A DNA stretch of 64,000 nt from Cyanophora paradoxa CCMP329 (Eukaryota > Plantae > Glaucophyta). Each line of letters begins with the position of its first letter. Position 1 is the stretch's first letter. Below the pieces are notes generated by a model. That model was not told the DNA's origin. It saw only the letters and a list, made by a program, of their open reading frames with translations, and did not search any database. A program made the position numbers and the translations under genes. Of this stretch, positions 1 to 64,000 are shown one piece after another. Where the stretch lies: assembly GCA_004431415.1 (NCBI GenBank), contig QPMI01000145.1, positions 1-64,000 on the forward strand, read 5' to 3'.

Positions 1-990
1 TTGATGTTCTGGGCGAAGCAGTGCTGGCGTTGCGTGAGAAGGTTCTGGAGTTGAGTGCGATCCTCGGGAAGGGCGTCGGGGTTCGACTCCGATGGTTTCA
101 ACAGGGCGTCCACCATCGCCTTGATGGTCTCGGGCGATGGCTTTGTAGGAGGCGCAGTGTCACTCGACGGGGGCTCCATTCGAGCGTCGGCATTGACGGA
201 CGCGATGGGCACCGTGGGCCGACTGCGGGGCCAACCAGCATCGGCTCGGAGTCGAAGCGGGCGAAGTGAGGCTCGAAGAAACTGGCCAGCTCCATGAGCT
301 CCTTGTCGTTGAAGTGATCGCCGGTTCGAGCAGTGTAAGGGGTGACGACACGTGCGACGTACGACATGAGACGCTCGCTGGCCTCGTGGGATAGCGGGAT
401 GTCGGCAGCAGCATCGACGGAGCCAACATGCGCCGCCTCGCCCTCCTTGCAGTTGGGTTCGGCGGTCGTCGGTGGTAGACCTCCGGGTAGAGGCGTCGGG
501 CTCGGGAGATGTAGCGCCGTGGTTGCGAGCGTCGGGGTACGACAACAGGCTTGAAGTTCTCATAGATTTGCGCGGCTACGGAAGAGATCGGGAATGTCAG
601 TTGTTGTTGAGGTGTCCAGGAGCTGTAACACCCCTTGGGGTAGGTCTCGACATTCTCGTGTGGACGGAATTCGGACTCCGGCCAAGTCCCGAATTCAGTC
701 TCCGCAATCACAGTTCCGGCTCGCAGGCGGACAGGCCGCCTGTGAGGGTTGCAGATCTGCACGAAAAACGTGCCGTGTGCTGGGTTGCGGTGAATTTGGT
801 ATGGCACCAAGAATTCGACTTCGTCGGCTCCGTCGAAGCCGTCGTCGTCGAGGAGGAGTGGTGGCGGAGTGAGGAGGACTTCCGGTGCGCCGAGAGTCGT
901 GTTCGAAGTCGTTTGTGGCATGTAACATCGAACGAGCGATTCACCCGGCCGTACAGTGATGTCCTTCGCCAATCGGACCAGAACGCCGCC
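1..990 (-). CDS. Pol spacer: dUTPase-like beta-rich domain and linker leading to reverse transcriptase (truncated by the window edge)
   Basis: VLVRLAKDITVRPGESLVRC...FFVQICNPHRRPVRLRAGTVIAE (about 690-990) resembles the PR-RT spacer of many gypsy pol proteins. The final frame reads DRTQLQNLLTQRQHCFAQNI, like the LL..F.DVF helix that precedes gypsy RT. RT motifs themselves are not visible. Confidence 0.65.
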
Positions 991-1079
991 GTCGTGCTGG
1001 CCCGCAGCCGAAAAGGGACGTGGAATCGTTCGCCATCCGAGGAGTCAGGCGACGTGATCGTCATTCCCCAATTTGCTGG

Positions 1080-1430
1080 GTCGAGCACGATGTGAGCGTT
1101 GAGCGCCACCAGCGTTGTGAGGCCGAGTAGCATTGGAGTGTTGCCCATGAGACCAGGCGCGACGACGAGGACCTTCCGCGGAATTGTGACCGGACCAACC
1201 TTAATTGCAATGAATGCGATGCGCGCATAGGCAGTCATGTCCGTTCCAAAGCCGGTGAGGTGCACGCGCGGAGCGTTGCTGTAGCGAAGGCCTGGCAGTT
1301 TGTCGGCGATACTGCCGTCGAGTACGTCCGCAGCGGCTCCTGTATCCACCAATGCCTTGGTGAGGAGGTATTGAAGGACTTGTCGTCGGTGATCGATAGC
1401 GGCGATGTGCAAGTTGACGCAGATTCGGCC
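1080..1430 (-). CDS. Retropepsin-type aspartic protease domain
   Basis: KALVDTGAAADVL (DTG at 1338-1346) and downstream PMLLGLTTLVALNAHI within ORF 708-5171. Confidence 0.9.
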
Positions 1431-4400
1431 GTCGTTGATGCGCTCTCTGAGCGTGCGGTTCGTGTCCGTCATTCGCGCAATGGGGTGTGGTACTGACGGG
1501 CCGCCGTCGCCGAAGAGGGGAACGTCAAGGGGGTCCTCGACGTCGTCAAATCCCAACATGCGTGCCGCGCAGACGCGAAGCGAGGCGAGGTAGCTCTGCT
1601 CATACGGTGTGCACGGTGTCGAACCGGAGATGACGCTGGCTGGCGGGAGCGGTGCCGTCCGCTTGAGGCGAGGTCGCTTCCGCGTGGTTGTCCGCCTGTG
1701 CACGTTCATGAGGACGTCCGTCGCGGCGAATGGGCGTGCCCTGCAGGGAGCTGCCGACAGACGCAGCGGGGGCCGGTGATTGCGCATTGTGGCTGAAAAG
1801 TATCCGACGCCAAGGATGGGCTTGCAGTCGGCGTTTGCGAGCTTGTTGAGGTGGCGGTTGCTGGGCCAGCCATAGTGAATCTCGTTGATCGCGTCAACTT
1901 CGGTCCCCGCTGCGCCATCCCGTCGTTCAGCCGGCCGGTAGCCAGGCTCTCCGGGGGATCGGAACGGGATGGCTTCGCGGTGGCGCGAGAGAGACGCCCG
2001 GAGATATTTGACGAGTTGGGGCCAAGCGTGGCGGAGGCGCGTGTCGCGTTGGAGTACGTGCCGCTCGTAGAAACGTGTCCGTTGAGCGTCATGACTACGG
2101 AAGTCATTGTGGAGGACCACGTCCCACGCCGCGAGGCCGATTGAATTGAGGATGAAGGCCGCCCGAGTGAACAAGGCGCGAGTGAAAGCGAGGTCGGCTG
2201 ACAGGCCCTGAGAGGTTGTGAAATCCCACCGAAAGTTCTCGATCTCGTGGAGCGTCTCCAGGATTGCGTGGGCGTTGAGTTGGTGAGACCGCTGAAGCGG
2301 CGACCAGTCGTACAAGTGATAACTGGCAGCGAATTCAGGGTCCTCGAAGGCACGGTGTCGCGCGGACGTGATCCGCTCGTAGTCCGGTCCCCGTCCAGAG
2401 TAGAGGAGCCAGCAGCCCATCGTGAGATCCGTCGACGTCCTGGGATTAGTGAGGTCGTTGTATGCGATCGTGTACGTGTGCTGCCGTGTGAGCGGTCCAA
2501 GGAGGCCGTGGGGGGCGAACGCGGACGACTGCACGCGCGAGGCTAGGCTCGGCGTCCCGGCCGACGGGGTCTCCGATGGAGCTACGGACTCGGCGGTGGA
2601 GCCACCACTGTCCGAGCTGGAGTCGTCGCCGTCAGAGGTTCCCGTCGTCTCGGTCCCCGTAGGACTACGACGCGGAGGCCTGTTACTGCCAGATGGCTTG
2701 AAGACAACACCCTGGATGTGACCGAAGCGTGCCAGTCCCGTCGGCTCGTTGGTGCGCAGATCCTTGAAGTCGGTCGACCAGACGACGAAGGGTCGGACAA
2801 AGGGCTTGCGCGCAATCCCAGGGTTCCGACGAATGTACTCGTCCGACTTGATCTTGCCGTCGAGGCGCGGGTCCCAAATGTACGCGCGCGACTCCTCTGC
2901 CTTCGTCGTAGTGATGTAGTTCATGATGTTAGTGAAGCGCGTGCGGCCTTCGTACGGGTCGACAGGCGCGCCGTGGGGGCCGTGACCAATGTAAATGTGG
3001 GGGATCTGACGAAGGAGGCTGTCGTTGTCCGGATCGCCCAGGGAGTGACGCAGGGGGAGGACGTCGACGATCTGTACCGCCCGGTAGGCTTCGCGGCTAG
3101 TGAACGTGATGGGCCGCCTCGTCGCCGCGTCGACGGTGGCGTGATTGTAAACGAATTGTTCCAACCAACCGTGGAGTAGCGCCCGCGCCTGCGGTTCGCG
3201 ACTGAAGATGGCGGCGCCGAATTCATTGTAGAATGGATCGAATGTGAAGTTGCCATATTCGGCGTGACGGAATTGCTCGTGTATGTCGGCGTATCGCTGT
3301 TCGAAATCCATAATAGCGTTGCGCACTGCGCTCGCGTTGACGTCATAGACACTGGGACGATGCGGGTGTGACGGATCGTTCGTGGGATCGAAGTCAGCGC
3401 CCCGGACTTGGGCGTTGAGTGCGTTGATGACTCCATCCGGGAGTCGGAATGCTACGGGCCAGCAGTGGTTTCGATCCATGTCGACATCTTCGCGAGCCGC
3501 CGGGGGTGTCTCGTGCTTGATCTGGACCGCCAACCAGTCGTTGGTTGCCTTGTGCAGTAGGGATTCGAAGGCTGTGATTAAATGTGCCGGGTCGACGCGT
3601 TCGCAGTCAGGGTACTCGACCTCGTACCATTTGTCGAGTTTGGCACTGCGCGCCACTTCGCCTGAAGCCGTGAAGCGGAAGTGCAGCTCATCCTCGTGGC
3701 TACGAACGTAGTCGATGATGATGTTCCCGAGTTCCCCCGGTAGGGGCTCGAGGAAGAACGACAAGGCACCGTGCAGCTTGACTGCCGCCGCCAGGTACGC
3801 TGCGATTCCGTACACCCAAGTGTGTACCGAAAGCGGGAACCCCAGGACCTGGTGGACGACGGGGGGCGTTGCAGGCGCGGTGCCCGTGGGCCCGCGACGA
3901 CGCAGAGACACGACGACGCCCCCAGGGCCAGTGTAGTCATTGACGGACACCGGGAAGTACTTGGGGTCGGGGCCGCACGGGTGCGGCCCCGCCGCCTCGT
4001 TTGGGGGTTTCCTCGTGCCCGCGATGATCTGCTGCCAGGTGTTCCGGTTGTTCGCGTCGAAGATAGTGATGTGCGAGCGGTTCTGGATCGTGTTGGGGGC
4101 ACCGCGGCTGGGTCCGGCCGGTGCAACGTGCGTGAATCGGACGATTCGAGGGCCGCACAGGTCAGCATTGGCCGGCGTAAGAGTCATGGGCGGCGCGTTG
4201 AGGTCGTCGGGCATGGCAATCTCGTAGAAGCATCGTTCGACATCTTGACGTGAAGCGGAGTCACGGAGGTGCGCGTGGTTGTCCTCGTCGTAGATGCAGT
4301 CGAAGTAGTCGGCATACTTGTTGGCCGGGTGGAACTCGTCGGCGGCCGTGATCAGGAACGATCGGAAGGGCAGGCCCGCGCGGTTGTGCTGGCTGAGTTC

Positions 4401-7400
4401 GCCATGGCCGGGAGCACCGGCGCGGTACGGGTAGGTGCCGGGGCCGACGCCGTAGCGTAGGACACGACTGAGTGCTCGCGAGAAGTTCGACCAGCGTACG
4501 TGCATCTTCATGAGGAATGGGCGCATGTACGGGACGCGCCGGAGAAATGCCTCGAGACCAGAGTCGCCGAGTAGCACGTATGGCATGTGGACCTCACCTA
4601 GGACGTGCATGTACTTCTTTGTCGTGGTGGCGGGATGAACTGGGGGTGGGTCCCGAGTCGGGATTCCCTCCAGCTCTTCGACCGGCGGCGGCTCCGGGAG
4701 CTCCTCCGGTCTGTGCCCGTCCTCCACAGTGAGCTCCTCGGTCAGATCAGCCGTCTGTCCGAACGGGGCTGGGCCTCCGAGGATGTGAGCCGCGACGGCG
4801 AAGATGTGGGGCGCGTGTCGCCCATGTTCCTGGATCGTTTTGCAGTACGCTGTGGCCAGGAAGTCCGTGTTCGTGAAGAGAAGCGGTGTCATGAAGATGT
4901 GATAGGAGGTATCCCGTCCCGGATCAGTATCCAGAGGTAGGAAGTCACCTCCAGCTCGCGTCTCCTCGGGGCTGTATGTGCGCATGCCGTACGGGAGTGG
5001 GGGCGAGGATTGTGGAGACGGATTGGGTACCAGTCGTTGATCGTTTGGGCGAATAATTCCCCGTTGATGTGATTGTTGCGCCGTCCAAAACCGCATAGAA
5101 CGTGTCGCGCTCGTTCTCCGTCGAATCAGGTCGCGTTCCCGTCGGACCATCACGCCGCTCAGATCGGCCACACTCCGTGCTGGTAGCCAGCGCCGTCGAC
5201 GACCGTGAAGCCTTCGCCCATTCCTCGTTGAGGAAGGCCCAGAAATAGACGTCAGGAATGTCAGCGTTCTCCGAGAGTAGCACCTCCTTGAAAGGAACAG
5301 TGTGGAGTTCGCTCAAAATTCTGGAGATGATGGAGTCGACCTCCTCGGAGTGAGCCGGGCGGCCTTGCGCTCCTTCTTCTGCAACTTCTCGTCATTCGGT
5401 CGCTTCTCGCGGGGGCGCTTGCGCTCTGTTCCGTAGACCATAGCGCGGGCGCGAAGCCCGAAGTACGTGTTGGAGTTCCAGAAAGTGTCCTTGCTCATGT
5501 CGTCGACAAGTCCAACGAGGGAATCCAGTCAGGAACGCGAGGCAAGATGTCGATGCCGTCCGACGTCCACTGTGTCAGTATCCGTACTCGTCAACGTCGC
5601 GCTCAGGGCCGTGGACCGGACGGCGAGAGGGTCGGTGACGGGTACCATCGGACTGGGAGGACAGGAGTAGGTGATCGCGGTAGCGCGGGTAAAGCATGCA
5701 GTAGAACAGATTCAATCGATGCTCGGCGTCCAGGAGGAAGGCCCGTGTTACCGCCAAGCGCTGGGTGGTCGTAGCCTTGCTAAGTGCAGTGTCGAGTCGA
5801 GCGACGAGGCCGAAAGCAAGCTTGCTCGCAGTACGAGTGCTTGACTCCGTCTCGAGCTTGTACGCGCGACGCATGCCTCGAGAGTCAGCTGAGGATATGG
5901 GAGCGCCACGCAGTTTGCACGCCAGGAGCGCCGCCTCTTCAGGGTGCACCATTATGTAACGGTCAGAGTTGTAATAGAGCTCGACAGCTGGCTCGGGCTG
6001 CTTCGGGGTGAAGACGGGGGTGCAGTCGCGATTCGAGACGGATCGGTTTGCCCTTCTTGGCGAGTTGACGCTTGTGCATGAACGTAGTGATTGACATCGC
6101 GACAACGGTGGTGTCATGTAGCTCGGCGAGCCTTGCCAGCGCAGTCGTCTCCGTGACAGACGCGGCGACGACGTTCGTGAAATTTGAGGGAGGACGCCGG
6201 AGCGGTGACGGGACAGTCCGTGCCGAAGACAGTGGTGTAGGTCGGACTCGCTGACGGGGGGCGTGCGCAGACGATGGACATCGCGTGCCGCGACCACTGC
6301 TAACTGGCTGTTCAGCCGGATCTCCTCCGCGAGCTCGGCGGTCGCCCGCTGGTTCGTAGCCGGGTTCGCGTCGGATTTCGGGTTGAAACGGGACGTGTAG
6401 TAACGGCGCAGGAAGTTGCCGGGCCCTCGACGTCGGCTGTGATGTTGACGAGGCGGAGTACGTTCTCGACTTGCTCGGTGAGCATTGACAGCAACGGCGC
6501 GTGACTCGTCGGCCATGGACGGTCGGAGCTCGGTGCTGGGTCACGAACGTCGTAGAGGTGAGCAAATCGGCTATCCCCGTAGCGGTCGCGCGTCTCGTCC
6601 CACTTGTAATGGTCGAAGTATGCAGCGATGTCCCACGCCCGCGCCAGGGCCGTCGAACGCATCGACAAGGCGATGTCGGGCGGCGGTGAACCGTGTCGAA
6701 GCGTAGACAGATAGATGTCGTCAGGTCCTGTGAGCGGGGCCGTGAACTTGACAGTTTGGACCAGTTGCCTGATTGTTGCAAGGCGCGTCGCCGTGTTCGT
6801 GATCTTGTCGAAGTTCAAGAACCGTTCATCGCTCTCCGTCATCTCCACGTCGTAGTGCAGCGTCCGGAGATTGCGGGCAAGGTTGACAGCCACCTGAAGG
6901 ATGCACGGTACGACTGGAGTCTTGGACTGGTGTACAAGAGTGAACTCTGTCGGTGTCAAACCAAACAGCTCCAGCATCTCTGGCCGTCCGAGGACATCGG
7001 CGAGCGGTCGTTCGGGTGAGGCCACGTGGTCGCCGTCTCCCAGGCGCGAAGGGCTGAGCCCGCGCGAGGCGCATGATGACGTGGATGACGGAGCGGAATC
7101 GGTCAGATGTTGAAGGAGGTAGTGAGCCTGGTCACTCGGGCGAGTACCCAGCAACGGTTGCCCAGTAGGCGTGTTGCTGCGGGCAGCTGCGAGGTGCATG
7201 CAGCTCGTGAGCTCGCTGGCGGCGAAGAGGGTCGGCGTCTCAGGGTCTTGCGCCAATCCGTCGTCGTCGTTGTGACCATGAAGCGTCGCGGCGTGTCCAG
7301 GTACGCACGCAGCTGGTTGTGCACCACGGGCTTGAGGCGAAGGATCGTCCAGGCGTGGCGGTGTCCAAGGTCGGCGGCCACGTCCTTGATCTCGGGCTCC

Positions 7401-10400
7401 GAGTCGCTGGACGTGTCTTCGTCGGTGTCAGGAGGACTGTCACGGTCGTCGTGAGGGCTCGGCAAGGTCGGCGTGTCGACGATGATTCCCCTCGAAACGC
7501 GCGGGTCGCCCATGGGCACGTCCTCGGTCCTCTCAGTGCCCGACGAGTCGGCAGTCGTCGAGTCAGGCATCGACGCGTCGGTCGGTGCAGTGTAGTCGGG
7601 GTGAAGTGACGGGATCGGCAGCATCGGGGTTGGGCCGGGCTCTGCGGCGGGGCCGCCGTCACAGTCGTGGCCGGGCTGGCGGGGCGTCGGACGGGGCCAG
7701 TAGCTCAGGCGCAGGCGACGGGGCCGTCGAGACCGCAGCCACGGCCGTGGGGGACGGGACGCTGTGCGGGGTCGTCAGCGAGGTCGCCATCGCCGGTGCG
7801 ATGGGCGAAGCATCTCGAGCGGCCGTCGACGAGACCGGCGTCTCGAGAGCGGGCGTCGGGGTCACCGGAGTCGTCGTCACGGGTGCAACGGGCTGGGCGT
7901 CCGGAGTCGTCGTCGCGGGTGCAACGGGCTGGGCGTCCGGAGTGTCCGTCGACGAGGCCGTCACCTCGGGCGCAGGGGGTGGGTCGTTCCGCGGGGCCGG
8001 GGGCTCCGGGGCGTCGGTCGGCGGTGTCACCGGTGCCGTTGGGCACGTCATGTCGTCGTCGTGGTAGTGAGGGTTGCCCGGGGTCTGGGGCCGGCTGGTA
8101 TGAATCGGGAGCGCGCGGCCGCGGCCCCTGACCGTTCCCCCGTGCCTCGCCGATTGGCGCGGTGGAGCCTGTGCTGCCGCAGTACGGCGACGGGCGTCCA
8201 TGGTGCGGCCACGAGCAATACCACGATTGCAGCCTGCAAGTAGGGGCTTGCGCCGCGGCCTGCACCGGGTCCTCTCCCTTGGCAGCTTCGGCGTCGAGGC
8301 GAGCCTGCAGTTCACGTGCGAGCTGTTCGTCGGCCAGCAGCTGCGCGTGCTTGTCGGGCGGAGTGGTCGGGGACGGCGTTCCAGGCGTGCGGCGACGAAG
8401 GATGTCTGTCAACACGTTGTGGACTTCGAGGTACCTCGCCGAAAACTGCGTCGGGTCCCGAAGTCGCGCGTTCTCGGCGGCGAGTCGCAAGTACTCCATG
8501 TCGACGTCGTTGGTTCGGAGAGTGAGATGCGGCTTAATCTTGTCCCGCTGTCGAGCCGGCCAGTCGTGTAGAACGGCAGCGACGTAAATCGACGCCAACT
8601 TGCGGCTCACTCCCCCAGCTGCAGCGACCGTGGTCTCAGGCACCGGGTAGGGCGGAAGATCAGTTGGTGTCGGGCCGAGGCGCGTGTTCGGCTCATCGAC
8701 GGGGTGCATTAACGCGTGAGCATGGTAGAACGCCGGTGCCGACAAGCAGACGGGAAGCGACGCGTTCACAGTCGTTCGCGCGAGTCGGGACGTGTCCTGC
8801 CCAGAGGTGTTGACAACTCCCGGGCGAGAATGATTGGCCGAGTGCCTATCGGTCCAGTACTCGCGTCGCGAACGCCAGGCCGGAGGGTGCTGGCGCGGAC
8901 GGTGAAGGGGCTGACGTCGACGTTAAGGAAGATGTCAGCGACCCGAGGCCAGTCGTCGTTCCCCGTCAAAGACGTCGTTCCCTGTGGGGTGATATCCATT
9001 AACAGACCGATAATCCGCAGGAAGAGCGTCTTCATTTCCATCGTCACTCCGTACAGAGCGTCGAGCGTGATGTCCGCCGGTGCATCGTCAGGTCGCAGAG
9101 TACTCGGGTACGGCGTGCGCTGGCGTGAGGTTGGCGACGGTACGGGCAATTGCGGACGAACTCCATGTACGGCGGCGTTGTGCAGAGGCGGCAGTGCTCC
9201 TGAAGCTCGACGTTAGTCATTGTCACCGTGTTGCCCGTGGTCGAGTCGATGTACTCGTAGTAGCGGTGCGCAATGCTGATCACTGATGCACGGAGCCGGT
9301 GGTTCACGATGACGGGTGAGCCATCGGGGCCGATGCTGCACGTGTGGCACGGTGCAGGCATGTCGACTGGCGACAGGAAGAGAAGAATTTGCTGTCCCCC
9401 AACACTGACCATGATCTTCTCGACCGTGCGAGAGGCGAAGACGCGGTCTCCACCCTCGCGCTCATACCTCCCCGCTGCCTGGTGGCGACGAGCGATGAGC
9501 GTGATCGAGTCTTCCGCAATGTCCATCAGCATCTCGCGCAACTTCCGGTTGCGGTTGATGGGTCATTGTCAGCCCTGTCCTCCGACGCCTTGGGCCGCAG
9601 TACGGCGGGCGCGGGTGGAGTGGGCGTGGTCGGCGGACGATTGGCGTCTTGTCCTCAGGGGCGAGGCCCTCTGCCGTCGCGACAGAGCTGGGTCCGGCGA
9701 CGGGGTCGGTCGGAGCGTTTGCCGCGACGAAACGAGCGTAGGCGTCAGCAGCCTTTGCCGAAGTCGCGTCAGGGCCTGAGGCGAACCGTAGCTCACCCTC
9801 GCGCTCGAGAATGTAGACGAGAAGTAGGATCGTAGACTCGACGTCGTAGCCACGGAGGTACGTGCGGAGTGTGCTCTCAACGTAATTGACAGCGGCCGTT
9901 CGTCGGTTGGGGCGCATGAATGTTGGGCTGCGGTTCTGCGCGTCGGTGAAGGACGTCTTGACACGGTTCAGGAGGGACTCGACGACAGCAGCTCCTGGGA
10001 GCGTCAGCGTTGTCGTAGGTGCAGGCGGCGCGTCGGTTGTGTCCATGGCGCCGTCGGTGAAAGTGAAGACACGACGGGCGCACAGAGCGTTGACGATTGC
10101 CTGAACCGTAGTGTCAACATCGAATGCCTCGAGCTCCTTACGCAGTACACTCGTGACGTGGTTGGCCGCAGCCTGCCGCGTGCGAGGCGGCGGGGCGCCC
10201 GTGTTCGTGATGGCCATCGCTGCCATTTCAACCAAGTGTAACAGCTGCTCGCCCTCAGCGCCCCGGTAGGGCCGGCGAAGCTGCTCGTTGGTGTTCGAGA
10301 TGTTAGTGTTAATTGCCGCGATAGTCGTCGTCTCACGGGCGATTGCGATCCACGTGCGCAACGTTGTCACGTCATCCTCAGTGGCCGTGTCTGCAATGAT

Positions 10401-12300
10401 GCGTGTGACGGCCGCATTCAGACGCTTGTGCTCACTGTGGCCTTTCGGGTTGATGAGCGGGCGGGTCGCCAGCAAGTGCCAATGCGGGTGGCTGTGGTGA
10501 GCGTGAGTGCCGTCAGCGCACGGGATGCCGGGGTTCACGTCGAGCGCCGGCGGGATCGGGAACCGCCCGTTCTTCGCGTGTCCGGAGATGTCGCGGGCGA
10601 TCACAAAGAACTCCATCTCCCTGGTCGGGTCACGAACGGGGTGCGACGTAGGGAGGCTTTCAAGCGCAGCGATGAGCGCGGAGTGAGCAGTACGAAGTCC
10701 GTCATTGGGCGCGTCACGACGGTGTGCCGAGGGAATGGGGCGGGCAACAAGGGTACCATTCTCCTGGCGGCCGACGACATGGGGGTGGCAGTCAGCACAC
10801 GTCTCGTTGGCGAAAGACAGGTCCCGACGGCGAGGCATGTGCGCATCCTCCGTGAATACCGCGGTACGGTAATTGGAGGCCTGCGTGAAGACGGGGTACA
10901 TGTTGTCGTGGGGCTTGGGGAAGCGGTGCGCGCGCGCCTCCTCCGAGTCGCCTTCCGCATCGATAGCGTTGCGGACGCGAGCCCAGCAGACACCGGGGCC
11001 CTTCGGCTCGAGGTACGTCGTGAGCATCTGGAGGGCGGGGCAGTAAAGGATGGTACGCGCGTGGATCTGGCGCTGGTCGCTCGAAGGGATGCCATCACGA
11101 AGCCAGTCAGTGCACTGGATGCCGTCGACGTGCATGCGGTTGTTAACACGGCGAGTGTGCATGTTGTAAGCAACGTTGTCGAGCCAGTCAGTGCAAAGGG
11201 GTACCAAGGACTCGCAGCCCTCGACCGCCGGTAGCGAGTCGATTTCGGGCATCTTGGCGGCGGGGCCTTGTAGTTCGGGGTCGGCCGCCCACTTCCCTTC
11301 GAGACGTTCCCCTCCTGCTGCGAGGTGGCTGCGGGGGAGTCGGTGCTCGATTTGGAGGTTAGCGGGCCGAGTGCAGTGTCCATCGGCGACTCTGTGACGG
11401 GGTCCCCAGGGCGCAGTACGTCCGGGTCTTCGGCTCCCGCACAGAGTCAGCGTCGGAGTTCGTGCTCTTCGCCGAGGGGGCGGCCGCGAAGGTGAGCGAC
11501 CTCGTGACTGCGACGCGGGCGACGGGATTGATGGCGTTCGGGCGCGGGCGGTGCATACGGCCAAAGTTTCGAGTGAAGAGCGGGGTTTTCTTGGACGTGA
11601 CGGGAGCCAAGGCGGCGGACATGCGAGTGTGGTCGTGCCGGCGGAGGCCAGCGTTGATGAGGTCGCGGATACTGCCGGCAGTGACGCCCCGCCGGGCTGC
11701 GCACACCGAATTGGAACACGGGACTCGGCCGCAGTACGGCTTCCCGTTTCCATCTCTGTCGACAAGTCAGACGGGGCCGGCGACGACGGCCGGTCGCGTG
11801 AGTCGACGAGGGGGACGGCGACGCGGGTTCAGCGACGGGGATGGCGACGGGGACGGGGGCCGTCCTCTCCGCCGCCGACGTTACCGGCTGCGTCGCCGTC
11901 GTGGCGTTGACGTCCCGAACGAAGTGCGCGATGTCCGATGCCGAGGGCTGCGTCGGCGTGATCGGGACAGTTTGCACCGGAGCGATCGGTACCATGGCCA
12001 GGCTGTCCGTCGTAGCCTCAGTCTCCCGGCCCGAGTCAGGACCACCGGACTGCACGGCGTCTCCGTGGTCAGTCGGGCGAGGGTTCGGGGGCGGCGCGTT
12101 AGCGATGGGCCGGTCGGGCGCGGAGACGGCGCGTCAGCAACGGAGCCAGTCGGGCGCGAAGGCAGCGCGTCAGTGACGGGGCCAGCCGGGCGCGAAGACG
12201 GCGCGTCAACAACGGGGCCAGTCGGGCGCGAAGACGGCGCGTCAACAACGGGGCCAGTCGGGCGCTGCATCGGGGCGGGATTGCCGAGGAGGGTGGCGTT
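1430..12300 (-). CDS. About 3600-codon insert of unknown function between nucleocapsid and protease (globular-looking blocks separated by Pro/Thr/Ser linkers)
   Basis: Overlapping protein-like minus-strand ORFs tile the interval almost without gaps (11881-12576, 11447-12055, 11359-11706, 9462-11765, 9044-9541, 8766-9149, 7705-8769, 7659-8315, 7103-7624, 6312-7256, 5575-6516, 5313-5498, 4945-5316, 708-5171). The last one is in frame with the protease. Confidence 0.75.
7865..7943 (-). repeat. 36-bp in-frame duplication (TPDAQPVAP[A/V]TT x2) in a Pro/Thr linker
   Basis: CCGGAGTCGTCGTC[A/G]CGGGTGCAACGGGCTGGGCGT occurs twice in tandem. Confidence 0.85.
12107..12265 (-). repeat. 36-bp in-frame coding tandem repeat, about 4.4 copies (RPTGPVVDAPSS)
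   Basis: Unit GGGCCAGTCGGGCGCGAAGACGGCGCGTCAACAACG with variants. Confidence 0.9.
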
Positions 12301-14300
12301 AGATCCCGTCCCGCCTTGGCCGCCGCCTCCACCGCCGCTCTGGTAGCCGCCCTGCCACCGCCGCGATGGCCACCACGGTGCCCGCCGCCTCCTGCGCCGC
12401 CAGCACCACCATCGGGGCCACGCTTCGGGGACGGACCGTGTGGGGGACCGCCGTCGTGCTGGCGCTTGCCACTGGGGCAGCGGTTCTGCGTGTGACCCTC
12501 CCCTCCGCAGTTGTAGCAGCGCACCGGCTTCGTGCACGCCGACGCGTGGTGGCCGTGCTCGCCGCAGTTCCTGCAAGGGGCGGTTTGTAGCTGCGCCGGA
12601 GCGACGGGTACAGAGTTCGACGGCGGGGGACCGCGTTGTAGGACGGTGCCTGCGGGCCGCCAGGGATGAGGCCGCAGAGGCGGGCCGCAGCCAGGACCTC
12701 GGGGTCTTGGCAGCCTTGGTTGACGAATTTGAGTAGTTCCCGACGGTACGGGTGAGAGCAACACTCGTGGTAGTCGTCAGAGTAGTGATGGATGTCCGCG
12801 GCTCCCAACGACCGACAACGTGTGCAAATGTGATCGTTGGTGCCGGGCCTCACCCTCGGGCGCGCGTCGCGCGGGTAGCCCTGGCTCGTACGGATCGCCG
12901 TGACCGTCTGCGTACGGGCGTAATCGTAGGGGCGGCCGATGGGCGGGCGATTGCCGTAGTCCTTCCCGGGCACCGGTGCGTGCCAGTCGCAGCAGCCGGG
13001 GACGGGCTTGTGGCCCGGCGCCGGCTGCTGGGGCGCGGGGAGGGCGGATTGGTAGATCGGATTGGTTGTCGGCGGGTCGACGGCGTCGTGTGGACGAGAT
13101 TGACCGAAGAGCCGAGTAACTGCGAGTGCGGGGCCGAGGGCGCAGGGGACGACGAAGGCGGTGGGTGTACGGAGTGCCGCTGTACGGCGCCGTGTACCCG
13201 TCGTCGCCATCGTTGTCGTAATCGTACCCGTCGACGTTCGCCGCGTTGATGCTGGCGCCCTTCTTCGAATTCCCAGTAGGAATCGAGGGCTCCCCAGCAG
13301 TCGTCGTCACAATCAGAAAGCCCGCCTCCCGAATGAGCGACTGCGCACGAGTGCAGAAGAGGTTAAACCAGGTCTCCTTGTCCTTGGGAGTCATCCCATC
13401 GGTCGGCGACAGGTCCTGCGCCATCGTCTTCAGCTTCGGCAGTAGATTCAGCGCCAGGTCGTAATTGGCCTTGCGCTGCTGCTCGTACGGGAGGCCGGAG
13501 TACAGGCCGTGGTGTAGCGTCTTGCGCTCCGTGATCTGCTGCTCGAGCGTGTCATAGACGTCCAGCGCCTGCACAGTGTGGCCCGTCTTGTCACGCGGCA
13601 GGTCAGTGAACGCGATGAGGTCACAGATGTTGGCGAAAATACGGTCCAGTTGAGTGCCATCGTACGCCGCGATGAGCTCCTCCTTGAGACGCTTGCGCTC
13701 AGCGGGGTCAATCATGCGAACGAGGCTCTTAATGTACGAGGGGACGCCGCGAATAATGTCCGAGGGCATCTCAGCCCGGAGTTTGTCGACGACGGCCTGT
13801 CGCGTCTGGACGGCCTTCTGCGCCGCCTCCTTGGCCGCCTCCTCCGTAGCCGTCGCGAGTGTCGCCTTCGCCTTCGTGAGCTCGCTCTCTGCGTCGACGA
13901 GGTTTTCGACGAGAGACCGGTGCAACTCGACCGTCGAACGGTAGACTTCCGTTAGTCCGCCGGCAGCGAACGGACACCGAAATCGACGGCGTGGTACGCC
14001 GCCTGCGAACCGTCGTCCAGCAGGGAGTACTTCTTGTCTCCGCGAGTAGCCGAACGGATGGCGTTGTGATGTTGGAAGACGCCGTTGGGCGAGACGGGAA
14101 TCCCGGTGGTGTGGCCCATCTTGCCGTCCTCCATCTTGATCGCCTGCGGCGGCTCCGCGCCCATGACCCGCCGGCGCGCGATCTCCTCGGCGTGCGCCGC
14201 TGCGACTCGGGCCGTGCGGTTGAGCATTGTCAGTTGGCCGGGGGAAGGTCGGGCCATCTCGCCGGAAGTCATGCCTTCGCGCTCCATCACGCGGTCGTTC
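12300..14300 (-). CDS. gag: Gag-like region: coiled coil, helical capsid-like domain, Cys/His segment, two CCHC zinc knuckles, Gly-rich tail (split over several frames)
   Basis: ORFs 13952-14383, 12777-14408, 12299-13210 and 12099-12764 chain through frame changes. CRNCGEHGHHASAC and CYNCGGEGHTQNRC (Cx2Cx4Hx4C) lie at 12477-12575, followed by an RGG/Gly-rich tail. Confidence 0.8.
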
Positions 14301-14669
14301 GACGTAGACGTTGCCGTCGGGCCGCGACCGCAGTACGGTACGCGAGCTGGCCCGTGACCGTCGTTCGAGTCGGACCGCCGCAACCGATCCCCGATGCGCG
14401 CGCGGCACGAACGATGAGCCAGGGAGCTAGCCGATGCCGCGGTACGGCGGGCTGCTCCCCAACTGCGCGAGTGAGCGGCGGAGGCGCGTCCGAAGCTTCG
14501 AGAAGGGAAGCGTCGGCGGCGAGGCGGGTCAGCGGAGTGCGTCCGCCAGTAGCGGTGCTCTCCGAAAGCGTCAAGCGTTCGCCTCCTCGTAGTCCAGCGG
14601 GTTCACGCTCGCGGCCAACGGACGTGCGCAGCAAGTCCGTCAGCTGGCGTGCGCTGGTCCCGGCGAGGA

Positions 14670-14967
14670 TGTTTTAGGAGGTTTTATACGTCCCAGTAGA
14701 CCTTAGCAACCTTCCCGTAGCGTACCAGCAGCAGGCGAGCAGGCTGTCACGTTGCAAGAGAAAGCTGCTAATCACAGACTACTGTGTACCCTAGGACACG
14801 GCTACCGGAAAGTATCAAGCTAGAGTCAGAAAAAGTAGCTAGGGTCGCATCTTCGTACAGGGGTACAGTGACTCAGGAAATCGCGAGAAGCCGCGGGTCA
14901 AGTCACGGTACTACTGCGAACGAAGTGCAAACAAAGCACTAACGGCTAGGAAACCCTATCGGCAACA
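14670..14967 (-). repeat. Candidate 5' LTR
   Basis: AT-richer non-coding block upstream of gag. The right end GGCAACA (14961-14967) reads TGTTGCC on the minus strand. The left end is either TGTT at 14670 (TGTT...AACA, 298 bp) or TGTCAC at 14745 (223 bp). The second LTR is not in the window and no canonical PBS was recognised. Confidence 0.55.
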
Positions 14968-15943
14968 GTCCTGCGGGCACCGTTCTCGCTTTAAAAAGTT
15001 TTTGGTTACACGCTTGATCGTCTTGCGGCCGGCCGCCGTCCTTTTATATATAATTAGTCGTGGGTTTAGGTAATTATATGTATAAGGCGGGCGGAGGGGC
15101 GGGAGCTCGAGGGGTAGGGGCCACGGGACGCGAGCGTTTGGAGTCAGGGACTGGCCCGGGAAGAGCGTCAGCTGCTCGTTTGCGTGGAGAGGGGGACGGG
15201 CACGCGCGCTTGGGGGAAGGGGCAAGGGGGGGAGCGGGACGTTTGGACGGTTGCAAGAAGGGGTTGGACCCTGAGGACGGGGTGGGCAGGGTGCTGGCCG
15301 CTAGGCTCTCGTTTAGCTTTATAATTAGCGTCTACTGTTCTGCTGTCTGAGGGACCGGGGCTGCAAGCGTGCGGCCCGCGAAGAATTGAGGGTTGCGTGC
15401 AATTGATGGGAGGAGGACGCAACCGGCGGAGAGGCGGGGTGGAGGCGGAGAGGACGCAACCGGCGGATATCGATGGTTTTTTTGCAAATGGTATTGTGAA
15501 GGGAGGGGGGGGGAGAGGGCGGGGGAGGGGGGGAGGGGGGGCCGGGGAGGGCGGGGACCCGGCTTCCGCTTCCGCTGCGAAATCTACGTTTGGTCCTATC
15601 GGTGATGCCTTGTCGGATTTCCCAGGAATGGTTGCGGGCGCATCGGTCCGACGGTCCCTCCAGATTGCTCGGAGATATTGGTCGAGTAGCAGCGCGAGGT
15701 CTTTTTGGATGGATGAAGTGGTGGTCTTGTTGATGCCCAGGGCTGTGCAGAAGGTGTGCTGTGGGCGCAGGAGGGCTGGGGCGGGGAAGGGGAGTATTTT
15801 CCGTGTCGCATCGGGAAGGCCGATGGGGCGAAAGAGAGCCGGTTTTGCATTGGGGGAAAGAAGGGCCCTCGGCGGGGCCTTAATTGAATTCGCCGATCCT
15901 TGCAGATCTTAACCGCTGCTTGAGCTTGCTTGCGCAAGTACAT
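14968..15943 (-). CDS. Possible multi-exon host gene fragment, apparently interrupted by the retrotransposon
   Basis: Exon-like blocks MYLRKQAQAAVKICKDR (from 15943) and ALGINKTTTSSIQKDLALLLDQYLRAIWR after a TGCACAG acceptor. An acceptor-like CCCGCAG ends 3 nt before the LTR start. No product recognised. Confidence 0.35.
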
Positions 15944-16364
15944 ACCGGGGCGCGACAATTTAAAGACCGCAGACCTTAGCGCATCGCGGGTCAGGCACGA
16001 AGTTGCGCACGCACCACGCGCGCGCACTGTTAAATCGTCGGTCCTTAAATCGTCGGCCCCTCTTCAAATGAATTAATGAAAAACAAAAGCGATTCATTAG
16101 CGCATCGCGTGCGCGCGGTTCAGGCCATTCGTGCACGCGCGAAACAAAGAAGTTCACGAACGAACACGATCAGGAGCGCTCCTGCCTCGGTCGTATTGCA
16201 ATGCATGCATTTCGGTCATGCACACGAATTTCCCCTATCCCCTGTTCCGATCATGAAAACAGTACAGCGCCCGCCATCGCGCACTGCCCACGCCGTGACG
16301 GGCGCTTGGCCGATTTCGAAGGATCAGTGCAATATATTAATGAAGAAGAATACAGTGACTGCGT

Positions 16365-19300
16365 TCACCAGTCAAAATCACTATCACTGCCATATTGCCC
16401 TGCTCGTATGCGTGTCGATATGAGCTTTCCCTTCTTGATGGCATCGCGCCTTTTTTCAACCCTGCTCTGCTTCACAAACCGCGCATGCGCCGCCACCGAC
16501 GCTGGCAGCTGCAGGCGGGCGATGTCCGAGGAAGCCCAGCCCCCGAGGCGGAGCACGCGGAGGACCGGGCCGACGGAGAGCAGCTTGTTTGCAGGAACGT
16601 TGCCGTTGAGGCTGACGTAATATGCGGAGGGCACATTGAGGCTGAGGTCTTGCAGCTTGCGGTTTGCGGAGACGGAGACGGTCGTGACTGACGGGCTGGA
16701 GAGCTCGATGGAGCTAAGCGTCGGGCAGGCCATGAAGGCGACCGACTTGAGCGAGGCGGCCCCGTGAAGTGAGACGCGCGAGAGGGGCGCCACGCGTACG
16801 AGCTCCAGGGACGCGAGTTGCGGGACAGCGTCGAGGAGAGCATCTGCGCATGCACAGAGAAGAGGGTCAAAAGTTTGAATTGATCATTCTGCAGTTCTAT
16901 ATAACATGCAAGAACATTTTGAATACTGATACATAAGTTGCAAGAACAATTTGAATATGCATGCCGCACTTGAGAAGTTATAACAAGACGGGGCCAGATG
17001 GGACTGGCGAAGGGACAGGGTGCGAAGGTTGGGAAGAGCGCGAATCGTGGATGCTCCAAATACCCCGCAGCCCAAAACACTCAAGTGCTCGCATTCCGGA
17101 AGGCCCAGCACCAATTCCGCAGTCATGTGGTCCATGTTAGACTGACAGTCTTCAAAGCGCAGCCTGCATTGATCTGTGTCGCATGCAAAAGCCATCGCAT
17201 GCATTAAAAAGAGCTCATGATCAATCAATATAATTTGCAATTGAACGGAAAAGATGCACGGAAATTGATTTGTAGAGATTTCAGGCCTGTTGGAAGAACT
17301 CGAGAGAAGTCGACGTGACGCGGGGCCAAACCGCTGATCGGCTCAGAGAAGCGAAGTGACTTCAGGTTCGGGCAGTCGTTCTTCAGGATAAGGAGGTCTT
17401 CCATGGTGAGCGCAGAGCGAACAGCGTCGAGATTTCTAAGCGTCTTTGACTGCAGCTGGCGTGCCAGCCATCGTGAAAACACGTCTCCTTTGCTAAAAAT
17501 AACCGAGATTGAATTAACGGCCGAAATAAAAATCACGAAGTAATCAAATAATCTATTTGCACACCGATTGGAAAGGACGAGAGTCTCAATCGGAGCGCTC
17601 CTCATCAGCGGAGCCAGCTTAAGCCTTCCAAGTGAGGCCGGCTTCCCGCGCGTCCCGGAAACGTCGAGATAACGGAGCGAAGTGCAGCGCTGTAAGGGAG
17701 ACAAGTCCATGTTCTCGAACTCGCTTCCAGAAAGTACCAGATGCTTGAGGCTGCTCCCCTGAACAAAACTGAGTTTTGAGACGAGTGCCTGAATTTTGCA
17801 GAAATTAGCACAGCAAATTAAATGCAGTGTTAGCACACAAATGCGTACTTGGATTGCGTTTTTCGCGGTCTGCGGGGCCGTTCGAAGATAGAGTGGAGCT
17901 CCAACCGAATAAGAGTGAACTTGGCCTAGCCAGGATCCAATCTCGATGGAGATTGCAATTGATTCAAATCTATTTCCAGAAAACTGCAGATTTTCGATGC
18001 GCTCAATGAGAAGCCGTTGCTGGTCGGCTTGTCGTAGCAGCATCTGCAATAAGAAGCCCACAAAACGGCGGAGATCGGCTTTGATTTTCGCCTGCTCCTG
18101 GAGTTTCCGCGCCTGCAGCTGCATCTGCTGCTGCAGCTGCTGCTTTTGCTCCCGCTGCGCATGCTTGCTACGAGCCGGCTGCATCTGTAAATGCGCGCTC
18201 TCACGTCAGACATTGCTATGCGATTGCGTGCACGTGGAAGTACTAGTACTGCGCACCGGTACCGGTATTACTTGCTTGGCTTTTTCATCGCTGTCGTGTA
18301 TTTGAGCAGACACTGCAATGGACCGCAGAGAAGGCGAAATCGAATAAATGACTTTCTTCCACACGTTGGGGCGGATTCGACTTTGGATATGTGCCGAAAG
18401 ATCGAAGTTTGGAGCCCTTGACCGGCGAGACGGTGCGGATAAATGCGCCGTGTAGACAGCGAGGCTGCCGTTCCAGACGAGGGGGTCGCACACCAGCTCG
18501 AGCCACCCTCGCGACACTTGCGCAGCCACGATCCGGTCGAAGGAAGGCAGGATAGAAAATATGCGGACAAAAATATCGTTCGGCAAGTCGTTGATGCATA
18601 AGTGCTGCTGCCTGCCGTGGGATCGCGATCCCGGCTTTGATGTACTTTGCGACGTCGACGTCGACGGGCCGCGGCCGCTCGTGAGACCAGTACTGGAAGC
18701 TGCGTGATCGGGATCCACGTTCGAGCACACAGAAATTTGCATGTCCCCAGAGACTGCGACTGATTCCGGCTGGCTCTCTTGCTGCTGCAAGTGCAATTCA
18801 TGAGCCTTTGCTGGGGCGCCGCGGCCGTCCGCAGGCTGCCATGTCGGACGCCAGGTCGTATTCCTTTCGTTTCGATCTCCAGCCTGCAACTTTAACTACG
18901 CATACGTGGAAATTACAGAACGGAAGCGTAGCAAAGGATGGGTTCGACTCACTGGAAGCTTAAGGGAACTGTCGCTTTTGGGCGACTGGAATGTTTGGGC
19001 GAGAGTCCCAATGTGGTGACGAATCCAGTTCAGATCAATATTAATTGGCGATTGGCTGTCCGGCTCTTGTTCGAACATCTTCTCGATCTGATCATGATGA
19101 TCAGCTGCTTTTAAATCTTGCGAGATAAAACGATATTATTATCTACGCAGTTCAATTTAATCTATTTTTGAGTCCCCGTATATTTACGCGCGATCACCTG
19201 GCGAAGGGCGAATTTGAAGGCGTTGAACGAAACGCCGTCGGGAAGTTTGCGCGAGCTCGTCGCCAGCAACGAAATAACCTCCACGAAATCATCGCAACCG

Positions 19301-19785
19301 AGGACTCCGCCCCCGCTGCAGAGCAGAGCCGCCGCGAGCTCGACCGAACGCTGGAGTGGGGCACCCGAGTGGGGATTGCTGATGACTCCCGGCGACGGCT
19401 GCATGCTCGCCAGCTGCGCCATCTTGACACCTACAACACTGAAACTGCGCACATGCGCGCTAATTGATAAGCAATTGCAATCATGAAGTACTCGAGGCAT
19501 TGACGTATTCCCACCCTTGAGCAATAAAACGTGCTGGAATGTCGCTCCCGTAGCTGCCAACGAGATCCGTCAGCTTTCGCGCCGCCTCCAGAACGTCCAT
19601 CGCGCGCGGGCATCGCTGCGGACATCGGAAACCGAATCAGGTTTTAAGTTTGATCGGGAAAACGTCTCTGCCTCCGATTCGCCCGCGCGGCATCGCACCG
19701 CCTCGAAGGGCTTGCCGACGCGCCCGATGCAGCACGCGTCGAAGAGGGCGTCCCGCGCTCGCTCGAGCTCTTCGATTTCTGCCAT
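16365..19785 (-). CDS. F-box / leucine-rich-repeat protein (multi-exon)
   Basis: F-box INDLPNDIFVRIFSILPSFDRIVAAQVSRGWLELVCDPLVW (about 18475-18600). LRR-like segments LKHLVLSGS, LRYLDVSGT, CPNLKSLRF and CPTLSSIELSS. Start and 5' exons are approximate. Confidence 0.75.
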
Positions 19786-20676
19786 ATATGGACCGGCCGG
19801 GCGGGCGCCGCGGCGGAGCGCGCGCGCCTTCCGAAGTTTGCGCTCCGGTATCGATATATATGGCCAGCGTCGATCTGTATAACGTTAACTTCGATTATTG
19901 ATCATGAATTCGCCTAGGCCTCTAGCTCATGATCATGATCATTTCTCATCTCCCCTTGATTGATTCTCCCGATCATGATTATCCCCTCTAGATCTTAGAT
20001 TATGATGAGGTCGTCGTTCAGCGGCTCGCTGCAGCTGGAACGTTTAACTTCCCCTTGCAATTGTTCCTCGAGCATCCCCCCTCCCTCCACCCCCCCCCCC
20101 CTCCACCTCTAGATCTCCCCCCCTCCCCCTCCGCAGATCTAGAAGAATGCGATCGTCGGAGAACACTCCGCGGCGCTGCGTGCATAAAGTCAACTGCGGT
20201 CAACAATCGCTTTATTCATGGGCGTGTGCTGCCAGCTAGTGCTGAAGATGAAGCGCTCTGGCCACCAAAATCGATACGGCAGCCGATAACGCCGCGCCAA
20301 CGAGGGAGGAGACGCGTACGCCCGCGACGGTGGCCGACGAGACTTCGAAGTTGTACAGAGGGCGCGGAGCAGCAGCACTTGACGCGACTTTCTCGGGGGT
20401 CCAGACAAAAGCCTGCGAGCATGTGCGTTTATTGTCAGTGTTTCGCCAGCAGAAGATTTGGGGGGGGGGGGGGGGGGGGCCGGGGGGTTGGGGTTAATGA
20501 GTTTCGCACGTTCAGAAGAGTGAAGGTCGTCTGATCATGGAAAGCGATGCGCGTAAATGAGAACACGAATTGTAAATAAATGACGAGAGGGAACATCAAA
20601 CGCACGAAAGAGCCGGAAGGGCTGCTGAACCCGAAAAAGCTGGAGGGGGCGGGGCGCCGCGGGGCCACATGTACAG

Positions 20677-23600
20677 CTACGTGGGGGAGGGGGAGCCCCG
20701 CGCGCCGCGGGCGGAGCGCGAGGAGCGGGGCCCGATGCGCCCCGAGAGGTTCGAGGCGGCCGCCCCGAAGACGCCGGGCTTGAGCAGGCCGGCCCGCGCC
20801 AGGGCCGCCTCCAGATCGAACTCCTTCCCCGCCGCCGCCGCCTCCGCCTTCCACTGCGTCACCTGCCGCCCGCGCGCCCAGGCCGAGCCCGAAGGTCAAG
20901 ACAGGCCAGAGGAAGGCGGCGGGGGCGGCGGGGGCGGGGGCGCGCCTGGACGAAGGCGCCGAGGCGCTCCTCCCGCGCCTCGCGCGCCCGCAGCACCGAC
21001 TTCCACCGCAGCTGCGCGCGCCCGGCGTTCAGGCGCGTCCGGGAGCCGGGCGCAGAGGCTCGGCTGGCAAGGGGGCCGGCGGCTCGCCTGGAGGCGGTAG
21101 GCGGCGCCCTCGATGGCGTCCCGGAAGTGCTCGGCCTGCAGCGCCGCGAGGTACCTAGGTGGCGAGGCGCAGGCGCGGCGAGGCTCAGAAAGAGGCCTCG
21201 AAGATGAAGGGCGGGCGGCCCTCGATCTGGAGAGGCCGCCGGGCGGGCGGGCGGGCGGGCGGGCGGGGCGGACCGCCGGGCGACGCTCTGGAGCAAGACG
21301 ACGGAGTGCATTCGGTAGTCCACCTCCCTGCGGAGACGGGGAGGGTCGAGGGGGGGGGGGAGTGCGGGGGGAGTGTGGGGGGGGGATTGTGTGTGTGGGG
21401 GGTGAGGGGCGCCACGCACTTGCGGGCCGTCCGGGCCGTCTGCATGCGCCGGTACGTCTTCTGGATCTGCAGAGACGGGGCGCGGCTCAGGTGGGGGAGA
21501 GTGGAGGGGGTACAATTAATTTTCACTGGTGGGTGGGTGGGGGGTACGGCACCTTGGCGGCGGAATCGCGCTCGGCGGCGCGCTTCTCGGTCAGCTTCAG
21601 CTTAATGGTCTTTTTCCAGCGGGTCTGGTGGAGGGGGGTACGTGTTTAAAAAGGAGCGCGCGGGCGGGGCCGGGCGCCGGCGCGGGGGGACGTCAGTCAG
21701 GGCGCACCATCATCAGCCAGGCCTTCAGGCGCTTGACGATCTGCCGAGGCGGGTCCGGTACCGGTCGGCGCTGGGCGAGGATGCCGAGGGGGGGGGGGGG
21801 GGGGGGGAAGGGAGAGGGGGGGGTGGGGTGGGTGGGGGGGGGGGAGCAAATGCCGACCCGCTTCATCTTGAGGAGGCGGATCCAGAATTTGGAGCGGAAC
21901 TTCTTCCACGCCTTCTGGATCCGCGTCGCCGCCCATATTCGCAGCTGCAGCCCCGCCCGCCCCGCCGCCGTCGGCCCCAAGAGAAGGGAAGGGAGGGGAA
22001 GGGGGGAAGGGGGGGGAGAGGGGGGGCCGAACCTCGCGGTGGGCGTGGAGCTTCTTGAGGAGGCGCCAGGCGCGCTGCCGGCGGACCAGCGCCTGCACCT
22101 TCGTCGCCGCCCGCGCCCGCTTCCGCATGAAGTACAGCCTGCGCGCCCGGGCCGGCCGCGTCGGTCGGGCGGGCGGGCGGGGGGCGGGCGCACGCCCCGC
22201 GGGCGCGGCGGGCCGGGCAGGCCGGGCGGGGCCGGGCCGCACCGCCACTGCTGCCAGGAGGATCGCCAGACGGCCTGCGGTGCGGGGCCCGCCGGATCGG
22301 CGTCGGGGACTCGGCGAGCCGGGCCGGGCCGGGCCGGGCCGGGCCGGGCCGGGCCGGGCCGCACCTGCAGGATCGTCGCTGCGATGTTCCGCACGTGCGC
22401 TCGCGCCTGCGCGGCGCCGCGGCGCGGAGCGGCCCCTAGGTCAGCCCGCGCGAGCCGGGCGGCGGCAGGGCGCCCGGTGCAGAGCGGTGGGCGCACCGCC
22501 ATGTGGACTTCGTGCGCCGTGGGCCGCTTGGCGCGCTCCAGTTTCCCGGCGTCGGGCTGCCCGCCCCGCCCGCCTCAGAACGGGGCGGAGCGGAGGGGTC
22601 GGGGGAGGGGGAGGGAGGGGTGTCGGGGGAGAGGGAGGAGGGGGAGGGGGGAAGGAGCGAGGGGGGGGGTTACCTGGAACTCCATGATGCGGCAGGAGGA
22701 GCAGTTGATGGAGGGGTGCCGCCGCGACCGAAGCCCCAAGTCCCGCTTCTGCGCGGGCCACGGGAGGGGAGAGTCAGCGGGGGCGACGGCCGCGGCGCCA
22801 GGCAAAGGTCGAGGGGGGGGGGGGGGGATCGGGCAGGGGCTACGGCGCGGCGCGGCAAGCGGCTCGCCTCGCGGATCTCGTAGCGGAGCTCCATGCGGTG
22901 CATCGCGCGGTGCGCGCGCTCCGCCAGCTGCTTCATCGACTTCAGCCGCTGCGGGGGGCACGCGCACGCCCGCGGTGAGGAGGCGCACGAAGGGGGGGGG
23001 GGGGGGGGGCAGATCGAAGGCGGTCGTACCCACATGGTGCGCTCGGCCTCCCAGCGCTTGATGGCCTCTATGGCGAGCACGGAGCGGTCCGAGGCGGAGG
23101 TGCGGAGGAAAGGCGGGGACGAGGAGGTCGCCCCGGGGGAGTCCCACGCGCGCGGCGGCAGCGGGCCCCGCAGGTGGGCCGGAGGGGGGGGGGAGAGGAA
23201 GCCGCCGCTGGTGTAGGGGCGGGAGGGGAGGGGCGAGGGCGTTCGGGAGAGCGCGCCGGAGGTAGAGGCGCGGCGGAGGGCGGGGGAGGGGGGGGACAGC
23301 AGCTCGTCGTCGGGCTCGGGGCTGTGCGGTCCGTCCTCGCCGATCGCCGTGTAGGGCCGGCCGAGCGGCGCGGGAAACGGGTCGCTGTCGGGGGTACCGG
23401 AATCGCCGGAGCGCCCGGAGGCGGCGCGGGAGCGGCCGCGCTGCTGGAAGATCGGGCTGCTCGAGACGCGCCGCATCTCGTCCACCAGCAGCGACCGCAT
23501 GTCCGCCTTCCTGCGCGCCGTCTTCGGCGATGGCTCGACGGTCGGCGAGAGCGCCGGGATCCTGCGGGGAACTCGCGTCGGCGCAGCGAAAGCGGCGGCG

Positions 23601-23919
23601 GAAGCGAAAGCGCGGCTGGGGGTCGGGCGAACGGGCTCCGCGCCGCCTGGCCTTTCCTGAGGAGCGCGACGAGCTCTGTCATGCGCTTGGGCCTGCTGCC
23701 GTCCCCGGGGTCGTCCCCCCGGCCGCCTGCGCACCGCGGAGGTCAGGTCCGAATCAAGCTTCGCGCGTCGGGCCGACTTTCGGGGGCGCAGCTAACGAAG
23801 CCGAAAGCATTCGGTAAGCTACGGGGACGCGCACGGTCATCAAAGCGCGTCCGCGGCCGAGGGTCGAGTTCCTGCGGCAACAATAGCTGGAGCTCGGGCT
23901 TCTTCCCCAGCGGCGGCAT
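20677..23919 (-). CDS. IQ (calmodulin-binding) motif protein with Pro/Ser-rich N-terminus (multi-exon)
   Basis: Exons encode AATILQ|AVWRS, AATKVQALVRRQRAWR, AATRIQKAWKKFRSK and IQKTYRRMQTAR. ATG at 23919 (MPPLGKKP). Introns are GC-rich and low-complexity. Confidence 0.65.
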
Positions 23920-24847
23920 GGCGCGGTCTCCGCGTGCTCGCGGCTGCACGCGGAGATGCTGTCTGTGCTGCTGTCCTTAGCGGGGTTGCTCTTGCAATTG
24001 CCTTGCTGTCCAGCGAACCGGCCGAAGCCCGCATCCGAGGCGTTGCAACACTCAGAACCGATCCCCTTGTCTACGCTGAAGCCCACAGAACTGTAGACGC
24101 GGCGGGCAGCGGAAAGTTGCTCCGAAAAAAAAGCGTCGTATTTTGTACCCCCCTCAAACCCAGCAAGGCAGCTTTCCTCTGAGCCCCAGAGCGGTGGACA
24201 GCTTCCTTAGCACCCAAACGCTAGCTGCGGGTCGACTGCGCCAAGCCGGCCTCGCGGCCGATCGGTTGCCCGTGGACGCATCGCGAAGCTCCCATCGCGC
24301 ACCCCAGCCTGCAGGGCGACGCTTTCGAGCTCAGATCGAACACATAGCTCCTTCCGTCACCTTAGATCAGACCGACAGCTGGCGCGACCATCGAGTTGCC
24401 GCTGCCGCACGGCCATCTAGGGGACCGGCAGCAGCGTGCGGGGTGCAGCCTTTGGGCTGTACTTCGTCCCTGAAGAGCCCCCGTGCTCCCCCAGCCACGG
24501 CCGGCACGCGACTGTGAACGCATGCGCCAGCTAGCTGGAGTTGGCGTCAGCTGGTGCTGAGAGCATGTTTGCCGCGTTCCTGTGCTTCGGTCAGCCGGCC
24601 TTCTTGCTTCCTAGCTCCGCCCGTCCTGCCGAGCTGCCGCTGACCGCACGAGCCGCAGGTGCCCAGCTTGCATTTGAAAGTCGCGGACAGCGCGGGGAGC
24701 GGAGGCGCCGCACTGCCCGCTATGCGTGCGGCAGCTGGTATGCGTGGCGTTCAACCAGCCTGGACGCCCGCTCACGCGCGCCCGCAGAGCGGGAGGCGCC
24801 GCGCGCCCCCTTGCCAGCGATAGCACTAGGCGTAGGCTTAGCTAGGA

Positions 24848-27800
24848 TGTCTCCGGCGGTGGAGGGTCCACCGCCGCAGTCAGCGCCGCAACAGCAGCCA
24901 TCAGCGAAACCGGAGAGGCGGCTCCCTGCTCGGTGGCGCCGGCTGCCGCGGCTGGGCGACCACGCCGCGGTCGCTGCCGCGTGCGTCCTCGTCTTTGTGG
25001 CGGCACTGGCGCCCGCGGCGCTCGCCCAGTGGGGCTGCTCGGGTGCGCGCTTATCTGCAGCGCCGGATTCTTGTCGCCCGCCTGGGACTGAGGCGCCGGC
25101 ACGCAGGTCGGGACTGCTACTGGCGGACGCTGTGCGGGGTGGCGACGGGCGGCACCGCGACGGGCTCATGCGCCTCCGTCACCTTCGCCAACAACCTCGT
25201 CGGTGCCCGGGCTTTGCTTTGTTCTCTCGACTCTGCTTCCCTAAGAACCTGGCTCCTCGCCCCGCAGCTGTCTCCTACAATCCCACGAGCAAGCTCGTGT
25301 ATGTCGCGGACGGGTACCAGAGCATCAAGGTCCTTACCGGCGTGGGCACCATGACGCCAGGTAACCCACGCACGCACTCGCTCGTGTGCCAAGAGCTGAC
25401 CTCAAGCGCGTTCCTCAGCGACCATTACGGTCACGGCCATGACGCTCGGCCCGGGTGTCAGCTTCACGAAAATCGAAGGCCTGGATCACTACAACACGTG
25501 GTTGACGGTTCTGGACACGGGCTTCGGGAACGGAGGCAAAGGCGGCGTCCTGCGCGTGCAGTACTCCGACGGGACGATCACGTACAAGCCGCCGGCCGCG
25601 AACGCGATCCAGAACATAAAGGTAACCGATTCTGCTCCTCGATGTCGAGCGCTCTTTTTAGTGCTGACGCTCGCGAACGCGCGCGCGTTCAGCCGGGGGT
25701 GGCTGTCGATTCGACAAGTGCGCTTGGAGCTTCCTGTGTCTGCCCGAGCACGTGATCGAAAGTCTGACACCCCACCCGCAGCGGGCGATGCCTACTTTGG
25801 GGACATTACAGGCAGAATCTACAAGGCCGGTCTGAATAACAACAACCCTTCTATTGTCAGCCAAGGCGATCTCAGCAACGGCGGAACACTCGGCAACTCC
25901 ATTCTTGCCCACGCAGTCCATCAAACACTCGTGCGTGTATATTTAATTTGATAGTGAGGAAGTTATTGTGGTAATCATGTCGCGCAGAGACGACTGTACA
26001 CATTCGAAAACGCGAACAAGAACGCGTACTACCTCAACTTGACAGCTGCAGGTACCAAGCACACTTTTTTGCGAGTGACTGCTGCCTCCTTACTGGTCCC
26101 GTCAGCTCTCATATCGTACACGGGCGTTTTCGGCGCGACCGACGTTGCTACTCTCACTGCCGACAACAGCGGGGCCGGCCTTGCAGTACACCAGACCACG
26201 TGAGTGCCTGAAGTTCATTTGTATAAATTCATCCTGACCGCTGTGTCTCGACTTTTTTATCAGCGGCCACCTATACCTGACTACTTTCAATGCGGGGACT
26301 CTGACAGCGAAACTGTACTACATCAACGTGCGTTCAACCTTTCTACAGCTTCATTTCCGCTCTGCTGCCGCCGCTAATTTCCGCTCTTCAAACTCGAAGA
26401 TGACCGCGCCCACGCCTGCCCTGGCTCTTATGCTGACAAGCCCCACGACTGGCGTGACGCCCGTCGATGGATCACGTGCGCTCGCTCCTTCTGCATCTGT
26501 GATCCGCAGTGATCGCGGCCGTCGCCCAGCACTTCGCCTAACGCCCCGCGCAGCGTTCTCGACGCCAGTCGCGACGATGACGCAGCCCACGGGCTTCGCG
26601 CCCTTCACCGCGTACCACTTGCTCGCCATCGAGAACAAGTTCGTGCGGGCGCTCGTGACGATACGGCCGCCGGTCCCCCCCGTGCTCACGACGTCGGGCG
26701 CCCCGTCGCCGACATCGACGGCCGGCTCCGTCCTCATCTCCGCGGGGACGGACCCGAACACGGAGTGGAACGTCTCGCCCTCTTCGTGGACCCTCTTCAT
26801 CAACACGACCATCCCCAGCGCGAACGTGACAGTCACGGCCTCGACGACCTCGTACACTTTCACGGACTTGAACAGCGGCACCGTCTACGAGGTGTACGCT
26901 TCCGCGGCGAACCTGGCGTACACCAGCTCGACGACCTTCAGCGCCGCCGTAACGTTTAAGACGCTCCCGGCGCCGCCCGCCGCGCCGACTGTCTCCGTCT
27001 CGTCTAAGAACTGGGAGACTATCAACCTGCTCATCATTCCGCCCTCAAACACGGGGGGGTCGACCATCAACGGCACCCGCATCTACAGGTGCACACGTGA
27101 CGGGCCGCCCTGCACGCGGATGCGTGTACATGTATTCCTTCCCCTGACGCCGCTCTCTGTCAGAAACGGGACGCTCATAACTACGCTCGGAGAAGGCATT
27201 TGGGCATACATGGACTCGGGAAGAACCCGATTGACGACGTACTCTTACACGGCGGTCCGTCTTCGCTATCTACGCTGCAGACGCGCCGATCGTTTGAGAG
27301 AAACTGACATCGTGGCAGGTCTGCTCCAACGATATGGGCTGGGGAACCATGAGTAGCGCACTCGCCGTGCAAACAACAGCAGCCCCTCCGGGACCACCAA
27401 CTCTGTCTGCCGGGACCGTAACCGCAACTTCGATCTTCCTCGTAATCGCGTACCCCGCCGACAATGGCGGAGCCGCGATCAACAGCACAATGATTAACCG
27501 TAACGGCACATTGGTTTCCACTCTTTCGTCGGGAGTGTTCAACTGGACGGACAGCACAGTCACGCGGGCGACATTGTACGCTTTTACGGCCAAAGTTTCG
27601 AATGCGATCTCCGAAAGCAACGCGAGTTCGGTGCTCTATGTCACGACTCCGCCCACGCCTCCCGCGACGCCGTCGGTGTCGGGCGCGGCGCTGAACGCGA
27701 CGGCGGTCTCGCTGACGATCACGGCGCCGGCGGACGATGGCGGGGCGGCGATCAACGGGACGCGGATCTTCCGGAACGGGACGCTGATTGCGACGCTGGC

Positions 27801-30800
27801 GGGGGCGGCGAGCTCGTATGTGGACGCGGCACTGACACGGGCGACCACGTACAGCTACACGGTACGAGCCCGGGCGTCAACTCTCTGCAGCATGACTGTT
27901 GCTCACGCCCTGTGCACAGGTGACGATGACGAACGCCATTGGGGAGAGCCCGCTCAGCGCGGCGGCCGTGGTGACAACGCCGCCGACGCCGCCGGGGAAG
28001 CCCAGTCTCGGGTCCGGGATGGTGACGGCGACGACGGTGGCGCTGACAGTGACGTATCCCGCGGACGACGGAGGGCGCGCAATCAACGGGACGCTCATCT
28101 TCCGGAACAGCTCGCTGGTGGCGACGTTGGCGGCGGGCGTATTGACCTGGACGGACAGCAACGCGACGCGCTTCACCGTGTACTCATATACCTGCGTGGT
28201 CACAAACAGCGAAGGCTGGAGCGTGCCGAGCGCGGCGCTGCTGGTGACGACGCCACAGACGCCGCCAGGGACGCCATCCGTGGCGGGCGCGGCGCTGAAC
28301 GCGACGGCGGCCTCGCTGACGATCACGGCGCCGGCGGACGATGGCGGGGCGGCGATCAACGGGACGCGGATCTTCCGGAACGGGACACTGATTGCGACGC
28401 TGGCGGGGGCGGCGAGCTCGTATGTGGACGCGGCGCTGACGCGGGCGACCACGTACAGCTACACGGTACGAGCCCGGGCGTCAACTCTCTGCGGCATAAC
28501 TGTTGCTCACGCCCTGTGCACAGGTGACGATGACCAACGCCATTGGCGAGAGCCCGCTCAGCGCGGCGGCCGTCGTGACAACGCCGCCGACGCCGCCGGG
28601 GAAGCCCAGTCTCGGGTCCGGGACGGTGACGGCGACGACGGTGGCGCTGAACGTGACGTATCCTGCGGACGACGGAGGGCGCGCAATCAACGGGACGCTC
28701 ATCTTCCGGAACAGCTCGTTGGTGGCGACGCTGGCGGCGGGCGTGTTGACATGGACGGACAGCAACGCGACGCGCTTCACCGTGTACTCATACACCTGCG
28801 TGGTCACGAACAGCGAAGGCTGGAGCGTGCCGAGCGCGGCGCTACTGGTGACGACGCCACAGACGCCGCCAGGGACGCCATCGGTGGCGGGCGCGGCGCT
28901 AAACGCGACGGCGGCCTCGCTGACGATCACGGCGCCGGCGGACGATGGCGGGGCGGCGATCAACGGGACGCGGATCTTCCGGAACGGGACACTGATTGCG
29001 ATGCTGGCGGGGGCGGCGAGCTCGTATGTGGACGCGGCGCTGACGCGGGCGACCACGTACAGCTACACGGTACGAGCCCGGGCGTTGAATCTCACCGGCA
29101 TGACTGTTGCCCACGCCCTGTGCACAGGTGACGATGACCAACGCCATTGGCGAGAGCCCGCTCAGCGCGGCGGCCGTGGTGACAACGCCGCCGACGCCGC
29201 CGGGGAAGCCCAGTCTCGGGTCCGGGACGGTGACGGCGACGACGGTGGCGCTGAACGTGACGTATCCTGCGGACGACGGAGGGCGCGCAATCAACGGGAC
29301 GCTCATCTTCCGGAACAGCTCGCTGGTGGCGACGCTGGCGGCGGGCGTGTTGACCTGGACGGACAGCAACGCGACGCGCTTCACCGTGTACTCGTACACC
29401 TGCGTGGTCACGAACAGCGAAGGCTGGAGCGTGCCGAGCGCGGCGCTACTGGTGACGACGCCACAGACGCCGCCAGGGACGCCATCCGTGGCGGGCGCGG
29501 CACTGAACGCGACGGCGGCCTTGCTGACGATCACGGCGCCGGCGGACGATGGCGGGGCGGCGATCAACGGGACGCGGATCTTCCGGAACGGGACACTGAT
29601 TGCGACGCTGGCGGGGGCGGCGAGCTCGTATGTGGACGCGGCGCTGACGCGGGCGACCACGTACAGCTACACGGTACGAGCCCGGGCGTCAACTCTCTGC
29701 GGCATGACTGTTGTTCACGCCCTGTGCACAGGTGACGATGACCAACGCCATTGGCGAGAGCCCGCTCAGCGCGGCGGCCGTCGTGACAACGCCGCCGACG
29801 CCGCCGGGGAAGCCCAGTCTCGGGTCCGGGACGGTGACGGCGACGACGGTGGCGCTGAACGTGACGTATCCTGCGGACGACGGAGGGCGCGCAATCAACG
29901 GGACGCTCATCTTCCGGAACAGCTCGCTGGTGGCGACGCTGGCGGCGGGCGTGTTGACCTGGACGGACAGCAACGCGACGCGCTTCACCGTGTACTCGTA
30001 CACCTGCGTGGTCACGAACAGCGAAGGCTGGAGCGTGCCGAGCGCAGCGCTGCTGGTGATGACATTACAGACGCCACCAGGGACGCCATCGGTGGCGGGC
30101 GCGGTGCTGAACGCGACGGCGGCCTCGCTGACGATCACGGCGCCGGCGGACGATGGCGGGGCGGCGATCAACGGGACGCGGATCTTCCGGAACGGGACAC
30201 TGATTGCGACGCTGGCGGGGGCGGCGAGCTCGTATGTGGACGCGGCGCTGACGCGGGCGACCACGTACAGCTACACGGTACGAGCCCGGGCGTCAACTCT
30301 CTGCAGCATGACTGTTGCTCACGCCCTGTGCACAGGTGACGATGACGAACGCCATTGGGGAGAGCCCGCTCAGCGCGGCGGCCGTGGTGACAACGCCGCC
30401 GACGCCGCCGGGGAAGCCCAGTCTCGGGTCCGGGACGGTGACGGCGACGACGGTGGCGCTGAACGTGACGTATCCCGCGGACGACGGAGGGCGCGCAATC
30501 AACGGGACGCTCATCTTCCGGAACAGCTCGCTGGTGGCGACGCTGGCGGCGGGCGTGTTGACCTGGACGGACAGCAACGCGACGCGCTTCACCGTGTACT
30601 CGTACACCTGCGTGGTCACGAACAGCGAAGGCTGGAGCGTGGCGAGCGCGGCGCTGCTGGTGACGACGCCACAGACGCCGCCAGGGACGCCATCCGTGGC
30701 GGGCGCGGCGCTGAACGCGACGGCGGTCTCGCTGACGATCACGGCGCCGGCGGACGATGGTGGGGCGGCGATCAACGGGACGCGGATCTTCCGGAACGGG

Positions 30801-33800
30801 ACGCTGATTGCGACGCTGGCGGGGGCGGCGAGCTCGTATGTGGACGCGGCGCTGACGCGGGCGACCACGTACAGCTACACGGTACGAGCCCGGGCGTCAA
30901 CTCTCTGCAGCATGACTGTTGCTCACGCCCTGTGCATAGGTGACGATGACAAACGCCATTGGGGAGAGCCCGCTCAGCGCGGCGGCCGTCGTGACAACGC
31001 CGCCGACGCCGCCGGGGAAGTCCAGTCTCGGGTCCGGGACGGTGACGGCGACGACGGTAGCGCTGAACGTGACGTATCCCGCGGACGACGGAGGGCGCGC
31101 AATCAACGGGACGCTCATCTTCCGGAACAGCTCGCTGGTGGCGACGTTGGCGGCGGGCGTATTGACCTGGACGGACAGCAACGCGACGCGCTTCACCGTG
31201 TACTCATATACCTGCGTGGTCACGAACAGCGAAGGCTGGAGCGTGCCGAGCGCAGCGCTGCTGGTGACGACATTACAGACGCCACCAGGGACGCCGTCGG
31301 TGGCGGGCGCGGCGCTGAACGCGACGGCGGCCTCGCTGACGATCACGGCGCCGGCGGACGATGGCGGGGCGGCGATCAACGGGACGCGGATCTTCCGGAA
31401 CGGGACGCTGATTGCGACGCTGGCGGGGGCGGCGAGCTCGTATGTGGACGCGGCGCTGACGCGGGCGACCACGTACAGCTACACGGTACGAGCCCGGGCG
31501 TCAACTCTCTGCAGCATGACTGTTGCTCACGCCCTGTGCACAGGTGACGATGACGAACGCCATTGGGGAGAGCCCGCTCAGCGCGGCGGCCGTGGTGACA
31601 ACGCCGCCGACGCCGCCGGGGAAGCCCAGTCTCGGGTCCGGGATGGTGACGGCGACGACGGTGGCGCTGAACGTGACGTATCCCGCGGACGACGGAGGGC
31701 GCGCAATCAACGGGACGCTCATCTTCCGGAACAGCTCGCTGGTGGCGACGCTGGCGGCGGGCGTGTTGACCTGGACGGACAGCAACGCGACGCGCTTCAC
31801 CGTGTACTCATACACTTGCGTGGTCACGAACAGCGAAGGCTGGAGCGTGCCGAGCGCAGCGCTGCTGGTGACGACGCCACAGACGCCGCCAGGGACGCCA
31901 TCCGTGGCGGGCGCGGCGCTGAACGCGACGGCGGTCTCGCTGACAATCACGGCGCCGGCGGACGATGGCGGGGCGGCGATCAACGGGACGCGGATCTTCC
32001 GGAACGGGACACTGATTGCGACGCTGGCGGGGGCGGCGAGCTCGTATGTGGACGCGGCGCTGACGCGGGCGACCACGTACAGCTACACGGTACGAGCCCG
32101 GGCGTCAACTCTCTGCGGCATGACTGTTGCTCACGCCCTGTGCACAGGTGACGATGACGAACGCTATTGGGGAGAGCCCGCTCAGCGCGGCAGCCGTGGT
32201 GACAACGCCGCCGACGCCGCCGGGGAAGCCCAGTCTCGGGTCCGGGACGGTGACGGCGACGACGGTGGCGCTGAACGTGACGTATCCTGCGGACGACGGA
32301 GGGCGCGCAATCAACGGGACGCTCATCTTCCGGAACAGCTCGCTGGTGGCGACGCTGGCGGCGGGCGTGTTGACCTGGACGGACAGCAACGCGACGCGCT
32401 TCACCGTGTACTCGTACACCTGCGTGGTCACGAACAGCGAAGGCTGGAGCGTGCCGAGCGCGGCTGTGGTGGTGACGACGCCGCAGACGCCGCCAGGGAC
32501 GCCATCGGTGGCCGGCGCGGCGCTGAACGCGACGGCGGTCTCGCTGACGATCACGGCGCCGTCGGACGATGGCGGGACGGCGATCAACGGGACGCGGATC
32601 TTCCGGAACGGGACACTGATTGCGACGCTGGCGGGGGCGGCGAGCTCGTATGTGGACGCGGCGCTGACGCGGGCGACCACGTACAGCTACACGGTACGAG
32701 CCCGGGCGTCAACTCTCTGCGGCATGACTGTTGCTCACGCCCTGTGCATAGGTGACGATGACGAACGCCATTGGCGAGAGCCCGCTCAGCGCGGCAGCCG
32801 CGGTGACAACGCCGCCGACGCCGCCGGGGAAGCCCAGTCTCGGGTCCGGGATGGTGACGGCGACGACGGTAGCGCTGAACGTGACGTATCCTGCGGACGA
32901 CGGAGGGCGCGCAATCAACGGGACGCTCATCTTCCGGAACAGCTCGCTGGTGGCGACGCTGGCGGCGGGCGTGTTGACCTGGACGGACAGCAACGCGACG
33001 CGCTTCACCGTGTACTCATACACCTGCGTGGTCACGAACAGCAAGGGCTGGAGCGTGCCGAGCGTGGCTGTGGTGGTGACGACGCCGCAAACGCCTCCCG
33101 TGACGCCATCGGTGGCGGGCGCGGCGCTGAACGCGACGGCGGCCTCGCTGACGATCACGGCGCCGGCGGACGATGGCGGGGCGGCGATCAACGGGACGCG
33201 GATCTTCCGGAACGGGACACTGATTGCGACGCTGGCGGGGGCGGCGAGCTCGTATGTGGACGCGGCGCTGACGCGGGCGACCACGTACAGCTACACGGTA
33301 CGAGCCCGGGCGTTGAATCTCTCCGGCATGACTGTTGCTCACGCCCTGTGCACAGGTGACGATGACGAACGCCATTGGGGAGAGCCCGCTCAGCGCGGCG
33401 GCCGTGGTGACAACGCCGCCGACGCCGCCGGGGAAGCCCAGTCTCGGGTCCGGGATGGTGACGGCGACGACGGTAGCGCTGAACGTGACGTATCCCGCGG
33501 ACGACGGAGGGCGCGCAATCAACGGGACGCTCATCTTCCGGAACAGCTCGCTGGTGGCGACGCTGACGGCGGGCGTGTTGACCTGGACGGACAGCAACGC
33601 GACGCGCTTCACCGTGTACTCGTACACCTGCGTGGTCACGAACAGCGAAGGCTGGAGCGTGCCGAGCGCAGCGCTGCTGGTGACGACATTACAGACGCCA
33701 CCAGGGACGCCGTCGGTGGCGGGCGCGGCGCTGAACGCGACGGCGGCCTCGCTGACGATCACGGCGCCGGCGGACGATGGCGGGGCGGCGATCAACGGGA

Positions 33801-36800
33801 CGCGGATCTTCCGGAACGGGACGCTGATTGCGACGCTGGCGGGGGCGGCGAGCTCGTATGTGGACGCGGCGCTGACGCGGGCGACCACGTACAGCTATGT
33901 GGTGAAATTTGTGTCTCTTCGGTTTTACGTCACAGGGCTGATTTGGCTGTCTGACAGGTTTCTGTTACGAACGCGATTGGAGAGAGCCAGAACAGTGTAC
34001 TCCGCATCGTGGCAACCCCCGCTACACCTCCTGGTGCTCCCAACATGACGTCAGTCGTCATCGATGCCCGCTGGGCCGTCATTGCGATTTCGCAACATTC
34101 TGATGATGGTGGTGCTACGGTCACGGCACTGCGCATCTACAAGAACGGGACGCTGGCGATGACGCTCAATCCGGGCGCGACGTCATTTACTGCGACGGGG
34201 CTGCGCCGAAAGACGTATTACTCGTTCATCGCGACGGCTGTCAACAGCGCTGGGGCCAGTTTGCATAGCGCCGCGGTTACGTTCACCACGCTCGTGAACG
34301 CGGAGCCCGAGGCCCCCGCCGTCGCCGCCACGACTGTCAATTCGTCGGCTCTGGCGCTCGCGATATCGTTCCCCGGCGATGACGGAGGCGCTGCTTTGAA
34401 CTCGACGTACATATACCGGAACGGAACGCTGATCGCCCTGCTCTCGAACTTCACGGCCAACTTCACCGACGTCGGGCTGACGCGGGCGACGCTGTACAGC
34501 TACACCGTCGGCACGTCCAACGTCTTCGGCGTGTCGCCCCTGAGCGAGGTGGCCTACGCCACCACGCTGCCGACGCCGCCGGGGGCGCCGGCCCTCTCCT
34601 TCGCGTCCAGCACGCCGACGTCGGCAACGCTGTCGATCACCCGCCCCGTCGACGACGGCGGGCGGAACATCGTCGTGACGCAAGTCTTCCGGAACGGCAC
34701 GCTGGTGGCCACGCTCGCGGGCACCCCCTCGTTGTGGACGGACACGGCGCTGCGGCGTGCGACGACGTACTCCTTCACTTGCGTCATGATCAACTCGGTC
34801 GGGCCCTCGACGGCGAGCGCGCCTCTGCTGGTTACGACCCCGCCGACGCCGCCCTCCGCCCCGTTCGTCTCCGGCGCGCCTCTGAACGCGACGGCCGCGT
34901 CTCTGGCAGTGTCCGCTCCCGCCGACGATGGCGGGGCGGCGATCAACCGCACCTTGCTTTTCCGGAACGGGACCCTGGTCGCGACGATCTCCGGGTCGGC
35001 CGGGAACTGGACGGACACGAGCCTCTACCGCGCGACCTACTACGCGTACTGGGCGGCCGCCGTCAATCACATCGGGCAGGGCGACAACAGCACGGCCGTC
35101 GTCTTCGAGACGCCGCCGACCGTGCCCCACCCGCCGTCGCTGTCGCTGACCGCCATCCGCGCGCGGGCGGTGACCCTGAGAATAACGTACCCCGCGGACG
35201 ACGGCGGGCGCCCGATCACGGCGACGTACGTGTACAGGAACGGAACGCTGGTGAAGACGCTAGCGGCGGGCGTGCTGGCCTGGACGGACTGGGGCGTGAA
35301 CCGCACCTCGGACTACGTCTACACGGCGCAGGTCGAGACCGTCGTGGGCCGCAGCGAGGCCAGCGACGCGCTCCTCGTGTGGACGCCCTACGACATCCCG
35401 AGCCCGCCGACCCTCACGGGCACGATCCTCAGCGCCACGTCGGCGTCGCTCAGCTTCGTGACGGGAGACGACGGCGGACTGCCCCTCAACGGGACCAAGC
35501 TCTTCCGCAACGGCACCCTGATCGCTGTGCTCGGGCCCGCCGTCCGGACGTACCTCGACGCGAACCTGACCCGCGCGACGGGCTACGCGTGGCGCGTCCT
35601 GGCGTTCAACCCCGTCGGCGACGGCAACAGCAGCGAGCCGCTGGAGCTCGCGACGCCGCCGACGCGCCCGGGCGCCCCGCGGCTCCGCGCCACGTCCGTC
35701 CGCTCCTCCTCCGTCGTCATCAACGCGACGCACCCGGAGGACGACGGCGGGACGCCCGTCGTCGCGCTCTTCGTGCTGCGCGACGGCGTGCAGGTGGCCG
35801 AGCTGCGCGACGGCGCCAAAGGCTTCCTGGACCCCGCGTTCCGCGCCACGACGTACACGTACACCGCCTACGCGCTGAACGCGGTGGGCGAGGGCCCGCT
35901 GAGCGACCCGCTCGTCGTGACGACGCCCAAGACGCCGCCGTCGGCTCCGGCGCTCTCCGCCGTCGCGCTGAACTGGTCGGCCGTCGCCCTCACCATCGGA
36001 CCCCCCGAGGACGACGGCGGCGCCGCCCTCGCCGAGCTCCGCATCGTCCGCAACGCGGCGCCGCTGGCGACGCTGCCGCCCTCCACCGCCGAGTACACCG
36101 ACACCGCCTTCGAATTCACCGAGGTGCGCTACTAATAGTGACTCTGGTGTCGATGAAAATTATAGACGTTAATGCGAAGTTCCGTCTGCCTTAAGCTTCT
36201 CATGCCTGACCGGTTTCGTTTTTGCAGACGTTCGTGTTCACTTACGTGGCGGTCTTCTCGAACGAGGTCGGGACGGGCGAGCCGAGCAAGCCGGTCACGA
36301 TCCGGCCCCCGCTCAAGCCCCTCGTCTTCGACAGTGCGCGTCGCTCTCTTAGGGCGGCTCGCGTTATCGACCCGCGCACCTCACACGCAACTCCGCCCGC
36401 CCGCAGTGCCGCAGGATCTGCCGGGGTCCGCGGTCGGCCTGGCGGCGGGCCTCGCCGGCACGGGCACGAGCTCGCTCGTCGCCGCCGCGACGATGCTGCA
36501 GGCGATTGCGTCGGGCGTGGCCGGCGCCACCGGCGCCGGCATCGCCGGCGGCGGCGCCGGCATGGCCGGCACGGCGGGCGCCACGGGATGGCTCACGCTG
36601 GGGCACGTCCAGTGGGTCGCCCTAACCTCCAAGATGCACGAGCGCCTCATCCCTGTCTCCTACGGCAACTTCGCCCGCTCCATGACATGGCGCGTCGACC
36701 TTTTCGATGTCGAATAGCTAACATCGAATTATTTCGTTATCTCAACGCCGAATAGCTAACATCTAATATCTTTCGTTATGTAACGCCAGGTCGCTCGTCG

Positions 36801-39800
36801 AATCCGAGTCCTTCCCGCTGTCCGGCGGCGCGTCCGTGAACGCCACGGGCGGACAGGCGCCGCCCAGCGTCGAATTCCGGTGCGCTCTTTGAAGCGCAGC
36901 CTTCTGTCTGTGCCTTTGCCGACGGGCGGCTCCTCGGGCAGGCGGCGGCGGGCGCTGGGCTTCCCCGCCGTCAAGAGCGGGGAGGAGGCCTTCATCTCCT
37001 GGGGCAACAACGTGCGCTCCGCGAGCCCACCCGCACCCCCCGCGCCATAGAAAGCAGCTCTTGATGGCGGCCCCCTCCTGGTCGCTTTTTGACGGCCCCG
37101 CGATACCGCCCGCCCGCCCCGCGCTCTTCGCCTCGTCCCGATCGCCTCGCGCGCGCGAGCAGGTCGTGCTCTCGATCGGGATCGTGCTGCTGGCGGCGGC
37201 CGTGCGGGCACTCATGGCGCTCCTGACCCGCCGCTGGTCCGCCTCGCGCCGCGTCCCGCCCATCTTCCGATTCCCCCAGGTGCCGTTCATTGATTCGTTC
37301 ACTGCGTTCCGTTCTCGCCTTGCATCGCGCCTCCGTCGTTCAAGCATAATCGCGCTCTAATCCTATCGATCTAATGCAATGTAACTAACTAGTCTACTCC
37401 ACAATCTGATCCAGTCTGACTCCCTTTCCTTATATTAGCTGGAGCTGGTGGCGTACACGGCGGTCTACTGCGGGATGGCCTCCTCCTCCCTCGAGGCCCT
37501 CCAGTCCGGCTCCGTCGGCCAGCGCGCCACCGTCGCCGTCTTCGCCGTGCTCCCTTCCCCACTTCCTTCCTTCTGCTCCGCCTTCTTCTGAGGCGGGCGG
37601 GGGCCCGGGGCCAGGTGCTGGCGCTGGTGGGGTACGTCTCGATCGTCGGCTACGTCCTCTGGCGCCGCATCGCCCGCGACTCCGACCTCGTCTACGAGGC
37701 AAGCGCCTGCCCGCTCTTTTAAAGCCTTAAGCGCCCGCTCCTAAAGGTTCTTTGAAGGTTTTTAGATTGATAGCCTTGAAGCTTAACATCCTATCATAGC
37801 CATCTAATAATTCAGTGATCCCTCGGGTTCTCCTTGCACCTGACTCTGCCTTCCTTGCGCAGGACCCGCGGGAGCGCGACCCGCTTGGGGCGATGAGCCC
37901 GCAGCTCATCATCCGCGCCGGCGGCCTCCGCGTCCACCCGGAGCCCCTCGGCGGCACCGAGAAGGGGCCCCGGGTCCGCCCGCCCGCCCGCCCGCACGCC
38001 CGGCCGCTCCACTCGGATTGCTTGCGCCGATCCCGTCCCGTCCCGCGCTGACCTGGCGCCCCCAGACGATCCAGGTGGCACCAGCGACGGTGAATCTCGA
38101 GACGGTGCGGAAGCGTGTAGAAGACTCGCAGGACTCATTACTGAGTTCGAACCTGATGCGACGGCATGGCGGCCAGGTGCGGGAGCGGCTGGCGGACCTG
38201 GAAAAGAAGCCGCCGCGCCTCCGGCGCTCCTGGCGCGGCGGGCGGCCGCCACCCGTGCTCGAGGTCCAGCCGCCCCCGGAGGACAAGGACAAGGAGCGGC
38301 GGTCCCTGCCCCGGGTGAGTGAGAGAGAGAAGCCCGGCCCGTCTGATCGCCGGGCGACTCCCGTCCCATCGAGGCGTAGCGCGACGCAACTGAACGGAAC
38401 GCGCGGGGGCAGAGCAAGAGCGTGCGGCGGTACGCGCAGGAGGCGGTGATGAGCGACCCGGAGGGGTACAGGCGCGAGGGCGAGGACGACGACCACCTCC
38501 ACCTCGCCTCCCGCTCCAGGTCCGCCACTATAGAACTCAAAACCGAACATCCACGCTTCCACCTCGAAACTAGCACTCGAAATTAGCACACAGTCTAATC
38601 AACTCGCGAGCTCGAATCTGATTTCACGATTCGAACTCCGCAGCGTGTCGGGCGGGTCGTCGCCGGGGCGCTCCCCGCGCGGCTTCGCGATGTCCCCGGC
38701 CGCCTTCATGCGGCCGGGCAGGCCCGGGGAGCCCGGGGAGGGGACGCGGAGCCCGCCCTCGCTGCCCCTCGACGCCGCCTCGCTGACCGCCTCGCCGGCG
38801 GCCCCCGCCGCCCCCTCCTCCGAGCCCCAGGTGCGGCCTCGACGCGCTTAGCTTAAGCCTGCTATGGTATTAGAGAAAGCGGGGCGCGCGAACGGGTTGT
38901 TCTTCGGATCGTGTCTGATGGGGCGAGCGCAGTCGGTGGTGGTGTCGGGCCCGCCGTCGCGGGCGGGGACGGCGGCGCGGCGCTCGCGGTGGCGCGGGGC
39001 CGCCTGGGCCCTCGTCCTCCAGCCCCGCGACTTCTTCCACCCCAGTGCGCCCTCTGCTTCTTCTTCTGCTTCTTCTTCTTCGTCTTTTAAGCATCTTCTA
39101 GAATCGTGTCTTCTATGTGTCTTCTAGAAGTATAAGCGATATAAGCAGCTCCTCCATGCTTTCTGGAAACCTTCCTGCGCTCTTTGCTTTGAAACGCCGC
39201 TCTACTCTCCCGCAATCTATAAGGGTTCTTTAAGCTCACTTCTGAGTGCACTCATTCGAAATTCGAACCGGCTCTGAAATGTGGGTTGGCAGGCAAGCCG
39301 GTGGCGGCGGGGGAGTACATGACTGCGGCGCTGGCGAAGACGCTGACGCGGGAGCGGGGGGCCTTCGCGCCCAACTCGCCCCGCACGGCCGAGCGCGCCC
39401 GCCGGCGCTGGCGCGACGCCATCCGCGCCGTCCTCGCGCAGCTGTACCCCGCCAAGTACGCCGACCGCTCCCGCTTCTACTACACCGCCGCCCTCCAGGT
39501 CCGATCCCGTACCCCTCCCCCTCCCCTCCCTCTGGCTTCCTTTGGCCCGCCCCCTCTGAGTCGGCGCAGGCGGCAGCGGCCGCGAACGACGCCGTGAAGC
39601 GCGCCGCCGCCGCCATCGCCCAGCCCGGTGCGCCCCTCTTACATCTTTTAATAAAGGAACAACGTCTTATCGATATATCTTTCCGTATCTTCTATATATC
39701 TCACGCCTCTGCTTGTTGCGCGCAGGGGGCCGCTGGACGGCGACGCACAGCCGCGCGACCTCCTCCGAGCGGCGCTTCCGGCGGCACTCGATCGCGGTCT

Positions 39801-41414
39801 CGCCGGCCCCGTTCCAGCGGGGGCCCGGGCCGGGTGGCGCGGGGCCGCCCATGATCGTCGAGGAGGACGAGGACGAGGAGCGGCCCGGTGCCCTCCAGGC
39901 AAGCGAGCGCTCTCGCAGAAGTCCCATAGAACCTCTTCGAGAACACCAACGAGCTCTTAATATACCGAGCAAGCAAACAAGAAGACCTGCCTGACCTCCT
40001 GACCGCCCCGCCCCGCCCCGCCCCGCCCCTGCTCGCCCCGCAGGCGCTGGGGTTCCTGTACGAGGACTTCCGCATGCGCCGCCTCGCCTTCCTCTGCGGC
40101 AGTGCGCATGCTCCGTCCCGCCCCGCCCGCCCCCCCCCCCCCCCCCCCCCCCCCGCCGCCTCGCCCGCCCCGCGCCCCTTTCCTTTGGACGACCCCCCTC
40201 CGCGGGCACGCCTGATATCGGCCCCCCCCCCTACCTTCCCCGCGCCCCGCGCCCCTTTGGGCGACCCGGCGGCTCCTAAAACGCCCGCCCCACCGCCCTC
40301 GCGCCCCGCCCCGCCGCCCCTTGTCACGCCGCCTTCGGCCCGCTGACGCCGGGCCGCCCCGGGCAGCGTTCCGGATGGCGAAGTTCCTGCTGCAGGCGGC
40401 CACCGTCCACTGCGTCCCCGAGCCCGCCTCCCAGGTGCCCCGGGGCCCTCCCTCTCTTAGAAGATTCTATCGGACCCTCTGCATTAGATTCTATCAGACC
40501 CTTTAAAGATTCAAGCCTATCCCCTCCTCCGGCCCCGCCCCTCCCCGCCTCGCCCTGGCCTCGCTGAGGCGCGGGGCGGGGCGGCAGGCGGCGCTGCTGG
40601 CGGGGCTCGAGCTGCTCTTCCTGGCGTACTACCTGTGGTCCCGCCCCCACAGCGTCCTCGCCGTCAACATCCTCGTGCGCCCGAGCCTCGCCCTACGCTG
40701 CTTGAGCCGTCCTTCTCCTCAAGCGCGGGGCAGGCGGTGGTGGTGAGCGTGGGGCAGACGGCCTTCTACGCCCTCGCCTACCTCTACCTCTTCGGTCCGA
40801 CCCCGCCCGCCCCGCCCCGACCCCGCTCCGCCCTGACACGCATTAATATTCGCTCCGCCCCTTGCCTGCCTTCTCCGCAGGAATCGTGGCGAGCAAGGCG
40901 GCGGGGGCGGCGATGACGCTGTGCGCCCTCGTCGTCGCCGGCGCCCTCATCGCCTTCGGCCTCTTCGTCCAGGCCCGCCCGCCCCTTCCGCGTTGGATTC
41001 TATTAGACCCTTCGAAGATTCTATTCTACTCTCCTCCTCCTTTCAGCTGCTCCTTCCTTTTCGTTCCTGCCCTCTAGACATTTGCATTGGATTCAAGGAG
41101 ATTCTGATCCATCCTCCCCCCCCTTCCGTCAATTTATTCTCGCCTCCGCTCGCCTCCGCTCGGTTTCCTAAATCAGCCTGCCCGCAGATCCCGATCCTGG
41201 CGCGGGCGCTGTACAAGGCGGTGCGGGAGGCGATCATCGTGCACGGCGAGGACCTCTACGTCTGGCTCGTCGAGCGCCGCTTCGGATTCCGCTGGGTGCG
41301 ATGTCGTTGTTACTGTTTCCCTGCTCCCCTGCGCCAAGTTCTAGTTCTAGATCCGCTTCTTCGCTCGTCCTTCTTTAATATGATCGTCTGCAGTGGCGCA
41401 TGGGGCGGCACTAG
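24848..41414 (+). CDS. Giant cell-surface protein: signal/anchor, propeller-like N-terminus, about 32 fibronectin type III domains, TRP-like (Flc/Pkd2-type) multipass C-terminus
   Basis: Hydrophobic leader CVLVFVAALAPAALAQW. NHL-like blades (VSYNPTSKLVYVADG, GVAVDST). About 91-aa PxPPxxP...P.DDGG..I....IFRNG...T.Y.Y....N..G.S units from 26670 to 36330. Membrane region with LGHVQWVALTSKM..P..YGNFARSMTW and LGFLYEDFR. Likely stop TAG at 41412-41414. Confidence 0.8.
27665..33898 (+). repeat. 604-bp tandem repeat, about 10.3 copies; unit = 546-nt exon (182 aa, two FN3 domains) + 58-nt GT-AG intron
   Basis: ORF starts recur every 604 bp (27899, 28503, 29107 ... 33335). The first intron is 27862-27919 (GTACGAG...GCACAG) and recurs at +604 steps to 33298. 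Splicing gives a continuous frame YSYT|VTMTNAIGES. Confidence 0.95.
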
Positions 41415-42494
41415 CGCGGCCTTGAATTCGTCTCTTTGTTCAGCTTCTCCTCCCCCTTCTTGCCCTCCGCATTCCCCCATATTTGCTCGTGATTTATTGG
41501 AGCAGCGTGCATTGGAGATGATGGTAGTTTACGGTTTTCGAGATGATAGTTTACGGTTGCAATTGGGATGTAGTTTTCACTTTAGTGGGGTCCAGGTCTC
41601 CATCTCGTTGTACATGTGCACATTAATTTCCTTTGCATGTAGAGTTAGCGCGCATTGTATCGCAAGTGCAAGCCATGTATTAGCTAGCGCCTTGCATACG
41701 TACGACCATGCAAATATAAATACATCGTGAACTCTAAGTTTACGTCCTAGGCCTGGCCGGGCCTTTTTAAGCAAGTGCTTTTATTTAATTCCTCGCGCGG
41801 CAGGCCTAGGGCCTCCCCTTTCCCGCCTCGTATGCCTTGCGCATGCGCATGCCGCAGTGCGCTTCACCTCCTCCCCGGGGCCCTTAAGCCTCCCTCGCAC
41901 GTGCACTGCTTGTACTTGATTCGATTTATTTAATTTATATTAATTATATATCACATCGAGGCTGATCGATCGATCATGATCACGATCATTATTTAGATCT
42001 AGATCTTGATCTGCCATATGCATGCACGCGTGCGTGCACGTGCACCGTACGTACGCGTGGGCCGTGGCACGCGCACGTTAACGAAGCTATTTAATTATAT
42101 TATATTCGACGCCGCACGTTTCGAGCTCGCGATCGTTGTTTGAAATTTGCTGCACTTGCTCAAAGGCTTCTAGAGCACATAATTTCTAAATCGATTCGAC
42201 CGAAGCCCCCGGCCCAAGGCCGCGCAGCCCGTGCACCTGCACTGCCGCAGTGCGCATGCGGCAGCCGGCCCCTATCCCATTTCACTGAGTCAAACGTTAA
42301 CCCAGCGCCTGCATTTAATTTGCGCTCATCGCTGAGTCATGGTACATGTTATATTATAAATTGCACAATCATCTTAGTATGCACTTCACATCGATTACAC
42401 TGCCTGCAAGGCTGATCGTCAGGGGGGGCGAGCCCCCTATATATATATAGAGCTATGTCGAAGGATGCCAGCTGCAGCTGTCGCCGTGGGCGGC

Positions 42495-43960
42495 TTAGGC
42501 GTCGATGGCCTCGGCGCACTCGGCAGCGGCGGCCTCGGCGACGAGCTCGAGCTCGTCCGCCGTGTACTCGTCATCGAAGTCGTTCTCCTCGGCCGCCGGC
42601 TCCTCGGCGCCGGCCGAGCAGGTGACATTCGGGTTGCGGGTGAACGAGGAGACGATGTCGAGCGACTCGATCTGCCCGGCCGCGCGCGGGGAGAAAGCGG
42701 TCAGCACAAGCGTGTACATGCGCGTATATACGTAATAATCGTTCGCCGGGGCGGGTGCTGCGCACGTCCTTGACGGCGGCAATGACGTTCTCCTCAGAGG
42801 AGTTGATCGCAGGGACGACCTCCTTGATGGCATCAAGGATGCTGTTCGTCGCCTCCGTGATCTGCTGCTGCAGCGGGCTGAGGTCGACCTGCGCGGTCCC
42901 GTTCGGGTTTCGGTGCAGCGCCGTCAGCGGGGCGTGCGCGGGTCGCGGGGTCGGGGCAGCGAGGCGCACGCTGGGGCACTTGGGGATGTCGCAGGGGCAG
43001 ACGGTCTCGGACGCCGCCGCCGCGTCCTGCGCCTCCTCCGCGTTCTTGTGGCCGCCGCAGTTGACCCACCTGCGCGCCGCCGTTAGGCAAGTGGGGGCCG
43101 ATTCAGGAGTGCTAGTCTTGGGAGCAATTGCAACGCGCACTCGTTGATGCCGAGCTTGCCGTCGCCGTCGCCGTTCGCGAACTTGGCATCGGAGCGAGCC
43201 TTGGTCGCTGGGGGCAGCGCGCGCGCGCGTACGCGTGAGAACAAGATCATGATCAGCGACGTCGACGTGCGGCGGGGGCCGGCGGACCATCGTACACGGA
43301 GATCTGCAGGGCAATTGCAAGCAATAAGCATTAATACGCGAACGCGCATGGATTTCAGGCCGGGCAGATCTATAGCTAGATCTATAGCTATAGCTAGATG
43401 TCGGGCACGGGCACGCGGACCAGGTCCTTGACAGAGCCGGTGATGCCCTGCTTGGCGAAGAAGCTCTCCAGCTCCGCCGCGGTGAGGGTGTTGTCGCCGT
43501 TCGCGTCGATGGCGCGGAAGTCGCTCGGGTGGCCCTGCGCAAAACGTCCGCATCCGATGATCAGTCGGTGCGCGCGTTTCGCGGCCGGTCCCTGAGCTAG
43601 CGCCCAGCGGCTCGCGTCTGAAGCGCAGGCGGACCTGGAAGTCGAAGTTCTCCTTCAGCGCCGCCTCAATGACACCCTTGGCCTGGGCCCTGCGCAGGCG
43701 CACGCGCGTCTTAAGAGAGTCCAGCCGTACGCGTTAAAGCCATCCATCTGCACGCACGCATCATTGCCGTCGGCAGCCTGGTAGTCGACGTGCTTCTTGA
43801 CATCCTGGCACTTGTCCTGCGCCGATCACGAGGGCGGCCGCGGCGGCGTCAGCGACACTGACAATATTTATGGGCTCTGCCAGGCTGAGACCAGGGAAAC
43901 GCGCATGCGCGCGCGAGCTTAGAGAGCGCATCAGCACAGGCTTACCACAGCGTTGCCCAT
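42495..43960 (-). CDS. EF-hand calcium-binding protein with acidic tail (multi-exon)
   Basis: ATG GGC AAC GCT GTG|GTAAG at 43960. EF loops DANGDNTLTAAE (about 43475-43510) and NGDGDGKLGINE (about 43140-43175). The last exon ends AECAEAIDA-stop. Confidence 0.7.
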
Positions 43961-44204
43961 GTTGCTTGGTTACTGAGGAGAACGAGTGACGACGGATGCG
44001 GAGAAGGCCGAGGGCGCTGCTTGTGCGAACTTCGGAATGAGCGCTGGCGTGAGCGCTGCAGCTTTTCAACCACCCTAGGGGCCCTAGTACCGGTAGGGGG
44101 TGGGGGACAAAAACGTACTGCGGTAACGGCTCCTTGCAGGTCTCCCGGGAGGGGTTGCAACGTGGAAGGAGCCGCTCGATTCAACTCCCCTCGAGCAAGC
44201 GATA

Positions 44205-44455
44205 CCGTAATCCAGAATATTAAGGTCTGCATTTTATTATGTCATCCCCAAATTATGTCGCCGAAAACTTGACATGACGACATAATTTTGAGGACGACAT
44301 AGTAGGGCGTGCTTAGTGCTACCCCCCCAAGTTACCGCCCCATACAAGCCTGAAAATTTCATGCCGACATAATTTGGGGACGTCATATTTCTCATAGAGA
44401 AGGGTCCGGATTTCAATCGACATAAATTTGACCGTCATATTTTCCTGGATTACGG
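44205..44455. mobile_element. MITE, Tc1/mariner (pogo/Tc2-like)
   Basis: TA|CCGTAATCCAG (44203-44215) and CTGGATTACGG|TA (44445-44457) form the TIRs with a TA target duplication. Internal 16-bp inverted repeat TCCCCAAATTATGTCG (44245-44260) / CGACATAATTTGGGGA (44365-44380). Confidence 0.8.
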
Positions 44456-44554
44456 TACCAGCTGCAGGCTGCAGCCTGTGGGCCTGTGGGCCTGTGGCCC
44501 CTGTGCATGGCAGCATGGGGCCATGGGCCACTGGCACCACTGCAGGCTGCATGG

Positions 44555-44680
44555 CCCAGTACTACCCGGGCCAGTACTAGTAGTAGACTACTAGTAGTCT
44601 AGTACTAGACTACAGTACTACATCTAGTACTAGACTAGTACTAGTAGTCTGTCTGGGCTCACAGTACTACCCGGTAGTGG
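44555..44680. repeat. Low-complexity palindromic AGTACT/CTAG/TAGTAG array
   Basis: CAGTACTAGTAGTAGACTACTAGTAGTCTAGTACTAGAC... between the two MITEs. Confidence 0.8.
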
Positions 44681-44703
44681 GCTCTTAGAAGTCTGACTCA
44701 TCA

Positions 44704-45049
44704 GGCTGAAATCCGGCAGGGCGTTTTAGGCCAAATCTTAGCTAATCGCAGGTACTTAGCGCGTTTGCAGAGGTACCATTACGGCATTACGGAACATGTT
44801 AGAGGTTTTACAAGCTATAGCTAGCGAATTCGAACTTAGCGAAGTGCGATTTGCTAAGTTTCTTATAAGATTTTGCGCTTTGGCCATACCGGCGCCAAGG
44901 CCAACTTCGAAAATTCGCTAGCTTCAAGCAAACCTCTACGATGGTGCTCCTAGTAATTCGCTAGGAGTCGGACTAGTCCGAGTCGGAACTAGCTAGCGAC
45001 GAAAGCTTAAGCTAAAACCGCTTAAGAAATCCCCTGCCGGATTTCAGCC
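44704..45049. mobile_element. MITE, PIF/Harbinger (Tourist-like)
   Basis: Perfect 18-bp TIR GGCTGAAATCCGGCAGGG (44704-44721) / CCCTGCCGGATTTCAGCC (45032-45049), flanked on both sides by a 3-bp TCA duplication. 346 bp, non-coding. Confidence 0.88.
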
Positions 45050-45599
45050 TCAGTGAAGTTCTCTGGAGTTCTAGTACTTAATTAATTATCTTTATATAAG
45101 GGAACCCCCACTTAATTATATAAGGGCCACCTAAAGAAGGGCCCCCTCAGGCCCTCGCTTAAGTATACCGGTACCCGAGACCGGGCATAAATTACGTACC
45201 AGTATATATACCGCGTTATGAATCGCGGCCCGGCCCAGCCCGAAGGTGGCCAAAATATAATACCGCGGTACCAAATTAATTACCGCGTCACAAACTTTTG
45301 TGGCTTCGAATTCCACGTGCACTGGCTTGTATACGTATGGGGCGGTAATTGTGGGGGGTACTGTATGGAGCAACTAAGCAGCAGGTTATTACCGCGATAC
45401 CAAGGTGCTAGCGCTTGCTCCCCTGCTTGTCTAGAGTCCTCTCTCCTCTCGAGTGGATCGCAAGCTTTTAAGTGCACTGCAGGTTGTCAAACGCCTTCTA
45501 TCTTAAGACGATGCATTGAATTCTAAGCACCGTAGCATGGCATCCGATGAATCCAATGACACTATAGCTGGTACTCCGATTGTAAATTCTCAGTACTAG

Positions 45600-48500
45600 C
45601 TACCGGGGCCCGGGCCCGCCGGCGAGGACGACGGAGATGGTCTCAGGGACAGACATCGAATCGCGGGCGACGGCCGTCGCGGCGGCGTCGCCGCAGGGCG
45701 GCAGGTCCCCGTCCGCCACCTGTCGGGCACGCCCCCTTGAGATACTAGAAGACTAGAAGATATTAAGATGCTATGATAATACTAGATATACTAGATGGAA
45801 GAGACTAGATATATATAAGGTGGAGATATAAATAAATAAGATAGAGAAAACGCGGCGCACCTCGATGGCGACGGAGACGGCGCCGCCGGGGGCCACCTCG
45901 AAGCGGACGCTAAAGAGTCCGGTCGCCTGCGGGTGCACCAGCGCGCAGTGGAGCGCCCGCGGCCGCTCCGGCGTCACCTCCACCGTCACGGGCCCCCGCC
46001 GCTGGTCCTCCGCAGTGAACGAGGCGCTCCGCGGCCGCTTCGGGGGCGGCGGCAGCGACGAGGAGCCGGGGCCGCCCTCGTCGAGGCCGCCGGCCGTGCA
46101 CGACGCGAGGAGCTCGCCAAAGGCCAGTTCCTGCGAACGGCGAAGGCGGAATGGGCGAACGAGGGGGGAGCCAAAGGGGGAGAAAAGAGGAGGGGCAGAA
46201 CGGGGGGGCGCCCAGAAGAGCGGCCCTCGAGCAAGCTGACCTGGCGGAGGAGGGCGAGGATGGGGAGGAGCTGACCCCCGTGGGTCATCGGGAGGCGCGA
46301 GACGGCCACCGTCCGCGCCGCCGCCGCGCCGCCCGGCTGCCGCCCGCCCGGCCGGCCGGTCAGGAAACTCGGACACGTGAAGCAGCGAACGGACGGACTG
46401 ACCTGGGAGATGCAGTAGTGGTGGAGGGCGCCGCCGGCGGTGCGGACGCGCACCACCCGCGCGGGGCCCGGCGCCGAAGAGGAGGAGGACGGGGAAGAGG
46501 CGGGGGCGCCCGGGGCGGAGGCGGAGGGGGGGTACACGAGCGCGACGGCCCGGCGGGCGGTCTCGGCGGCCATGCGGACGGGGGGGTCGAGGCGCAGGCA
46601 GAACTGGACGGGGCAGGGGGCCCGCGCCTCGCCCGCCTCGGGGGGGGCCTCGCCCCAGGGGCAATGGCCCAGGAGGGCGCTCACGGAGGAGGAAGAGGAG
46701 GCGTCGGAGGAGGAGGCCGGCGGGGGCGCCGCCGCCAGGCCCGCCGGGCCCATGCTGTTCCCCGGCTCCGGCAGGAGCTGCAGGGGGGCCGCTCAGAGGT
46801 CCGAAGGCGGGGGGGGGGGGGGGGGGGAGGGGGCGAAGGGGCGAGGGGTAGGCGAACCTGGCTGGAGAGGGGTAGGACGACGGGCACGGGCCCTCCTCGG
46901 CTCCGATCTGCGGCGCGCGCGCGCGGGGCCGGCGCTCAGCAACGGGTGCGATTTCGGCAAGAGGGGGGGGGGGGAGGGGAGGAGGAGAGAAGCGAAAAGG
47001 AAAGAGAAATGGGGGGCGGGCGGGGGGGGGGGGGGGGGGCAGCGGTGGTGGGGAAGGGGGGGGGAGGGGGGGGGGGTTCAAGGCTCGGCCAGGGCCCACC
47101 TGCAGGGCGCGGCCGCCGGCCCAGAGCTCCGCCGCCGGATGGGACGACGAGGCCCGCGCCGCCGCCGCCGCCGCCGCCGGAAGCTGCGCGGCGAAAGGTT
47201 GAGCCCCGGGCCCGGTTTCGAATCCGGGCGGGCCCGCTTCGGCTCACGTAGTAGAGCAGGCGTGTGCCGTCGGCGGCGCCCCGCACGAGGCCGTGCCCCC
47301 TCCGCGCCTGTTCCAGCGGCACCGCGCTGTCCGGCGTCCTGGCGGGGGGTACAATCAAAGGGACGCCCACGGGCGCGCGCGGACGGGCGGCGCCGCACCC
47401 CGAGACGATCAGGCTCTGCTCTTCCCTGACCGCGACCTGCGAGGCGGCCGCTCGGGGCTTGGGAGGGGTACGCAAAAGCCAATGGAAAGAAACGCGTACC
47501 CCCGCGACATCGTCGTGGAGGGCCTTCAGGGCCTGCCGCACGCGCGCGGGGGGGTACGCCGTGTCCAGCGCCTCGAGCCGCGTCAGCCCCCTCAGCTGAA
47601 CCGCGAGCTCCTCCAGCTGCGCACGAAGGCGTCGGAAACGGCGTACCCCCGGGTAGGGGGTACGGCACGCGCCTGCCCGCGCCGCAAAAGCTCCGTCAGG
47701 TGCCGGTCCGCGTCGTCGTCCTTGATCTGCGTACCGCCGTGAGAAGTCGTGTACCCCGAGAAAGGGGGTACAGCCCGGCGCGCCTCGAGCTTGTCGGCCG
47801 CGTTGGTGTACGTCAGCTTGGCGCTCTGGATCATCCCGGAGTGGCCGGCCATGATCTGGCGGCGGCGAGCCCAGGCGTCGGCCCGGGGGTACGCGGGAGG
47901 GAGGGGAATGGGGGGAAGGGGGGGGTACGTCGATCAGGATGTTGGTGGTGGCGAGGGTGAGGACGGGCTGCTGGTTGGGGTCATCCCGCCTTGGCGTCGA
48001 GCGGGGCCGACTGGGGCTCGCGTGCGGGCTGCTGCCCGGCGCCACGTGCCCCTCGCCCTCCCCGTCTGGGCGGCAGAGCACAGGTTGGAGGCGGTCGGCA
48101 GCGGGGCGCGGGGGGGTACGCACGGCCTCCGGGGGGCGCCTCGATCTCGGCGTGGAAGACGCTGTACCCAGAGTCCTTCGCGACGGCCTCCACGCGGCGG
48201 ATGAGCGCGCGCGCCGCCTCCTGCGGCCCGCCCGGCGCGCCCTTCGCGCTGCCGTCCGCCGCCGCCTCTTCCGAGCGCTGCTGAACCATCTCCGCGCACT
48301 GCTGCAGCGACTTCTGCAGCGTCTGCACTCGCTCCGCCAGCTGCATGCGGTCCTGCGGCGCGGGCGGTCGGCGGGCGGCGGGCGGCGCCGAGCGCGGCGA
48401 GCGCGGCGGCCCGGCGGCTCGGAGGCGCGCGCCTTGTTGTGGCTAAGGAACTTCGTGACTGCTGTCTCGGACTCCGCGGCCGCCCAGCCGCGCAGCTGGG

Positions 48501-48851
48501 CCAGCGTCTCCCGCACGAACTTGAACTCCTCCTTCAGTTTCCGCTGCACCTCCTGCAGGTTCGCCGGGCCGTACGGGTGCACTGCCGAGAGCCGGTCAGC
48601 GCTGCGACGCGCCTGGGACGAGCGAGGGCGGCGCACGCTTCTCTGCGTCCACCGCAACTGCGAGAGCGACGCATGAGGACGTCAGCGGAGCGATCGGAGA
48701 GGCGCGGGACGCGCGCACGGGGTCCGTCTGCCGCAAGCCTCTCGGTGGTTGGCGGGAGGCCCAACGACACGAAGGCGTCATCTAGCGTCGCGCGTATCTT
48801 CTGCACCGACGAGAGGATCGTCTTCCGCTCCTTCTTCTCGGCGCCATCCAT
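45600..48851 (-). CDS. MED1: Mediator complex subunit 1-like protein (multi-exon)
   Basis: Spliced blocks follow the order I recall for the Med1 domain: VLTLATTNILID, GMIQSAKLTY, DADRHLTELLRRGQ|LEELAVQLRGLTRLEALD, GHGLVRG..GTRLLYYVS, QFCLRLDPPV, HHY, VSRLPMTHGGQLLPILALLRQ|ELAFGELLASC, VHPQ..LFSVRFEV, SMSVPETI. ATG at 48851, TAG at 45600-45602. Recognised by eye, not by HMM. Confidence 0.72.
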
Positions 48852-49138
48852 TTTTTTGCTGGTAGGGGTACAGTGGGCTCAATCCAGCCAGCAAGCCAGC
48901 CCTGCAAGCAGCGAGCCAGCGGCACCCGCGTTCAGCTTGGCGCCTTCTCAGCTCATCTGGAAGCTCCCTGTGACTCGAACCCGGCGCCTTTCCGCCTGCG
49001 ACCCTCCAGCATAGCTCGCGGTCCGCCCTCCCTCCGGCGGCGACCCGCACAGGATCTATCTAAAGCACCGGAAGCCCTTGATCCAGCCTGCGCGGCCTCG
49101 CTCTCTTAGCTAGGAGCTGCAGAACTGGTCTCCGTCCC
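48852..49138. promoter_or_regulatory. Probable bidirectional promoter between the MED1-like and RING-H2 genes
   Basis: Only 287 bp separate the divergent ATGs. No specific motif identified. Confidence 0.45.
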
Positions 49139-50169
49139 ATGGCGCCCGCGGCGCTCTACGGAGGTTCCCCCTCCCCGTACGCTCCAGAAGGCGAGCTCTG
49201 GAGGTTCTTCGGCACAGTGAAGGAGGGGCTAAGTGACCTGGCGAACACGATTATGACCTGCGGATGCTGCACCACGCAAGCCGAGCGGGACCCGGTGCGC
49301 ACGCACGCTCGGCATCGCTTGCCCGTCTCTTCTCACGCGTGCCTCGCCTGCGGCAGCTCGAGCTTTCGAGGCGGCGGTGGCTGGGCCAGGCCGGCGGCGA
49401 GGACGAGAGCGCGGCGGTCGAGGCGCTGCTTGAGGCGCAGGCGCTGCGCGAGATTCGATCCTCGGCGCCGCCGACCGTCCGCCTGCCGTCTCCGGTCGGC
49501 CTCACGGACGAAGAGCTCGCCAAGAGGCTGCAGGTCCGCCCCGCCGCGCGGCCGGCCGGCTGACCGCTGTCGCTCCCGCCTCCGCTAACGATCGCCGACA
49601 GGATGAGGACGACGAGTCGTACGCGCGCGAGTCCGCCATCTCGCTCGAGCGCGCCCGCCGCGCTCTGGCGCTCCGCGGGGCCGTCGAGCACCGCTCTGAC
49701 GGTGCGGCCTGCCCGACGCGCGCGCGCGCCTCCCCGCCGACGCGCCGCGCTCCGCAGGGGCGTACACGATGCCGGTCTCGTACGAGCGGCCGGAGGACAC
49801 CGCGCCGCCGCCGCCGCGCGCGCGGCACGCGCCGCCCAACGCCGACCAGCGCGCCGCGCTCTTCCGCCGGCTCCCCACGCGCTCCTTCCACGCGGCGCCG
49901 TGGCGGCAGGAGGGCGACGACGACGAGTCCCATACGTGTCAGGTCGGCCCTGCCCTGTCCGCTCCGCCCGGCGCCTTCCTAGCGCTTGCCGCTCAGCGCC
50001 GGCCTCCGCCCCCGCCCCGCAGATCTGCCTGGAGGGGTACAGGGAGGGCGACCAGCTCTCGGCGCTGCCCTGCCTCCACTCGTTCCACACCCGCTGCGTC
50101 GGGGCCTGGCTGCAGGGCTCCCCGCAGCCCACCTGCCCCCTCTGCAACGTGCCCCTGCGCATCTCCTAG
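49139..50169 (+). CDS. RING-H2 E3 ubiquitin ligase with an MIU-like ubiquitin-binding helix (multi-exon)
   Basis: TCQ|ICLEGYREGDQLSALPCLHSFHTRCVGAWLQGSPQPTCPLCN is a C3H2C3 RING split by a GT-AG intron. DEELAKRLQ|DED lies at about 49507-49610. Confidence 0.88.
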
Positions 50170-50763
50170 GGGCTGCGCCCACCTTCAATTTCAAGTTTCC
50201 AGCAGGTAGCTTACTTGCAGGTAGTTTCCTCTTTACAGCGGATAGCTGCGGGTAGCTTAAGTGATTGTTTGTTTTCGCTTGTCTGATTCTGATTTCCGCT
50301 CAATTTCGCCTAACTTTCAATCCCCTTTCGGACGTGGGGATCCCGCCGCTGTTGTTGTACATGTGATGCCTGTGCCTGCTTGCTGTAGATTTGCGCGTTT
50401 CTAGGCCCCCCAAAGAAGACTAATGCAGCGCGTCGTTTTTGTAGATAGCGGTCGCTTTTTGTAGCAAGGCCGTAGCTTCTGCTTGAAGCGGTGAATGAAG
50501 GACTTAGCGTTCTCTGATTTTTCTCCCGGACCAGATTCTCCTCAGCCACACTCGTTCAGGTTCTCTCGATCCCTCACTTCAGTAGTAGGGCAGCTGAAGC
50601 AGGGGGGGGGGGGGGGGGGGGCGATTTGATCCTAAATTGAATGATCTGCAGCTGGCGCAGAAAAAAAACAGAGCCGAACAGAAACCTACGCATGCGCATG
50701 CCATTCAGAACCTATACGAATCTAATATTAATCACGTGCGTGTGCTGCACTGCGGCAACGATA

Positions 50764-50834
50764 TCGGCTCAGCGGCTTAATTAAGCCGCTGAGCCGAAAA
50801 TGAATCCATTGTAAGTTTGCAATGGATTCATTTT
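50764..50834. other. Two abutting hairpins: 34-bp perfect palindrome and a 15-bp stem with an 8-nt loop
   Basis: TCGGCTCAGCGGCTTAATTAAGCCGCTGAGCCGA (50764-50797), then AAAATGAATCCATTG-TAAGTTTG-CAATGGATTCATTTT (50797-50834). Confidence 0.9.
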
Positions 50835-51238
50835 TTTGGCTGGAAACAGACAACTGGGCTCCGAGGCTCAGTACTAGTGGGTTGCCGCCAGTGCGTGCAC
50901 TGTCAGTGCGATTCCTCGTATTTCCATTGTAGATTTATGTCATCTCACAATAAATAAATTCAACGAAAGAAATGACTACTGCAGTGCCACGTTGCATACA
51001 GATGGGCTTGCAAATATATTCAATGATAAGATGATCATTGCTAGTTAGAGAGCGTATATACGCATGTTTTCAAGTTTGCGCAGTAAGCTATCCAGCCGGC
51101 GCCAGCACGTGAGCAATGTGCGGACGTGATCGCTCAGCCCGAACACTATGCTGGATAGAACTAGATGTAGATAACATTAGCGTAAATTAAATGAAGAAAG
51201 ATCTACTACTGCGAATATTTGCGGATTCAACTAGGCAG

Positions 51239-54200
51239 CTAATCGTTCGACTTCTTGTACTTGTGGAGGGCGGGGACTTGCGCGATGACCTGGGCAGGCA
51301 GCATCGACACGAACTGCGTCGTCCGCGTGCCTGCGAAATGAAAAGAGAGAGAGAGGGATCAAACAGAGATCTAGAATAAGAGCCACATAGCGGAGAGAAA
51401 CGGCGCCTCCATTTCAAGCGCACATTCCGTTTGGAGCCGGATGATTACTGAGCGGAACACGAAGACTGCGAGGTCGCAAGGCACGGAATTTAATTTCAGA
51501 GATTTCAGAGGGCGACATTACAAGCTCTGGAATTGTTTGCGCGCGCACCGTAGAGGCCAACGACGAAGAGCTGTAGAATTTGCAACGAAAAACGAAACGA
51601 AGAAAGAAAGAAACAGGTCAGCAAAGTTGCGATTGGGCAGTCCGGAGCACAAAAATTTAAATAAAAGGAAGCCCGGCGCGCACGATGTTGAAGGCGAGGA
51701 CGTAGGATTCCACAGTGATCACTGACGATCGTGAGGACGTGAGCCGCGGTCCACCGCAGGCTTCTTCTAGATGTCGGCGGGAGAGGGACGGGGGGGAGCC
51801 GGCTCACCGGTGTTGATCTTCTCGTCGGCCATCTGGGCGGCACCGGCGCGGACCGTGAGCGTCCGGATCCACTATAGCTAGCATAATGAAGGCGCTGGCG
51901 GCACCTGCTGGTAGGCCTGCATGGAGCGGGTGAGGCCGTCATCCAGGTTCTCCGACTCGTCGATCTCCAGGATCTGTTCGAGCTCGATCAACTTGGCAAG
52001 TTCGCGAAGCGCCGGGACGGGCGCGGGACGGGCGGACCTGGCGCATCCCCGCGGAGCGCTCCTTGATGTCGGTGACGTTGTAGAAGGGCCGCGGGCCCGC
52101 CCCCCGCAGCTCCGCCAGTCGCTTCGCGTCCGGCTGAGGCGCGCGAGGGGCGGATACATGTAGCTCAGAATCCGAAGCTCGAGGACCGCGGCAGGGCAGG
52201 CGCACCAGGCCGGCGTCGTCGAAGTAGCGGTGGTCCTGCAGCACGTTGTACGCGCTCCGGATGACGATCTGCAGCCTGCGCGCAGAGGACCTTGCAATCA
52301 GAGGCTGATTCCCTGCTCCGGTGTGAGCGATATCGCACATGAACTCGATGCCCGAGGTGACGGCCTGCATGCACGCGCACGCGCAGAAAAGCTCAGCTCC
52401 CAAATCAAAAGAAATCTGTATGAAGAGAACAAAGTATCCGGAAACGAACCGCCATGTTGGGGACCTCGCTGTCCACGCAGCGCGTGGCGTCGAGGTGCAA
52501 GCACTTCTCCTGCGAGGGGAAAGAAGAAATTCAAATTAAGCAGGCGGCTCGAGATCGAGCGAAACTAGCCCTTGCACGTTTTCGACGCCCCACACGGGCT
52601 GTAAAATATAAAAGAAATTGCGAAACGCGGAATGTCGCACCTCGAAGAGCAGACGGTCCTGGGCGGGGTAGCGGGCGAGGGCCGGCGAGAGCCGCATGCT
52701 CATGTTGCCGTGAACGAGCGCCATCTGAGGGCGGAGTCAAGTCGAAACGAACGCGTCGAGGCCAAGCGAGGTGGCTCGGGGGAGCGCCAGGCAAGCCCAT
52801 GTGACGTCAAAGTGGGCGAGCGTTCGCCGAACAGCGTGCGGGCGAGGGCAAAGGCCACATAATTATATAACATAGAAGCGGTTCGTATCACAGAATTGTA
52901 ACATAGAGTTCGAAGTAGTCCCCGAGGTCCCCTAAAGCAGGCGATCGATATCGCGGGTCACCTGCGTCTCGGAGAGCTCGACCGCCACCGCGTGCAGCTT
53001 CACCAGCAGCTCGTCCAGCGGCTTGTAGAAGCCGTCTGTGAAACGATCGAGTCTGTGAGTCGCGCTCGACGCGTGATCGCGAAGAGAACGGCACCGTTTA
53101 TGAAGGTCTCTCGGGCGTAGTGGTGGATCTGCGCGCGCCCCGCCCTCGTCAGCAGTGTGCTTTTATAATTAACTTTTGTGATTGGGGCCGGCCGCGGGCG
53201 CCGGCGCTGGCGCCAAGGTGGCCCGCAGCTTCGATTCGACGGCCCCAAAACTAACTCGCACCTCGGTGACGAGGGCCCAGCGGTGCCCCGCCTCGCGGAT
53301 GTACGCCGCGACGTACTGCGTCCGGTCCATGAAGACGAAGCAGAGCACGAACTGCGAATTTTAAAACGGGAAAGTCAATGGTAATCAGACAAGCGAGTTC
53401 AAGCTTATAATTAAGTAAGAGCTGCAGCAGGCGAAGAAGAAGAAGAAGCTAAAGCGGACGTTGGCGGCGGCGATGAGGGCGATGGCCGTGAAGCCCATAA
53501 TGTAGCGCTTCGTCAGGACCTGCGGCGCCGGGCCGGGCCCGGTCGGGCGGGATCAGCGAACTCGAAGCCGAAAACCGTTCGATTTCCGAAATCTTGAGGA
53601 GGGGCGCACGGAGATGATGTCGCTGGCGCCGTGCGCGTGGGATCCGGAGCCGGCGGCGTCGCCCCCTCCCTTCCTCTTGCTCTCTGCCGGTCGGCGCGGC
53701 CGATCTTCAGGCAACGCCGTCGCGAGAGACGCTTTTCGAGCTTTCGAGCAGACGCGCGCACCGGATGCGTCCGAGTCGACGGAGCCGGCGGACTGCTGCG
53801 ACGCGCGCCGGCCCTCGCGCTCTGGCTTCGGCTTGCCGTTCTCCGGGCCATGGCCGTCGACGGCGACGGCGATGGTGACGGCCGCGGGCGGGAGCCGGAA
53901 GGCGAGCTCCTCCACGTCGTCCGCCGAGGCGAACAGGCTCGCGATGGGGTTCACGTTGGCTGCCGAGGCGCCCGAGGCGCCCGCGCCCGCCGCGCGGTCG
54001 CGGTCGCTCGACGGATCCAGGTCGCCGCGCGGGCTCTCGAAGGATCGCGGGGCGCGCGAGATCGAGCGCCGCCGGAGCCGCGAGTTGCCGGACGGAACGG
54101 CGGCGGAAGAGGAGGCGAAGGGCGCGGAGGCGCTGACCGGTTCCGGATGCACGCGCCGCCCCGACGGCGGCGCCGGTGGCGCCGCCGCCGCCGCGCCCGT

Positions 54201-57200
54201 CACCAGCAGCTCTTTCGAGCTGGGAGCGAGGCTCCCGAGACCCCCGCCGCCGGCACCGGCGCCGGTGCCGGCGCCAGCAGCCATCCCCGCTTTCGAGCTT
54301 GGCTTCTGGGGCGAGGGCGGCGATATGGACGCATACGGCTGCACCGCGTCGCGGTCGACGTCGGCGACGTCCTCCAGCGCGGCGGGCGCGCCGACGGCGC
54401 CGGCGCCGGCGCCGGCGGCGCCGGCGCCCTCTCCCTCCAGCGGCTCCCAAAGCGCCGTTGCCGAGACGGCCGGGTTCCGCACGCTGCCCTCCCGCGAGCT
54501 CTGGGCGCTGTACACGCCCGCGAATCCGCTGACGCCCGCGGCGCCGCGCTCGGGCGCCAGCGACAGCGGCTCGCCCCCGATCTGGTACACGACGGTCCCG
54601 GACTCCGTCACGCGCACCGCCGCCGCGCCAGCGCCGCCGCCGGCGCCGTCGCTCGACCACGCCGACATTGCGTCGTGGTCTCCGCGGGCCGAGCCCAGAG
54701 CCGCCTTGGCGGGGCCCGGCTCGGTCACCGCGAAGGCGGGCAGGCGGGACGGCATGGGCGAGCCGGCGCCGAAGGAGGCTGCCCGGCGGAGCGAGCCGGA
54801 GGCGGAAGCGGGCGGCTCGAGGAAGGACTGGCTGGGGGACCATCCCTTCGGGCGCGGGTCGGTGACGCCGTGCGCCCGGTCCAGCTCCGCGATCGAAATG
54901 GCGCGGAGCGACGCGCCGGCGCCGACGCCGGTGCCGGCGCCGGCACCCGCGGCGCCGTTCCCGTTCCCCGCATCCTCCTGCCGCTCCTCCTCCTCCTCCT
55001 CCTCGTCGTCGTCGTCACTCGCGGCCGCGTCGTCGTCCTCGTTGTCCGACCTGCCGCGGCCGACGCCGAATAAACCGAAGCCGCAGACAGAATTCGAAGA
55101 AACGAGGGCGGAGCAGCAGCGCCGCATGCTCACCCGGCGTCGTCGACGCGGCGCATGGTGGCAAAGCGCTTGTACATCTGCTTCCGCACCGCCGGCGGCA
55201 TCCTGCGCAGGCGACCCCACAACACAAGTCCAACGTTAATTAACATGCGTGGAAATCGACACGGCGCATGAGATAAAAGGAGCGGAGCGGCGCACGAGAC
55301 GATGATCTCGTTGACGCCCTTCATCGACTCCCGGACCTTCTTGAAGGCCGGCTGGAAGACAAAGAAGGCGAGGACGAGCAGCGAGCCGAGGATCGCCGCC
55401 AGGATGCCCCCGATGGCCAACTCCGAGTCCTGCGCGCGCGCGCCGCCTAAACACCCACGGCCGAAGAGTAACTTAAAATTGAAAGCTAAATTTAAAGCTA
55501 TGGCGACGGCCAATCGTAAAACGCCGTGCGCGGGAAGATGCGCACGAAGCCCGTCGAGTAGATCTCTGCGCTCGCGTGGGACGGCGATGGCGATCGGGTC
55601 AGCGATCGCCAATTACACCGCGACAAGATGCGCAGCAGCGGGGAGGAAGGGAGGGCCTAGGCCTCCGCACGCGCGCGGCGCACCGTTCTCGTAGAGGGTC
55701 GTAGCCTTCAGCGCGGCCTCGAGGACGTGGTTGGGCGCGTTGTCCTGCGCACACGTCGACGTCCAGGAATTTAATGCAGGTCGTCCGATTTAATTTGTAT
55801 TTCTGCATCTATCTGGGACGGCGCACCGCGACGAATCGGAAGGACTGGAAGTTCGCCACGTCCCGCATCGTCTCCATCGTCGCCGTTGCGATTTCCTGTG
55901 CGCAATCCGCTTAGTCTTTGCGCGGAAGTCATGAGTTGCACAGTGGTCTGGTTTAATTTGCGCGTGCGCCGCGTTCGGGATCGCTTTGGTGCATGCGCGA
56001 TCTTGCTGTGGCGCAGCGCGGCTCGCCTTAACGATGCCGAGGAAGAAGTAGGAAACCGCCCAGAGGCTCATCGACGACTCGACGCGCGTCGCTGGTGGTC
56101 CCGGCACGTAGCGCTTCACCTGCATGAACGTTGACGGCGTGCATAATTATAATCTGATGGTTTGGTTTGGTAAAGAGAAGCTTAAGGCACCTGGACGACG
56201 GGCTCGGTCCAGAGCGCAGTCACCTGCGCCGAGGACGACGGCGGCACGCCCTGCGCAAAGCCTGCGCCAGGGTCACCATTCTGTTAGCTTAGCAAATAAA
56301 GAAGCGATGAAGTGCATGCGCATATGCGCCGCACCTAGGTACAGTCCGCGAGCGTCGGTGCCGTACAAATCTCTGCACGCATATGTGCACCAAGGTAAAC
56401 GTCACGAAACGCAGCGAGTTTGCAATACCGCGCACGTTGTCCTCAGCAGGTCGCCCCGGGTGTGCTCGAACTCGACATCGTCGCCCATACTCGCCGCCAG
56501 CTGTACGCTCCTCGACAGAAAGCAGAACTCGAGCAGGCTGCACGCGTAAGCGAGCCGGTCGCAACCAAGACCAAACACAAACGAATCGAAGACGGAACAA
56601 ATTCGTGTCGACGTCCTTCCGCACCGGCGCATTTGGGAGGAGGCGGCCGTGATTCGGTAGATCGATTGCGAGATGAAGTTGAAGACGAACATGATCACGA
56701 TGAAGAAGACGGCGGTCAGCGCTGGCGATGGCCGCGGCGCGGGCGCCGACGCGCGGCTCCAGTCAGCGGGAGCAGCGATCGCGATAGCGACAGCTGCAGG
56801 CATGCGTTTCAATGCACAAACGAGACGCGCACCGATGATAAGCGTAAGCCCGCCGATAATGCCCCAGCGGACTCTGCCCACACGTGCACGTGTAAATGAA
56901 TGTCGCTGACAAAGGAACATATACCTAATTGGCCATTAAAGCGTGGCGGGCGCACCGCTTGACGTGCTTGATGTCCTGGGCGGCGCCTTCGGAGCGCGCC
57001 GCCTCCCCGCGCGCCCGCGCCGCGACGTCCGACGAGCTCGCGCTCCCGCTCGCGCTCCCCGTCCCCTTCATGTATTTCTGGAGCGCGGGGAGCGTTTAAG
57101 AACGTTAAATTAAGGATATTTAGATGTCATATTATCTTTGTTGGATTTAGAAAAAGCAATGGCGGACCTTCTGCAGCTTCTTGAGCCTGGCGCTGGAGTG

Positions 57201-60200
57201 GGACCCGGAGCCGTTCGCCGCCGTCCCGCCGTCGCCCTCGTTCAGCTCGTCCATCTCGTCTGCGGGCCGGGCCGGGGGCGAGCGGCCAGCGCCGTAAGCG
57301 ACGCTGCGCATGCGGCCGCCGCTTTGAGCGAGGGCGATCCCGGATGCCCCGTACCGGCAGCGGCAAAGTGGATCTGGGCGAGATCTGTTTGGAATCACCT
57401 CAGTCCGTCAGATGTCGATATCGAATCAGGAGTTCCGAGCTAACGAAAAACGACCTCACCCGGGTCGTTCCCGGGTCCGAGGAGGTAAGCCCTGGACGAG
57501 GAAATCCGGGTCCGAGAAATCAGAGGAAGCCAGCGAAACGAAGTGCTTCGCGCACCCATACTCGCGAAGCAGCAGCTTGCTCTGCGGGTACTTTTGCAGA
57601 AGAGACCGGTAGGAATCGGTTGCCTGGATGATCGGATGAGCAAAGTAAACGCCAGTAGAACGTTAACTCCGCAACCTGCTATAGCTAATTTAATTTCATC
57701 GACTCACCGTTCGCATGGCCTTGCCGATGACCTCGAGCTTGCGTGGGACGCTGCTGAGCGCCGACTCGGAGACGCGCGTCCGCGAGAGGCTCTTCCACAG
57801 CGTCCGCAGCTGCGCGATCGACTCGTTGTGCCTTCGCGGTTGGAAGAGGACGAAAAAATTAAAGGATCAGCTTCTCGAACAGAGATTTAGAGGGCGGAAG
57901 GAAGACAGAGGCTCGCGCGCCATCGGGTTGCGCTCTCGTGGAGGCGGCGGAACTCGAGAACGGAGATGAAGTTCATGCCCTTGGCCTCCCCCAGGTTCGA
58001 GCTCGCCGTCTTCTGCTCGAAGTCCCGCTTCATCGCCACCAGCGCGAACCGGATGTCGAACGCCGGGTCGAGCGCCCACGCCTCCCGCTGCACCTGCAGC
58101 GCCCGCATCGGATTGTTCTGCGGCGCGGCCGTCAGCATGGGGAACAAGTTGCGTGGACTTTAGAATATTGATAGAACGACGTGGAGCCGACCCGCTGGAA
58201 AGCAATGTAGGTGCTGAAAGCCAGGCGGACGTATGCGCTCTCCGGGAAGATTTGGTATCTGTTTTCAAGTTGAATTCGACGTGAAACGAAATTAAATCGG
58301 ACAAAGATTGAGCGATAGCTAATTGCAGAGACGTGTTTGCGGACCCGGCGCGGTAGATCGCCTCAACGGCGTCGAGCGTGAGCTCGTTCCGGTCCCCGCG
58401 GGCGAAACGCGTCGCGACCTGATGGGGAATGATGCGCCGAACGCGAAAACCGCACATAGGAAGCCTATTAATATATATATATAATCACCTCGACCTCGAA
58501 AGAGATCCAGAAGAGGCGGGCACGGTCGCGGATCGCGCGGAAGACTGCCGGGGCGGGCGCAGCAGCGTCGGAAAAGAGTGAAAGGCATCAAAAATCAATA
58601 TTGCTGCTGCGTGACGAGGAGACGCACCGCGCTTTAGGAGCTCGAGGGTGCTGGTGCTGGACGCCGGCGGCAGCGGCAGCTCCGGGAACACGCGGGCGCT
58701 CCCGTTCGCCGACATCTGCCATTTTCGGAGTTTGATTTGCACGCTTCGCGGATGGCTGCAGGCGCATTGGCGCACCGAGGAGCGGGAGGCCATGGCGCGG
58801 TTGCCGCGGGACCAGTCGAGGCTCGTCGACTCTCGGGGGCCCCCCTGCTGCTGCTGCGGCTGCTGCGTTACAGTGTACCGCCGAGCCGCCCGCGGCAAGT
58901 TTGCGTCGCCTCCTCCTCCTCCTCCGCCGCCGCCGCCCGCAAAGTTCACCGTGCTCTGCACAACCGAAAGTTACATGTCCAACTCACGTACGCGTGCAGA
59001 GACGGCACATATATAACTGAACTCGCCTCCTTCCGCGCCGCGCGGCTCGAGAAGCGCATGGAGGCGGTGATCTCGGCGGCGAGCGAGGCGGCGTGCGCGG
59101 AGGCGGACGGCGGGTAGAACGCCGCCATCAAGCTCCCGATCGCCGACGCGTCCACCCCCTCCTCGATGATCCGGCGTCCCTGCATGCAGCCGAAAATCGC
59201 CTTATAATTAAAAACGCGACGACTCTGACATCTCGCGATCGGAACGTAATCCAATTGCAAGGACCTTAGCCTCGAGCTGCCCGTGGCGGAGCGCGGCGGC
59301 GAGCCAGCCGAGGACGAAGGAGCCGGCCGCCAGCACGAGGAACGCGACGGAGGCGCCGAACCGCGCGTCGCTGCGGCGGACAAGCCGCTGAGCGCGGCGC
59401 CGGCGCCGGCGCCGGCTGCCGCGCGCGCGCGCGCACCTTTGGGGATCGCCGATGGCGCCGAGAATGAGCGAGGCGAGCGCGAAGGTGAACGCCGTCAGGA
59501 AGAGGCCACCGTAGTAACGGCTGGCGCCGAGCGCGACCGCGTCAAGGTCAGATACACACACGCGCGCACATGCACTGCAGCATATGCATGCGCGGCGCCG
59601 AACGACTGCTCGTCAAGATCGAGATCGCGGGCGGCGCACTTCATAAAGGCGTTGTAGAATGGGAGGGTGAGGACGAGGCCCAGGAAGATGAGGGCGAGGC
59701 CGACCATGAGGAAGGCCATCACCAGCCGCGCGTCCAGGAACCGCGTGCAGAAGACCTGGGATCGAATTAGAGATCGAAGGACTTCGAAGAGATCGAAGGA
59801 ATAAGATATATAGAGAGAAGCGCACGATTCCCGTGCGGAGGACGGTGTACGCGAACATGACGCGGCCGTGCGCGCAGCTCTCAATGTTCTTGCTCGTCGG
59901 GCTGCAAAGACAGCGAATGAGGAAAGCAGGAAAACCGAGGCGGAACTCTGAATGATATCTAAATCTAGAGCCGGCGTCGCCTCGCGATCGCGTGCGCAGG
60001 ACAATCGAGGCGGGACTCTGATATATATCGATATCTAGATCTAGCTCAAATAGATTCGGCGTCGCCTCGAGGCCCGGGCCCGCTCAGTGATATCGATGCT
60101 CACTTTGTGTCCTGGTAGACGAGGGCGATGACAAGCATGAAGGGGATGAAGAGGGCGAGGAAGGCGGACGAGACCGACGCGTACCTGGGCCGAGGTCAGC

Positions 60201-62437
60201 TGCAAGCTAAGCTTAATGCGGCTGCAAATTAGATTGCAATCGAGCTACAAGCTATGCTTGAGGCGGCTGCGAATCGGAGAGCGACGAGGTGGATAGGCTT
60301 AATTTGCTTGAAGGCGGCTGCAAAATTGTGCAAATTGGAGAGCGACGGCGTGGAAAGGTTCGTTTACTCACATCAGCCACTGCCAGCCGGAGGCCTTCAT
60401 CGAACCCGCCCAGAGCATCGACGCCGGGCTGGGTCCCACCTGCGCGGGAAGGGCATGCCGTAGTTCGTCATGATCATGATCAGATGCGCCCATCGTACGT
60501 AAACCGTTGAACGTTGGGAATTCGAGTCCGGATCATCCGGATCCGAAATAGAGCCTTGAAGCGAGCGAGCGCACCACGGAGACCTCCTGGCTGAGGATGG
60601 AGAGAGCGGGGATGTACCTGCGGGGTCCGGAGTGAGTGAGGCGGCTCGATGCTTGTGTGTTCCGCTAGAGCTGGCACGAGGCCCGAGGGGGTTGGGGCTT
60701 ACAGCGCTGCGAGCAAGCGCACGATCAGAGGCGAGAAGCTGATCGTAATCAAATGAGCGACGTCGACGCACCGGTCTGGAAGATGCGCGCCAGGATCCTC
60801 ACGACCCGAATGGGGAGGATCTGCACGTTGTTCCGCTGCGGAGAGGCGAAAGGTTAAGGTTACCAACAAGCTTAAGCTGCAATATAATTTCAAGGCAGTT
60901 TTAACACGAACCTGGAAAGAGTAGGCTGCGTGCCGGGGAAGGTACGGCGATTGAGGCTCAGCGGACGGAAAGCAAGCGCAAGATGCAGCGGTCGAAGTTT
61001 ACGCACTCGCGAAAGCCGCCATCCCGAGCATGAGTGCTGCAGAGGGACGTCGACGCCGTCTCATGATCAGCGGGTGCATGGGAAACATAACGGCCTCCAG
61101 CTTAGACCTCTTCAACCTTAACTGCACTGCGGGATTCTCAGGGCCGCGCACCGATCCCGGCGATGAGGATCCAGAAACTGAGGACGTAGACCGCCCATCC
61201 TCCTGCGCCGGCGGGAAAAAGGCATAAGCCCATAAGGCATAAGCCCAGGCTGTGCTGCAGCATGCGCAGAGCAGCGCTGGCCACAGATCCAGACAGCGGA
61301 CCGAAGATGCGGATCTGGAAGGCGGCGGAGATCTTCTGGATCCACGCGACGGACGCCCCGCTCCAGCCCTGCGCGCAGCAGCCCGGCCCGGCCCGCCGGG
61401 ACGCGTCAGTCTAAGTTTAGATCTTTCTATGCGGATCTCTCTAGATCTCTGCGTATCACTGGGTGCGGGACGGCCGGGGTCGGACCGTGTCGAGGGTGAG
61501 GCCGATGAGCTGGAAGAAGTCCGCTGCGGCCAGCACGAGAGGCAGCAGCACCAGGAACAGGAACGAGTTCTCCTGCGCGCGCATGCGGCGGCGGTTGCAT
61601 GCATTCAGCCCAATTATAACAGATAAAGAGTTGAGCTAATCAGCGGTCGCATGCAATCAGCTAAGCTAAGCTCTAAGCTAAGCTTCTTAGTGGAAATGCC
61701 GGCGCCACTGGTGGGGCGCTAAGCGACTATAGCTAGCGGTCGCATGCAACCATCTGAGCTTCGCTCGAGCTAAGCAGCCGAGCCAAGCTGCTTGAGGGCG
61801 ACGTCGACTGCAGGCTATGGGAAGCCAGGGGGGAGGGAGCCGGCGCATGCGCAGGGGCGCGAGGCAAAGCGCGGGGCGCCGGGGCGGGGCGGGGCATGGG
61901 GCGCGGGGCGCGCGGGCGCGCGGGCTGGGGCGGAGCCCGGACCTTGCCGTTCGCCGTGCGGTCGGTGAGAGCGAAGAGGAGGGCGTGGATCGAGCGCTCC
62001 ACGGCGTGAAGGCGGTGCTCGCCCTGCAGCTTGTGATTAGCTAAGTTTAAGCGGGAGGGATTGAGACAGATGGGGCTTTGGAGGAGCTAAGCTTATGATT
62101 AAGCTAAGCTTATGATAAGGAGGGATATACTATGCTAAGCATATGATTAGCTAAGCTTTTGGAGGGATTGAGCCTCGGGCCTCAGAGACAGATGGGGCGG
62201 CGCAGGCGGGCGGGAGCGCACGGCGGCGCCGGCGCCGCCGACGGCCGTGGTGGCCGCCTCGCTGAAGCCTCCGGCGACGCTCACGGCCCCCGCCATGCTC
62301 ATCACGCTGCGGCGGTGGCCCTGCACGGCCTGGCCCGCGGCCGGGCCGCTGGCGCCGTAGAGGCCGGGGGAAGCCGTCGTCTCGCCCGCACCGGTACCGT
62401 CGTGGCCGTGGCTGCGGCCAGCGGCCGCGGGCGCCAT
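51239..62437 (-). CDS. TmcB/TmcC-like (tiny macrocyst family) multipass membrane protein, many exons
   Basis: N-terminal ERSIHALLFALT and LAAADFFQLIGL, then TM exons. TPR-like block REAWALDPAFDIRFAL...QLRTLWKSL...QKYPQSKLLLREYG. TM followed by FVFQPAFKKV...LRRMPP. C-terminal FVFRSVIIRL...FVSMLPAQVIAQVPALHKY. Both ends and the 60.2-61.5 kb exon structure are approximate. Confidence 0.68.
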
Positions 62438-64000
62438 ATTTAGCCGGCCGCGCCCCGGGCGGCCCCCGGCCGGTGGTCGCGTGTGCCGGACGAGCGGATG
62501 AGGGCCGCGCGGGGCTTAGGCTGCTTAGCTAAGGAAGACCGCGATTGATCGAGCCTAGCTTTATAGCTAAAAAGGGCCTAGGCCTCTCGAGCAGCAAATG
62601 TGTCGCGGAGCCGCTCTGCCGCGCGCGGCCCCCGGCCGGGCCCCGGGGTCCAGCCCACGTGTACGCTACCGCCGGGTCCGCGGCAGCAGCTGACCGGGAG
62701 CGAACTGTGTAGCTGGCAGCTGCAGTCTGCACGCCTAGGGCCTGAGCTCAAGGGGCGTCCGATCCCGAAGGTAACCCCGTCGCTGCACCGTCCTGCACGC
62801 ACCAGGCGGACTCAGTGAGCGCGCGCCGCAGGCCCGCGCGCAGCGCCACCGCCGCTATAGCTACCGTAGCGCGTTCGTTCGGAGGCGCCGAGTGCGCGGC
62901 TCTGCGCGGCAGTGCGCCCCCCGCGGCCGACCCGCTAGCGCTGCAGGCTGCACTGGCTGTCTGCACAGCCCGCACTGCCGCTGCCGCAGTGCAGCTGCGC
63001 CGCGTCCGACGGTCAACTCCTGCGTAGGCCGCGTCTCTTAGTACCGGAGGCGAGCTCGGTTCAGCCTTCAGCGCTGAAGTCGACAAGCTGCTGTCACATC
63101 AGAAGCTGCGCGGGGGGTACAGAATGTGTGGTGCATTGTTTGACTTGCAGACTTAAGTTGCAGTTACTTGAACTTACGTCATGAATCAGTGAGAACGATT
63201 CAAGCCCTCTGCGGCGGAGATCTAGAATCACTTGAATCTTTAATTTTTTTTGAGAGACTGCTTCTGCACGACGCTAGCGCTGCACGCGTGCGACGGTGCG
63301 AGGGGCGAGCTCGAGCGGCCGCGATCGCGATCGCGAGCCGGCGCCCCCCTGTGGCCGGCCGGGCCGGGGCCCCGGCCGCGGGGGCCGGCCCGGCCGGGGG
63401 CCCCGGCCGCGGGGCCGGGGCCCGGGGGGGTGGGGTGAGGGGGGGAAGGCGTGTGGGGTGGGTGCCACTGGGTGGGTGGGGAGGGGGCCCCGGCCCCCGA
63501 GGCCCCCCCAAAAGGGAAGGCTTTTATACGTGCCGTCCGGCTGCAGTGTTTCAATGAACGGCGCCGGCGTGTCGGCGGCGGCAGGCGAGGGGGGCAAACG
63601 AGTCACTGGCCCAAAGAATCACCGGCCGCCCCCGGCGAGCTCTTTCATATGCATGCCCACTCCATTTGTCAAACTCGCGCGAAAGCTCTGGGCCCGGGGG
63701 GCCGCGCAATGGCATCCGAGGCTCACACGTCTCCGGGGGGCCGCCGCCGGGGCGAGCTCGGCGGCCCCTCGATCCGGGGGACCGCCGAGGGCCTCACATG
63801 TCGAAGAGCTCTTGGGAGGGGTCCATGTCTGCCCGGCCCGGCCGCCCCGCCGGCGCGTCAGATCGGGACAGCGCAGGCCCGGGCCCCGCGCGCGCCCCGA
63901 CCCGACCCGAGCTCCATCCATCGAGCGGCCCGGCGATCTATGTCTATCCTTTCGCCTCTATTTATGGTTTTCTCGCCTCGAGGTCCGACCCTCGGGGCGC

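What the first reader, a model, noticed from the sequence alone, without database searches (positions are those of the whole stretch)
1..14967. Giant gypsy-like retrotransposon with about 11 kb of unknown coding cargo between Gag nucleocapsid and protease
Seen: LTR-like end, gag with twin CCHC knuckles at 12477-12575, and protease DTG at 1338-1346. Between them is about 11 kb of intron-free protein-like sequence on the same strand, and its last ~1250 codons are in frame with the protease. Established: in typical Ty3/gypsy elements the protease follows the knuckles within a few hundred codons at most. Known giants such as plant Ogre and planarian Burro are exceptions. Inference: the element is probably over 18 kb once RT/RNase H/integrase and the 3' LTR are added. 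It would make several extra proteins as part of Gag-Pol, released by its own protease as in a virus-like polyprotein. I recognise none of the cargo domains with confidence, so this may be an undescribed cargo-carrying retroelement lineage.
Basis: partly seen in the sequence, partly recalled or inferred. Interest (0 to 1): 0.92.

Follow-up and report, generated by a model that had tools for sequence, protein, structure and literature searches.

The report
Giant cargo-loaded gypsy retrotransposon in glaucophyte
A young, multi-copy jumping gene of about 20 kb in a glaucophyte alga carries roughly 3,700 amino acids of unrecognised protein fused between its Gag zinc knuckles and its protease, and likely makes its copying enzymes only by a ribosomal frameshift after the protease; the layout echoes planarian Burro elements, but the cargo matches nothing found outside this alga.

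Summary
Confirmed and extended. The window's frameshifts are assembly errors: short-read contigs of 8 runs put back 54 missing letters. Counted in, Gag, cargo and protease form one ORF of about 4,543 aa (14287-708), with about 3,720 aa between knuckles and DTG. The frame change after the protease is real: a C CCU UUU site with a hairpin 7 nt on, and the same break in two sister families. Contigs run 4,541 nt left to a second 298-bp LTR, so the element is about 19.9 kb. Named models of near-identical copies lie on 9 Cyanophora paradoxa contigs. RT and RNase H are shown; integrase only in sister families. Cargo blocks are kept at 23-34% identity in diverged families, yet hit nothing in Pfam, PHROGs, NCBIfam or PDB, and the part searched against 1.84 billion proteins found only this element and its sisters. 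One copy lacks 7 kb of cargo. Burro is a precedent for the layout, so this is a new variant. The scan noted Burro-like elements elsewhere, not this family.

The parts
14670..14967 (-). 5' LTR, 298 bp, TG...CA, 4-bp terminal inverted repeat
   Evidence: sequence; contig depth about doubles over it, and contigs leave it at both ends with other flanks
14600..14669 (-). Leader at the primer-site position; no TGG start, no self-priming match of 6 nt or more in the LTR; 14600-14676 is shared (3 differences in 77 nt) with a low-depth contig of another element
708..14287 (-). ORF1, Gag-cargo-protease, about 4,543 aa once 52 read-supported missing letters are counted; first ATG 14287 (gene models start at 14227)
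   Evidence: frame arithmetic; indels; model P0084 of another copy
13233..14227 (-). N-terminal Gag domain, predicted capsid; about 20% identical to the N-termini of two sister families; no Pfam or PDB hit
12477..12575 (-). Two CCHC zinc knuckles
11253..12470 (-). Gly-rich, then Pro/Ser/Thr-rich linker with a 36-bp in-frame repeat (12070-12265)
9636..11252 (-). Cargo block A (539 aa), with two tandem repeats of about 45 aa (10035-10190, 9762-9920) and a sub-threshold EAD10 match
   Evidence: repeat score 76 vs at most 40 in 1000 shuffles; EAD10 E 7e-5, 23.2 bits vs cut-off 24.1; Atlas no usable hit
8251..9559 (-). Cargo blocks B (Cys/His-rich, possible zinc binding) and C (ends in a short helix like a ubiquitin-binding MIU motif; label recalled)
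   Evidence: sequence; no Pfam hit
5000..7430 (-). Cargo block D (about 800 aa) with a basic patch; most window errors fall here
   Evidence: models P0007, P0086; no family hit
2720..4940 (-). Cargo blocks E-F, conserved in sister families
   Evidence: 29% over 595 columns with P0091; 23% with P0093; 22-24% with P0107
1899..2525 (-). Cargo block G, conserved in a sister family
   Evidence: part of the 34% match G-to-protease with P0093; 33.5% over 167 aa with P0110
1047..1445 (-). Aspartic protease, DTG at 1346-1338
975..1017 (-). Predicted -1 frameshift signal: C CCU UUU at 1017-1011, 7-nt spacer, hairpin 1003-975
   Evidence: only canonical heptamer in the 1047-708 overlap, in phase; hairpin -16.3 kcal/mol, top 1% of 978 windows, z -1.9
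1..1017 (-). Start of Pol in the -1 frame: a conserved domain at the usual dUTPase-like position (label recalled; Pfam gave no hit), then the start of RT; runs off the window
   Evidence: 33% to P0033; continues into RT and RNase H in P0003
4177..11230 (-). 7,054 nt missing in a deletion-derivative copy (microhomology, no GT-AG, out of frame)
   Evidence: gene model P0082; the same joint in short contigs of runs X15 and X18, only 27 letters on the short side

Best explanation
This is one copy of a young, multi-copy Ty3/gypsy LTR retrotransposon family of about 19.9 kb whose Gag, 3,700-aa cargo and protease lie in one reading frame, and which likely reaches its reverse transcriptase by a -1 ribosomal frameshift after the protease and likely cuts the cargo into accessory proteins that act on the host cell. 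Shown: single ORF1, copy family, second LTR at the expected distance, RT and RNase H, frame break after the protease in three families, cargo conserved between families. Inferred: every ribosome makes Gag-cargo-protease (about 500 kDa) and a minority slips into Pol (up to about 6,290 aa in all). The protease would cut in the Pro/Ser/Thr-rich linkers, freeing five or six globular blocks at capsid-level abundance. About 410 kDa per Gag is some 8 times too much for a Ty3-sized particle (Ty3 numbers recalled), so most cargo would have to be released outside the particle. It most plausibly serves counter-silencing or RNA/particle handling in a host that methylates its repeats.
For: Frame: reading 14602-9600 with X at the 10 read-supported breaks gives 0 stops, against 19 without them and 19 and 50 in the other frames. 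33 letters between 11230 and 4998 and 52 in all give exactly 4,544 codons. Copies: 8 models at 70-100% (7 at 93% or more); named models on 9 contigs; contig depth 5-8 times the flank or junction contigs, a rough figure. Second LTR: contigs of X2 and X17 run 4,571 letters left of base 1 and end in the LTR. Frameshift: the 11 letters missing in 1-3493 are accounted for by 9 at about 2843 and 1 each at about 455 and 245, so none is left for 1047-738. 9 of 9 models holding the DTG and Pol jump by a predicted intron there, at varying places. 5 of 5 such sister models also jump and 3 others start inside the post-protease domain. The text after P0093's protease is the -1 shadow of this domain (217 vs 117 +/- 9, 0 of 200 shuffles; +1 frame no better than chance). 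Cargo conservation. Host methylates repeats: PMC12344493, passages.
Against: No cargo function is shown: there is no curated hit, and both structure models were unusable. The integrase of this family was not seen: its models end about 170 aa after RNase H, and the search that found sister integrases returned none for it. The hairpin is only modest against shuffles (z -1.9). No clear common cleavage motif came out. SNPs in the cargo are 9 silent, 10 changing and 1 unclear of 20, which is not a clear sign of selection. Only blocks E-G were shown conserved between families; A-D were not covered by the sister models in hand. RNA status of the runs is a guess. No listed contig bridges 12216-12236; the frame there rests on models P0082 and P0084.
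Confidence: 0.62

Rival explanations
1. The cargo is structural or serves transmission: it stays on or in an enlarged particle that packs the 19-kb RNA, or moves it between cells without an envelope protein.
For: It is fused to Gag in frame and would be made one-to-one with it. It is kept in the same order in diverged families. In Burro the same slot holds Env (PMC6431247 section 7).
Against: No Env-type Pfam hit, whereas P0050 hits a fusion family at E 1e-105. The best 19-residue hydropathy in the cargo is 1.62, borderline. The mass exceeds a 40-nm sphere about 8-fold (with recalled Ty3 numbers).
Confidence: 0.15
2. ORF layout as above, but Pol is reached by splicing of some transcripts (as in Ogre) or by an internal start, not by ribosomal slippage.
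For: Ogre joins GAG-PROT to RT-RH-INT by an intron spliced in a subset of transcripts (PMC6317226, passages). Gene models place introns here, and three sister models start at a Met in the post-protease domain.
Against: The two ORFs overlap by 110 codons instead of being spaced. The predicted introns differ from model to model. Contigs of two guessed-RNA runs pass 1-4005 unbroken with no joint listed (contigs drop rare forms). An in-phase heptamer lies in the short stretch where the shift must occur, with VPF kept in P0093.
Confidence: 0.15
3. The cargo is a passenger: captured host genes or remnants of another mobile element (for example a Helitron-like replication protein) with no present role.
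For: One copy has lost 7 kb of it (P0082). The Atlas gave Helitron_like_N clusters for P0002 at 0.86-0.90. The within-family SNP pattern is not clearly purifying.
Against: The frame is open over 3,700 codons, and blocks E-G keep 23-34% identity while RT has drifted to 75%. No host or foreign homologue came out for E-G among 1.84 billion proteins. The Atlas lead is below its own marks (138 of 256 features, recognition 1599), and Pfam gave no Helitron hit at E 10. The deletion is out of frame, so that copy makes neither protease nor Pol.
Confidence: 0.08

Closest known systems
Burro / GYPSM1 giant gypsy-like elements of planarians (PMC6431247, section 7 read in full)
   Same: Gag with 2-3 CCHC knuckles, then long in-frame cargo, then protease; a dUTPase-like slot between protease and RT; polyprotein of 4,873-5,140 aa
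   Different: Burro's ORF1 also holds PR-RT-RH-IN and carries Env, MATH, BIR, BCL2, SUMO-like and ankyrin domains; it exceeds 30 kb with LTRs. Here Pol is in the -1 frame, none of those domains is found, LTRs are 298 bp, and the predicted fusion (up to about 6,290 aa) is longer. No Burro sequence was in the tree.
Ogre/Tat elements of plants (PMC6317226 and PMC6431247, passages)
   Same: Large size; GAG-PROT in the first ORF, RT-RH-INT in the second
   Different: Ogre's size comes from 1.9-6.5 kb LTRs and separate extra ORFs, and its ORFs are spaced by an intron. Here almost the whole internal region is coding and the ORFs overlap.
Ty3 (Metaviridae type element)
   Same: Best solved-structure match of RT-RNase H (E 3e-60, against 2e-37 for the next entry, 8r0s, and 1e-23 for foamy Pol); order PR-RT-RH-IN in sister families
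   Different: About four times longer (Ty3 size recalled); the frameshift lies after the protease, not before it
Avian sarcoma-leukosis virus gag-pro / pol layout (protease position recalled; -1 shift in PMC5009743, passages)
   Same: Protease at the end of the Gag ORF, Pol by -1 frameshift
   Different: A retrovirus with env and no cargo; a functional likeness only
Unnamed long gypsy polyproteins of metagenome assemblies (P0050-P0078)
   Same: 2,900-4,300 aa with extra domains ahead of protease or RT (fusion protein, SF1 helicase, NADAR, DNA methylase, NUDIX)
   Different: RT only 31-39% identical, no supported grouping, no shared cargo

Membership tests
Ty3/gypsy LTR retrotransposons | Two LTRs, TG...CA | tested here: met
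   5' LTR in the window; contigs end in the LTR 4,541 nt left of base 1 and depth doubles
Ty3/gypsy LTR retrotransposons | RT of the Ty3/gypsy kind with YxDD, and RNase H | tested here: met
   YVDD, RVT_1 and RT_RNaseH in P0003; Ty3 is the best PDB match
Ty3/gypsy LTR retrotransposons | Order PR-RT-RH-IN | tested here: inconclusive
   PR-RT-RH shown for this family; integrase after RH shown only in sister families P0100, P0033, P0096, P0116; the length to the left fits a Pol like P0100's
Ty3/gypsy LTR retrotransposons | Gag with capsid domain and zinc knuckle | tested here: inconclusive
   Knuckles met; the N-terminal domain is conserved in sister families but has no Pfam or PDB capsid hit and was not folded
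Ty3/gypsy LTR retrotransposons | Primer-binding site and polypurine tract | tested here: inconclusive
   No TGG start, no self-priming match; host tRNAs not available; a short purine-rich run precedes the 3' LTR (loose end at 14968)
Ty3/gypsy LTR retrotransposons | 4-5 bp target-site duplication | not testable with these tools
   The 3' flank of this copy is outside the window and no genome is held
Burro / GYPSM1 | Long cargo in frame between knuckles and protease | tested here: met
Burro / GYPSM1 | Pol domains in the same ORF as Gag and cargo | tested here: not met
   ORF1 stops at 708; Pol is in the -1 frame
Burro / GYPSM1 | Env, MATH, BIR, BCL2, SUMO-like, ankyrin cargo | tested here: not met
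Burro / GYPSM1 | RT in the Burro clade | tested here: inconclusive
   No Burro sequence in hand. The four Cyanophora families form a 100/100 clade with no supported sister; forcing them with the Env-bearing P0050 and L003 is not rejected (p-AU 0.26)
Ogre/Tat | Multi-kb LTRs; intron between PROT and RT | tested here: not met
   298-bp LTR; overlapping ORFs; no splice joint listed
Chromoviruses | Chromodomain after the integrase; RT clade | tested here: not met
   No chromo hit in 4 of 4 sister Pol models (not testable for this family itself); outside the 100/100 clade that holds the plant and green-algal rows

The most novel reading that the evidence does not exclude
A glaucophyte-only clade of 20-kb retroelements makes the longest retroelement polyprotein yet noted (about 6,300 aa) and produces, one for one with capsid, a set of five or six proteins of new folds that build an oversized particle or an envelope-free route between cells, with a transcribed deletion copy supplying short Gag to dilute the load.
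Probability: 0.15. Interest if true: 0.85.

Novelty: new variant of a known kind. Interest (0 to 1): 0.6.

Why it matters
It shows that the Burro design, thousands of residues of cargo fused behind Gag, is not a planarian oddity. It occurs in an early-branching algal lineage with unrelated cargo and a different expression plan that would make cargo as abundant as capsid. The host can be kept in axenic culture and silences its repeats by methylation (PMC12344493, passages), so cargo function, the size limit on packaged retroelement RNA and a post-protease frameshift can be tested directly. About 3,700 aa without any known homologue is also a source of possibly new folds. In practice, these copies are annotated as many fragmentary host genes with false introns.

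Tried and rejected
Rejected: a decayed or nested one-off insertion (full-depth indel correction, many copies, sister families); introns in the cargo (predicted introns differ between models; no GT-AG joint listed); the 4176-11231 joint as an intron (ends CG..AC, microhomology, present in model P0082).

No result: Pfam, PHROGs, NCBIfam and PDB sequence searches on the cargo. Two AlphaFold2 jobs: mean pLDDT 33.6 for a single sequence and 30.8 with a 4-row alignment whose second half was misaligned; no fold search was run on them. Atlas: nothing for block A, a weak Helitron_like_N lead for P0002. Rfam: one chance-level hit on the other strand. No relative in viral contigs; 56 distant gypsy loci in metagenome contigs, 27-48% identity in the best segment.

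Motifs noticed by eye (HUH-like HPHWHLL in block A, a Tpt1-like helix in E, winged-helix-like repeats, MIU) are recalled and got no support from any call. P0033's cargo may be a distant homologue: it is the best of 93 targets for both profiles, collinear, but at E 0.03 and 0.13. No RNA holder is on record; guessed-RNA contigs cover the element, with lower depth inside the deleted stretch, but contig depth cannot rank parts. The first tree run timed out; trees used 62 of 106 rows and 37 rows, thinning redundant pseudoscorpion, ryegrass and locus rows and this family's duplicates.

Literature: 10 searches listed no description of these elements. PMC6704402 (passages) reports only that LTRs are 1.77% of the genome. 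PMC12440569, PMC11410931 and bioRxiv 10.64898/2026.05.21.726589 (passages) do not cover them. Repbase, GyDB, subscription papers and supplements were not seen and may hold an entry.
Full report
Observation. The minus strand of 1-14967 holds, in order, a 298-bp TG...CA repeat end (14967-14670), a Gag-like region with two CCHC knuckles at 12575-12477, about 11 kb of protein-like sequence, and an aspartic protease with DTG at 1346-1338. Codon bias follows the minus strand through the insert. No genome is held for the window, so I used public runs and gene models of other copies. Named models near-identical to the window carry Cyanophora paradoxa accessions, a glaucophyte alga.

The broken frames are assembly errors. 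Short-read contigs of 8 runs put letters back into the window. One search counts 50 indel rows and shows 12, all insertions at full depth where covered; contig lengths give net +11 (1-3493), +30 (4582-8860) and +3 (9089-11260, before the break at 11258). One search lists 10 single letters in 11180-15100. Reading 14602-9600 with X at these 10 places gives no stop in 1,671 codons, against 19 without them and 19 and 50 in the other frames. Gene models of other copies need shifts of the same size at the same places. With 52 letters counted, ATG 14287 to the stop at 708 is exactly 4,544 codons: 607 aa to the end of the knuckles and 3,724 aa from there to the DTG. One 20-base stretch (12216-12236, in a 36-bp repeat) is bridged only by models P0082 and P0084.

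It is a family, and complete in length. One search returned 8 models, 7 of them at 93-100%; named models lie on 9 contigs. Contig depth is roughly 5-8 times that of flank or junction contigs and doubles over the LTR (depth is only a rough guide). DNA contigs show few substitutions, so the family is young. Contigs of X2 and X17 run 4,571 letters left of base 1 and end in the LTR, which gives 19,860 bp. Models continue into RT (YVDD) and RNase H, best matched by Ty3 among solved structures. The integrase of this family was not seen: its models end about 170 aa after RNase H, and one search returned 5 proteins, all from sister families. Those have RH, a spacer of about 500 aa and an integrase. 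The space available here (up to 1,853 codons) fits the sister Pol P0100 (1,767 aa from an internal Met).

The frame change after the protease is real. ORF1 runs to 708 while the Pol frame opens at 1044. The only canonical slippery heptamer in this overlap is C CCU UUU at 1017-1011, in phase, with a hairpin 7 nt downstream (-16.3 kcal/mol; top 1% of 978 windows; z -1.9). All 9 models that hold both the DTG and Pol cross here by a predicted intron, at differing places. In sister families 5 of 5 such models also jump and 3 start inside the next domain. The text after P0093's protease is the -1 shadow of the window's Pol start (217 vs 117 +/- 9, 0 of 200 shuffles). I put -1 slippage at about 0.75; Ogre-type splicing (PMC6317226, passages) is the rival. 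The consequence is that the cargo belongs to the Gag ORF and would be made at capsid level.

The cargo. It alternates Pro/Ser/Thr-rich linkers with globular-looking blocks. Pfam, PHROGs, NCBIfam and PDB gave no hit at curated level. A search of blocks E-G against 1.84 billion proteins returned 9 hits: 7 from this family and 2 diverged Cyanophora models. Blocks A-D were not searched this way. P0091 matches E-F at 29%, and P0093 matches F at 23% and G-to-protease at 34%, in the same order, while RT is 75% identical. P0033's family has at least 1,580 aa ahead of its protease, with only weak collinear similarity. So at least part of the cargo is old and kept as protein. Within-family SNPs are uninformative (9 silent, 10 changing, 1 unclear, no stop). 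There is no Env hit and no clear membrane segment. Both structure predictions failed, and the Atlas gave only a weak Helitron_like_N lead. One copy lacks 11230-4177, out of frame (P0082; the same joint in short contigs of X15 and X18), and would make only a shortened Gag.

How it likely works. The full-length RNA gives Gag-cargo-protease and, by slippage, a fusion of up to about 6,290 aa. The protease would release capsid, nucleocapsid, cargo blocks and enzymes (inferred from how such polyproteins are processed; no cut site shown). At 410 kDa per Gag, 540 copies would fill about 8 times a 40-nm sphere (Ty3 figures recalled), so most cargo likely acts outside the particle. I favour accessory, counter-silencing or RNA-handling roles, since the host methylates its repeats (PMC12344493, passages). 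Rivals are a structural or transmission role (0.15), splicing instead of slippage (0.15) and passenger DNA (0.08).

Comparison. Four Cyanophora families form a 100/100 clade on a long stem with no supported sister among 37 rows; it lies outside the clade that holds the plant and green-algal rows. No Burro sequence was available, and a forced union with an Env-bearing metagenome element was not rejected (p-AU 0.26). Burro has the same Gag-knuckle-cargo-protease order in a 4,873-aa ORF that also holds Pol, Env and apoptosis/ubiquitin domains (PMC6431247, section 7). Unnamed long gypsy polyproteins with enzymes ahead of protease or RT also exist. So the element works like Burro in layout but fails Burro's defining features. 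Ten literature searches listed no description of it; Repbase and GyDB were not seen.

Verdict. The feature is real and larger and cleaner than the window suggests: a new variant of a known kind. Interest is 0.6, for an intact 20-kb, almost fully coding lineage in a culturable alga, with 3,700 aa of unexplained, partly conserved cargo and a predicted post-protease frameshift.

Noticed in passing
window 27449-33897: About 10.7 tandem copies of a 604-bp unit at 93-97% identity inside a fibronectin type III repeat gene
   Followed up: no
window 14968-15900: The flank is itself repeated (depth several times single copy), and a contig continues past 14968 with other letters, like an empty site: the element inserted into another repeat; no Pfam hit for its ORF
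   Followed up: partly
window 14600-14676: The leader just inside the LTR is shared (3 differences in 77 nt) with a low-depth contig of another element, suggesting a conserved, non-canonical primer site
   Followed up: partly
window 17228-18895 (-): Host F-box/LRR gene 2.3 kb from the LTR
   Followed up: no
P0055-P0078, P0050, P0051: Unnamed gypsy polyproteins of 2,900-4,300 aa from metagenome assemblies carrying NADAR, DNA methylase, NUDIX, SET, 3'-5' exonuclease, HNH, CYTH, SF1 helicase or a viral fusion domain
   Followed up: partly
P0033, P0100, P0096 (sister families): A spacer of about 500 aa without Pfam hit lies between RNase H and integrase, with a twice-repeated short motif; this family's models all end inside it, so a second recoding event there is possible
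   Followed up: partly
window 8763-8830: Six substitutions within 70 nt in a contig at about one copy's depth, perhaps a diverged or recombined copy
   Followed up: no
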